A stretch of DNA of 60,124 nt, filler included, from Hausera hauseri (lineage: Eukaryota): the NCBI GenBank assembly GCA_046269625.1. It is 11 parts of 11 records of this genome, joined end to end, with 100 filler letters (N's around TTAATTAATTAA, not from the genome) between each part and the next. Parts side by side here need not be neighbours in the genome. Positions count along the whole stretch, not along the records: positions 33,679 to 38,553 come from JBJURY010407145.1; 10 more parts are not named here. The stretch is one strand, 5' to 3'. This document shows, piece after piece, positions 1 through 60,124 of the stretch (its first letter is position 1; every line of letters starts with the position of its first letter). The notes under the pieces were generated by a model. The model ran no database searches. It saw nothing but the letters and a program-made list of their open reading frames with translations, and was not told where the DNA came from. A program made the translations under genes and the position numbers.

Positions 1-2519
1 ATATTACGTCTTTAACAATCGCTATGGGGTATCTAAGACTTAATCTGCATCTTAAACCTGGAAACTGACAGAATTCTTAAACGAAACTGCCAGAATTGTT
101 TATGTTTACTGAGTGGAAAATCTAGAAAAAATGTCAATTAAAAATATAGAAAATGATCGTAAAAATCAACCACCTTAAGAGCCCCACTAGAAACTGGCAT
201 AATATTTACTTAAACTGCCATAATTATCTAAATGCCTCTGGCTCCATAAATCAAATTTCCCCACAGAAACCCGACCACGATGTTTACCTAAACTGACAAT
301 ATATCAAATCGGATTTTTAAAAATCAATTATCCGAAAAGATTTCCCTAAGAAAGACGCTTGTCAAAGATAATCAAATCGAATTTTATTAATAGAACCACA
401 ATGGAGAAACGCAAATTTCCCAATTATAAAAGTTAATATTAAAAATCCCAATGAAATAAACAAATGAAACAGGAATGGTATAAATACCAGCTAGCAAAAA
501 ACAAACAACAAAATTTTTATGGAAAGATTTTAGCAATTTATCTCGGAAAGTGGTACATCCTTTTATTTACCATTTTATTATTAATCAGAATCTTCGCCCA
601 AATATATTCCATTAAAAGTTTCTTAGAATTGTTGGAACCGTGACTCGAAGACTAAATTAATTAATTGAGATTATCCTTGCAACAACCTATCCTAATTCTT
701 TGCTTAGTATCATACGCTTTTACTTTAAAATGACTCAACGGAATGAAGACTACCAGGAATTACAGGAAACAATAGTTGTTGGTAAGCTATGTCCGATTGT
801 ATTAGTATAATAATAATGCGATGATAATTTATATGACTTATTTTCTAAATACATGTTAATATTATTAACACCGATGATTACGCTGTACATGATTTGTTGT
901 ATAAATAAATGTTATTAATGTATAAATTAATTAATCGAAACACAAATGTGTCATTCAAGAAGAAAACGAAAATATCCTGGGAATGGATCATCTCGTCAGG
1001 TGGTTACCGATGTGGTTCAGAGCAGAGAATTGCCATGCGAGATAACTGAGATATGTACTATGAACTGAGTCCGTTCGTAATATTGAAACAGTGATCAAAG
1101 TTGAGTGTTATAACGACACTGACTAGTATTGGATGAAAACGGATTTTGGTGCATACCTGCTTTAACTCAATTGGTGTTGATCGGAGATGCATTCGAAAAC
1201 GAATAATTATGAAGATGCAGCAATAAAACAGAAAATAATGTAAAGAAAGGGTTGATCCTTATGGTAAAATGATCAAAGATTAGTAGAGATGTTTTTAATG
1301 TATAACAACTGTGTTCACGAATGTAATGAAATGGTGAAATAGATATCTATTGTTTTTGGTTGTGACTTAATAGAATAGAGATAAAGCGCTCAACATGAAT
1401 TACAATAGCCAACGTCAAATACAAATATGAATGTCGTAAGATGGTTAACAATAAAAAATATGCCCCTCTCGATCTCTGCTGATACGAATACAATTTTAAA
1501 GATATAACAACAATTGTATTATTTAATACTAAATTCTCAACTATAATTATGAAATTAAGAATGATATATTGATTATAACCCTTCACATTAAATAAATGCG
1601 CAAAGCAGGTTGACATCAAATAGATGGATTATGGAAAACTGAATCTTGCGAATATTCTGGAGTCCGCTGACCTCATTATCGAAACAGTACCTTATAAATA
1701 CCTTGACAGCCAAGCGATATATAACATCATCACTATCTACTAATATTTAGGAACAAATTTTGAAACGGTTGTCCAACGGAATTTTCCTTTCTACATTTAT
1801 CATACAGAACCGGCGCAGGCTAACTTCGGTTACCGGACCACCACTCAAACTCACCATTCTTAGCCATTTTCTAATTGTCATCTTCATATTGGCCTTGACA
1901 TTTTTATATGAATACAACAACATTGAGAGCCAATTTAGCTACTGCCTATATGGTTAGACACCATTCTGTTTCCGTTTCCGTAAGTAAACTATATACTGTT
2001 GTATATTGTAGTAAAGGATTGATTCAGTGTTTTGCCAGTTCACTGTAATATCAATGGTTTTCATGGTGTTTTTGTAAAAGTTCGATTTTTCACCAATTAT
2101 ACTATGTCCATCGAGCTCTAGACCCTTCGAGGGCACACTGACAAATTGAAAACCCCATGCCTGAGCGTCGGTTAGTGATTTAAATTCCAATTCAATTGGA
2201 TCCTTGTGTTTTAGTACCAATCGATTGTTTAAACGAAAAATATAAACCGGGAAATATTGCCGCTTGTAATTGCAAACGTGAAATCCCTTAGAGTTTAGGA
2301 CTAACTGCAAACGACTAGATGCAGGAAATTGTCTTAATAGAGTATAGTATATTCCACTGTTCTCACGTATTGCTATTGGTGAAAATGTAGATCTGAATTC
2401 CTAGTCTCTCTGGCGTAAATAAATCGGCTGGTCCAACGCCATTGTAAACCATTCAGTGGTATTATTATTGTTGTTGTTGTCATGTTGTAATAATCTGTTA
2501 CTATCAAGTACCAAATAAA

Positions 2520-3560
2520 TGCTCATAATTCAGTCTGCAAAGCAAATATTTAACTCGGAGTAGTGTATCCATGCCATTTAATGAGATATTGTTTATTCGA
2601 ACCTTTGTCGCGTGAAAGTAGAATTTCCTGAATGGGATACACATCAAGTTTCTTAGGCAGCACCTGTAGTTAGTATAATTTTTTATGTACATAACAGGTG
2701 TTTGTTTTGTGTTGATTGCAGAAATCTGAAAAACCTCATCACTTCAGTTCTAATTGAAATTCTTAAAGAATGGTGTAGTACTCAGCTTCGAAATACGTAC
2801 ATAATTACCGATTTTGTACTTAAGACGTTTGATTGGTCGTCGTCCTTATGTTCAGTTTTGATAAAACCACATGTCCAAATCATTGGTTACATCAACCGGA
2901 CGCTGTCCGTTGATTTCTCGATGTGTCGAATGGTTGTATGCATGGATAATATCCGGTAGTACATCTATCCAGCGTTTACTACCCTGCTTGATAAAGAATT
3001 TGTTCAGTAATTTATTCGCCTAAGGTTCGATGAAATCATTCAACGAGTGCAGCCTTGCATTGCGAAAACACAGTAGTGCTTTATACCGAAGCAGTTCAAG
3101 ACCGATTTGACATGCGAGTTGTAGAATTCTTTACCCAAATACGTTTGTAAATGCTTCGGTGGGGTTGTTGTTGTTGTTGTTGCTGTTGTATTAATGTGTG
3201 AATAGCTTCAGAAATTTCTTTACTGTATTTAGATTTGACGATAATACACGTGTAAGAAGAATAAACGCATCAATACACATCAGCACGTACCGATACCCAT
3301 CATTAATGCTGGCATACGGAATCATTTCCATCAGATCCATTTGCCTTTCATTATTTACACCGGCAGCACGGTATGAACGAGTTGGAAACCGCTTTCTTAT
3401 CGGTTTATTTAGGCTGTATACTAACTGTTTCCCGAGTCTATGTTGGGTTCGCTATCTACTCTGTTTGACAGTTTTTTGTCCCTTTGTCGCCTGCAGTATA
3501 CCCGACGGGATGACGTGGATAGAACCATATGTCCGTCATTGTCATCGGTGTTGTCTATGT
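2520..3560 (-). pseudogene. Polinton/Maverick retroviral-like (c-)integrase, disrupted by stops and frameshifts
   Basis: Manual minus-strand translation gives YSLNKPIRKRFPTRSYRAAGVNNERQMDLMEM..GYRYVLMCIDAF, LQTYLGKEFYN, KRWIDVLPDIIHAYNHSTHREINGQRPVDV and KYKIGNYVRISK..N*SDEVF. These match Polinton integrase blocks in the expected order. Confidence 0.88.
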
Positions 3561-3681
3561 CGTTTTTATTTGCATTGCATCAATTAGAACGAAACGTTAA
3601 TGAAAGATTCGGTAAAGTGGGACAAAATGATGAAAATCATGCATCCATATCGCTAAGGCAACATACACTTACCGTCATTGT

Positions 3682-4017
3682 TTATTCTAAATTGTGGCCA
3701 CCAATGAGACCACCCAGTAATGACATGACAACCGGTATAATTGCACTAAAGAATCCTCAGTACAGCTGATGCGTGACCTCTCGTTTTAATAGTTTACTGC
3801 GAGTTTAATTACGGAAACTGCAATGTGTTTTTTTTCGATATTTCAGCAAATTCAGCTTTTCACTACCAATGTCAACGTGACGCAAAACAATATTGTACAA
3901 AATCTTCATAAAGTTGTCTACTACAAATTGCGGGAATGATCGTAGCATGTTTCGCTTATGCCTCGATCGTGCTTTAAGCAAAGCAATAAAGTACGGTTGA
4001 CTACATTTGAAACGCAT
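3682..4017 (-). pseudogene. Polinton PW-like small basic protein (frameshifted)
   Basis: ALLKARSRHKRNMLR..KILYNIVLRHVDI, then in another frame a hydrophobic tail GFFSAIIPVVMSLLGGLIG. It lies between the ATPase and the integrase. Confidence 0.65.
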
Positions 4018-4289
4018 TATTATCAGTGAATATTGATCTGTCGTCGTACTTGTTTATAATCGTTGCCACTTTGACGGAAATTTGTGTCTCGCTGTTGTTT
4101 CTGTTGTTGTTTTATGCACTGAGTCGATTAGTCGCTTAACTGTAGCTTTACGTTTTGCTGCTGTTGATAATGCACGTTTCTTTTTGCACACCTGTTTGTT
4201 AGGTTTATCTTTAACAAATGTTTTTTAAAATTCTTCATTTTATCAAAAATATTTCGTCGATTTTCGAAGTTGTTTATGGACATGTACAC

Positions 4290-4499
4290 CTTTCTGATTA
4301 AAATATCTGTTTGTACACGCATGTCATTGGGACACTGTTGTGTAAAGTCAATAAACAGATATTCATGCGGTTTGTTCGCATCATCATAATATGCATCTAT
4401 CAAGTAGGCTCGGTTGTGAGTACATGCTTGTCGTGTAACATAATTAATGATAGTCTGATCACGGGGATTTTGGAACAACACCAAATGGTGCACGTTTGG
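4290..4499 (-). pseudogene. Polinton FtsK/A32-like packaging ATPase, C-terminal part (cut by contig end)
   Basis: HLVLFQNPRDQTIINYVTRQ..YLIDAYYDDANKPHEYLFIDFTQQCPNDMRVQTDI matches the conserved LFKNPRD..AY.DAT.KPYGYL.ID..LRTNI C-terminus. Confidence 0.88.
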
Positions 4500-4599
4500 N
4501 NNNNNNNNNNNNNNNNNNNNNNNNNNNNNNNNNNNNNNNNNNNTTAATTAATTAANNNNNNNNNNNNNNNNNNNNNNNNNNNNNNNNNNNNNNNNNNNN
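4500..4599. other. Artificial contig spacer N44-TTAATTAATTAA-N44 (stops in all 6 frames). Identical spacers at 14017-14116, 18894-18993, 23105-23204, 27994-28093, 33579-33678, 38554-38653, 44295-44394, 49278-49377 and 54328-54427.
   Basis: The same 100-bp N/TTAATTAATTAA/N block occurs ten times, and sequence character changes abruptly across each one. Confidence 0.99.
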
Positions 4600-4761
4600 G
4601 ACAGACAAAGATTTTATCAAACATTCTAACGTCAACTGTCAAAATAATGACAAAGCAAAATTTATAAATGAATGTACCTTTAACATAACTTTCAACATCA
4701 AGAATGCGATAGAACTGTTCATCACTATTGCTCTACTCTCTAGTCCGAAATGTGTGCATCA

Positions 4762-5440
4762 CATCTTCATCGGCGTACTTTTTCATCAGTTCAATTCAGT
4801 TATCCAATATGGCCATTGCCGATCGATAATTAAACCGGGATACTTCTACACAAATAGTGATAACGAATAGATATTTTGTTTTCAGAAAGTAATGAGCCGA
4901 CATCAAATATATCAACACCAGAACCGAAATATTCATCGTGCGTGCCAAGTAAATTATAATTTAACGCATAATTATGATATACCATTGACGTTATCCCGTC
5001 GAATCTAAAAACATCAAATCGATATTCTCCAATCCACCAACATAAATTGCTCAAAGGAAACCGTAGAATTTCGAATTCGGTGTAATTTAACAAACGAGAA
5101 TCCCATAATTTATACCCACCGCGTTCATTATCATTGAAAAAACAACCATTAGTACCGTCGAACTGATTCAAACCATCCAATACATTTTTACACACATGGG
5201 AATGAACAATATCCAATAAAACAGACACCAATTCGATAAGTTTCATCAATTAACTCTTAATTCGTCATGCATTCTGATTTGACTTGATAACCAAAACAAG
5301 CATAATACGCATGTTCCATTATAGCCATAATTTGTGTACAATTATAACCGAGATCTTTAATTCTCAGAAGAACATTATGGCTAAAATAATAGCAAGTCGC
5401 CACTTTGCCTTTGAAAACTGAATTTTCTTAGGTGTATCTA
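4762..5440 (-). pseudogene. GBE1: 1,4-alpha-glucan branching enzyme fragment, copy A
   Basis: [73 protein letters not shown] and YRSAMAILDN*IELMKKYADED. Contains internal deletions, stops and frameshifts. Confidence 0.93.
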
Positions 5441-5489
5441 ATTTTTGGCGATTATTATGACCGAGCTTTTCATCTTCATTTAATTTGCC

Positions 5490-5850
5490 AATGGCAAAAA
5501 GAATCATTTTCGTGATAAAATAACATCGTCGCTATGAATTAGTTTTGAAACGTACAGCAAATTCCAACTGCTGAAACCATTACTACCCATCTCTAAATTT
5601 CCAAATTATCATCATCTAAAGCGTTTCTGAATAATTCCAAAAACAATTTGGCGCTTCTGATAAATAAATGTACAAGTTCGTTGGAAAAAGTTTCGACGAT
5701 TGTCTGAGAGCAATGAATATTATTGAAACAAAAATATTTGAGAAATTTTCTAAATTCGTCTTTTATGTTGTTTGTCTAAAAATCCTCTATAACATGTTGG
5801 ATAAACTTGCTTTTTTATGTAAAAAATATCGGTGTAAATAATTTGGAATA
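5490..5850 (-). pseudogene. Possible USP9X/USP24 (FAF-type deubiquitinase) C-terminal region fragment
   Basis: KFIQHVIEDF*TNNIKDEFRKFLKYFCFNNIHCSQTIVE..KLFLELF and RFKTNS*RRCYFITKMIL resemble YVKKIIED..VKLLRFCCWENPQFSSTVL and RSKNHYQKRAYQCIKCM. Divergent and recognised by eye. Confidence 0.45.
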
Positions 5851-6654
5851 TTTCTCACTTTCCAAATAGGATTTGAATTAATGTATAAACAGTTTGCGTT
5901 GGTAATTTCATTTTCTGGAATGATTAAATCCAAGAGTCTCTAACACTAATTGTTTCTTTCTGAACATTGGGAGGCAATTCACATATAATAAATTCATCAA
6001 AGAAACAAGTCAATTAAAAAATGTAAACTTTATTCAAATTTAAAAAAACTACTTAATTAACTTGCTTGTCATATTTGCAATCAATACTCATTACATGCAA
6101 AATTCAAAATTCATTTTCAATTTGAGTAGAGGGCTAATAAAAGAGAATTGCTCTTGGAGAAGTTAGCATAATTTCCTGCGAAGATATTTGACAGTTATTT
6201 GAAGAATTATTCAAGTCGATTGAGACTAATATTCTATTGCATTAACTTTTTGTCAGTACTGCAATCGAACTACGAAAATAATATGTTCAATCCTTAATTT
6301 ATTTTGTGGGCTCTTCTCCGTTTGACTGACTACCATAAAAATTCGGTAAATATTACCAAATAGTGACTGACATTTTCGGTTAAGTCACAAATTTTTTAAC
6401 AAACTGAATTCTGCAGTGTATTATTTCCTTCATTTTTTATATGTTGGGAGTGAATTGAGTATAGTTTATTATGCACCTCAGCATTCGGTACACTTTAGAA
6501 GGGTAAGGTAACGCTGAACTAATCGATATTAAACTGCAATGGTTAATTCTTCTGAAACAGACAAATTTTAAGTAATCCGAATTATTAATATCATTGTAAT
6601 TTATAAATTTCGCATTCCTATAACAACTCAGATTTTTCTATGTGGTAACAGCTG

Positions 6655-7490
6655 TCTAACTTTACAGTGTTTGGTATGGAATTTCCCGTTTGAGTTTTTC
6701 CTTTGTATGGATGCCTCCCTTCAATAATGATAAGGAATGACTAAATTTCGGGTGTGATTTTCAGAACCTCTGGAATTTATATCATTCCATCGTCAAAACC
6801 TTTGCTAAACGTAGCCAATGCAATCATAACATCCAGTTCAGAAAGTTTCACAACAGTCTGCTTGAAATTTATAAAATTGTTATAGAATTTCACAAATATT
6901 TGGCTCATAATACTCTTCAATACAGTACCTCGCCCTTCTTCTGCAGATATCATCTCTACAAGAAAGCGATTTGTTTCTGATGTTTGATAACGTTTGTAAC
7001 CTTTTTGATTTGAAACTACGTACGAATCAGATGCATCTTTGCTTTTACTTTCGGAAATTTCTAATTAGAATCGGTTTCTTGTAGTTCCGGAATATGTTGC
7101 CGGACATTGTAGTAGTAATTTATTATTTTTGCGTAAATCAGACAGCGTTTTTAAATCATCGCCTTGTTTACAAAGAACCAATCGTTTCAGAAGAGGAGAT
7201 GTAGGCTACCGTCATTATTTAGTTTTACATATTGAGATAGGATTTTCATAACTGCCTCACAACCAGATATGGTAGCAACAAAATCATGATTTTTTTTAAT
7301 ATAATGGATTTTTGTACAATACAGCACGGGAATCTGGATGATCAGCAACTGACTTGGTTACGATCGATGTGTGGATTTTTGCAATCGATCTTTCTAAGTC
7401 AGGAATTGTTTTAATTTTAGATATAATGGGTGCAAGTTTGGCTTTCAAATTAAGTATCTCTTGTACCACTTCTTGATTTTCTCAGATCTA
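6655..7490 (-). pseudogene. MSH6: MutS homolog 6 (mismatch repair) lever/clamp-region fragment
   Basis: IPDLERSIAKIH..DHPDSRAVLY, YSGTTRNRF*LEI..KGYKRYQT..ISAEEGR..LSELDVMIALATFS and EGRHP..IPN are collinear with MSH6 (LPDLERLLSKIH..HPDSRAIMY; RNRYQLEI..KGCKRYWT; GSRHP..FIPND). Contains stops and deletions. Confidence 0.9.
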
Positions 7491-10400
7491 CTTGGACCGT
7501 GGTGGCGCCGGAGTCCGCGGCACCACACTATCTTTCGTTATGAAATGACATTGTGTTATTGTAACGGAAATAAGAAGACAATGCAGAACGGTGTAAGTGA
7601 ACTATTTAGTCATTTTATGGACAAGATGTTGGATTTTGTCCATATTTTATTCTCCGCTGTATTTGCTGAAAGTGACTGTTTTTTGTTTTTTACTGTGTTG
7701 TTTGGTTGTTTTCTGATATGGTTGGTAGGAGGTTAAATTTTTATTTGACATGTCAGCAGCTTTAGAACTAGCCGGTATGTTGTTTAACGTAGTTTTTAGA
7801 CTTGATGCAGGTTTTGGAGTAGCGGGTTGTCGTGTATGTAGGCTGGAGGAAGGATTAAAGACGTCGAGAAAGTTTTGCGTAGGCTCAGCTGAGGATTCAG
7901 GCGTGTCGTTGACGAAAACTGCCGGTTTGACGTTGGTTATGTGCACATTTTGTTCTTTATTGTTTTTTAATATCGTAACTATGTGTGAGGTAACATTGAG
8001 GACTTTAAATGGTCCTCAATAATTTGGTTGGAAACCGGAAGGTGATGGGTTTTTTAACCACACTAGCTTTGAACTAAATAGTGAGTCACGTAAGTACGTT
8101 TACCCACCATGTACTATTTTGCAAAAAGAATCTTGGCTTAGCTGGACGTAGTGATCTTGTGCTTATCTAATTGTTTCGTTGGTTGATGTGTTGTCCAAGT
8201 CGGTGAGTTCAAAAAGTGCACGAATTGTGGTACCAAAAAGTGCTTCAGCAGGTGCGCAACCAGTGATAGTAGACGGCGTGTTGCGCCACCCGAGTAAAAC
8301 AAAAGATAGAATAGTTGTCCAATTCTTATGAGTTTCGGGCAGGATTTTTAACGAGATTTTGAGAGTGCAATGAAAGCGTTCCAATAAGCCGTTTGACTGG
8401 GGATGATATGGAGTTGTGTGTATATGATTTATGCCCAGTTAATTAACTAAAGACTTAAATAAGTTCTATTCAAATTGGGGACCTTGGTCCGTAATTATAT
8501 AGCGAGGTGAAACAAACTGGCTAATCCAAATAATTATAAATGCGTTGGCAATGGAGTCTATATTGATGGAGCGCAAAGAGACGGCTACCGGCCAACGAGA
8601 CGCGTGGTCCATCATTGTTAAGGTGAATTGGTGGCCGTTATCGGAAGTTAATGGGCCAACGATATCTGTGTGAACTGACTCAAAGCGGGATGTACATGGG
8701 AATTGGAATAATGATGGTTTAAGATATTTAGCTATTTTGAACTTTTAGCAAGCTACGCATTGCCTAACCCAGCTCTGTACATCAGACCTCATTGATGGCC
8801 ATGTTATGTGGCGTTTGAGAAGGCGGAATGTAGCTTTGCAACCTGGGTGATGCAAAAAATGAACATGTTGAAATGCAGTTTGTTGGAGAGGAAGTGCCAA
8901 AATTAGCAAATGTTGTCCAGGTGTCGAAGTATCCATGGCTATTCCATCGATGATTTTCACGGATATGTATTTTCTCAGAATTTCATTGGAAGGTGGATTT
9001 TAGATTAACTGGTCTTTTGAAAATATTGGTGTGACTTTAATTGCTCCAACTGACCGTGATAAGAAATCGGCTATTAAATTGTCTGTGCCAGAAATATGGC
9101 AAATTTTGATGTTAAATGTTGGCAGACATGAGATATGGCGTTCTTGTCGGAGTGATGGTTGTTTCATGTTCCCACGTAAACTAGAGGTTTTTGGTCAGTT
9201 TGAATGGTGAAGGAACGAGCGATAAGAAAGTGTGAAAAATGTTTCAGGGCTAAAACAATAGTCAGGAGTTCTATATCAAAGGTAGAATAGCGGCGTTCTT
9301 GTGGCTGTAGATTGCGTGAAAAGAATTCTAACGGTTCATTTTTACCTTGATATATTTTATGAAGAACCGCTCCTACTGCTCTAGTTGATGCGTCGGTTTT
9401 TAAAATGAGGTCAGCATCCGGTTTTGGGTAGGCTAAAATTTCGACTGCTTTGAGCTTGTCGCGAAGTTCATCGAACTGGTTTATAAGTTCTGGCATCCAA
9501 TATATAAGATTTTTGTTCGGCCCTGCTCCTAGTTGAGCGAAAGGAGCAGTTAACTGGCTACAGTGTGGGACGTATTTATGGACAAAATGTAAAATCCCAA
9601 GGAAACTACGCATATCAGTAGTGCTTTTTGGTAGCTCGATGTTTCGTAGCTGATGGATTCTATCAGGTTGTGGACTGTGACCATCAGGTGTGATGACGTG
9701 GCCAAGGAAATTTACCTTTTTTTGAAAGAAGGAACATTTAGAAAAGTTCACTTGGAAATTGTAGTTGTGCAAGCGTTGGAAAACTAGTCTCAGATGTTCT
9801 TCGTGTTGTTTTAGTAATGCCGATGCGACTAGTATGTCATTAATGTATGGATATGCAAATGGTAAGCCTGGAAGAACTAAATCATTGTGCCGTTGGAAAG
9901 TTTATGTTACGTTCTTTAAACCGAATGGCATGATTGCGCATTCGAAAAGACCAAAAGGTGTTATAATGGCCGTTTTTTGTATGTCTTCTGGTGCTACCGG
10001 TATTTGGTGGTAGGCTTTTTCGAGATCTATGGTTGAATAAATGGTAGTTTTGTGTAAAGAATGCAATATATCCTTAATCAACGGTAGAGGATAAGCATTA
10101 ATGGTTGTGATATTATTAAGTTATCGATAGTCACCGCATGGACGGAATGTGCCATCTTTATTTGGGACGACCAGGAGTGGTGATGCCCATGTTGATTTAG
10201 AGCGTTTTATGATGCCAGCTTGCTCGAGTGCAAAGAATTCCGCTTGTACTGCCTGTCGACGGCGTGGCGAAAGTGGACGGAGTTCCTGCCTAACGGGCCT
10301 AAGGTTTTCTGTGATGACATGATGAAACGTCGTGTCAGCCGGTCAAAACGCTGGGTCTTTTTTAATTGTGTGGAAAAAATACCTGACTAAATATTGTTGC

Positions 10401-12500
10401 ATTTCTTGGCTAAGCGTAGTAAAGGCTCAATTGAACTTAATGTGAGAAATGGTAGAAATCGGGACGCTTAAATCGGATTCAACAGAAACTTAGGACTATT
10501 TATATTTGTTTTAATAAGGCTTTTATTCACATCGGTTGATGGATTTTTCAATATTAATTTTATAGTCGATATAGGCCGCATTATTTGTTGGTTATCTGTA
10601 GAGGTAAGTTTTGTTGAACGGCTTTTGATGATCCGTCGTTGTCTACAATCTACAAGGAGGTTGTAGAAAGATAAGAAATCAGATCCAAGTATCGGAGATT
10701 GTGTGTCGGCAACGATGAAGGTCCAATTGAAAATGTCGGAGAATGGTTGTAAAGTGAATGAAACTTTGGACGTGCCGAAAATGCGTAAAGCTTGGCCGTT
10801 GGCTGTGTATAATTTTGTTTTAGATGGTGATATGAATGGTGTTTTGATAGATGGTGGTAGCAAAGAAACGGCAGCCCCAGAGTCGATTAGGAAGTTGATG
10901 GGTTGATTGTATTCGGAAGTTAAAGAAGCTTTTAGTGTAAAAACGGCATAAGTACGGCTATCATAATGAAAACGTTTGCCTGAGCCATCATGTGCCGAAA
11001 CATCTGGCGGCTTTATGAGTTTTTTGGAGGCACAGGATTTATGTCGTTAGAAAAGGTGGGTCGTGATGAATTAGATTGGTTAACGAAAGTGCAACCTGTA
11101 ACGCAGTTACGTGCTTTAGAATAGAATTTGTTATGGTAAATACAGATAATATCAGGTCGTTTGAAATGTGGAGCATAAAATCTGCAACCTAAGCAGCATT
11201 TAATGGAGTTGTCTTTAAATTTGGTGTAATAATAACACACCATTGACTGTGTAGGTGACCTCGCACGCCTTGAATTTTGAGATGACGTGCGGTTTTGGTT
11301 CGCATCGGGACGGTTTCGTTTAGGCATGATCAAAGCTTTGATTTTTGACGTGAGTGCAGAAATTGCCTTGTGAATTTTGGCGTTTTCGGCGAATAAAGAA
11401 TTTATCTGTGAGTTTAGATCAACTATGTCGCTAGCTTGTTGAGTTGTTGGTGCTTATAGCGTAGCGGCTACTAATGGCGCTGTATGTGCACGTAAATTCT
11501 TCTGGCTTTTGTCCACCAGTTGTGCTAGTTTTTATAGTGACGATGTGTCCTCTATTATTGTCAATAGTGCGCGTATGTCTCTTGGTAAAGACTGTAGAAA
11601 ATATCTGCCTAGTAAATCGGCGTTATTTGCTTGATTAACGCCAAGGGTACTTAATTGAGTTAGTGAGGTTTGTAGAAATTCTGAGGGGTTCAATGTTCCT
11701 ATGGAATTGTCGTTAAAATATTTATCGATGATGTTATATAGGGATGGTTCGGTGATTTTTAAAATAGTTAGTGTTTTATATGGGTCACTACTTTGGAAAA
11801 TTTCCGATAATTTGGGAAGCTGCGACTTAATGTTAGAAGGCAAGAGTATAAGCAAACTGTTTGCTTTAATAAACGAGTCGACAATATTATTTGATTTCAA
11901 CCAAGCCGCATGAAAATTTAACCACGTCCGGCTGAAGTGTTGCTTGTCGACGAAGCATTCTGCGCCAAGTAGATTTACAGTAGACGGCGGGGTTAGAGGT
12001 GAATTTAACGGTGCATTTATAGTGGGAATGTCGGCAAAATCTTGTTGGTCCTTAGATGTTTTTGGATCAGATCCACCTATCAGACGATAGTGTGCAGTAA
12101 CTATAGGTGTCGAAGAGCAGCGGATGTCATTAATGATAATGCCTGATTGCTGCAAAAAATCCGTTAAAACTAAAACGAAAATTAGTCCTAAATATTTCTC
12201 GTTGGAGCACGCCAGACAAACTTGCGATAGTTGCAATTTGATGTATGTAGTATGTGTGTGTGTCTGTTTTTAAGCAAGAGAGTAAGGGAGATAAAGTTTT
12301 CAGCTATATTGGGTGTATAATGTGGCGCACAGGACACGGGCGCACCCATTATCCCCGGGTTGTAATGGCTGGTCCGATCGTCCGGTGCTTCCTTGTTTAT
12401 GACAGAAGTATTAATAATAAGATAAGGCGACTCACTAGAGTAATCTGATTTTGAAAGATTGCTGTATTTCCTGTGCAGTAGACTACTGTACTCTGGTTCG
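7490..12500 (-). mobile_element. Ty3/gypsy LTR retrotransposon (CsRN1-like), decayed: gag ~11013-12040, protease ~10468-10960, RT ~9780-10260, RNase H ~9164-9420, integrase ~7900-8960; PPT and 3' LTR stub starting at 7527
   Basis: Motifs: CHCC gag knuckles, FLIDSGAAVS protease, PYINDIL (degenerate YIDD), TDAST..RYSTFDIELL..TDQKPL, H-H-C-C zinc site and integrase TTPYHPQSNGLLERFH. A purine tract precedes TGTGGTGCCG. The 5' boundary is approximate. Confidence 0.93.
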
Positions 12501-13144
12501 TGTGTTGTTGCAGTCGGCATTTGTGTTTTGTCGACAATTGTCGTACTAGACGATTCGGAACGATTTGACTCGGGGGATGGAAGCTTATCGGAAGAATCAA
12601 TCTAATACAATTTTTCCCTGATATTTTTTCCAAAAATAGTTTTGAAGCTGTAGATGTATCCAATGGAGCATGTACAGGAACGTGAACAGTTAAACCGATG
12701 ATTTGTGATGAAAACGAACCGGAGTCGTCTTGCAATTCGTAATCGATGAACGAAATTTGGATGCCAACATTACAGAATAGCGAAAGTTGCGCAATCCATC
12801 GGAATTGGCAGAGAAGTATTTATTAAAAGTCGATATTCCGATGACCCCGTTTTGTAATGAGTCAATAAACATTTTTGAGCTGTCGTCATTAGCGATATAA
12901 TGATAATGAATATTGACGAGATGAGATGACGAAATAGACAGCGCGAGTCCCGTTTGTTCAAATACAAGGTGAATTTCTGCATCAAAGCTTGCCATTGATT
13001 GAGAATCGCTTGGAACACTCTCTGTACTATTAGTATTGGGTCACTGCATACCAAAATTATGCTGTCGATGAGGTTGTTGAACTATACCCGCACATGATCT
13101 ATTTATTTGGATAACTTTTCGACAGTCAATAATTATATCGAATA

Positions 13145-13925
13145 ATTCAGCAGTCCGAATTGGTGGTGACTTTATAACGACCAGCAACATCCACACCGAT
13201 TTTGTATGATGTGAAACTTCCTTCACGAGAAAAATCGAGCCATTCAGGATGGCCACATTTGTCACTTGTGAAATTCATATAACCTTCTCCACCGAGACTA
13301 TGGATTATCAGTCGTATCATTTTATGTAAATCTGTTCCCCGGTCGATTACAAGATTTTGTTTGCATATCGTGCTCATACGCGTGTACGTCTTTATCAATC
13401 AACCAGAATGCCTAAGGGAGTGCCTGATCATGTGATTCGACATAAGCAATATTCGTTTTGCCATAGCGACGATTAACGATGACAATTGCAATATTTCGAT
13501 AATCGAACCCGGTACCTCCTTCCGTAATGGGTCTACACAAAGTCGGCATATCGGATACTTCTTCACAAATCGTGATAATAAACGGATATTTCGTTTTCAG
13601 ATAGTAATTGGCCAACATTAAATATGTCAACGATTCCGTGTCAACGCCAAAACCGAAATATTCATCGTACGTGCCAGAAAAATTACGAATTAGCCCATGA
13701 CTATTATGTAGCATTGACATTACCCCGTCGAATTGAAATCCATCAGACTGATATTCTTCAATACACCAACGTAAATTGCGCAAAAGAAATCGTAGAATTT
13801 CGAGTTCGGTATAATTGAACAAACGAGAATCCTTTAACTTATGTTTACCTCGTTCATTGTCGTAAAAAACAACCATTAGTACCGTCGAATTGATTCAAAC
13901 CGTCTGATACGTTTTTACACGTGTA
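13145..13925 (-). pseudogene. GBE1: 1,4-alpha-glucan branching enzyme fragment, copy B
   Basis: [92 protein letters not shown] and [18 protein letters not shown]. Confidence 0.95.
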
Positions 13926-14116
13926 AGGTTCCACGTTACAAAAAAATAAAATAAATAAAATCAGTAAAATTAATTAAATAACCACAAAAATTCAAAAGAC
14001 AGAAAAAAATAGCAAANNNNNNNNNNNNNNNNNNNNNNNNNNNNNNNNNNNNNNNNNNNNTTAATTAATTAANNNNNNNNNNNNNNNNNNNNNNNNNNNN
14101 NNNNNNNNNNNNNNNN

Positions 14117-14280
14117 CTCTCTGATTCGTCCTCTAATCCCATTGGCTTACTTCCTTCCCCCCGATGACGTGTCCTCTTCCCATTCGACAGTTTTCATTCT
14201 CCGCGATGACGTGTTCGCCTCCTATTGGCTTCCTTTCTTCCCTGGGGGGGGGTGGGGCGAACTCCTCCCTTCCTACTACT
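14117..14280. promoter_or_regulatory. GC-richer enhancer/LTR-U3-like segment with duplicated GATGACGTGT (CRE/ATF-like) and ATTGG (CCAAT) motifs
   Basis: Two GATGACGTGT and two ATTGGCTT copies within about 100 bp. It lies downstream (minus strand) of an integrase remnant and a purine tract. Confidence 0.4.
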
Positions 14281-14339
14281 AAGGAAATTAACAATCCAAA
14301 ATTCAATTTTCTGTAGTGACTTCCATGATCTGCCTAACG

Positions 14340-14974
14340 TTCCTGCAGCACTGATTACCAACATATATCCCAAATAATTCTGGTGACATTTTCTACCAAC
14401 CCGTTAGATTGCTTTTGGAACGGACTGCTGAATATTTGTTTAATTCCATATTCTTTGCAAAACTTTCAAATTTGGCTTCCCCAAAAACACTTTACGTTGT
14501 CGGTCAAGATTGATTTCGGTTTTCCAAATATGTAAATCCATATCACCAACATGTACTCGATTACTTTTTATTCCTTCTGCGTCCTTATTTCTGTTAAACT
14601 CACCGGTTTTGAACACTGATCAATAATAACCAACATATGCGGATAGATGCTATCTTTGTCTCCGACATACACAATATCCATTACCAGTTGGTCCGGAAAA
14701 TTATCACTCTTAGTAGGAATGAACTTTTCGTCTTTTCGGTTGGATTTTTCCGACATAAGCATACTTTACATTTTCCGATGACAACTACTTTTGACAAACC
14801 CGAAACTGCGAAGTGATTTTGAATATATTGTTTTGTTTTCATATCTAAATGGCATAGATCCACATGTTTCTTCCGGACGAAATATTTCCGCATATTTTTT
14901 GAAATTACTGGTAGTCTGTAGCTCTGATCTTTATGTATTAAAAGGCTGCCTGTAATTTCCAATTTGTCGATCAT
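14340..14974 (-). pseudogene. Ty3/gypsy integrase remnant (second family)
   Basis: KHVDLCHL..KCKVC zinc site, LVMDIVYV..HMLVIIDQCSK, KPKSILTDN and SSPFQKQSNGLVE. Confidence 0.85.
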
Positions 14975-16329
14975 ATTGAGAATCTCTTTCGAGAATTGTA
15001 CTTTTCCACCGTTGAACCGTCTTTAGTGAACTTATTTGGACCAAAAGCCGTTAATAGGCACCATAAACATACCATACAATAACTGAATGAAACGACTAGC
15101 CAAACAATAACGCAAAAAATAATGGGCTAAACGTTTATTGATAAGATTAATCTCGTCAACAGAATTTTCCATCTCCGTGGTAGAAGATGGGATCGACTTT
15201 AACCTCCTACGTCTACGGAAAACCGTCGGATTGTCTCTCGCTAGTCCTAGATGTCGCTGCATTCCTGTTCGATGACGGGGTATCACTTGATTGTTCGACG
15301 GGCTCAGTGTTTCAAACAACCGATCTACAGCTGCCATCAACCTGATGAACACCGATATGAAACCCGACGAGTCAAAAATTCGCCTACGCTCGCCTCCCGA
15401 ATAGAATTTGTTGAGGAGTGTCATTAGTAAAGCGTGTGGATCATGGGAGACTTCCAGCGCCATTCGGAAATCCGAATAGGATCGCCCGGGAACCGGTTGT
15501 CGGTGTATCACTGGACTCCGTCTTAGCGACTCGGCAGTCTGCCGACTTGCTGGAGCGTTGTTTCGTAAATCCAATCCCATCCCGGAATTGGTGCTCCATT
15601 TTGACTCCAGCGTGTCATACGTGATACCATCGGGAATTAGTGTCCCGGGACCAAAGTTGTCGTTCCTTCGCTCATGGGGTCATTGGAAATGACATTTGGG
15701 ATCCTCGCTGGGATAATTCGCTGGTATCGTTTGGTGATTCGTTTCCCAATCCCATCCTCACAGGACGCAAACTCCGATATCGCTTGGTGTTGCCGAGGTG
15801 TGCGAATTTTGAACGGGCGAGCATTATCACAATCTTAATGGTCTGGGTCTTGCGTATCAGATAAACGCCGTCGTCGTTTGAACTGAGAAAATCCACGATT
15901 GACTCTTGACTACTTATAAACTTGAATAGGACTCTTTTCGGTCCTGTGTGAATTCGGTTCTTTAGTATTGTCGCCCATAGGGGAGAGCATCGTGTTTCCT
16001 ACTTACACCGATCGTATTTCCTGTTTATTTCGCTTTCGAGAACTCGTTCTCCTGCATGAACACGTACCGTTTTTTTTTCGTTTCTAGTCGTCCCGTTCTG
16101 TGTGGCAGTAATCCCTGCCGTATCGGTTGATATAGTTCTCTTCTTCGTTGTCGGTGCCTCGCCTTCCTTTTTTCCATGAGTTGGTGTCATTCTTTCGGTC
16201 TTGGTGGATCTGATCTTCGTCTTGGTCATCGGTATCTAGCAAGGATTTCCTTTCTTGCCAGCGTAGGTACCATCCCTTCGAATTCAGTTGATTGAATCTT
16301 TCTTCGTTATATGTCTCTTCTCACTGGGA

Positions 16330-18893
16330 CTCACTGGAACCTGTATGAATTGGCATCGCTCTTTGTTGCTCTTTGTTCAAGTCAAAAGTTGTTTTTTAAT
16401 CTGATCACTGTTTTTTTTGGATATTTAAACAAAAGTTATGTTTAATTTTATTTTTTTGTTGTACGGTTTCGTGAAATTTGAGCTCGTGTTTGATTAGATT
16501 TCGTGAATTAATGTTTTCGTATAAATTAATATTTTTTGTATTAATTTGTAGTTTGTAATTTCCCGTGTTTGGCTAAATTTCATGAATTAATACATTAGTA
16601 TAAATTAACTCTTTTTGTATTAATTTGTAGTTTGTAATGTGTAGATTTCTAAAACAAAGCTTTGCAATACTCCCCCGCTGAAGTGCTGGGTGGGCGACAG
16701 GTGTAATTTCCTTTCGTGCCCATTAATTTGATGCATTTGAATTTGCGCTTCAGCGGTTTTGGGTAAGTATGATGCACTTCTAGTGCGACTCGATATTGGT
16801 ACGACAAGGGTTAGATTTCAGGTTATCGTACGTTCCGTTTCCAGAAGTATGGTTGTCGATGCGATTTTTCTTTCGGTATGGACCGGTGTTGGAAATGTTT
16901 ATGTTGAATGGATTCATCTTCTCGTAATTTTCCCGAAGCTTGTCTATTTCTGATATTACTGTGGTGCCTTGTTCGAATAATTCAACGGTATCTGAATAAT
17001 GATAGCCGAATGCTGGTTTTACGTTCGACAGGTGAACCATATGTTCAGCATTGTCGTGTAATATTTTGTCATTGTGCTCAGTGACTTCTGAGCTTGTAGG
17101 AACCCGTGTAGTATGGTTCCAACCCGTGCCACTGTTAGCTTTTGAGTCAGATAAATGTAGCTTCTTGTAGATTTTTCGTTACGAGTGGTTTTTTTGCGAT
17201 TGTTGTGGAATGCAAGATTCGTTTCGATTGATAGGAAATGATTCCGAGCTTGATTGAGAGAAGGGGTGGAAGTTATTTCCTCATTGCTCACCAGGTCTTT
17301 CGGGAATGTGAGATGGACAGCAAATAATAGTTGTACCAGAGAGGCATCGGTGCTAGTGTTTGGAGTATTTCTCCAACCCAATAGTACGACGGGTAGTGCA
17401 TCCAGCCAGTTTTTGTGGCATAGGATTTGTAAGGTTTATTTGAATGTGCGATGGAATCATTCAGTTAAACCATTCTCCTGTGGGTGGTATGACGAGGTGT
17501 GTATATGCTTTGAACCAAGCGATGCGGTCAATTGTTTAAACGTGGCTGATTCGAATTAGATATCTTGATCTGTTATAATATTTTTGGGTACTCCAAATCG
17601 AGAAATCCGTGTATTTAGTAATGCAGCCCCAACGCTTTACATTATAATTTGGCGAATTGGAATGACTTCGGGTCATCTCGTTTTCCTGCCCAAAATGGTT
17701 AAGATATACTGATATCTGTTGCATTCGGGAAGTGGTCCTACTATGTTCATGTGGATAGTTTCAAACTGTGAGCCAGTGGGGAAGTGCAGTATTGGTGGCT
17801 GTATGTTCTTTTTGACCTTGTACTGCTGTCAAAGTGAACATTCTTTGTCCAACGCTTTATATCGCTAAGTATGCAAGTCCAATACACTCTGGCGCCTAAT
17901 AAGGTAGCTATTGCATTGATTCAGAGTGGTGGATTTTGTGGATGGTATCGAACGCCTGTTTTCTCAGGTTTCCAAAAAGAATGGGAGTGGACAACCATTG
18001 AAGATGATATTGTAGTGTATTCCATCCTTTCTGTCGAATGTTTTCAAGAACATCATATCTTCTTCGTNNNNNNNNNNCTTCTTCGTGAGGGGGTTCGAGC
18101 AGAGAACCTATTCCGGAAAAATAGGGTCGAAGGATATGGTCGATATCTCCTTTCTGGAAAAGAAACAAGCGACTGTAGTGTTTTTTCCAGTTATGTGTTC
18201 TATCTGAAATGGGAATTCCGACAGAAATGAAATTTGTTGCTCTTGATAAGGTGATGGTTTTTTTCATACTCATCGTGTGAATGAGTGGTTTGTGATCCGT
18301 GCTGATTGTAAACGCATTTCCTTCGAGGAAATGTCTGAAATGTTTGACGCTGAGAATTATAGCTAGTAATTCTCGGTCGAAAATTGAGTATTGTTGCTCC
18401 GCTGAATTGAATTTGTGGGAAAAATTCAACGAGCATTTTTTCCATAATTTGTTGGGCGGGAATGGTGCCTGCAACGACAGTAGATGCGTTTGTCGTTAAA
18501 ATAAATGGTGCATCTTGTTTCGTGTAGTATAGGGTTGGAATATAAAGTATTGCCGTTTTTGCACTGGCAAATGCCTGCTGCGCCTTGTCTGTCCAATTTA
18601 TCTGGGATTTCTTAGGTCCCTCACTTAGAGCAGTTCCTAAAAAGTCTTTGAGTAAATCAGTACATCATCTAAGTATATGAAAACATCGTCAAACAGTAAG
18701 TCTTCGGATAGTGTATTCATCAATCGCTGAAAAGTTCCCCCGGCCGTTGAGAGGCCATATGGTACCCGATTGAAACAATATTGTTCTGATTTCGTGCAAA
18801 AGACTGTTTTCTCTAGGGAGTCTTCATCCAATGAAATTTGATGATATGCTTTAACGAGGTATATACTCGCGAAATTTCGTGAACCGCTTAACG
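16330..18893 (-). mobile_element. Ty3/gypsy pol remnant (RT-RNase H-integrase) with PPT (GGGGGAGTA, ~16669-16677) and AT-rich 3' LTR
   Basis: PYGLSTAGGTFQRLM..IYLDDVLIYS, YSIFDRELLAII..TDHKPL, TSSYHPQENGLTE and VHLSNVKP. The LTR boundary is approximate. Confidence 0.9.
16485..16638. repeat. Two imperfect tandem ~79-bp units in the probable 3' LTR of the adjacent gypsy element
   Basis: CGTGTTTG..GAATTAAT..GTATAAATTAA..TTTTTGTATTAATTTGTAGTTTGTAAT starts at 16485 and again at 16564. Confidence 0.85.
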
Positions 18894-20304
18894 NNNNNNN
18901 NNNNNNNNNNNNNNNNNNNNNNNNNNNNNNNNNNNNNTTAATTAATTAANNNNNNNNNNNNNNNNNNNNNNNNNNNNNNNNNNNNNNNNNNNNGAATTAG
19001 ATAGATATCAGTGGTTGGTGGTCATACCAGTGTATACTGTAGTGACATAAGTAGCATTTTATTTGTGTGACGTAATGTATTGAGTGACAAATGTTATGTA
19101 TAATCTACCCCTAAGGCAGAAATGTAAATAGGCAAGTCTGCCTATTTCTCAACTCTGGTTAAATAAAGATCTTATCATATCTTAGTTTAAGGGTTATCAT
19201 CTTCATAATTTATGGATATATATGCATAAATATTGAAGAACTCACCTTATGTTTCATGACTGTAGTGCTTTCAACTATGCTACAATCTTCGCCACCATGT
19301 AGACCATTCACTAGTTCTTTGTCTGAGAAGACCTGGGATGAAGACGGCTGATAGTCTCTTGGTAGGGAACGGCTAATGGATCAAAAATTATAAAATATCT
19401 GTCAGTAAGAATGAGAAGTAATTATGTATGTTTACAGTTGTCAGTGGCACCACTAAGGATAGTGTTGCCTAATGTGGTAACCCATGTTGTCATCCTCAGG
19501 ACCTCCAAGGTTCAGGGATACACATTATATGGGACTGGTGCCATAAGCGATTTTAGAGCCAAACAATTTAACTATAACCTTAATAATTATTATCATAAAA
19601 AGATGACTGAAAGATCAGAGAAGCTGTTTTAAAGAAACTTTTTTCCATGTGACAAAATTCCTTTCAGAGATACTAGTTACACTAGAGCAGTGTTATGGGT
19701 TATATGTCCCACAGGGGGTGGGAATGGTGAATTTGAATATTTTGAAGGACAGTGATGCAAATGCAGATGATGTCACATTTCTAACCTCATAACAAAAATT
19801 GTAAAAAATAAAAAAAAAAAACAAAAGCAGTGCTGCCAGTAATTTTCAATAATGCAACTTTGTGACCAAAACAAAGGGAAAACAACAACCAAGCTGTACT
19901 GAAAAGTACAAAGTGTCTGGTTGGTTTGAAAGAATGGCTTGGAAGTAGGTCAACAGCAGAGATGATTTGGGGACACCAGGAATCGCGAGAAATGGAGATC
20001 CATGACAGCAGGAAGTACAGACCACGCCTTCAAACACCGGAGAAGGACCTAAAGGTATGCTTGTCAATTATCCAATCTCGGACAAGGGACATCATGAGGC
20101 ATCACCTGCTGCAAGTTTACCATATATTGTTGAGGCAAACAAATTTTAATATGTACTCATATTTATATTTTTCCAATCCATTTTTTTACTTTTACTACTC
20201 TCAATCTTATGTCTATAAAATTTCTAGGTTATACGGTGTGTGGGGACATTTTTACTGTTTGTTTAGTGTGTAAAAATGAGGTTTGAAATCCGCTGAAATA
20301 TCAC

Positions 20305-20470
20305 ACAATTGACACTGAAAACAAAATCGCAGATCTATAAGACTTATATGCTCACCATCCTGGTATATGGATGGATCAGATACATGGATGACATATACCA
20401 GATATGAAAAAAGTCTTAACTATTCTTACATTTGCGCTGCCTTCGCAATATATTGATTGCATCAATGGGT
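20305..20470 (+). mobile_element. Short 3' fragment of an RTE/L2-like LINE
   Basis: LTLKTKSQIYKTYMLTILVYG..DTW..HLRCLRNIL resembles the post-RT TK..VY...V..TLLYG.ETW..FH.RCLR.IL motif. Confidence 0.65.
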
Positions 20471-22184
20471 AGAAAAAGTACACATTTTAATTGAGTGTGC
20501 GCGTGTGCGTGTATATTTGTGCATCATTTTGCCACTAAAGGTTGTTCACGGAAATGTCCTCAGTAAAGTGGTTGTTTCTAGCATATTGTTCCAGTAAACG
20601 TCCCGTAAAACAATAGTCACTATAGTAATAGGTTAGGAACTTGTTCTCTTCACATCCAGGATCAACGTTCTCCTTATTAGTATATCCCACACAACTGGCC
20701 CAACACCAGTTCTGGCCCTAGTGTGTTTGATAGTGGGGACAAGGAGTATATCTGTATCACCGATTTGGTTTGCATGAAAAGTCCTGTGAGTGTATCATTG
20801 ATTAATGAAGTAGAAGCACTCGAAATTTTTGTCGCCTGAATCCTTTGCTATATTCCTCGCCGTGTAGTGAGATTTGAAGTCTGCGTCCTTTGTCCTGTAC
20901 ATTAACAATTCCCTGGCAGTTGCAGTAACGACCCCTGCCCAAGAAAATTCTAATAAGAATCTACCCAAAACGCGGTTTAATATCTTTCAGACTGCAGGAT
21001 AACGGAAGACTTACAGATCTATATCCGTGTGGAAAGATGTTAACCTTTGGAGTAAACTAAATTAAGATTTTGTAAATGGTGACATCCGAACTATAAAGTA
21101 GTACTTTATTGTATTTGTTTAATGTTTTGAGTATATAATGAATGTATTACTGTATCAAATTCTTTGCTGTTGCTCATTGAATGTAGAGATATCTGTGTTA
21201 TGCGTCATTGTACTTATATTTGTTGAAAGTGCGTGCGTGCGCGTGTGCATGCATGTGCGTCTTTCTGCTTATTTTTCTCTATTGTTGAGTGTTATATGTT
21301 AGCGTTGGTAAGTAAAAGTCTGTTATAAAGATATGACGCTAAGTCTGAAAGCCTGTGTTATTATAATTTGTTTTAAATTATGGGGTGGATGTAAGCTTCT
21401 TTATTCTATAGTCATTCTTTGGAAGCATACTTTGTTTGTTTAATGTTGCCCAAGGAGGCCTAGACAGCGGAAATGACCGTCAGAGCCACGGGGCTCCTTG
21501 AGCATTATGAGAGAAACATTAACGCAAGCAAGATGTTAAGGCCTTCGCCATGTAAACGGCCCCGTGGGCAACAAGCTACCAGCACTACCCAAATGCGTGC
21601 GAGTGTTCGTGACTTGTGTGGAACAGAAACCAAACACATTTCTGTAATCCAAAACTCATTAAAAGTAACAAAATCAGCCACAGATTCACTAAATACAAAA
21701 TCAACATTTTTTGTTTAATTGCAATTTATGCGTTACACTTTATGCGAAGTTTCTATTCTATCTAAATTGCTGTAAAAACACATGCTGTTTTAAGTAACGC
21801 AAGACAATTTCCTTAATTTGCAAAAAAAAAAAAAAAAAAGAATTCTGATCTTCTATTTATGCTTTGAAATGACAGTCTATTCTCTTTGCGCTCTTTACGG
21901 TCCAAAACGACTGTGCCAATCAATTATCTGTTATAAACATGTTGTCTTCCTTAAATAAATTGCTTTGGCATGTATATAATTACTTGCATTCGAATTCTTC
22001 TGTGCATGGATGCTGATAACATCATCTTTTAAAAATCCATTCCGGTATTTTATTTTCTTTTATGTTATTCACTTAGTTAACCATTCTTGTTTTCTTGCAT
22101 AAATACCATCTGTATGTAAATTATGTCCCCTACATTGTCGTTTCGTGCGTAACAACTTCTCGTCTCCCATTTAAACCGTTTTGA

Positions 22185-22347
22185 ATGCCGTCAGACAGGA
22201 TGTCCGAGGGTGCCACAGTGAACTTCAACAACCGAGCTACCTACCGTGTGGTGTTACTCGGGGATCAGGGTGTCGGTAAATCCAGCATTGCTCTGAGGTT
22301 TCTAAGAGACGAGTATCATGACCACCAGCCACCGATTTACCTTGGAG
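22185..22347 (+). CDS. First coding exon of a Rab-family small GTPase (Rab5/22-like)
   Basis: YRVVLLGDQGVGKSSIALRF P-loop. The exon ends GGA G|GTAAAT, a phase-1 donor near the effector-loop LG. Confidence 0.75.
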
Positions 22348-22429
22348 GTAAATGTTTTATTCTCAAATCGGAATTGCAGGTCGATAGTTTAAATAAATGT
22401 ATGTAGAAAATAACTTTGATATTTGTGAA

Positions 22430-23104
22430 CGGGTGCTGAAAACCACCCTATGTCATAAACATGGGGATGTATGCAGACCTCTTCGTCATATGGTGTATAG
22501 AAGAATATGCAACAACTGCCATCAAGAGGCTCCAGAAAGCAGCAGATGCAGTGACCTCATGGACAGAGATATGGGGCGTCTATATCAACACGGAAAAGTC
22601 ATCAACGACATCATTCACACTTTCACCTAAACAGAAAGCAGGAGCCATCCAAGTAAATAGAATAGCCTTAATACAGGACAGCCAGCCAACTTACCAAGGA
22701 GTCACATTCGACACCAGACTTACGCAGAAGCACCATATCAGCAGAGCAGAAACAAAGGCAAGAAGGGAGCTAGCCATCCTGAAGAAACTGAGTACTATTT
22801 GGGAAACAAATGATAGAATCCTGAAGAATAATTATTAGCAGGGTGTTCGACCTCACTTGGAATATGGTTCATCAGCATGGTGGGCAGCATCAAACACAAC
22901 GTTATACACTTTGGACAAGGTGCAAAACCAAGCACTCCGAATTATCACAGGTGCAATGAAATCTACACCTGTAACAAAAACGGGAAAAAAATGGTATAAT
23001 GCCATTAAAAGAACGAAGAGATATAAAGGTAATGATTCAAGGAGAAAAATACAAGAACATGATGAACTATCCAATGAAAGAAAAAGTCCACGATATCACA
23101 GTGA
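22430..23104 (+). mobile_element. 5'-truncated, degraded Ingi-like LINE in the Rab intron (relative of the 50014-54067 element)
   Basis: MYAD-LFVIWC..ATTAIKRLQKA..INTEKS..PTYQGVTFDTRLT..AETKARRELAILKKLS..EYGSSAW..LDKVQNQALRIITGAMKSTP is nearly collinear with the RT C-terminus of the intact copy. Confidence 0.92.
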
Positions 23105-23518
23105 NNNNNNNNNNNNNNNNNNNNNNNNNNNNNNNNNNNNNNNNNNNNTTAATTAATTAANNNNNNNNNNNNNNNNNNNNNNNNNNNNNNNNNNNNNNNN
23201 NNNNAAATATACATATTATTATATTGACTAAATATATGTACGTATTTCCTTCTTTTGTAAATAATTTTTATTTCATGCTTAGTAGTATTGGTCAGTTGAA
23301 TAATTTAAAAACCATAAATACGGGTAGGTTATAATAATAATAATCATCGACTATAATCGAAATTGTACGAATTTGTTACGAATGACTTCACTAACATGGA
23401 GGTAATTTGTATTATTGTGATATGAGACAATACTCACAAAGAAAATGTCTATTGTTTACAATGCAAACAAACCTTTGATATTGATGCAACTTCATTTCAC
23501 GTTTATCTTATTTAAAAA

Positions 23519-23983
23519 ATGTCTTTGGAAAACAATTCAGCATGTGACAGGCTCTCAGAAAAGTCATGTTACAGCGAATATTCGCTCAGAAATTTCCGGC
23601 TGTATAACGGATACAACTTAAATTATTTGCATAACGCTGTTCAATTTCCATTGACGCAAACAGTCAAAATCAAACCAGTGAAATATGGTCTATTGGTGAA
23701 AAAGATCAGAGACAATGATTTGGATGCAATGGAATACATAATTAGAGTGGTTGACAGTGATTTGGAGTTGAGTCACAATATCCGAGAAACATCGTTGATT
23801 TTTCTCAACGGAAATATGGCCAAAATTGTCAGTGCACATGGCAGAGAAACATCAGTAGCAGCAAAAGCCGTTTTGCCACCGAAAGGAGCTAAAGGCCATC
23901 TAACATTGAAGTTGAAAGGATACAAGGATCTGCACGACGTTAAATCACCAACATGGAAGCTTAGAAAGCTTACGCTGATTTGA
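23519..23983 (+). CDS. 154-aa Polinton-associated ORF; possible OB-fold single-stranded DNA-binding protein
   Basis: Intact ORF convergent with PolB. The C-terminus LPPKGAKGHLTLKLKGY..PTWKLRKLTL resembles the end of T7 gp2.5-like viral SSBs. Back-to-back AATAAA/TTTATT at 24018-24030. Confidence 0.5.
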   Translation: MSLENNSACDRLSEKSCYSEYSLRNFRLYNGYNLNYLHNAVQFPLTQTVKIKPVKYGLLVKKIRDNDLDAMEYIIRVVDSDLELSHNIRETSLIFLNGNMAKIVSAHGRETSVAAKAVLPPKGAKGHLTLKLKGYKDLHDVKSPTWKLRKLTLI

Positions 23984-24208
23984 CTTATTTTGTTTTTGAT
24001 TTTAGCTTATGATGATTAATAAACTTTATTGATTTTGTTTCTTTTTTATATTGTTTCTCGTCACATGAAGTTAAATAGATAAATTAAATTATAATAAAAC
24101 AAAAGGCAAAAACAACGAATAATATACATTATTTATACAAAACAAACAGATCACAGTGTATTGTCACAGGAATTTAATCTGTCTGAACCGAATTTATGCG
24201 TGTGTGTT

Positions 24209-27200
24209 TTATTCCAAATGCCAATATCCGTACGCCCAACTCTTATTTTGCCCCACCCACTCACGCTTATCATCATTGCATGATAAAGCGACTTTTGTAT
24301 TGTTCACCGTATACAGCTGGTGCTCAATCGATTGGGTGATCCTTTGTGTCACATCAGCTTTGATTGTCCTCCTTCTGCTGCTTCTTCATAGATACGGCGA
24401 TAATAACCGTGGTTTATTTCCGACTGAGACAAGTGAACTCCTTTGGCGCGAAATTTCGGTCCACCGTTTGTTAAAACCCTATAACATTTTGGCCGTAGAA
24501 ATAACCATTCCCGATACTGAGCCCGACCTTCACTTTCATTCTTGAAGCAGCCAATTTTGTTTACGATACGGCTGCTGTACAGCGGATGATCCGATGGATA
24601 GTTGAACGTGTCCAATAATCCATCTAACTGCATTCGCTGCAAGTTGCTGTTCGCTATTGACTTTTTTCAGCCGCAGGAAAAAACTGTCTGTGCCACCGAA
24701 AATTATACTAATGTAACAGCCGTCAAACATTTGCCGGTAACGTGCCAAATTGCGATACTGTAGCTCATACATTCGCAGCTTTCTCAGGTTCAATACCACT
24801 TGTCCGATTTAACTTGGCCGGTCCAGAACGACTTCTTCTCTGTTTAACAGCACCGCAACCAATCCATCGGCAATGTGCATTGACCGCCCAAACTGCGCCT
24901 TACTCGTGTACATGACCAACCGCATTTTGCTATTGCATAGACGTACACTAAGTCGCTTTTTCAGATTCTTCATTGTTTTTCCGTAGAGAGAATTGTTTTT
25001 CAGCTTGTAGTAGTCCTTTTCGAACTTTGTACAATCTGTGGCTAGTTTCTCCGAATTTCCATATATGTACGCCTTGAATATTGGAGCCCTACAAAATCGG
25101 ATTGCACGATGCAGCTGTATGACGCGTACATGGAGCTGCATGGAAAACTGTAGCAGACGCCAACGGATCACGTAATTCAGCTTCGGTTCAGGCGTCATGA
25201 GCAGTTTCTTTACTTTTGAGCCTGGCGGACATTGGTTAAATGGTGCGATCGGAAAATTGTCCAAAACGTCATGCAGCTCATTTGGTACCACGAGATCGAC
25301 TTCCATCAGGTGTCTGACTGAGCATTCCATGTCTGCTGGTGGTAGGTTGACCATTATGTCGTCCAGATCTTGTCTGTCTACAACACATTCGAATGAACCG
25401 TATGGCAAGGGTTGCGAAAGCGCCCAGCCGTACAGGTCATTAATATCAATACACAGCAGTGATGTGGTATCGGTAGCACGGACCTGATGCTTGTTGTCAT
25501 ATGTCATGCAGCCGTGAATACCAACATCAAACAGCCGGTACATTTCCAGGTCTTGCAGCAGCTCAATATCTCGATCCAGTGACATTAGAACTGACGCCCA
25601 ACTCATTGCAGGTATGGAATAAAAGTTAAGTGGCTCCAGCCTATCTTCAGCCAATGTTTTCGTTCGAAACACTTGGAACACATCGGTTAATAAGTATTTG
25701 TCGAGTTTAAGATACTGGAGCATGTAATCCAACATGTTTCTACAGCCAAGTTCTGTCAAAAACCTCTGTGAATTTCGGTAATCATCCTCTGAGATACCTC
25801 TCCATCGTCTCGGTAATTCCTCTGCTGTCCGCAATCGCTCATATTATGTTACAAAGTCATATGGAAATATGCTTTTGCTAAGTGCAAAATGTGCGGGGAA
25901 ATGCGTCAGTGCTATCGGAACATCTGGTAAGGAATTTGTCAGCTTTGCCAATGATTCATTGAGAAATTGCAATGAATCAAGGAAGGGTACCTGGAACCGG
26001 TTTATGCGAGCAGACAGTGACAGGTATTTCTCCATCGTAGTCGAAATTATGGATAATTCCCAGTGCGGAAATCCATTTAATGCCCATTTAAATATGGTGA
26101 CAGTCACAAGCCCTGAAGTTATGAAATACCACCGGTAAGAATGGCTACGCACGTCTTGTCAAATTGCATGAATTACATGCTGCTCCGAAATATCGACTAG
26201 TAAAATGATCGTGATCCGGTACGAGCCGTTCCAGTGCATCAAACGGTAATATTTTGTGGCACAAGTAATATTCATCTGTGACTGCAAACGTCAGACTTTC
26301 ATCTTCATCTGTCCACATCAGTGGTTTATTGCTATTTCTACTGTACCAGGGGGGCGATTTCAGTTTCCACTATGGTTTGCAACTTCTGCAAGAAATCGCG
26401 TACACAATTCCATCTGTAAAAAACATAATATTGAGGTTGACCTGCGGCTTTTATTGGGACAACCAACATACCGACGGCGATTGGAACATGTTTTTGGTCA
26501 TGTATGTTGTGCCGTGGTAAGATAGCTTCGATATCGGCATATACTACACATGCACGACTGTCTGTTTTTGATCAATCAGTGAACCTGAGTTTCTGTGTGA
26601 CGGGCATGATATACGTTGTTTTTCCTGACAAATTTTTTTGCACAGAGTGGCATGTTTCGCCAATGTTGTTTCCGACCTGAATCCTAAAAGACATGCAGAA
26701 CACCATTTACACTGTATCCGTTTTTGGAGGAAATAGTCATGCGCCATGTTCAGTAGTCTGTTCAAATTTGTCACTGCAACGAAATGGTACTTTTCTTTTT
26801 GTTCCAGTAGCAAAAAATTTACTGAGCGGCCATTTGGGTTCTGACTACGATAGATTATATCCACATGGGGTTTTTGTACATTTCTTTATCCTCCGGTATT
26901 TCTACGATTGTGTTGTACCGGAACACGTTGATTGCCAGTATCAGATTACGCCGTTCAAAAGCCGGAATGGATTTAAATTTCATCGGAATCCAGCTTCCAT
27001 CGAAATCCAATTCGGAAAAATATTTCTGATACTGTTTTGGACGAGATGCATTGTGTCTGTCCACTTCGTCATATTTCAATACCCCCAGAATACTGTAAAG
27101 AAAACAGTATTAATTGTTAGTATTTTTTACATTAACTACCGCCAGAGACTGCTTCAGGGCTGCAGGTGTCGGTACGAATGATCGTCCAGACAAATATATT

Positions 27201-27719
27201 ATGTCACTCGACTTTGTTATAATAAAGCCGAGAGTGACAATCTTTACAATTCGCCACCCTCTATCCTTCTGCGTGTAGTTGGCGATTTTCTCCTCGAGCA
27301 TTTTGCAAATCTCAGCGATAAAATCCTCGGAGTATGGTACAGAACAATGTGACAAGTACCATTGCTTCCTGTCGCCTTGCACGTTTTTGAATTCTGCAAG
27401 TGCATAATATTGCACTTTGCAGTGGTGGTGTTGGAATTTGTCCACTTCAGAATCCAACCGGTTTCATACAATGGATGGAACATGTCTCAACTGCGTTGTT
27501 GTTGTTTTCGCTGACATGTTTACTATTATATCCACGTACGACTTTTTCAGATTGTACATGACACTAATACATGGTTCCTGCCCCTTTTGTTCTTGTTCCT
27601 GCTGCTCCTTCTGCTGTTTCTGATTTCTGTTGTATTTCAAGTATTCGTCAAGGCTTGTTGATGCCTAACGTTTCCTACGTGTTAAGGGAATAATGTTGCT
27701 GCTGCTTTTTTGCGTCCAT
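24209..27719 (-). pseudogene. Protein-primed family B DNA polymerase polyprotein of a Polinton/adintovirus-like element (TP-like, vOTU-like, zinc finger, EndoVII, exonuclease, polymerase)
   Basis: VVNVKNTNN*YCFLYSIL..KYHFVAVTNLNRLL (vOTU Cys/His), DHDHFTSRYFGAACNSCNL (EndoVII), FLDSLQFLNESL..FPYDF, YLKLD, IDINDLYGWALSQPLP, KLKNNSLYGK, GGTDSF, FLRPKCY..RAKGV and DDKR. Several frameshifts. Confidence 0.95.
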
Positions 27720-28093
27720 TAATATTTGCTTTTTTGCCCTCTTAAACTGGTTTAAGTAGTAATGGTAATGATTATAAAATTGTTCATACTTCATTTGATC
27801 ACAGTAAACAACCGGAACATACATAGGCCCGTTTACTGTGCACCGTCAATGTGCCATATTATTGCTCCATTGCACTATTGCAACCTCCAACGTCATGCAC
27901 TTTAATGGTGCAGTAACGTGGGTATGTGGAGTAATGCACAACATCATTTTCTTGGACCGCGTGAACGGACCGAGATGATGCTTATGCATCTTANNNNNNN
28001 NNNNNNNNNNNNNNNNNNNNNNNNNNNNNNNNNNNNNTTAATTAATTAANNNNNNNNNNNNNNNNNNNNNNNNNNNNNNNNNNNNNNNNNNNN

Positions 28094-28212
28094 TCTTCGT
28101 CTAGATTTTCTTCTCGTCGTCTTTTACATTCTTCCATCCATTTCGTCAGCCATTCCTTTCGATCATCGGCCTTATTTTTACCGAAAGCAAATATGATACT
28201 TTTTTCGTCTTT
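28094..28212 (-). pseudogene. TOP2: DNA topoisomerase II fragment, overlapping the end of the long ORF in another frame
   Basis: KDEKSIIFAFGKNKADDRKEWLTKWMEECKRRREENLDE matches the TOP2 motif DDAAISLAFSKKQIDDRKEWLTNFMEDRRQR. Confidence 0.85.
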
Positions 28213-31200
28213 TTTGTTCTGCTTTCATAAGATAAATCGGAAATGTCAATTGCAAATTCCCGATCACATGATGACCCAGAAGAGTTTATTCGATTATCGT
28301 TACTCGTACCATTAATTGAAAGTTTCATATCCTCGTCTTGCTTTTCAAATTCTTGATTACAATTAATATTCTTTTTCAAATTTTGTCTCTCTTTTACATC
28401 ACACATATCTGCCAAATGAAGCTCATGGCTTATTTCCGAAAGCTTATCAAGTACTTTTGGTATCAGAGATTGACCAAGAGCTTTACGCATTTCAAGGTCA
28501 AATAAATTTTCATCTCTCGTTAACTGGCTTTCAGAAGATATATCAGCATTGCCTACTTCATTTTCGTTGGGGAATAAACTTATTTTTCCTTCAACACTGC
28601 TTGTAAGCTCTAGAGACGTCGGAGTAATTATTTCATCTTTTGACTCTTTTTTTTCGTAATACAAATCCGATACGTTTCTATCAGTATCTGTGTCAAATGG
28701 CACATCAACTGATTTCGATTTATCTTCATCAATTCGTGATTCAGTCTGTTCATAGAAATCCTGTCCGAGGTTTCTATGTATTTGAGAAATAGTTACATCT
28801 TCTTTCATAACTCTTTCCGTATCATAAACTTTATTAGCCATCCGATATTGTTCAGAAGTTTCAAACATCTGAACATGATCTGAAACCCCAGAAATATTGG
28901 TTTCAAGCATACTTTCATGTTTTAGTACCGGGCTTTCCAAAGAAACCTCAGAAGTATCATTATCAGTTTCACTTTTCAAATACCCATCTTCAACGTTTTC
29001 TTTAAGTTCTGCTGAATACAAAAATCTATTATCATCTTTTGTTGCTTTTCTCTTTTTCAATAAATCAAACATATCTCTATCCATTTTATTTTTAGAAATG
29101 TGTGCTGTTTCATCGTCCAAATTGTCATAAAGTTGCGGGGATTTTGGAAAATAATTTAATTCAATTTCAGTATCTATTTCTTCGTTAGAAAGTAAACAAC
29201 GATTCAGGGTTTTAGATTCAAGACGACTTGTGTTCACTGTCTTTTCTAAATCTTTAATTGTGCAAGCTTTGCATTTAACAAGGTCGTCAACATGTTTGGG
29301 TATACTTTCAGTATTTTGAGCATTTAATTTTTCATGAATGTTGCATTCTGATTCGAATACATAACTCTGTTGAGTTTCATTTTCAGTTTCAATATTTATT
29401 CCTTTTCGGATCTTACAAGAATCGGCTAATTGACTAGTATTTGTACTACTATCAATTTCCAGACCGTCGATCTTCGTCTCGCATTTTTTTATTTTTTCGG
29501 GCATCGCACAACTTTCAGCAGCGCTATGTGTATCTATTCTATCCGATGCAATTTCCTCCACTGACATATCATCATTTGTACTTTTGGATTCGCTTTCAAA
29601 CGGACTTGTTTTCATATTATCATCCTTGCTGAATTTTGTGTCTTCACCAGAATCAATAAAATGTCTTTCTTCGTTCTTGAAATTTGCATATTGTTCATTT
29701 TCTAGTAAAGTGCTGTCAACAGTCGATATTTGGCCTTCAGATTGAATCTTTACCCTGCTCTCGTTTGTGTATTCATCAAATTGAGAAGATTTATCAACAT
29801 CATCTTCATTCATATATTTTAAATTATCCTCAATTAGAATTACGTTTTGTAATGATAAGCCATGATCCGTGTGTTTGATTTCATCATTAGAATCTACCTT
29901 TATTGATGAATCATCAATGCAAAATTCAACATGAATGCCACCATATTGAGATTTGATTTCTTCAGAAACATCAAAACCTTTATGTTTTCCCACATTAAAT
30001 CTATTCAAATTGTCTTCAACTTCATCCAAAATATTTAATCCCTTTACAGGATTTTCCATATTTCTGTCAATTGTCATTTTCTGTTTATTTTCCGCATCTG
30101 GGTCAGTTCGCCTTTCCGATGATGCACCAATAACATCTTTATCTTCAATGTAAAAATTATACACACCGGTTGGAAAAATTTCAGATGAATGACTGTGGAA
30201 TTCTCTTTTAATCAAACTTTCTGCTACGTTATTTTCTATTTCGTTATTTATGCTTCTTGACGATTTGTTCGCAGCTGAAAGTTCGTAGGATTTATTAAGT
30301 AGCTCACTTTCGTTATTGACACCATCTTTCAAGGCGCTGTAATCATCGGTACTGGAAAAATTGACGCAGACCTCTTTACCGTGAACAATTAAGAATTTAC
30401 AACTGTCTTTATCCTTATTATCACTGTGAAGTCCATCGGATGTTGCAATACTGTTCAGACTGAGTCTGTCTAAATCCGATTCTTTCAATATTTCCTGTTC
30501 AAATAATTTACTGAGATTTTTATTTCCGGCAGTATTTATCACAGGTAAAAATAATGCATTCCGAACTTCATTTTCGTTTCTGATGTCGGGTAGTTCTTTA
30601 ATTCCCGGTAAAGGTTCAGCTTCGTCGTCGTTTTTCTGTGGTAATTCTTTCGATTCGGAATGATCACTAACGGATAAATCCAATGACAACGATTTGCAAA
30701 AATAAATACTTATATTCGATTCATGATCTCGTGACAGATTTACATTGGATGGGGATTCTGGAGTAATGGCTCTCCCCATGATTTCATCTTTTATTTTTCT
30801 TGAATCATCGACTGGATTACTTCCTTTAACTGTCGTTACAAATTTAGATTCCTGATAATTTATTTCCTCCAATTTTTCCGACATTTTCAAAGGTTTTTCA
30901 TTAATAATAGGTTCATTTATTTCTACTTTATCTTCATCAAACGACAACGAAACTCCACATGAATCTGATGATTTCCCATTATCATTGTCACTTTTATTTT
31001 CTGTTAATGGAATATTCGATTTTTCATTAACAGCTTTGTTCAATTCTACTGTCGAATTCAAAGGGGTTTCGTCGGAACCATTTAAAGTTATAAATTCTTG
31101 TATCGCAACCTTTTCTGAATCTTTGTCTACCGTTAAGGACACACTGAACAAGTTTGTTGGTTTTACATTTTCGGCATGGTTTTCCTTATCCAACTCTAAC

Positions 31201-32889
31201 TGTACATCAACCTGTGATGTTAAAGTGACGTTTTCGGCTCCAACATCAATATTACAAACATTCAGTTTTTCCGATTTTTTCAAATCAATATCAGCCGCCT
31301 GATTCAATACGTTCTGAACAATACTTAGATTTTGTTGATCGATTGATTCATCAGTTGAACCAGACTGTAAAACTTGTAAACTACATGAATTTTTAGATTC
31401 AAACTCGTAATCATCTGGTTTAATATATGATGGACCCATTGTAGAAAACCTGGGTATTGTATCTATTTCGTTCACAAGATTTTCTACAACATTTGGCCTT
31501 TGTAATTGTAAGTTCGATGATACAACAAATGTTCCTTTATTACCTTCAAATTCAACTTCAGTATTTAAAAAGTCCATTTTTAACTCTTTCAAATTTTGCT
31601 CATATGGCGGACTTTCAAACTGTTCTGGAGTTTTATCGGCCATTTTCAGGAAATTTGTTGACTGAACTTGGTCAATTTCGTTCGGAATGTTTCTTCGACG
31701 ATTCTTAATGTTTTCAATAAATGTTTTACAGAAGTCCTGCAACTCTGATTTGTCATTGAAAGTACTGTCAATAATAATATTCCACATCTCGGCATTGTTC
31801 CAGCTTTGATTAATCACCAATTTTTGTTTGTCGAGCGGTACAAAATCGGAAAATTTCGGACAAAATAATTCCGTAAGACAATGCAATAAAATTTTCTTCT
31901 CGATAAAATCTCTTTTGGAATCAAAATTTTCGATTATATAATTCCAAACTGTCAAAAAATTCCCATGACATAAATCTATTAAAAATGACGGAAATTTGAT
32001 GATAGGGACAAGTTTTAACGTAATCTACAATACGTGAAAATATTTCCATTTCATTCATTTTCAACGAAATAAGAGACTTGTACAAATTCTTCAATTTGGT
32101 TAACACGAAACACGATTGAGGACAAACTCCATGATTAAAATTATTAAAAATTGATTGATAAATTTGTTGGAAAGCATCCAATTCCAAGTTGTTCAGAAAA
32201 TATGCGAGAACACAACTGCTATCCTTAGTGCAGTCACTAATTAGGGCAAATAATATAAGATGGACTTTAACATCAATATTGAAATCATTATTTCCAATAT
32301 AATAGGTCAACAATACAACACCTATTTTATGACAATTTGTCTCGAAAAACGATGGCGACATTGACAAATTTAACAAAACTGAACTGAGAACCACAGATAA
32401 ACTCTCCGTATACATCGGATTTGATGACACAATTTTACAGAAAATGAAGCACCATTTTTCAACAGTAGGCGATTCAACATTGAACAATTCACTGAACAAT
32501 TCGTTGCTTCTCTGATTTTCAAAACATAATTCTCTAATTATTTCTTTCAAAACAACTCCAAATTCATTTCCCTGATTGTCGATTGGAATAAACAATGACG
32601 GAATTGATATGTCCAATACATGTCGGTTGAATATGATCATTTCAAATTCACCTTTAATTACAATGAGTATGATTCCCACGTTTCTACTATACAAGTTCAG
32701 TATTTCCTTCTCATTTCTCTTTCCATCTGAATATCGAGAGGAATTCTTTCTCACCAGATTCCCTTCATTATACTTTGAACGGGATTCTCTTGCAAGAGTT
32801 CCACCTGAGATGCCAAATGTTATTCTCAGTGTTTCATCATCATTTCTTTTTAATACTTTACTTTCCTTTCGGTCCATTTTCTTTAACAC
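28146..32889 (-). CDS. Very large unknown protein: helical/hydrophobic N-terminal part (322-aa ORF) plus a 1269-aa acidic, Ser/Asn/Glu/Lys-rich part, probably one gene split by a frameshift or small intron
   Basis: The two long open frames overlap at 31921-31955. No recognisable domain. Confidence 0.7.
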
Positions 32890-33678
32890 AGATAAAATGC
32901 AACTTTAACGCGGATAAAAGACAACTTTCTATTCAAATTTTGAGAATATCGATTCAACACGATTTCTAATTATGTATTTGGTCTTTTCATTCACAATTTC
33001 CTTATTGAAAACGTTTTAAACAAATAACAAAAACTCATATAAAGTTCACAAAATAAAGGAAACTTTACACAATTTACATGAGAAAAGTCATCTCGCTTTA
33101 TAATTCCTAGCTACGATTTATTTTTCGTCGATTTGATAGTCACAAGCCATGCATGTTCTGATAACGTTTGTTCCATAAGTCTATAGAATTTGTTATTATT
33201 AGAATTATCGTTGTTTGGCCGAAATCGTGATCTACACCGCGATACACCATGGTCAGCCGTCTCAGCCCTCACCTTTGATTTTAGTTAATTATTTTTGGTC
33301 TATACAATCACCTTAAAATTCAGTGAAACACCTGAATTTATGGATTCTCGAATATTTGACTTGTAAACCGATAATCGAACTTCTGACGTCATAATCGGAC
33401 TCCCCATACATGTTTTCCTATCTACCTACGTTTAAAGATTTATCGATTCTTGCACACCTCACCTTGAAAATCAAGTTAATTAAAGCGCGCACACATTTGT
33501 ACATTTTTCAATGTTAATTTACTCTTTAAGGATTTATCGAACATGGTCCATTTTATGCAAGGTTTTCACAGATGCGTANNNNNNNNNNNNNNNNNNNNNN
33601 NNNNNNNNNNNNNNNNNNNNNNTTAATTAATTAANNNNNNNNNNNNNNNNNNNNNNNNNNNNNNNNNNNNNNNNNNNN

Positions 33679-34587
33679 CTATAAAAAGCCATATCTTTGT
33701 TGTCCCTTTCCCTTTAATAAACAGTATCAAATATATTATCAAACTATGGTTAATGGTTATATGTGGTCAACATTGTCAAATGGACCAGAGATAATGAAAA
33801 GGTCCCTAATAGTACCAGCAACAATGGTGTCAATGAAAACAACGTCATTTACTTCAAGATACAAACAAAAAATAATAACTAGTTTATCCGTTGAGACTCA
33901 GTCAAAAATTGCTAAAGAATTAGATATAATCATACACCCAACAGTATATTCGCTGATTGTTACCATATCAGATGTAAAAAATACGAATATAAAATTCGAG
34001 TGTTTCCTTCACAACAGGATGATAAGTGAAGGAGTGATTACATGAGAAAAACCAACATCGGCCTGTATGTTCTTAAAGGCTGATACAAATTATAAAGTCA
34101 TTATAACAGAATTGGATAAAGATGAACAAAATCTACAAATAATCTATCGTATGAGAAAAACATCGAAACAGGCCATTATGACTACTACGAAAGCTATAAA
34201 AATAACAACTACACAAAATTATCAAAGTAATTCAAATATGTATCTGTGTATAACGATCTTATTATATATACTTTTAGTATTAGTAGTCTATTGTTACCCT
34301 TAATAATTTATTACTCCAAAATAAGGTGGCGACAACGCAGAACAAAAGAAATATTGAGTCAATTAAATATGTTAAGAAAGGATTCCCAAGAGTCGTTAAC
34401 CAATATAAGTGCGCCTTTTGTTAAAAGTCCAAGGTATGTCAAAAGATTTGCCGACCAAAAACGACAACCCCGACCGCTTAAGGACATAACCGTTTGTCTG
34501 TATACAAAAATTCGAAATCATCTCGCAAAATTCGTAGCGACCTACTTAAGAAATAGACAATCAAAATACGATAATTTTCCTTTTTAA
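33679..34587 (+). pseudogene. Frameshifted putative type I membrane protein (ectodomain, Thr-rich stalk, TM helix, basic tail)
   Basis: Three consecutive plus-strand ORF pieces: MTTTKAIKITTTQ stalk, hydrophobic YLCITILLYILLVLVV / LLLPLIIYY, then SKIRWRQRR. Confidence 0.5.
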
Positions 34588-34924
34588 AGCCTCTTGGCTA
34601 ATATTAATACCTTTTCTTTTAGTCCAAGAAGGTAGAGAAAAGGCCGAAAGATCCTATTCCTTCTACAACCATATCTTATCTAATCTTTGGACCAATTCCT
34701 ATAAAGATTATTATTATTATTGAAAGGCCTCTTATATTCCCAATAATTTAAAAGGGTACTCAGTCAATCAGAGAAGTAGTCTTATAATCAAATTACGACT
34801 CAATTCAATAAATCTTTCAGATCTAATCGATACTTGTAGGTAAACACATAAAATATATATTTCAGTAGCAAAAGGAACCATACAGTTGAAAAGTAAATCA
34901 TACTCTAAAGGAATCATCGACACA

Positions 34925-36628
34925 ATGGAAATCCTAAACCGAATAATAATCCGTTTAGACCCACGATTATATACTAACGCTACTCTAACCCTGCGAACAT
35001 GTGAAGAACCATTCCCAATAATCTACGTAGAAGTAATTAAGAAGGATTTAGTGCCACGTTGAGATTACCAGATTCTGAAATACACTACTCCAAGACCTAA
35101 AGAAATTGATGTGGAAAAAGGAATGACATTCGCAAGAAGACCCACAAAATCAAAAACTGATATAATAATTATGGTTGTGAATCCCATATATCTGTTTACT
35201 CCAATTAGAAACAAAGAAATGATAACAATAGAAATTACCTTAATGGAAGGTAAGATAATCGTGGATGGAATTCTGTCCCAGAGAAAAAATAGACAATAAT
35301 AACAGCCATATAACAAAGCTAAAAGAGAAAGACATCATTGGACAAAAGGATTCCTACCATAAAGAACTCTATATAAGAGAAGAAATTGTTGGAAAAGTAG
35401 TCGTTGGCATCGACCTTTATCATATTTTTGCAAATATCTTCAGATATGATTATAACAATCTGCTTGGAATTAGAGAATTTTTGTATCATAAAAAAATTAA
35501 TCCCCAACGAGAATACTCAGCTAAGCAAATTTTTACCAAATACAATGGTAATATTTACCCTCAAAGGGAAAGAGATAAGGCTCCAACAGTATTAAACATT
35601 TGTAATTCCATCTCAGAATATACAAACGAATGTTTCGAAACCCCAATAGATATACAAGAGTCCTCTGAATCCCAACTTATAACTCCTCATCAACCACAAA
35701 TTCGACAAATGTCTACGTGTTTAGAACCCTCTCAATTAACATCAACTCCCATATCCGGAGATTGTTATATTGATCTGAAACCATTAATAGTTGCCAGTTT
35801 CCCAGAATATATTTCCGTGGATCTGACGACGAAAAGGAAGAGGAGACTTTCAAAGACAGAAACTATCACTCTAAAAAACGTATTAAAAAGAAAGGACAAT
35901 GGTTTCATATTAAATCTGTCGATTGTCAAGATTCTAAAGGAATCATAGCATCATCTAAGGATGGAGATGTGCAATCAAAGCCATCAAAGTCAGACTAATA
36001 TGACACTAAACCGACAGATTTTGTATTAATTTGTCAGATAAATTCAAAGAAAATCAAGAATTGATTGATGGCACTCAGTTTAGACAAGAGCTTTCTATGT
36101 TGTTGTCACCAACAATTAGCCATCAACAATTTGCTAATCTATTGGACTTGTTGTTGATCTATACTGCTGGTACAAGCCCATATCAGAATGTCGTACGATA
36201 CATAATTTATCGGTATGCCGACAGAGTAAGAATGGTTTGAGAAGATCCTGAAGTGATTGTTACTCTACAACATTATAACCAAGATTTTTATGTCCTAAGG
36301 ATTGGAGTTACGCCTTTATGGACGCACTCTGATGGAATATGAAACTATATATGAAGTAGGTATGTGGGTAAACAGATACAATCCCGTATGTATTGCTTAT
36401 AGACAGCCTGAACAAAAAATAATCGACGAAATTATAACTGATGTAAGACGGAAGGCAACACAAGAAGCTGAACATCAACATCAGGCTCAAGAAGTAGAAG
36501 CTGTAATGAATATTTCTATATCAGAACAAATGTAAACGGATAAGAGAAATCGTTGTAGACCAAAAGGAACGACGAAACTTTACCAATTAAAAGGCAGAAA
36601 GGCCAGAAATGATGAGTGTGTCCGAAGA
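34925..36628 (+). pseudogene. Decayed N-terminal part of a virus-like polyprotein, function unknown
   Basis: A chain of plus-strand ORF pieces from the ATG at 34925, separated by single stops or frameshifts and running into the Bcl-2-like/env segment. Confidence 0.5.
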
Positions 36629-36661
36629 TTGCTAACAACAGAAGTTAAATACGACGTAGAT

Positions 36662-37063
36662 AATGCATCGTTAACAACATTACTACAAACTTTGTTAGCA
36701 AGAATGCACAATGCATTCATTGAGTTTAATGCTAATCTACAAATACCAGATTCACCAATGCAAATTAAAAGGAATGAAATCGCAAAGATTAGTGAACAAT
36801 TTGCAGATATTTCTACGGATGAGAGGATAAATGGAATCCAGGAAAGAAACATACTGTGTAGAATAATGGGAACCGGCATATCCCGAAATAAAATTGTAAC
36901 AACAACATCTTATTTCTTGTATAAAATAATAGTGATGAATGGAATCAATCCAAGTCAAGAAGAGATAGAGAGGAATATGGAAATTGCCACTATAACGTTA
37001 AAAGCTAATGTCGACGAATGGGTAAAATGTAGAGGTGGATGGATTACTAGTTTAATTCAGACG
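36662..37063 (+). pseudogene. Bcl-2-like domain within the polyprotein
   Basis: BH3-like IKRNEIAKISEQF, BH1-like IMGTGISRNKIVTTTSYFL and BH2-like NVDEWVKCRGGWITSL (W-x4-GGW). BH1-to-BH2 spacing is 43 aa versus 42 in Bcl-xL. Confidence 0.6.
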
Positions 37064-37159
37064 ACAATAGGCAAATATGCAGCAGTCAAGAAACGACAGA
37101 CAGAATATTTCCCACTTCAACAATCAGCGAGACAACGAATTATACAGCCTAAGCTTGAT

Positions 37160-38553
37160 TTATCATGGCTAACTAAAGTTATACCCATAGTCCTTCTGTT
37201 TAGTCTGATGCCAAAAGCATTTTCGATTACTGCTTATGATTGCAGTCAAGCTAAGTAAGGTCCAATATATTCTTTACTGGACTTAGAAAAATGTCCATTT
37301 GCTAATCCAACGTCGTTAACTACCATACCAGAAAAGGAATATTATGTTTACCATTAATCAGAATTTGTAAAGACAAAGGTAAAGGAATGTTTTGTCAGAA
37401 GAAATCAATTTCATTTTATTTGTGGATACTGGTACAGGAACTCAGCTATAACAGAAACAACTACTCCGTTTGAGCCACTTCCAATAAGTAAACGGATGTG
37501 CATGGAAGCATTTGTTACAAAGCAGATTAACATTGGAAACATTCGGCTAAGGGCTTACAAAGGGAAAATTATTAATAAAAGAATTTTTGTAGCTGGTTCA
37601 ATTGCTAAAACAGGATACTGTAAAGGAGAATCATATAACATAAACGGTGAAATATTGGATAATGTGATAGCTACTGAAGACTACCAAGTCGAGTTAAGGG
37701 AATACGATGCACTCTTCGAAATAACATATAGAAAAATGATGACATTTCCCGAATGTGACTATTATAATAAAGAATGTGATACGGGTGAATCGATCATGTC
37801 ATATGAAGTTGACAGAGATCGATGTCATCTGGCATTATTAAAGGTTGGAAAGTTTAACAAGACCAAAGACGGATATATAAAGAAGAGATATCCAAAAGTC
37901 GAATAGGTCGAGTATTAGACGCAATTGACACACTATCTGTAGTATACTCAGCAGATCATACCAAAGTGATGCGATTTAAATTAGAAGGCGATACTAAGAG
38001 ATGTGATAAAACGGTATATCGAACAAATTACAAAGGGATATTCCTGTCCACAACAAGAATTGAAGAAGCTAAAAGACAAATTGATAAATCGGAAGTAAAA
38101 CCCCATTTGTATTTTGATAATAAAATAGATTTTATCTATCATTTCCAACAGGAAAATATTTATACGATGTATTGAGAAATAATCTTAAATGATTGTAAAT
38201 TGAATCGCGAAATAATTAGAAACATAATATATCTGTTGGCTATAACAGTCGGGATAATAAAAGATCAAGCTGAATCAGTGATACCAAAGGGAAATTTGCA
38301 CGAACAATGGGTGAAACTTTTGTAACGTTCGAATGCGCTAGAGTAGCTGTCAAACTCAGACCAACTGCTAAATGTACGATGGAGTTACCTGTCTGGTACA
38401 AAGAAAAGCCGCGTATCCTCCAACTGATTACGCGGATACTATTGGACCCGGCAGAAAAACCATACGTGCATCAAAATTTCACATATACCATGTCACCCGC
38501 ATTTTGATTAAGCGATAACTTATGGATAAGTCTGCCAAAAAGGGAACAAATTA
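37160..38553 (+). pseudogene. Chuvirus-like (class III, gB-like) envelope glycoprotein with internal signal peptide, copy 1
   Basis: LSWLTKVIPIVLLFSLMPKAFS|ITAYDCSQAK*GPIYSLLDLEKCP..KECFVRR..FICG..C..AGSI..GYCKG..CDY..ECD..YFDNKIDF..GETFVTFECARVAVKLR..CTMELPV..ITRIL. This is the typical YDC/SLLD..C N-terminus and Cys pattern. Confidence 0.85.
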
Positions 38554-40112
38554 NNNNNNNNNNNNNNNNNNNNNNNNNNNNNNNNNNNNNNNNNNNNTTA
38601 ATTAATTAANNNNNNNNNNNNNNNNNNNNNNNNNNNNNNNNNNNNNNNNNNNNGATTTTCCGATCGATCAGTAGTGTGTGATCTATTTACTACATATTTG
38701 GCAAATATGACTGCTTTTTTAAAATTAAGATACCAAATAAATGTTAATTTTATTTAAAAATTTATAATTATCAGAAAATTTTTCTAATTATCAAATTTAA
38801 ATGAAATAAATGTTTGATTAAAATATTCTTTAAATATTCATTGATTGTAAAACTTTCGCGGTAGACGCAGGAATTTGAGGATAATGTCAGCATAGTCTGA
38901 TTCTTCGCCATGTTGCAGACTTATTGAGGAAATGGCAATAAGGACAATATCGCGATTTCATATGATTCCACTTGTTGCAGCATTCTTGTCAGTGTAAATC
39001 TATGTTTAGAGCTGCACACTGGGGGTTTTCATTGAGATACAACTGTTCTAAAAATCATTCACAAGCTGTGGATCGCCAACTCCATGGATTTCTTCAGTGG
39101 TATTTTTGTCAACGCCAATTTCTTATCGCCTCGAAGAATTATTGAGGATTTAATATCCATTCAGCTGCCGTTGATGAGTTATATGGCATCCTTAGCTACA
39201 TACTGTAGAACCTGTTAGATTTCCTGACAACTATAGTGTGGAGAAAAGTCCTGGTGTCTGAAGTTTTAAAAATATTAAACACTTGAAATGCAACCTGCAA
39301 TTTTTTATTTAAAAAATAACTGTATACATTAAATAAATTAGAAAAGTACAAGTAAAGTAGGTAGAAGTGTGCTCTCCACCGCACTTCTCTGATTGGTCCG
39401 CCGACCAGTTTTCCCCACCAGGTTATCTATTCTAAACATTTCGCTAAAATTTTCCCTCGACCCAACCCCAGAAAATGAGGTCGAGCAAAGAGGTTTGGAC
39501 CAGGTGAAATCGATAGCGCCTGACGAGGTGAGCAAAAGTTAACAGAGGTGCGGCTTACTGAAATGTAATGGAGAAGCGCTATGATAGGAAGAAGCAAAAC
39601 AGGAAATACTCCACGTGTAACGCGAAACATGTTGCTAGCACCCAGAAAATGTGTACAAGGGGTAAATCGATATTAGCGATTGCAATGGACACGGTTGTAA
39701 CTCGGTTAGACCATGGGAACATGGGGAAAAATCGATGTGAAAATTTCTGTCGGGTAAAATTTTCCTATGTTCAAGTCTGCCAGTGATGGAAATGGGTCTC
39801 ATACATTAGCCACAAGTTGGGGAAAATTTCACATTATAAACGCCTCACGATCAGACCAATGGATCCGGGTGAAAAATGCAACCGGACCGCAAAAAAGTCA
39901 AAATAATCATTGTGAGGAGGAATTTAAACGTGTATTTATGTGTAAATTCAATTTAAAGTTAATTCAATAAATAACCAATAGAAAGTCAGGAAATTAAGGA
40001 AAGGAGGAAAATATGACTCAATGAGTGAACAAGATAATTGTTATATAAAACTTTTATAATAAATATCTTATGGATAATTCGATCTTACAATCATCAAAAT
40101 GTTGAGGTCAGG

Positions 40113-41330
40113 ATGGCAGAGACGCGATCTACTAACATGGCGATCAACGCTTCAAGCGACTTCTTCGAGAAGAAATTGATGCCGTAAGAATTCCAGAAAG
40201 GTGACAACGTGGAAACCTTTATTGGAAAATACGAGAGTTACTTTGACTTCATAAAGATATCAGAGACGGACAGGGAAACTGCGGTCCTGTGTCTGATGGC
40301 GGATGAAGCACAGGAAAAATACAATCTGGTAAACCAAAAAGTTAAAGGGTACAAAAACCGGTTGAGAAAAGCATTTTCAAAACCCACAGCGCTGTGCGAA
40401 GATATGCATGAGGCCTTGAACTACAGAATGAGGGGGGGGCAGAACCGGACGCCTACTTCAACAAAATTAAACAACTGGCAAAGACCACTTTTAGCCACAA
40501 AGTAACACTGGAAGCTCTAACAGAAGAATTGATGATCCACTGTTGCGACAATCCAGAGATGAGAAAGGAAATTTACCGCTGTGATGAAAAAAGCGTAGAA
40601 TAAATCAAAGAGAAAATACGAAAAGTCCACGAAGTGGTAACAAAGACGGAAGAGATAAACAGAGGCAGAGAATACACTAGAGAGGGTCGACGGAGTTATC
40701 GGGATGTGGCAATGTACAAATTTGACAAACTAAGACGGGAAAGGAAGGATTTCAAACTGCACAATAAGCAGGCAAAGAGCACGATGAAATGCTGGTCGTG
40801 CCAAAAAGACGGGCATACAAGCGGGACGTGCAACCTCCAACATGCACCAAGATGTTTTGGTTGCGGGAAAGAAGGAAACATTAACAGAAATTGCCCGGAA
40901 AGGAAACCCATAATATTCTATGGGTGTGGTCAGCAAGGACACATAAGGTGAAATAGCATAAACATAAAATGCAATATATGTCACAATAGAGGGCACGGAG
41001 ACGAAGAGTGCTATACAAAATTGGACAAGAGCAGAAGAGGACAAAATACGTATACCGACAATTTCAAATGTGCGGGGAATGGTCAGAAAAGATATGGAGA
41101 GCGGATAAACAGCAGGCACGCATACGTTGCAAATATTGACGAGGACTATAAAGAATCCATCACAGAGTCGACAAACCCAAAAGACAGAGCCTCGACAGAA
41201 GAGGAGCTAGTCGAGGCATTATTTAAATAAATCCAAAACCTCCCAAAATACTGAAAGGAACGGATAAGCTATTGAAGAAATAAAGGAAAGAACAGAGGAA
41301 AGAGTACAAAGGTTTATGAAAACGATACGC
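40113..41330 (+). pseudogene. LTR-retrotransposon gag remnant with four CCHC-type zinc knuckles
   Basis: CWSCQKDGHTSGTC, CFGCGKEGNINRNC, FYGCGQQGHIR and CNICHNRGHGDEEC, preceded by a gag-like helical region. Confidence 0.8.
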
Positions 41331-43223
41331 AGATAAAAGGGTAGCACTCCCTACATACTCTGTCGCCATGGCGAAGGAATTTCTACAAGATAACATCTCG
41401 ATAAGGAATGTTGTTTACCTGCTGTGGAGATGAACAGTTTCCTCCAGCAGGTATGTTTTATGTTAGTAACTACTTCCGTACTGCATAACTTTTTATTTGC
41501 AGAGTCACTGCCGATTAATTAGCCGTTGCTGCTGAAGGGTCCTTGGAGCTCCGCTTGTGATAAAAGTGAAATAATGTGCTGTTTTGATCTCAGTACCACT
41601 GATAAATACTCTGGTTTCTGCAGGGCTCCCCCAGGTGATGCAGGGGCTTTACAAAGAATTTCTTAAATTTTTTACCAATTCAACAATGTAAAATAATCCA
41701 TTAATCAAACTCATCGCCAATCCAGATGATATTTAAATTGAGCTATTTGGTCAGTTTTTTTATTGTCATAAATGAAATTTTAAACCACGGTAACAGAACT
41801 TATGACGTGGCAGAATGAAAATGCATTCAGTCTGAAGACATTTATTTAAAATCCACAATAACTGTGCATATAACATCTATACGGTTTATTACCATTTGCA
41901 TAATTGTCCCAACAAAATCTTCCTCTATATAATCCAAGTTTCAATCATTAATTCCTTTGGTTTGAATCATTGGACTCTTATTAACCGCATAGTGTATTAC
42001 AGTCAAAATGAGCGAATATTTCGCATGGTTCATCCATCACCAAACATTGAGATTATTCCAAATTCAAATGAAACACAATAATCGATTCGTAATATCTAAA
42101 ATTATGAAAAATGTCTTTTACCATCAGATCAATAAATTCTAGATCTCCGAGAACTGTGAAATGATTACTAAACGTTGAAAATCAATATTTTAAGGCGTTT
42201 ATTAAAACAATAGAAACAACAGTCAAGTAATTCAGCATTGAAAGTTGACTAGTCATTATTGAAATAATGATAACTGTAATTTTCATTAAATCGAACATTT
42301 TTCGCCTTTTTAAAAATTTTATATTGATCGACTTCAAGCTTTATTACTCATTTCATCTTGATCATATTCATTAAACTCATCATAATCATAATACTCATTT
42401 TCAAAATACTCATCACATTTCCAATTCTCAAATTTTACTTCTGTATCATCAAAACCTTTAAAATTTTCAGTTGGTTCTTTAAGAATACTTTTATTTTTAG
42501 TGCTGGTATACTGTTGAAATATGTCACAATCCCATTGTGAATTGGCTTCTTTTCGTTTTGATTTTCCGGGACCCTTTCTTGATTCTGACTTCCAAGTATT
42601 ATTTTAATTACGATTTTTACTCATTTTCGTATAATGAACTTCTTAAAACAAAATTACGTTTTTTTCTACATAACTTAATTTTTTTGTTGGATTGAAAATT
42701 TAGGAAAATAATTTAAGGATAATTCTACGCTGTCGACATTAGTATTTGATTATAACATTTCACACGGAAATTATTTCTTTCAAACAAATCAAAAATCACT
42801 CAGTTATAGCTTTACAATGTAGAAATGTTTCTATTTATTTGGGCACTTGTTCAGCATCTCCCAATATTTAAATAAATGTTCATATGATAGTCCATCAATG
42901 TGCCTTTGCCCGTGTATAAATTTTGGTTTTGTACTACTACAGCACACTTACAATTGAATCTCTTTTAATTCCACTGAACATTATGAAACACAAAATTTTA
43001 CTTAACAGCCTGGCGGATTCACCCAATGTAAAAAATGTTAAGCTTAATAAATAAGGAAGGCTTTTCATGGAATTAAAAGAAATATTTCATTTGGAAACAT
43101 ATTTCAAGAGTATGACTTTGTAAATTAAAAATTGATTGAATCGTTCAGCGAGAAAATTTCTGTTGAAATAATGATGGCTCAGAAAAATAAACAACGAAAA
43201 TTTGTTGGAATATTTGTAATTAA

Positions 43224-43727
43224 CCCCTTCAGACCTGATGTCCATTGTAATTTTACACAAACTATTTTATGGAATATTTTATATGTATTTAAATCTGAGC
43301 GTATAAAACTATTTTAACGTAGAACGGAAACATGTTTTCTACCGATTCAAATTGAAAAATAAATGTTCACACTTATTTTATTCACTTGCGCAGCAGTTAA
43401 GAACTGCAAAGGCAAAACTCATTTTATGAAAAATGTTACGTCCATTTATGTATAGTCAAAGAGCGCAATTGTTTCAAAAATTTTCATCGAAATGCAATAT
43501 AATCAAATACGTTTTTCTTTAATGTTTATGTTTTTGTTGTCTCATTTTGTGATAATTATTATATTATATTATACCATATGTCCATTACAACGGATATTTC
43601 GAAAAGTTGTTTAAAATTCAAAATATTTTTAAATTTATGCCTTAGGTGTATTTTAAGACAGAAATTAAACTTTTATTTATAGAAAAATATTTATTTTGGT
43701 TATTTAAAAAACTCAGATCTGAAGAGG
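43224..43727. mobile_element. Non-autonomous piggyBac-type element (MITE)
   Basis: TTAA|CCCCTTCAGACCTG ... CAGATCTGAAGAGG|TTAA: 14-bp TIRs with 2 mismatches and a TTAA on both sides (43220-43223, 43728-43731). Confidence 0.72.
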
Positions 43728-44394
43728 TTAATAAAGTATTATTTAAATTTCTGACGAAATATGTGAAACGGGTTCGAACAAAAAGGTCGATAAAATGTCA
43801 GGTGATAACCCGGATTTTACTCCATCAATATTGCCTAGCAAACCGATCGTAACTAATACATAAAAATTTTTAATAGTTACTATATGCGCATTACTATTAT
43901 TCTATATAGATAATTTTGTAAAGTAATGAATCCATGACATTTTTGTTTCCCCATTCTTTATAATTACATCCAGAACACTTTCTGATTGTAGACACAATCA
44001 TGATAACACTATTTCCGAACATAAATATTTTCACTATTGGAAGTTGGTAATTACAATGACGGTTCCTTTGCTAGTAATATAAATATTTTCGAATTTAATA
44101 ATGGATTTTCTGAGAGAGTGCCATTAAGAAGTACTCTTTGCCGGGACTTATACAACCAACTTCAAATTCAAAGTATATTAATTTATCAAAACACTCATAC
44201 AAACGTCTGATTAGCGGCAAAAATATTTAATTTTAACCGATATTTTGTAGCCATACTTCACTCCAGCACAACTTTTCTGAAGTTTCTGTAATGANNNNNN
44301 NNNNNNNNNNNNNNNNNNNNNNNNNNNNNNNNNNNNNNTTAATTAATTAANNNNNNNNNNNNNNNNNNNNNNNNNNNNNNNNNNNNNNNNNNNN

Positions 44395-45054
44395 TTTTTT
44401 TGTTTGCGTGGTGCACTCACATCTACCTACTAACATTGCACCTAATAGTGAGGCCTCTGCTGGAATTGTAAAATTAAGTTTTGGCGGGAAATTTTGTCGC
44501 GTAACTTTATAAGTATATTGAGACATTCGTTCAATTCTGATTTCAGGAATTTGACGATATGGTTGAATTTCACTTTTATATATATTTAGTTGGTCTAAAA
44601 TATGGTCTGATGCATGATATCGATGTTCTGATAATTGTAGCCAAATACCGGTATTGACACCTAATGGAACATGTGACCATACTTTGATGTTAGCTGACTT
44701 TTCACCCTGTTTGACAGTTATACTATAACTGGTTATAGGAAGTCTTTCCAAATTCCATAAATAACCATTTTGAAATTCCTAAGAACCACTGATGATATCA
44801 GGAAGTGTGTCGATGTTTCATGAGTACGTGACGTAAACGAGATTTTTGAAAACAGTTTGAATTTGATTAATGGACTGGCCTTTGCTCGAGCCATCACAAA
44901 AGAATAATTCACCGTGAAACACATCTAAAGTGAGTTGCTTTTTGTCTTTATATAACGACCATGTTAAACGAAAAATGGGTTTAGTGCGACTAGCTTTCAT
45001 GTGGTAAATAGATGTATCTTGATAAGGCCATTCTGATAATAACTGCAGATCCAT
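44395..45054 (-). pseudogene. Unknown decayed ORF of about 220 codons (one frame, two in-frame stops)
   Basis: ORFs 44818-45054 and 44347-44751 share a frame, separated by TGA and TAG only. Confidence 0.4.
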
Positions 45055-48000
45055 TCTGGGTCCAGCCTATGTGCCCTACGCGCCGGCAGCGGACGCCCTG
45101 CCGTGCCCAACCAAATGGGCCAGAGGGCGACGGTCGATGCCGGCACCACATCACCCCCCGTGACAAAGTTAAAACTATGAAAAGCGAAAGGACAGAGAGA
45201 AAAAATCGCAAAACGAAAAGTGTGTTAGATGAGTTTAATGTGAATAAGACGTTGAATACCTTGGACTGATTTTTCCCTGCTATACTTGCTGAATGTGACT
45301 CTGCGTGTTGCGTGTTTTGCGATGTGTTTGTTTGCAGTGATTGAGGTTGGGGAAAAATTGTTAGATTTTGATGTAAGTGTTGTGTCGTGCTAAGATGAAT
45401 CGGAATAAAGAGAAGGAGAAGACGAAGAATAAAGGGGGTTTTTAAAGACGGATGGTTAAAGGCACTGAAAAGAGTGTTAGAAGACGAAGGAGTGATGACA
45501 GGTGTAGTGGTGGATAAAGAAAGAGAGGAGAAAGTTGGAGTATAGATTGGAATTGTGTTGAATGAAAAAGTGGAAGGGAAAGATGGTACAGAGGTAGTGG
45601 TAGGAATAAAAGTAGAAGGTGTATAAAATGATGGAGCAGGACTAGGTTCAGAAGAGGAAGGTGGAAATGATGTAGCAATAGATGTAGTGATAGTAGGGAG
45701 TGGATGAGTAAGAAAAGAGGTTGAAGTGTCGGTTGGTAAGGTGTCGTCGACAAAGAAAGCGGGCTTTAAGTTGGTAATGTGTACTGTAAAATCTTTGCCG
45801 TCTTTAGAGATAATGGCGTTGTGTGAGTGCAGCTGTATCAGTTTATAGGGCCCCAGGTACCGCTGCTGAAAACCTCAAGGTGCTTGATTCTTTAGCCATA
45901 CGAATTTTGCCGAATACAAATTTTCGGGTAAGTATGTTTTGTCTTTGTGAAGTATCCTGCAGAACGAATCTTTGCTGACCTTAACAAAGTGATTTTGCGC
46001 TGCCCGTATTGTCTCATCCACAGGAGTGTCGTCTAGGATGGTTAGTTCGAATAATGATCGGACAGGAGCTCCGAATAAGGCTTTAGTAGGTGAGCATCCT
46101 GTGAAAGTGGACGGAGTGTTCCGCTAGCCAAGCAGAACGAACGGAAGAAGATTTGTCCAACCAATGTTGGACTCTGCGAGGATTCGTAGTGACGTTTTAA
46201 GGTTCGGTGGAAACGTTCTAGAAGGCCATTCGATTGGGGTGATAAGGCGTAGTATGTATGTTATGGATCCCCAATCGGTTAACAAGGGATTTGAACAGGT
46301 TTGATTCAAACTGTAGATCCTGGTCCGTGATGATGAAGCGAGGTAATCCAAATCTGCTAATCCATGTGCGAATGAAAACGTCAGCTATGATGTCGGTGTT
46401 TGTGATCCGCAGAGGGATGGATTCTGGCCATCGCGAGGAACGGTCCATCATGGTGAGGATGAATTGATGACCGTTGTCTGGACGAAGAGCGCCAACGATG
46501 TCGATATGCACGGATTCGAAACGCAATGTGCAGGGAAAGTGGAATAGTGGTGGCTTTAAATGCTTAGCTGTTTTGTATTTTTGACAAGCCACACACTCCT
46601 TAACCTATGCCTGCACATCAGAGCGCATTGGCGGCCATATTACTTGTCGATGGAGTAAACGAAAAGTGGCTTAATACCAGGATGGTGTAGTGAATGAACG
46701 CTATGAAATGCTTGCTTTTGTAATGATGGTGCTAGATTTACTAGGGAATGGCCTGGTTTGGAGGTGTCTAAAGCCACGACGTCAACGATTGTGCAAGACT
46801 TGAAAGAATTAAGCATATCATGGGGTGGCGGTTCTGTTTAAGTTAATCTTGCATAAAGATCGGTGAAAAATTAATCGAACTAACCGATCTAGATAAAAGA
46901 TTAGCAACCAAATTGGTAACCCGTTAATATGTTTAATTTCGAAGTTAAATGTCGATAAGTATGATATTTGTCGTTCTTGGCGTGTGGAAGGGTGTTTCAT
47001 AGCCATGATGTTAAGTAATGGCTTGTGATCAGTTTGTAGAGTAAAATGACTAGCTACTAGTAGCTGTAAGAAATGCTTTAAAGCGAAACGATGGCCAATA
47101 GTTCTCGATCGAACGTGGAATATCTGGTTTCAGGTGCTGTTAGCTTGCGAGAGAAAACTTCTGATGGTTGATTTTTTCCCTTGTAGATATGGTGCAGTAC
47201 AGCACCTACAGCAGTGGTTGACGCGTCTGTAGTAAGGATGAGTTCTGCATCAGGCTTGGGGAAAGCTAGAATATCTACGGATTTGATGCCTTCGCGTAGC
47301 TTGTCAAATTTGTCAACTAATTCAGGTGTCCACTGGATTGACTGATGTTTCTTGCCGCCGCTTAGGTGTGCTAATGGTGCGGTCAATTCGGAGCAATATA
47401 GTACATATTTATGCACAAAGTGTAAGGTACCAAGGAAACTGCGCATTTCCATGGTTGTACGTGGCAATTGGATGTTTTTAAGAGCTTCGACTCGGTCTGA
47501 TTGGGGAGAATGACCGTCTGGTGTAATAATGTGGCCTAAAAAGTTAATGCGCTTTTTGAAGAAATGGCATTTGTCGAAATTGACTTGGAGATTATGGTGG
47601 TTATGAAGTTGGAATATTGCACGAATGTGTTCTTCGTGTTGTTTGGCCAAAGATGAAACGACTATAATATCATCGATATAAGGGTGTGCAAACGGGAAAT
47701 CGGAAAGAATTGAATCGATGTGCCGCTGAAAAGTTTGTGCGGCATTTCGCAAATTGAATGGCATAAACAGGTATTCGTAGAGGCCAAAAGGAGTAGTTAC
47801 TGCAGTTTTTTTTATGTCTTCGGGTGCTACCGGTATTTGATGGTATGCTTTAGCTAAATCAATGGTTAAATAGATGGTGGTTAAATTAAGACGATGCAAG
47901 ATAACCTTGATGAGTGGTAAAGGATACGCGTTTATGATAGTCAAGTTGTTTAGCTGTCGGTAGTCACCGCATGGTCTAAAGGTACCGTCCTTTTTTGTAC

Positions 48001-48405
48001 AACATGTAACGGTGATGACCAAGGAGATTTGGAACGGAATACTATGCCGAAACGTTCTAGCTCAAGAAATTCGGCTTCTACGGCCTGTCCACGACGAGGT
48101 AGCAGAGGCTGTACTTTTTGGCGCATTGGACGTTGGTGCTGTGTGACTATGTGGTGTAAAGGGCTGTTTGCGGAAGTAAAAGTACGGTCTTTTTTAAGTA
48201 CGCGAGGACATGAGGTGTTGACGAATTGCTGTATAGTTGTAGGTAACTGTGCGAGATTTGGTGGAACTGGTGAAACGGCTTGCGTAGTAGCAGATGCAAT
48301 GTGTGAGTTGTTTGGTGATGTGCAGTCAAGTGGTATTTGGTGTAAGATGGTTGAATTGAAAATGGTGTTGGCTGAGGTATTTTCGTCAAATGAGTTAGCA
48401 TTGGT
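45055..48405 (-). mobile_element. Ty3/gypsy pol (RT-RNase H-integrase) with PPT and GC-rich 3' LTR stub starting at 45150; same family as 7490-12500
   Basis: RPCGDYRQLN..IDLAKAYHQIP..PYIDDII, TDAST..RYSTFDRELL and VHIDIVG..TTPYHP. FLGHIITPDGHSPQ is shared with the other copy. GGGGGGTGA|TGTGGTGCCG marks the LTR start. Confidence 0.95.
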
Positions 48406-49175
48406 GACTATCAGATCAAGTTGAAAGAATATGAGGTATTATTCGACTCACAGACAAAATTGATGACGACTATGAGTGAATGCGAGTATGATAGTGGAGA
48501 ATGTGATACTGGATAATCGAAAATGACATGGGAAACCACTGCAAGTAAATGTCAGTTGACACTGTTACGAGAAGGAAAGTTTAATAAAACAGTAGGAGAA
48601 ACGGCAGAAAAAGAAACAGCTACATATAAAGAAGGGACAAAGGAAGATAAGATGACGGAGGTGGCTACAATTGTATATTCGAAAAACCCAGAAGAGATTA
48701 TGCGATTCAAAATCACGGGAGTAGCAAATAAGTGTAACGAAGAGATCCAAAACTAACTATAAAGGTATTTTCTTATCAAGAAAAGAAATACCCGGTTCAA
48801 AAACCAAAATAGATAAGAAAGACATAAAGTTGACGCAATACTTTGATAATAAGATCGATTTTCTAGTCAATTATGTAAGGAAGATAATTCGAGGGTTATA
48901 TAGAGAAATAAAAATGCATGAATGTAAGCTGAATTATGAAATAATGCGCAATAAAATGGCATTAGTAATAACGAATCCGGGCATGGTAGCGCCCGTAATG
49001 CCATTCGGCGACGGAATTATTAGCAGAGTGATGGGCGAGGTATTGATAACAACAGAATGTAAGAAGGTAGAAGTATCAATTAGGCTAACAGAAGAATGTA
49101 CAATGGAATTACTTGTGGTTTACCATACAGAACCAAGATATGTGATTCCAGTAACCAGAATATTATTATATATTA
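48406..49175 (+). pseudogene. Chuvirus-like envelope glycoprotein, copy 2 (internal fragment)
   Basis: DYQIKLKEYEVLF..ECEYDSGECDTG*S..CQLTLLREGKFNKT..MRFK..TNYKGIFLS..YFDNKIDF..MGEVLITTECKKVEV..CTMEL..VTRILL is collinear with copy 1. Confidence 0.88.
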
Positions 49176-50047
49176 ACGTTGTGAAGGGGAAACTCGATTG
49201 ATGATATTTAAATTGTATATTAATTTAATTGTATATTAATTGTATATTAATTTAATTGTATATTAATTTAAAAAGGGNNNNNNNNNNNNNNNNNNNNNNN
49301 NNNNNNNNNNNNNNNNNNNNNTTAATTAATTAANNNNNNNNNNNNNNNNNNNNNNNNNNNNNNNNNNNNNNNNNNNNCCTAGATATACCATAATTAGTAC
49401 AAAATATATCAGAGGGGCCAGTTAAAAGTATGTTATACTGAAAGAAATCCCAAAATCTACTATTTGCATACTTATTAAATGCAGTCATAAATCAGTTTTA
49501 AGCAGTCGAGTTCTCTGGGCTCAAGCTCGTCTTAGATGTTGTTTGGGGCTTTCCTAGGTCACAATGGTGATATGCAGCAGTAGAAACAAAAAAATACAAT
49601 TTGGTAAAGACTAATTTGCTGACACCACAAAGTGAAAAAAATGAAGAACTACCCGTGCATATGGGCACATTTTAGTGTCTACGAAACAAGTGGTTCACAC
49701 CTTTTAGAGACGCTGACCCCAAACAGTAATACGGTGTGAATGTACAATAAAATGCCAAGACATGCTATGCAATTTTCATTAATGCATATGTTGTGAATCG
49801 GAACTGAAGTAGATATAACATGCATATATGTGCCCTCTGATAGTTTGTATTTAATTATGGAAATAACGCAGCTTAAATAAAGCACAAGGGGAAGTTAAGA
49901 CAATGGGAAAACCACAGGAAAGAAAGAAAGAGCAGAAGTGTCATGAGCCAGGATCGAACCCACGACTTCTTAGGGGGAGCTAAATTATAGACTAAATTAA
50001 GTAAATATTTTATGATCTTCTTCTTCTTCTTCTCGTTCGTTACATGT

Positions 50048-53000
50048 CTAAATCTGCAGACCAGCCTCTTGGATAAATTTGGCGGTGTGGTGTAAGTCAC
50101 CGGCTGAACCATATAATTTGCTCTCCAATTCTGCACCATGGGGCCAATATTTTTCTCGCAGGGCTCTGAGGTTGGTACAGTTCTGAAGAACGTGTTCTAC
50201 AGTCTGGGCCTCTTGTGCACATTCACACAGAGCAGTATTACCGATTTTAAATTTGGAGAACAGGTGGCCTCTTAAGCGGTTGTGACCCGTTCTTAGCCGG
50301 AAAATGGTAACCTGCTCTTGTCGGTCCAGTCTGTGGTAGTCATCATTGGGTGGCCTAGGGGGCTTCCTTTTGGTGTTAATAATAACTTTCCTCTGCCTGT
50401 AGGAAATGGGTGCGTCTGGCTGCTCTTGTTGGGTGCCTTCTTTGGCCAGCGTGTCAGCTCTTTCATTGCCAGGTATGCCACAGTGTGATGGTATCCATTG
50501 CATAACTATCCTATGTTGTTTGCAGATCCTAGTCAATGAGTCATTTAACTGTGGCAACTTTCCACTCTCTAGTGATTCAAGTACTGATCTGGCATCTGTG
50601 AGAAAGACTACAGGGTACGCATAATTTAAATTCAGGCTCTGTGCAGCAGCAGCAATGGCCTTCACCTCTGCATCAAAATTGCTGCAAATTTTCCCAGTGG
50701 GTATGCTGATGGTTTCTTTGGTGTGGTCTGGGTATTCAATCAGCACTCCAGCACCTCCGTTTTGAATGGCATTTTCTGCTGATCCATCTGTGTACACACG
50801 GATCCAAGCATCGCCAGGAAATTCTTCTTCGAGGAGACAAAGTGTTACTGCTCTTTTTTGAAGGTCATTCTGGTGGTTACAAATTCCTTTTATTGTGGTT
50901 CTTATGGTTATTTTGAGACCTGATCTTTCAGTCCATGGCTGAAGCTCTGGCACTGTGGATAGTGGCATGGATACTTCTGGAAGCTCCATTATCTGACGGC
51001 GTAGATATTTTGTCTTATGTACAAAGCTACTCCTCTTGATGCGACTTAATGATAAGTTTTTAAATTTATCAGCCATTGGGTGGTCAGGAATAGATTTGAA
51101 TTTTTCTCCATGAATAATAGCTTTTGTGTCTCTGCGCTCCTGCAGTGGCTGTATGTTTGTAGATTTTTCCATCTGTGTAATAGGAGTTGATTTCAGAGCA
51201 CCAGTTATTATTCGGAGTGCTTGATTTTGGACTTTGTCTAAACTATGCAATGTGGTGTTTGACGCAGAGCCCCATGCTGTAGAACCATATTCCAGGTGAG
51301 GACGAACTCCTTGCTGATACAGCTTCTTAAGTATTTCTTCAGTGGCACCCCACGTTGTTCCGCTTAACTTCCTCATTATGGCTAATTTTCTCCTTGCTTT
51401 TGTTTCTGCCTTACTGATTTGTGGTTTCCATGTGAGCCTGCTATCAAAGGTAACTCCCAGGTATGTTGGCTGATCATCATCTTCTAAAGCTTTTCCATCC
51501 ATATAAATTTTTCCTGGCTTCTGCTGGGATAGTGTGAATGTTGTAGTTGATGTCTTTTCAGTATTGATGCTGACACACCATTTACTGGCCCATGTAGTCA
51601 GTGCATCCACAGCTTTCTGCATACGTTTTGTGGCAGTGGTAGCAAATTCATCTGTGCACCACATGACTAGGTCATCAGCATACAATGCAGTTTTCACTCC
51701 ATAGGGTATCTCTGAAATAAGGTCATTAATGAAAATGAGGAAGAGGGTAGGAGACAGTACACCTCCTTGTGGAACTCCTTGCTGTAGTAAGACTTTTCTG
51801 CTCTTGAGACCATCTAATTGTACTCTGGCTCTTCTATTGTGCAAGTAGGCTTTAATCCACTTGAGCATGCTACCACTGATATTACACTTCATCATTTTCA
51901 AAAGCAGACCATCTTTCCAGACCTTGTCAAAAGCCTTTCGAAGGTCAACCCATGTGGCCATTACCAGCTTTCTATCCTGAAAGGCATCTTCAATGTCTTG
52001 AGATAGGTAGGTAGCTTGATCCTCTGTGCAGTAGCACTGTCTAAATCCTGCTTGCTGTGGTGCTAGGTGATTTCCACTTTCTAAGTGCCATTTCAGTCTA
52101 CAGTTGATAATCCGTTCCATTGTTTTACAAAGACAGCTAGTAAGGCTGATGGGGCGATAGCTAGAGGCCAGTGTGCTGTCCTTTCCATGTTTGTGTAGGG
52201 GCACCATGATTGCTTCTCTCCAGCTCTGGGGCACTACTCCTGTTGCCCAACTTATGTTGAAGATGTTAAGCAACTTAGCTCTTGCCCCAGATCCTAGATT
52301 TTTAATCATTTCATTAGAGATTCCGTCAGGGCCTGGACTTGTCTTTAGTTTCAATTTACTCTGTGCCATTTCCAGTTCTCTGAGTGTCAGTGGTAAAACC
52401 ATTATCTCTGATACCTGTTTATCAGTAGTAGTTTGTTTCTCTTGATTTAACTCACGTTTCCTTTTCTGAGGTACTTCTGTGTGACTGTCTTCTGCAAAAA
52501 TTCTTGCGAAATGGTTTGCTGCTTGTTTGCCAGTAAGTGTTTTGCCATTTTCCTGAAGTGTAATCTTTGTGGTTCTGGAGCTGCCTTCGTCACTTAACTG
52601 GTTGACCAATTTCCAAAGCTTTCTACTGTCTTTGTCCATGTTAAGCTTCTCGGTCTTCTCCTTCCAGCTCTTGCGCTTTGCTTGCAGTTTTGCTCTTTGA
52701 AACTTGGCTTTAGCATGTTGGTGGCTCTTGTGGTTTTCTTGATTTGGGTTGTCTTCCGTCTGCCTCCTGGTAGTTTCAACCTCTTCCTGTAGTTTTGCAA
52801 GATCATCACTCCAGTAAGGCCTGTAGTTCTTGTAAGCGCCTCTTGGTATTGTTTCTTTTGCTGTCTGGAGAATACAGGTGGTGAATTCCTTCACAATGCT
52901 GTTAATATCTTTGCCTTCTGTGACAATCTGTCCTGCGCGTACACTGGTGAGGTGGTTGAACATATTCCAGTTTGCCTTTTTATAATTCCACCTGGGGAGA

Positions 53001-53878
53001 GAACTACCTGTACCTAGATGCTCATTATCCACTGTGAGAAGAACAGGCCTGTGATCACTGCCTCCGAGTTGATTCTCCACTGTTCGAATGATGTTCCATG
53101 ACAGGCTGGGTGTATATAATGCCAAATCTGGAGTAGACGTTGTATGCCACACTTTTGAGTAGAATGTTGGGGGGTCTGTTGGTCTGTTTATTAGGAGCAG
53201 TCCGTTGTCATCTTGCCAGTTTTCCAACTCCTCTCCTCTTCGGTCTATATGGTCATATCCCCAGCTTTGAGAATGGCTGTTGAAGTCGCCACACACTAGG
53301 ATCCTCTCAGCTTGGGGTATTGTGTCGAGTGCAAGTTGGCGGTCAGGAGGGCAGTAATAGTTGACTAGTTGGAAGTCAGATTTCTCCTTCTTGATTTGGA
53401 GTACTTGGTATTCTGCTCCTTCCATGAATACTTTGACTTGACATGCATTGATGTTGTTTCTCACAAGGGTGAGGATTCCTCCTTTACGTCTGTCAACCCT
53501 GTCTGATCTGAAGGTCTGGTATCCTCTCACCTTGAAGGTCTTGTCTTTAGAGAGGTGTGTTTCTTGTACACAACAAATGCTGATTTGGTCCTCAAAAAGT
53601 CGATTTTCCAAATCCAGCTTTTTGTTCTGAATACCCTCAGCATTCCAGTGCATTATTTTCAAGGGTTGCACTTTCGATGCTGGCTGTGGTTTCTGATTTA
53701 ATTTTGATGTTTGGCCAGTCACTTTACTTCCTGGCCTCCTGGCTCCTCGAGGCACTGAGGAAGGATCTCCAGTAGCTATGGGTGGGCCCTTCTGAGGCAT
53801 AGGGCCCGGCACTGCACCTGCCTGAAGTATCACCACAGGGCGAGCACCATGATTTTCATCTGCAGAAAAAGACATCAT
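50048..53878 (-). CDS. 1276-aa APE endonuclease - reverse transcriptase - RNase H - Cys/His knuckle protein
   Basis: WNAEG, VQET, GDFNSH and SDHRP (APE); SPGPDG, YRPISL, GVPQGGVLSP and YADD (RT); YTDGS..AE..TDARS..WIPSHCGIPGNERAD (RNase H); RLRTGH..CEC..EHVLQNC. Confidence 0.97.
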   Translation of the reverse strand: MMSFSADENHGARPVVILQAGAVPGPMPQKGPPIATGDPSSVPRGARRPGSKVTGQTSKLNQKPQPASKVQPLKIMHWNAEGIQNKKLDLENRLFEDQISICCVQETHLSKDKTFKVRGYQTFRSDRVDRRKGGILTLVRNNINACQVKVFMEGAEYQVLQIKKEKSDFQLVNYYCPPDRQLALDTIPQAERILVCGDFNSHSQSWGYDHIDRRGEELENWQDDNGLLLINRPTDPPTFYSKVWHTTSTPDLALYTPSLSWNIIRTVENQLGGSDHRPVLLTVDNEHLGTGSSLPRWNYKKANWNMFNHLTSVRAGQIVTEGKDINSIVKEFTTCILQTAKETIPRGAYKNYRPYWSDDLAKLQEEVETTRRQTEDNPNQENHKSHQHAKAKFQRAKLQAKRKSWKEKTEKLNMDKDSRKLWKLVNQLSDEGSSRTTKITLQENGKTLTGKQAANHFARIFAEDSHTEVPQKRKRELNQEKQTTTDKQVSEIMVLPLTLRELEMAQSKLKLKTSPGPDGISNEMIKNLGSGARAKLLNIFNISWATGVVPQSWREAIMVPLHKHGKDSTLASSYRPISLTSCLCKTMERIINCRLKWHLESGNHLAPQQAGFRQCYCTEDQATYLSQDIEDAFQDRKLVMATWVDLRKAFDKVWKDGLLLKMMKCNISGSMLKWIKAYLHNRRARVQLDGLKSRKVLLQQGVPQGGVLSPTLFLIFINDLISEIPYGVKTALYADDLVMWCTDEFATTATKRMQKAVDALTTWASKWCVSINTEKTSTTTFTLSQQKPGKIYMDGKALEDDDQPTYLGVTFDSRLTWKPQISKAETKARRKLAIMRKLSGTTWGATEEILKKLYQQGVRPHLEYGSTAWGSASNTTLHSLDKVQNQALRIITGALKSTPITQMEKSTNIQPLQERRDTKAIIHGEKFKSIPDHPMADKFKNLSLSRIKRSSFVHKTKYLRRQIMELPEVSMPLSTVPELQPWTERSGLKITIRTTIKGICNHQNDLQKRAVTLCLLEEEFPGDAWIRVYTDGSAENAIQNGGAGVLIEYPDHTKETISIPTGKICSNFDAEVKAIAAAAQSLNLNYAYPVVFLTDARSVLESLESGKLPQLNDSLTRICKQHRIVMQWIPSHCGIPGNERADTLAKEGTQQEQPDAPISYRQRKVIINTKRKPPRPPNDDYHRLDRQEQVTIFRLRTGHNRLRGHLFSKFKIGNTALCECAQEAQTVEHVLQNCTNLRALREKYWPHGAELESKLYGSAGDLHHTAKFIQEAGLQI

Positions 53879-53992
53879 GTACGGGGGATGCGTGACATTC
53901 TGGTTGCTGGTGCACCTCTTGGTCGAATGCCGCCGACTTCAGCACCTGTCCTTGCTTGAGCATGACAGTGATCTTGCTCGATGGGTAGGCCC

Positions 53993-54067
53993 GGCCAGTC
54001 TTGGTTTTCAGTCTCAGGTGACTTACTTAAACCCCACCTCCGCGGTAAGGAGCTGGCCTCGATGGGG
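53993..54067 (-). ncRNA. HDV-like self-cleaving ribozyme at the LINE 5' end
   Basis: P1 CCCCAUC/GGUGGGG; P2 GGCCAG(C)/(GA)CUGGCC; P3 UCC/GGA; 7-nt L3 UUACCGC; P4 UUU..AGUC/GACU..AAA; J4/2 ACCAA carrying the catalytic-position C. Confidence 0.8.
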
Positions 54068-57000
54068 ATTTTATTGTCAAAGCATGTAATATTTGCATTT
54101 TTACATACTTTTCCTAGGCATTTTATAAAAGTTTTATAATTTAAATTCTATAAGAATAAATGTAATTATATGTTACATAATTAAATATAACTAATTCGTT
54201 GTCCATGTTGAGATTTCTTACTTTATTTGCTGAAATACGCTATTTAAATATTATGAAATAGTTTGCTGTTTTGTGTTATTATAGTCTTATTATAGTATTA
54301 TTATAGTATTGTATTATACTTTAAAACNNNNNNNNNNNNNNNNNNNNNNNNNNNNNNNNNNNNNNNNNNNNTTAATTAATTAANNNNNNNNNNNNNNNNN
54401 NNNNNNNNNNNNNNNNNNNNNNNNNNNGTCCAATCATGATGAGCGTGTACATAATAGAAGAATAGAATGAATAGAATAGAAGCACTGACGTGCAGAGCTG
54501 TAGAATTTCCCTAAAAACATGAAGTTCTACTTCTGTGATGAACATAAACACTTGTCTTCAATGTGTCCAGAATAGATCCGTATCAGGTTTTATTATCAAT
54601 GGAAATGTTATGGCAGCTCCTGAACTCCAGGTGAAACAATATGTGCATTTTCTTTTTCCTTTCTGTCTTTCTTTACTTTTTTGTTTTACAAATCAACGTA
54701 TGGTGTTTGTCTTCCTTCTTTACTTGTGTAATGAATCAATGTAAACTACCCCTCTCATTTGTATTACAAATTCATTTAGATTGTTCTGAATTAGACCTGA
54801 ATAATCCTAATGGGTACTAAGTGCATATTAAATGTATTGTTTTGGAACAACTTACTGTATATTTATTAATGTTTTAAAAGTACTTTAACTCAACTTTTGT
54901 ATATTTGAAATATATTTAAATGTATTTGTGTTAATATGGTCGAACTTTAAGTATATTTAAATTAGCTTAAATATACATATTTAAAATACACTTTAAATGT
55001 ATTTTAAGCTTTACATTAATGTAATTTCAAAGTATTTTAACTAGACTGTCAGATCATTATAAATGTAATGTTAATATATTTTAAGAGCAATTATTAAGAT
55101 ACTCAAAATGTTCTTTTACCATAGTAAAAAAAGACATTAAAAATGTATTTTAAGACACATTCAAACATCTTCAAAAACTATAATATATGGATTACAAAAT
55201 AAATTTTAAATGAAACAGCACAGCAGCATGTTCGAAGTATTGACTCAAAGGTTAAACTAAATAAAATCTGTAAAATAATTTTTCATGGACAGTAGTATTG
55301 AAAAGTACAATATATAAATCACATAAGGTCACTTTTAAGGTTTCTGCATAAAAACAACTAACAAATCACATGCAGAGTTAACTAAAGAGCATTCCATTCC
55401 CAACTTTACATCAAAAACAAAGCATAAAACCATATAAACCAAACATTTAAACAAAACACTTCATAATCTGTACTTCAAGGAACAGGGGAACTGTCAGTTT
55501 TCTTTGAGTAGGCCTTGTTGTTTTCTGCAATCGAAGGCTCTTACTTCAGACACTGGAAACTGCTTCATCACCGTGTCTGTGGAAGGAAAAAAACAAAAAA
55601 ACATTTTGTCAATATAATTATTTACATCTCATCAACCAACAAGCTCAGTCTGAATCACAAATGGTCTTAAATTGTATACTGCTTTACCAAGTCCTGTTGG
55701 TCTCCAAAGCACTTTACACATGAATCATGCACACACTGATGATGGTAAGCTACACTGTAGCCACAGCTAAACAGTTTAGTAAAACACAACATGACATGTC
55801 TGTTATGTTCACACTGCAGGCCATTCATACTTTGGTTTTAGGTTTTTCAAGCATGACCTAAATATATTAGAAAAGCTATTTATTAGCAGTATACTATAGT
55901 TCAAGTAGAATATTAGTCTTTTCAGGTACTGGTGGTGAAGGTTTATACATTCTGATAATGCTACTAAAACTCCATCTTTGGCCCTCGTGGAAGAACATTT
56001 TTGTATTCTTATCCTAAATTTCTCTTACTTTTGGTCATACAAAGGGGTTTGTCAGATGCCAAGACAGATTCAACAAACTCTTCTATCTTCAGGAAAAGTG
56101 TGTAAATGAGCAGCGTAAACTGATTAATATGTATCCATGTGTTCGTGCACGAGGAGAGGAGATTAGTATTAGCACCCCAGAAACACCATTTAAGGCTATG
56201 ATTCCTGCCCCTATACCAGGAAGTGTTCCTTCATCTGTCTAGATAACTGCAGACTGACTGCATGTGAAATATAAGACGGGTCTGGACCACACGAGAATTT
56301 TGTTCTAATATGAAAAAAAATCTTACAATACAACAAAATTGGTGAATGATAAGTTCTTCTAAACAACTTAAGAACAGATCTGTTTGTACCAACAGCTCAA
56401 TGTTACTTCCTTGGACTTGAACTGTTCTACACAAACCAAATCTGAGTCATTTATGTTAAAATAAATAATTGGTTTGTCTCATTTTGACCTGCAGTCTGAA
56501 TAGCTTTCAGGTTCAGGTTAAAGTTCATGTTTTTCCAAACAAGGAATGCCACTGTTTTCATTTAAATCAACAACAAAGTTTCCCTGTTGTGGCTAATGCA
56601 TAAATGCACACATCTGGAAATGACACTTCCCCCACATTCATCTGCTATTAGTCACATTATTGATGTTAGTAAGATAGAGCAGGAGAATAACTGATACTAA
56701 TCCAATTCTTTCTAAATGCTTCAGTGCAACAAAGTTTAATCTATTAAAATGTTTAATGATCTTTACACCTGTCCCGTCTGGTCCGTTGTCCAAACTATCT
56801 GCTATGTTCCAGGTTTTGGATGTCTTCTGTCTGAATGTCATCAGATGACACAGATGGTGGACAACCTCAACATGTACAGGGCAGGTTTAGGTTTGTAATT
56901 TGTTGAAACTCTGCATACACCTACATTTAAAGGAACCAAAGGGACAATAAAGCAACATCATTAAGTCAGACTCAGAACAGTTTACAGTTAAAGTCAGACT

Positions 57001-57281
57001 CACTGCATAATGTGGAGATTCAAGGCACTTTGAGCCAAAATGATAAACTATAGTTCAAAAAAATGACTAACACAACTGTGGTGTCTACAAGAATAACTGA
57101 CTGATGTATATGAATTACACAATCCACCATTATTGACCATTTTTCCACCCTGCGCCAAAATGTGACTTGGTTCTTAGTAAATGAAGGAGTTATGTTCACT
57201 CTGACTGTCTCGTTGTTAAACTTACAAAAATCTGCTACCATCTTTACTGGTTTCGCTGAATAAAAAGGACAAAGCTATGTA

Positions 57282-57790
57282 CAGTTAGGGCCAAAAATAT
57301 TAGGACAGTGACCAAAGTTTTGTTATTTTAGCTGTTTACAAAAACATGTTCAGAAATACAATTATATATATAATATGGGCTGAAAGTGCACACTCCCAGC
57401 TGCAATATGAGAGTTTCCACATCCAAATGGGAGAAAGGGTTTAGGAATCATAGCTCTGTAATGCATGGCCTCCTCTTTTTCAAGGGACCAAAAGTAATTG
57501 GACAATGGACTCTAAGGGCTGCAATTAACTCAGAAGGTGTCTCCCTCGTTAACCTGTAATCAATTAAGTAGTTAAAAGGTCTGGGGTTGATTACAGGTGT
57601 GTGGTTTTGCATTTGGAAGCTGTTGCTGTAACCAGACAACATGCGCTCAAAGGAACTCTCAATTGAGGTGAAGCAGAACATCCTGAGGCTGAAAAAAAAG
57701 AAAAAATCCATCAGAGAGATAGCAGACATGCTTGGAGTAACAACATCAACAGTCGGGTACATTCTGAGAAAAAAGGAATTGACTGACAGC
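57282..57790 (+). mobile_element. Tc1-like DNA transposon 5' end with truncated transposase (57641 onward)
   Basis: TA|CAGTTAGGGCCAAAAATATTAGGACAGTGAC terminus of fish-Tc1 type. MRSKELSIEVKQNILRL..SIREIADMLGVTTSTVGYILRK is a paired-like HTH. Confidence 0.88.
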
Positions 57791-58085
57791 AGGGGATGCA
57801 TTTTTCTGCAAAGACTGTTTCCATTCAGTGTCAAGAAAGTACTTCATGATACGTATTGATGCTTCGTTTTTATCTTCAATAATCAACACATTATCTGTTT
57901 GTTCATCATTTTACTATACAGTACTCATATTTGGATTTGTACAAAAACAAAATAGGTTTTCACTGCAGCCCTCATAAATGTGACCATATTCCAAATATTT
58001 TTCCGTAAAAAACTAATAATGTACATTTTTACAACTAAAGCACTTAATGAAGTAATGGTAAGACAGAAAAAGTAAAATTGTGTAA

Positions 58086-58187
58086 TTAAAATGTGCACAA
58101 TGCACAGAAGAAATCGATGTCTGTTCGTGGGGTTTTCATTGTCACACAGCCTTGGTGGTACCAGCGATTGCACTTATCACAGGCAAT
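58086..58187 (-). CDS. Terminal exon encoding the C-terminal part of a PHD finger (likely an EnSpm accessory gene)
   Basis: ttgttttcag|IACDKCNRWYHQGCV..FFCALC then stop. Confidence 0.7.
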   Translation of the reverse strand: MACDKCNRWYHQGCVTMKTPRTDIDFFCALCTF

Positions 58188-58324
58188 CTGAAAACAAGAA
58201 ATTGAAATAATATGATGATTTTTGGCTAAAAACATCATAAACATCCAAGTTGGACCAAACAAGTTTGTGTGTGAAAACACCCATTTTAAACAAACTTACA
58301 AAACAAATACTCTGCCTGTGTCTT

Positions 58325-59754
58325 CTAAAACAGTGCATGCACAAGAACCACATACAGATCATTCCTCTCAAAACCGTATGTTGTCTGAAGGTCAAAAGGT
58401 TGGAAAAACTGCAATTGGTCAACTCTCAGCAGAGAAGCATCAAACTCATTTCCCTTCGCCACATGGTAGGAGTGAAAATGCTCATGAAATCCAAGTGTCT
58501 CCAAGTGTTCGACTGCAAGAAAATATTTCCCAGCAAAAAAAATGATGTCACTTATTTGACTAAATATTGGCATCCCATCTTCAATCTTGTAACACACAAT
58601 AAGACCAGGGCGATACTCTGTGCCATAACAGGCAACCCAAGACACCACATCAACCTCAGAGTTCATGTCAGCATTCAAGTTATCTGCCACCTGAAGTGTC
58701 TTGTGTCTCTTCTGGGTCTCCAAAAGTCTTCTGGCAGTGATCGAATGATTAAATAAAGAAAGACTCATGCAGACGTCAGTTGTTCCTTAAATCGGTGAGG
58801 TTTATTTCAGAACAACAGAGTCTTGATACAGATTATGAGACCTTCAGGGGCCGAATGATGAAGAATCTCTCGAGCCCCTGCGACCAGGCCTTTTATATTC
58901 TCCCATACATTCCTGGGTCACTGGGTTCGTACTTAGATCATGCAGACACACACATGGTTTCCATTAAACTGTTTGTACCAGTCCTGAAGTGGAAAACTCC
59001 CTTTTTTCCTTATCAGAAACTGCTGAACAGCTACATTCCTGAGCTGAACCCCCTCTTATCAAAACACACCGGCCTTTCCTCAGATTTAATGAGGCCCTGC
59101 TACCTCACACCATATCCCCATGTGTTAACTCCCACACTTTTACTGTTTTTACAGGTCCACAATCAATGCCTTTTAAAGGCAACGACTCCCAGTGGTATGC
59201 TATTGTCATCTGATGTTTTTGGGCCAATGTCTTAGTGATGTTTTTGAACATTTTTACACTGTTCTTAAAAAATCTGTGCTTTGCCTCAAATCTAGTTGTC
59301 CAAAAGTGAAGAAGTGGGACAATTTTTCGTATGATCCTGGGATAATGGATCATAACGTGGTGTTTAGGTATCAAATTTTGTTGTGGGTAGAGCTCTTTGA
59401 ATAACTGATGATGATCAATAGTGAAATGCTTCAAACAAATGGTCATCCCTTCAGTAATGACTGGCGAAAACACAATATTAATAATTTGAAGCAGTAGCAG
59501 CAACAGTCTCCAATATGGATTGCCTTCTGGCACTACATCTCCAAAGATCAGTGGGACATTTCTTATTAAACAAAATGTTTGAATAGCATTTAGACCTATT
59601 GAGTTACTCATTTGCTCCAAGTTTATTTTGTTGGGGCGATTCTTTTGTTCAAGATATCCATAGTTGTCTGAGTATATTCTTCCAATGGCCTCATATTTGG
59701 ATATGATTTTACTGTCCGATAGGTACCCAAAAAGCAACTTCAACTCCAGCTGAC
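58325..59754 (-). mobile_element. CACTA/EnSpm-type transposase C-terminal half, interrupted by a solo LTR
   Basis: RNVPLIFGD..PKHHVMIHYPRII..W..RFEAKHRFFK..TLAQKHQ, then WV..GTEYRPG..P.F..I..I..FHEHFHSY. Confidence 0.85.
58692..59107 (-). mobile_element. 416-bp solo LTR (ERV1- or gypsy-like)
   Basis: TGAGG...CTTCA ends, a 4-bp TSD (CACC at 58688-58691 and 59108-59111), and internal TATAAAA then AATAAA. Removing it restores the transposase frame (THGDMV|ADNLNAD). Confidence 0.88.
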
Positions 59755-60124
59755 TGTAGGTAAACCCCTCGTCCGGGCTGACGTTTGACCTCGGTCAGTC
59801 TCTTCTGCTCTCTTGAGAAAAGGGACTGAAGTACTGTGCCAAAATTCTATTCCCATGTTCTCTAGTTTGGTGAGAGGGCCTCAAGGCCAGATACCAACCC
59901 CCCCTTTTTCTTTCCTCTCAGTGTTTCACCCTAAACATGTTCCTCATTTATAATGTACTTGTTCTCTGTTATTTTTGGTTGTTATAGACTGTAGAGCTCT
60001 CGTTTAGTTAAATTCTTTTTAACGTGTTGTTAGTCTAGAATAACTTGTTTAATTTTTTTATTAAGTAGAGCTTGCATTAACATAATAAGAACTATTAATT
60101 AAACAACAGATGCAGAATTAACCA
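59755..60124. mobile_element. Probable second LTR-type insertion into the EnSpm transposase (cut by window end)
   Basis: Transposase homology (QLELKLLF) stops exactly at a TGTAGG.. terminus and is followed by non-coding sequence. Confidence 0.45.

Follow-up and report, generated by a model that had tools for sequence, protein, structure and literature searches.

A dead, probably Burro-like retrotransposon fragment from Hausera hauseri with a likely Bcl-2-like domain ahead of a predicted class III-type envelope

We analyzed a contig of 4,875 bases at positions 33679-38553 of the window (the whole 60,124-nucleotide stretch of Hausera hauseri DNA under study, filler included) and found that it is a composite of two parts with different repeat behaviour. 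From position 36052 to its end, the contig holds the remains of a repeated region coding for a leader and env, which in our judgement quite probably belongs to a Ty3/Gypsy LTR retrotransposon of Burro type, ordered Gag-cargo-ubiquitin-like-Bcl-2-like-Env and with pol beyond the 3′ end. The contig is probably a dead, not previously described Burro-like fragment and not an unknown virus. Planarians carry the giant, Gypsy-like Burro/GYPSM1 elements, a kind of LTR retrotransposon (Grohme et al. 2018 and Jurka 2007, via PMC6431247), and the excerpt of PMC6431247 that we used describes Gag/CCHC, ubiquitin/SUMO-like, BCL2-like and mononegavirus-like env domains followed by protease-RT-integrase in one frame. 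An earlier note on this DNA had called the element unknown, a label that goes too far, since this domain order is already in print in that excerpt.

Decay of the contig and its junction at 36052

N spacers flank positions 33679-38553 on both sides, confirming that they form one whole contig. The cheapest plus-strand coding path contained 11 in-frame stops and 7 frameshifts at a cost of 21.5, compared with 56.5 for the minus strand. First-order Markov resamples of the contig had a path cost of 76.7 +/- 4.8, and none out of 100 was as open as the real plus strand. The plus strand is decayed intronless coding DNA, as had been claimed, and the copy is dead and truncated and cannot make protein. 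The contig had a GC content of 0.337 and no internal repeat longer than 35 bases, and LTRs were not seen within its 4.9 kb. Reverse transcriptase (RT), protease and integrase had no Pfam match in nine scanned pieces of the contig, tblastn with four pol pieces drawn from the window's other contigs gave no match in it, and RdRp, nucleoprotein and L had no Pfam match in the scanned pieces; the earlier statement that RT, integrase and RdRp are absent from the contig was borne out. Gag was not found in the contig either, Rfam gave no match anywhere in the window, and an exact look-up of 7 ORFs of the window retrieved none of them.

The junction (36044-36055, assigned to neither strand) was marked by two features that coincide, the start of similarity to the relative P0001 at 36052 and a step in the summed depth of contigs from sequencing run X1 from 19.5 to 3314, a jump of ~170-fold. 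Loose ends of run contigs accumulated before 36052 (26) and before 36055 (19), and most family contigs of the run continue into other sequence at 36052. Most run contigs leave the window sequence at exactly the same place as P0001, so that what the window carries upstream of this place is the less common form. A total of 8,905 contigs of X1 aligned to the stretch, 7,364 of them less than 95% alike, and these were concentrated from 36052 on. The leader and env family is highly repeated in this run, where contig depth does not equal copy number and which may be the window's own source. X1 alone was listed as carrying the stretch, and no RNA run was among those listed. The earlier note had read about 1200 codons as one polyprotein; the length was right, but the reading runs across a junction between parts of differing repeat behaviour. 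The outcome that it named as speaking against its reading, an origin of the segments in unrelated repeat families or host genes, was partly realized, in that the sequence upstream of 36052 differs from P0001 and from most family contigs.

Leader and envelope downstream of the junction

The protein search confirmed one of 4,318 candidates as a relative, namely P0001, a single record on one 4,786-base contig that may share its organism with the window. A second search (6,505 candidates) returned only P0001 itself, and none of 4,228 candidates was confirmed as a long relative between 1,979 and 5,000 residues, a limit that leaves out a 5,140-residue ORF1. When the 303-residue leader was compared with 1.84 billion protein representatives, P0001 and P0002 were the two matches. 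P0002 was dropped as a relative, as it is a tandem-repeat protein whose E-value of 8.9e-6 was summed over nine short stretches at 28% identity. Three scans of viral contigs, reaching close relatives only, confirmed 0, 0 of 9 and 0 of 182 pattern matches, and among metagenome contigs 0 of 43 and 0 of 545 pattern matches were confirmed as related loci. Window pieces found no sequence match in the PDB, and the Atlas held no usable match for the P0001 leader.

P0001 was 71-76% identical to the window over 36052-37885 and 66% over 37840-38169. It carries, in order, a capsid matching the Gypsy-derived dArc2 (weakly, E 0.0068), a zf-CCHC with one knuckle (E 2.5e-4, above the Pfam cut-off), ubiquitin (E 0.031), Bcl-2 (E 0.055) and PF24664 (E 6e-19), while MATH had no match in it. 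Its env starts near residue 810, and the record ends inside env. By these matches, the N-terminus of P0001 is a predicted Ty3/Gypsy-type Gag in frame with the leader and env.

The 3′ part of our contig is predicted from its Pfam matches to encode a PF24664 class III-type fusion glycoprotein. The remnant of this ectodomain (gB/chuvirus-G type; 37226-38553, plus strand) had 4 in-frame stops and 2 frameshifts and matched PF24664 above the cut-off in three successive frames (E 2e-16, 1e-7 and 5e-9), covering profile positions 6-207, 255-354 and 365-425 of 653; the contig end cuts env about 200 profile positions short of the model end. An internal hydrophobic segment at 37178-37234 (plus strand) lies at the start of the match and is likely the env signal sequence. 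The class III glycoprotein of the earlier note was thus confirmed, behind a hydrophobic segment.

The leader begins with a helical domain (36052-36237, plus strand) that matches P0001 residues 396-457, with 71% identity over residues 396-479. It was helical in a low-confidence AlphaFold model and had no Pfam match. A likely ubiquitin-like domain (36241-36400, plus strand) was identified by alignment to P0001, in which Pfam ubiquitin matched residues 473-522 far below the Pfam cut-off; the two window pieces taken alone gave no Pfam ubiquitin match. Relative to P0001, the window copy of this domain is broken by a ~20-codon deletion and a frameshift near 36300. Because the P0001 domain is without a di-glycine end, it probably serves as a built-in module for interactions rather than as a tag for cleavage.

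A likely Bcl-2-like helical domain followed in an open frame (36660-37060, plus strand) and shares one frame with the env start. Pfam Bcl-2 matched it at E 0.043, with 14.8 bits against a cut-off of 31.4, and matched P0001 over model positions 6-100 of 100, likewise below the cut-off. What we take to be a BH1-like motif (36875-36895) and a BH2-like motif (37019-37042) were found by pattern search. The Bcl-2-like assignment made earlier gained a weak profile match, below the cut-off, and two motifs. A Foldseek search with an AlphaFold model of pLDDT 42 gave no match at E<=0.001; Bcl-2-family chains made up 9 of the 46 rows listed and 5 of the top 10, all at E>=1. The AlphaFold models were poor (pLDDT 34 and 42), and the fold searches with them (Foldseek and VIA-align), which found no significant match, count neither way. 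NCBIfam gave no match and PHROGs was uninformative. The succession of a ubiquitin-like and a Bcl-2-like domain directly before env agrees in order and place with Burro, both Pfam matches being below cut-off and the link to Burro having been drawn only after they were seen.

Coding remnants upstream of the junction

The 2.4 kb at 33680-36051 held four coding regions, all on the plus strand. The first remnant (33680-34587) had one stop and one frameshift, and none of 100 resamples was as open. It consists of a beta-rich-looking stretch, a Thr-rich stalk, one transmembrane-like segment (34229-34314) and a basic tail, and it had no Pfam match above the cut-off and no PDB match. The earlier note had called this a type I membrane protein; the single transmembrane-like segment was confirmed, but a search for a signal peptide, and for an N-glycosylation sequon upstream of the segment, found neither. 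At its 5′ side the remnant may be truncated where the contig begins.

The second remnant (34550-35296) runs in one frame with 3 in-frame stops and opens with a hydrophobic segment (34565-34627), the second of the upstream part. It covers what had been described as an AT-rich spacer marked by TATA/AATAAA-like words. The GC content of this spacer was 0.318, compared with 0.316 in the upstream ORF and 0.337 in the whole contig; TATAAA and AATAAA each occurred 7 times in the contig, and 5 of the 7 AATAAA lay within the env-leader coding part. The spacer is neither enriched in AT nor clearly devoid of coding sequence, and we rejected the promoter/poly(A) reading; by itself, its length does not allow a verdict on coding, 16 of 100 resamples being equally open. 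In the scanned part of this remnant, Pfam, the sole search, found no family at E<=0.1, and a MATH/TRAF identity (Burro has MATH/TRAF) was dropped.

An open frame of 229 codons (35259-35948) followed, with low contig depth at 35568-35873 and with one run contig leaping over 35543-35881; no usable match was found for it in Pfam, PDB, NCBIfam, PHROGs or the Atlas. A charged low-complexity remnant (35822-36051) runs up to the junction.

We lean slightly towards reading the upstream 2.4 kb as accessory coding DNA, either from this element or from a sister element, that a deletion or recombination brought to 36052. Only a little less probable, in our view, is that a 5′-truncated element copy lies beside unrelated DNA, be it a repeat of lower copy number or coding sequence of host origin, or that the contig is an assembly chimera. 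The sharp depth step at the junction fits unrelated DNA, as do the lack of any match to P0001 and the fact that, among the run contigs listed, none spans the whole stretch. On the other hand, the upstream part shares its strand, its lack of introns and roughly its degree of decay with the env part. It is also a repeat in its own right, up to 16 run contigs showing variant letters at one position, and Burro accessory ORFs sit upstream of ORF1 in the excerpt of PMC6431247.

Relation to Burro and alternative origins

The likeness to Burro was judged by description only, from the same excerpt (PMC6431247). It extends to the N-terminal Gag with CCHC and, in frame with it in P0001, env behind what are likely ubiquitin-like and Bcl-2-like domains; to an env that in both the window and P0001 is predicted to be a mononegavirus-related fusion glycoprotein (PF24664, above cut-off) in frame with cargo; and to upstream accessory ORFs, very many copies and decayed fragments. 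Burro exceeds 30 kb, its ORF1 has 4,873-5,140 residues with BIR, RING and ankyrin cargo, and env is followed in frame by protease-dUTPase-RT-RNase H-integrase; in Dugesia japonica, decaying Burro fragments carry stops and frameshifts. There were also differences from that description. P0001 has one knuckle compared with two or three in Burro and no MATH match, and its env is preceded by just some 810 residues, fewer than in the ORF1s described for Burro; this short cargo suggests a compact version of that ORF. Neither the window contig nor P0001, both of which end inside env, showed pol, BIR, RING, ankyrin or LTRs, and the excerpt has no mention of membrane-spanning upstream ORFs such as those in the window. 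Because the Gag-leader-env order of P0001 is the published Burro layout, pol is expected beyond the 3′ end and not upstream, and by this analogy the window leader and env are likely the middle of the element. The earlier note's env-bearing LTR retrotransposon was upheld as such, but its placement in the 3′ accessory region is likely wrong given the Gag upstream in P0001 and the Burro layout.

GAG-ENV-POL 'ancient errantiviruses' with gB-type env were reported from Platyhelminthes (9 elements, 6 of them in Schmidtea mediterranea), Bryozoa (at least 10 rows) and Nematoda (PMC13524379). These share the HSV/gB-type env between Gag and Pol, flanked by a signal peptide or transmembrane segment. Unlike our sequence, they are intact, and Bcl-2 and ubiquitin are absent from the main text and seven supplements; the window copy is dead and has no pol for placement in their tree.

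It is quite unlikely that we are looking at a Ty3/Gypsy env element of another layout, either non-autonomous with Gag and env but no pol, or a Gag-Pol-Env errantivirus in which P0001 arose by pol loss and the window's upstream part is the true env leader. Gag-Pol-Env is the common order of gB-type errantiviruses in arthropods (PMC13524379), pol was never seen beside this env, and P0001 is a single record with no long polyprotein relative. However, most run contigs part from the window sequence exactly at P0001's point, leaving the window's upstream form in the minority, and the upstream 2.4 kb had no integrase or other pol remnant by Pfam and tblastn. Burro, in the excerpt, has the ubiquitin-like and Bcl-2-like domains before env and pol downstream.

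A BEL/Pao element with a captured chuvirus-like glycoprotein is very unlikely. The same glycoprotein family does occur in mosquito BEL/Pao elements (PMC13524379; PMC7642597, the latter in excerpt), and these and the Jingchuvirales glycoprotein EVEs (PMC10084718) resemble our family in Pfam family, multiple copies and animal host genome. In contrast to such free-standing captured genes, env here is predicted to end a Gag-cargo polyprotein whose capsid is of Gypsy type (the weak dArc2 match, with one knuckle); no BEL/Pao Pfam family was matched, and our literature search found no Bcl-2-like leader in such elements. Least likely of all is a jingchuviral glycoprotein EVE, a segment of a negative-strand RNA virus that was endogenised with its long leader and multiplied afterwards. 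In its favour, PF24664 takes its name from the fusion proteins of Monjiviricetes, and arthropod genomes commonly contain EVEs of chuvirus-like glycoproteins (PMC10084718). The segment proposed in the earlier note is disfavoured because the P0001 leader is fused in frame to a retroelement Gag with a zinc knuckle, and also by the RdRp, nucleoprotein and viral-contig results above and by the thousands of diverged contigs in X1, which fit retrotransposition.

Returning to the Burro-type reading, an intact family member would make one long polyprotein whose Gag, ubiquitin-like and Bcl-2-like domains stay cytosolic. The hydrophobic segment at 37178-37234 would thread the env ectodomain into the ER and be cut by signal peptidase, after which it would stay on the C-terminus of the Bcl-2-like domain and anchor that domain in the membrane. 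Tail-anchored Bcl-2 proteins are a precedent for such an anchor. A transmembrane helix belonging to env would bring the chain back into the cytosol ahead of protease-RT-RNase H-integrase, and the Bcl-2-like domain would delay the death of the producing cell during particle formation.

The family would be a further case of a retrotransposon with a cell-death regulator and a viral fusogen in one polyprotein, P0001 suggesting a compact Burro layout; the window copy, dead and truncated, is itself of modest value. An anti-apoptotic module of Burro1 (RING-BIR, not Bcl-2) is reported to support planarian stem cells, as cited in the excerpt of PMC13465017 that we used. The Bcl-2-like domain is a reasonable second candidate for such a role, of which our literature searches turned up no test. 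The upstream membrane ORFs are worth a look because the entry of gB-type retrotransposon envs without herpes-like partner proteins has been called unknown (PMC13524379). We consider it fairly unlikely that these ORFs are Burro-like accessory surface proteins supplying a receptor-binding partner for the gB-type fusogen and/or that the host is not a planarian. Should the host indeed be non-planarian, the Gag-ubiquitin-like-Bcl-2-like-Env polyprotein, including an env signal sequence that doubles as a Bcl-2 membrane anchor, would extend past the sole lineage for which we found a description. The remaining contigs of the window were typical animal repeat DNA, with Pfam matches to Gypsy pol, LINE and DNA polymerase B.

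Coding decay and the envelope glycoprotein

The feature fills exactly one (33679-38553) of the 11 unrelated contigs that are joined in the window with N spacers. We scored its openness against 100 first-order Markov resamples of its sequence. Along its whole length the plus strand reads as decayed coding DNA, with a least-cost path of 11 in-frame stops and 7 frameshifts. The path cost was 21.5, against 56.5 for the minus strand and 76.7 +/- 4.8 for the resamples, none of which (0/100) was equally open, and the earlier placement of the coding remnants on the plus strand held. The same count (0/100) was obtained for each sub-region: 33680-34587, the proposed spacer together with 34550-35296, 34550-35296 itself, 35259-35948 with 35822-36051, and the leader with env. 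The spacer by itself was matched by 16 of the 100 resamples. This copy cannot be translated.

The earlier note, which had recognised parts of the contig well, described this spacer as AT-rich, with TATA/AATAAA-like words. That description failed: the GC content was 0.318 versus 0.316 in the preceding ORF, one frame ran across with few stops and opened with a second hydrophobic segment (34565-34627), and the words were scattered across the entire contig. The type I membrane protein proposed upstream kept its single transmembrane-like segment, but no signal peptide and no upstream sequon were found.

The identity of env (37226-38553), named earlier as a class III glycoprotein, is solid. Three consecutive frames matched the Pfam class III-type fusion glycoprotein PF24664 (E 2e-16, 1e-7 and 5e-9), and a hydrophobic segment (37178-37234) precedes env. 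The match reached profile position 425 of 653, indicating that the contig ends inside the env ectodomain. No pol domain was present in the contig, as had been stated for RT and integrase. Another contig carries a further env fragment of the same family, more distantly related, at 48380-49171 (+; PF24664 E 1.4e-20), with 41-52% identity to P0001, the closest protein relative of the feature, and 43-50% to the env described here. It adjoins a decayed Gypsy pol on the opposite strand (about 45900-48400, minus) and is probably a nested insertion. The genome thus carries at least two env families.

The relative P0001 and the likeness to Burro

A search of longer proteins identified P0001 (1,130 residues, from one 4,786-base ENA contig) as the sole relative among 4,318 candidates. 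It matched 36052-38169 at 66-76% identity, and no match was found in the contig upstream of 36052. P0001 may come from the same organism, and its early end inside env means that it, too, falls short of an intact gene. At its N-terminus it matched dArc2, a capsid protein of Gypsy descent (E 0.0068), and a CCHC knuckle that passed the Pfam cut-off came next. Behind these lay a weak ubiquitin match (residues 473-522, E 0.031), a weak Bcl-2 match (residues 651-748, E 0.055, model positions 6-100 of 100) and env. In the window, the ubiquitin-like domain was disrupted by a frameshift as well as a short deletion, and the open Bcl-2-like frame gave its own match (E 0.043). This frame contained BH1-like and BH2-like motifs, placed in the expected order. 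The fold models were of low confidence. A Foldseek search returned nothing significant; Bcl-2-family chains made up 9 of the 46 matches listed, and 5 of the best ten, all at E>=1. VIA-align also gave nothing significant, and no Bcl-2-family chain was among the 50 matches listed. A full scan of the env leader (303 residues) against 1.84 billion representatives gave P0001 and one other match, P0002, which was dropped as a spurious repeat protein.

The order Gag, ubiquitin-like, Bcl-2-like, env in P0001 and the window resembles that of Burro, the giant Gypsy-like LTR retrotransposons of planarians. According to PMC6431247, Burro ORF1 begins with a Gag with CCHC knuckles and has MATH and BCL-2 with a Ubi2/SUMO-like motif between them. 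An env region, which matches the fusion glycoproteins of mononegaviruses from arthropods and fish, separates BCL2 from the protease and is followed in frame by protease, dUTPase, RT, RNase H and integrase. Accessory ORFs lie upstream, and decayed fragments occur in Dugesia japonica (PMC6431247). Either the ubiquitin or the Bcl-2 match taken singly would not pass; P0001 had only five Pfam families at E<=1, these being two of them, and they stood in the published Burro order, a likeness recognised only after both matches were in hand. A literature search requiring four of the five features Gypsy, LTR retrotransposon, polyprotein, Bcl-2-like and fusion glycoprotein returned PMC6431247 alone. GAG-ENV-POL elements with gB-type env are described from Platyhelminthes, Bryozoa and Nematoda in PMC13524379, which mentions neither Bcl-2 nor ubiquitin. 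Its Schmidtea rows cover about 14.5-18 kb with 3-kb flanks counted in, hence roughly 8.5-12 kb of coding DNA. A P0001-type ORF1 would fall near the low end of this range and would be more compact than that of Burro1 (4,873 residues).

The contig is likely the middle of a Gag-Env-Pol element; it is probably a new, dead member of a kind already described. Against this reading, long polyprotein relatives numbered 0 of 4,228 candidates, no pol or LTRs were seen with this env, the fold searches gave no significant match, and scans of viral and metagenome contigs retrieved no loci with flanks of P0001 or of this family. Of the two origins proposed earlier, the env-bearing LTR element stands, the contig probably lying in the middle of the element and not in a 3' accessory region. 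An endogenised RNA-virus segment is unlikely.

The Bcl-2-like domain was continuous in frame with the env start, Gag was in frame in P0001, this copy was decayed and the family was repeated. By analogy with Burro and general membrane biology, an intact member would make one polyprotein whose Gag, ubiquitin-like and Bcl-2-like domains lie in the cytosol. An internal signal sequence would place the env ectodomain in the ER and, after cleavage, would stay as a tail anchor on the Bcl-2-like domain, which would let the producing cell survive. Past the contig end, a second transmembrane helix would bring the chain back into the cytosol, where pol would lie. The ubiquitin-like domain of P0001 has no di-glycine end, making cleavage by a host deubiquitinase unlikely.

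The junction at 36052

We aligned 8,905 contigs of one public run containing the stretch, possibly the window's own source (identity >=99%, 446; 95-99%, 1,095; 90-95%, 3,376; <90%, 3,988). Before 35961, summed depth, which is not a copy number, was 5-1,600 across 14 bins; the 16 bins after that position gave 1,140-26,943. At fine scale it stepped from 19.5 (36010-36043) to 3,314 (36044-36077). Loose contig ends numbered 26 before 36052 and 19 before 36055. The step and the loose ends coincided with the start of P0001 similarity, showing that most family members, like P0001, have other sequence upstream. The contig is a composite, and the polyprotein of about 1200 codons proposed earlier is split at 36052 and does not form a single natural unit in the main family.

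The upstream 2.4 kb was coding-like, on the same strand as env and itself repeated at a lower level. Searches of Pfam, PDB, NCBIfam, PHROGs and Atlas, each covering some of its parts, assigned it to no family. We lean slightly towards accessory DNA from this element or a sister one, brought next to the env part through deletion or recombination; that it is an unrelated repeat or a chimera is a serious possibility, just short of even. Within the open frame at 35259-35948, depth was low at 35543-35881, and one run contig of depth 15 skipped these 339 bases. They may have been inserted in this copy alone or deleted from others.

Neighbouring contigs

Neighbouring contigs carried pieces of Gypsy pol, a LINE ORF and the remnant of a DNA polymerase B, from which we infer repeat-rich DNA of an animal-like genome. 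The three Gypsy pol contigs (4600-14016, 14117-18893 and 44395-49277, minus) were mutually related, the first and third being about 66% identical at the DNA level, and showed no link to the env contig. A decayed Gag-like ORF (40188-41000, plus) contained two CCHC knuckles that fit the pattern exactly, at 40790 and 40970, besides other knuckle-like motifs. Its similarity to P0001 was not significant (E 0.39), and no pol was seen downstream. The DNA polymerase B remnant (24809-25843, minus; organellar/viral type, E 1.6e-7) is likely a Polinton/Maverick. Two overlapping long open frames at 28146-32904 (minus), of 327 and 1,292 codons, the latter acidic and low-complexity, had no Pfam match and are likely a large host exon. 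At 58200-59800 (minus), with nothing above the Pfam cut-off, a decayed transposase-like stretch was followed by a PHD-finger-like cysteine motif, resembling EnSpm/CACTA-type elements. The LINE ORF (50048-53938, minus) ran for 1,296 codons without interruption and encoded endonuclease, RT and RNase H.

Follow-up and report, generated by a model that had tools for sequence, protein, structure and literature searches.

A likely Bcl-2-fold domain ahead of the Env signal peptide in a much-repeated Gag-Env family, most likely a compact relative of planarian Burro elements

Our analysis of a 60,124-nucleotide stretch of the Hausera hauseri assembly (hereafter the window) points to a decayed member of a highly repeated Gag-Env retroelement family, in which a domain likely to have the Bcl-2 fold stands before the signal peptide of the envelope protein (Env). 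The reading that we favor, and consider likely, is that of a compact Burro/GYPSM1 relative whose membrane-anchored, cytosolic domain might dampen host cell death. The element is a new example of a published layout, not a new kind.

Layout of the window copy

The window consists of 11 contig pieces of ~4-9 kb each, joined by N spacers, and most of the pieces carry eukaryotic mobile elements by Pfam (RT, RNase H, protease and DNA polymerase B). The piece of interest and its parts are as follows, P0001 being the homologous protein described below.

33679..38553, no strand assigned: contig piece carrying the feature, with N-spacer joints on either side; env is interrupted by the end of the piece
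36052..36303, + strand: helical region corresponding to P0001 396-479, 71% identity, with a stop at 36238-36240; homology to P0001 begins here
36283..36364, + strand: ubiquitin-like remnant (P0001 473-522), from tblastn segments; the PF00240 match on P0001 is below cut-off
36671..37063, + strand: Bcl-2-like helical domain, residues 46-176 of frame 36536-37258; weak PF00452 match, six predicted helices, 79% identity to P0001
36764-36802, + strand: BH3-like segment
36875..36898, + strand: BH1-like segment, non-canonical in the window copy and P0001 alike
37013..37042, + strand: BH2-like segment, W-x4-GGW, residues identical from W to W in P0001
37064..37156, + strand: 31-residue linker of variable sequence; of 29 residues aligned with P0001, 8 are identical
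37157..37225, + strand: predicted internal Env signal peptide (hydrophobic 37160-37225), from hydropathy and small residues at -3/-1
37226-37243, + strand: glycoprotein start; a stop follows at 37256-37258
37226..38553, + strand: class III (gB-type, chuvirus-like) Env, PF24664, truncated by the contig end

All three BH-like motifs, the linker, the hydrophobic segment and the glycoprotein start lie in frame 36536-37258, which stays open for 240 codons. A sequence-only reading had placed these motifs, the hydrophobic segment and the glycoprotein start in one frame, and each was found in the position given, within that open frame. The same reading took 36629 as the start of the ORF, which was mistaken: the codon there is a TTG within a frame open since 36536, not a protein start, and the homolog extends further upstream, into Gag. 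The segment 37160-37225 holds the frame's top 15-residue hydropathy (2.0), and the downstream pieces match PF24664 (Monjiviricetes_fusion in Pfam; E 3.7e-11 and 8.1e-9, or 2e-16 with stops read as X), which bears out the earlier claim that a chuvirus-like glycoprotein follows it. Stops at 37256, 37355, 37904, 38173 and 38505 interrupt the window env, as do frame changes; further upstream, the counterparts of P0001 residues 480-501 are missing, with a frame shift at the same place (36283-36364). The window copy itself is unable to make the product.

Upstream of the P0001-like part, on the + strand of 33679-36050, lie decayed frames at 33680-34303 (with a hydrophobic tail at its end), 34844-35299 and 35259-35948, none of which matches P0001 Gag or, at a significant score, any Pfam family. 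This region is repeated in sequencing run X1 at lower summed depth, and its stretch 35635-35797 is almost unshared. It may belong to another element, or may supply accessory domains in a longer subfamily. Since the upstream region of the window copy differs from that of P0001, the family may be modular.

A homologous Gag-Env polyprotein

Three word searches and a full HMMER search found a sole true relative, P0001, which is 69% identical and has 1130 aa in one uninterrupted frame. The yields were one of 741 candidates among longer proteins, two of 5751 with the query included, and none of 58 near the query's length; the HMMER search covered 1.84 billion representatives, and its other match, P0002, was rejected as a repeat-rich chance match. 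No related locus was found in viral contigs or in metagenome contigs, the Atlas gave no usable match, and no RNA dataset is listed as containing this sequence.

The order of parts in P0001 is Gag capsid, CCHC knuckle, helical region, weak ubiquitin-like match, weak Bcl-2 match, linker, signal peptide and Env. Residues 25-178 match an Arc-like Gag capsid (E 0.0068), 197-212 a single zf-CCHC knuckle by Pfam, and 473-522 the ubiquitin-like family PF00240 (E 0.031, under cut-off). Env, matched by PF24664 over 793-980 (E 6.3e-19), starts near residue 808. By tblastn, the window matches P0001 from residue 396 onward at 66-75% identity, its parts running in P0001 order from the helical region to Env, and the Gag capsid and CCHC of P0001 have no counterpart on the window contig. 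NCBIfam returned nothing for P0001 or for frame 36536-37258. No protease, RT, integrase or LTR was detected on the contig or in P0001, both of which end inside Env; the P0001 contig is only 4786 bases long.

This comparison settles one concern of the sequence-only reading, that the Bcl-2-like segment might be an unrelated adjacent insertion. The domain sits inside the Gag-Env polyprotein of P0001 and is therefore not an adjacent insertion; it is conserved within the family, in the same order relative to Env in both sequences. The proposal that the domain and a chuvirus-like Env are translated together, joined by an internal signal peptide, likewise stands, given one frame in both sequences and the order in P0001. 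The signal-peptide reading is further supported by a stand-alone Env, P0003, in which an N-terminal signal peptide precedes the same start motif as in the window Env.

We also observed that P0001 382-457 (window 36052-36240) is a conserved helical region, with 71% identity and pLDDT ~50, among the better-predicted parts of the model. It has no convincing family match and could be a further captured domain.

Evidence for Bcl-2 ancestry

The domain probably has Bcl-2 ancestry. PF00452 was the best Pfam match in three of three window cuts (E 0.086, 0.019 and 0.037), and P0001 651-748 covers model positions 6-100 of 100 (E 0.055). These matches score 13.8-15.9 bits, below the curated cut-off of 31.4. 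Chance-like Pfam matches at E up to 0.05 also occurred in 6 of 34 other frames used as a control, so the E-values alone are no proof of Bcl-2.

The predicted structure is consistent with this assignment. The domain of ~130 residues is modeled with six helices, of which the central one is hydrophobic, in the expected pattern, but model quality (pLDDT 41 for the domain and 34 for P0001) is too poor to decide the fold. In Foldseek, the Bcl-2 family accounts for 7 of the top 10 rows and 18 of 48 among the matches listed, spanning A1/BFL-1, BAX, CED-9 and a gammaherpesvirus protein, with a best E of 0.54 and TM up to 0.30. No Bcl-2 protein was present among the 50 matches listed in a VIA structure comparison, none was named among the 50 listed from BFVD, and none was found in the PDB by sequence; the BFVD and whole-P0001 Foldseek matches were not significant. 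A fold prediction had been proposed as a check on the earlier reading, and its outcome is mixed, as Bcl-2 proteins top Foldseek but at sub-significant scores and low model confidence.

Bcl-2 proteins carry the consensus L-x3-GD in BH3, NWGR in BH1 and W-x4-GGW in BH2. Both the window copy and P0001 retain the BH2 motif, whereas their BH1-like segment is without the Trp and Gly of NWGR and their BH3-like segment is off consensus, without Gly-Asp. The claim of a Bcl-2-like domain thus holds in part: the leading Pfam and Foldseek family and the kept BH2 speak for it, while all scores are sub-threshold and BH1 and BH3 are non-canonical. Compared with PF00452, cellular A1/BFL-1, BAX and CED-9, and the viral Bcl-2 proteins of large DNA viruses, the domain is alike in length, in its six predicted helices, in the BH2-like motif and in having a hydrophobic tail. 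It differs in its score, its BH1 and BH3, and its position inside a polyprotein, where the tail is the Env signal peptide and lies ~30 residues further out.

Could a helical domain unrelated to Bcl-2 resemble it by chance? The sub-threshold scores, the control frames and the low confidence of the models would all fit such a case. Nevertheless, PF00452 leads Pfam for both sequences over nearly its full model length, the Bcl-2 family leads Foldseek, and a BCL2-like domain has been published independently at the same position in Burro (PMC6431247). We therefore regard chance likeness as very unlikely.

Repetition and constraint

The family is much repeated, with many divergent copies. In X1, the one sequencing run found to contain this DNA and possibly its very source, 8905 contigs align to piece 33679-38553, mostly on 35961-38553, and 7364 of them are <95% alike; summed contig depth was not used to derive copy number. 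At 37256, 97 of these contigs differ in letter from the window copy, and the stop there is therefore private to it. Among the 40 rows listed of 1038, nearly all X1 depth differs from the window copy at 25 sites of the frame, 22 of which are codon position 1 or 2, which points to neutral decay of the window copy.

The family itself appears to be under selection. Within 36940-37065, synonymous changes make up 11 of the 17 differences listed, whereas they are 72 of the 369 that could occur (p 6e-5, in a test that ignores transition bias and relatedness and covers only contigs at least 80% alike). The sequence-only reading had made conservation of W-x4-GGW among copies a point on which it could fail, and the motif is indeed conserved: it is identical from W to W in P0001, its two listed differences in X1 are both synonymous, and no non-synonymous variant reaches at least 10%. 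Relative to P0001, the domain is far better kept (79% identical) than the linker that follows it (8 of 29 residues).

Other elements in the window

Another PF24664 Env fragment, more distantly related (48394-49201, + strand, ~40-50% to P0001), adjoins a - strand Ty3/gypsy pol (45875-48438); one of these elements is probably inserted within the other. A broken, protein-primed-type DNA polymerase B (PF03175), Maverick/Polinton-like, occupies 24349-27463 on the - strand. We rejected a Maverick reading of the Bcl-2-Env feature, as this polymerase (24809-25843) sits on a different contig piece, and a link to the RT genes of the window for the same reason. Two long frames of 1292 and 327 codons at 28146-32904 (- strand) are acidic, of low complexity and without a Pfam match, and are likely host gene exons. 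At 50048-53938, a non-LTR retrotransposon frame looks intact over its 1296 codons and encodes endonuclease, RT and RNase H.

Relationship to Burro/GYPSM1 and errantiviruses

The sequence-only reading knew of no retroelement polyprotein with a Bcl-2 fold, and here it was wrong. The planarian Burro/GYPSM1 elements, giant Ty3/gypsy LTR retrotransposons of dugesiids, encode Gag...Ubi/SUMO-BCL2-Env-Pol in frame (Arkhipova and Yushenova 2019, PMC6431247, which cites Jurka 2007 and Grohme 2018 as earlier sources). In that description, Gag carries CCHC knuckles, a Ubi2/SUMO-like motif precedes BCL-2, and an Env matching mononegavirus fusion proteins lies between BCL2 and the protease. With BCL2 placed directly before a mononegavirus-like Env in published elements, the earlier ground for novelty is gone.

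Compared by published description, the element is most likely a compact relative of Burro/GYPSM1. Both have one polyprotein, a Gag with CCHC, a Ubi/SUMO-like and a BCL2-like domain (each weak here) and then Env, and both occur in very many copies; the BCL2-like domain is followed directly by an in-frame, mononegavirus-like Env in the window copy and in P0001. Because three matches, weak or strong, fall in the published sequence, we count the shared order in favor of this explanation. There are also differences: Burro elements exceed 30 kb, with an ORF1 of 4873-5140 aa and PR-dUTPase-RT-RH-IN after Env (PMC6431247), whereas P0001 has ~800 aa from Gag to Env, ~260 residues from knuckle to Ubl, and one CCHC knuckle instead of two or three. 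The element is thus seemingly compact; shorter Burro members may appear in Figure 2A of PMC6431247 or the extended data of Grohme 2018. The Burro accessories MATH, BIR and ankyrin had no Pfam match in P0001 or in the upstream window frames. Pol, LTRs and full length lie beyond the contigs, and we accordingly call the element Burro-like without assigning it to Burro.

Gag-Env-Pol errantiviruses with gB-type Envs are described from flatworms (Platyhelminthes), Nematoda and Bryozoa in the main text of Chary and Hayashi 2026 (PMC13524379), where 'bcl' and 'burro' have zero occurrences. P0001 likewise has a gB-type Env after Gag. Short Env motifs match five rows of the 1.1-million-character cross-phylum Env table in supplementary file 3 of that paper, all of them Schmidtea errantiviruses, although an important caveat is that this search was biased, two of the four motifs having been chosen after the first matching row was known. 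By eye, P0001 Env aligns, cysteines included, with the entries Smed_errantivirus_1/2/4/5/6. A mention of Bcl2-like in a zebra mussel paper was set aside because it concerns a host gene, not an element.

The same layout could instead have arisen without Burro kinship, in a Gag-Env element that is non-autonomous or was assembled independently, or in a BEL/Pao-type or chuvirus insertion. Pol was not detected on the contig or in P0001, the stretch from knuckle to Ubl is short in P0001, which has a single CCHC, and Gag-Env-Pol elements are described in PMC13524379 as not monophyletic. However, the Ubl-Bcl-2-Env order is shared with Burro, Env resembles Schmidtea elements by eye, the Arc-like capsid is consistent with Ty3/gypsy, and P0001, on its short contig, ends inside Env. 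We consider such an origin quite unlikely, and retain kinship with Burro.

Proposed mechanism

For the Burro-like reading we propose the following route. Env would enter the ER, coupled to the ribosome, at the internal signal peptide, and signal peptidase would cut ahead of the Env start, delivering Env to the ER lumen. The signal peptide would stay attached to a cytosolic Gag-Ubl-Bcl-2 precursor and anchor its C-terminus, giving the Bcl-2-like domain a tail-anchored topology, as in Bcl-2 proteins. The sequence-only reading had signal peptidase release the domain by itself. A predicted internal signal peptide does join the domain to Env, but cleavage alone would give no free-standing Bcl-2: with the domain internal to the Gag polyprotein, it would leave a membrane-bound precursor of ~800 residues. 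Ubiquitin-type cleavage of this precursor was rejected, as no Gly-Gly follows the ubiquitin-like match of P0001; trimming would be done by the element's own pol protease, expected after Env. The domain would then bind host pro-death proteins and keep fusogen- and particle-making cells alive. This proposed suppression of host cell death is the least certain step, and we place its chances a little short of even.

Several poxvirus Bcl-2-fold proteins inhibit innate signaling. A domain of the same Bcl-2 ancestry that has lost BH3 binding might do likewise, or might act at the membrane as a scaffold on which Gag assembles. The departures from BH1 and BH3 consensus in both sequences fit this possibility, as does the domain's fixed place between Gag and the Env anchor, whereas the kept W-x4-GGW does not. 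In addition, a different captured domain of Burro1, an IAP region, reportedly shields planarian stem cells against caspase-mediated death (Lee et al. 2026, as cited in PMC13465017), which suggests selection on death control in such elements. We see the scaffold or signaling role as possible but somewhat less probable than suppression of cell death.

A bolder form of the Burro-like reading is a compact, still-selected errantivirus lineage outside triclad planarians, in which the Env signal peptide serves as tail anchor for a functional Bcl-2 mimic whose BH1 groove has been rewired. We hold it to be unlikely.

Significance

The layout itself being published (PMC6431247), the remaining point of interest is a seemingly compact Burro relative with a predicted signal-peptide-anchored Bcl-2 domain. 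Retroelements with death regulators of their own are rare. No experimental test of the BCL2-like domain was found in the literature searched, which took in neither Grohme 2018 nor Lee 2026. P0001 carries the domain intact in a short natural form, which would make such a test easy. If the host lies outside planarians, the Ubl-Bcl-2-Env module would have a wider range. If the compact, non-triclad lineage is real, it would offer the smallest system so far for studying a retroelement-encoded Bcl-2, and would suggest that the module predates the giant planarian elements and reaches beyond them.
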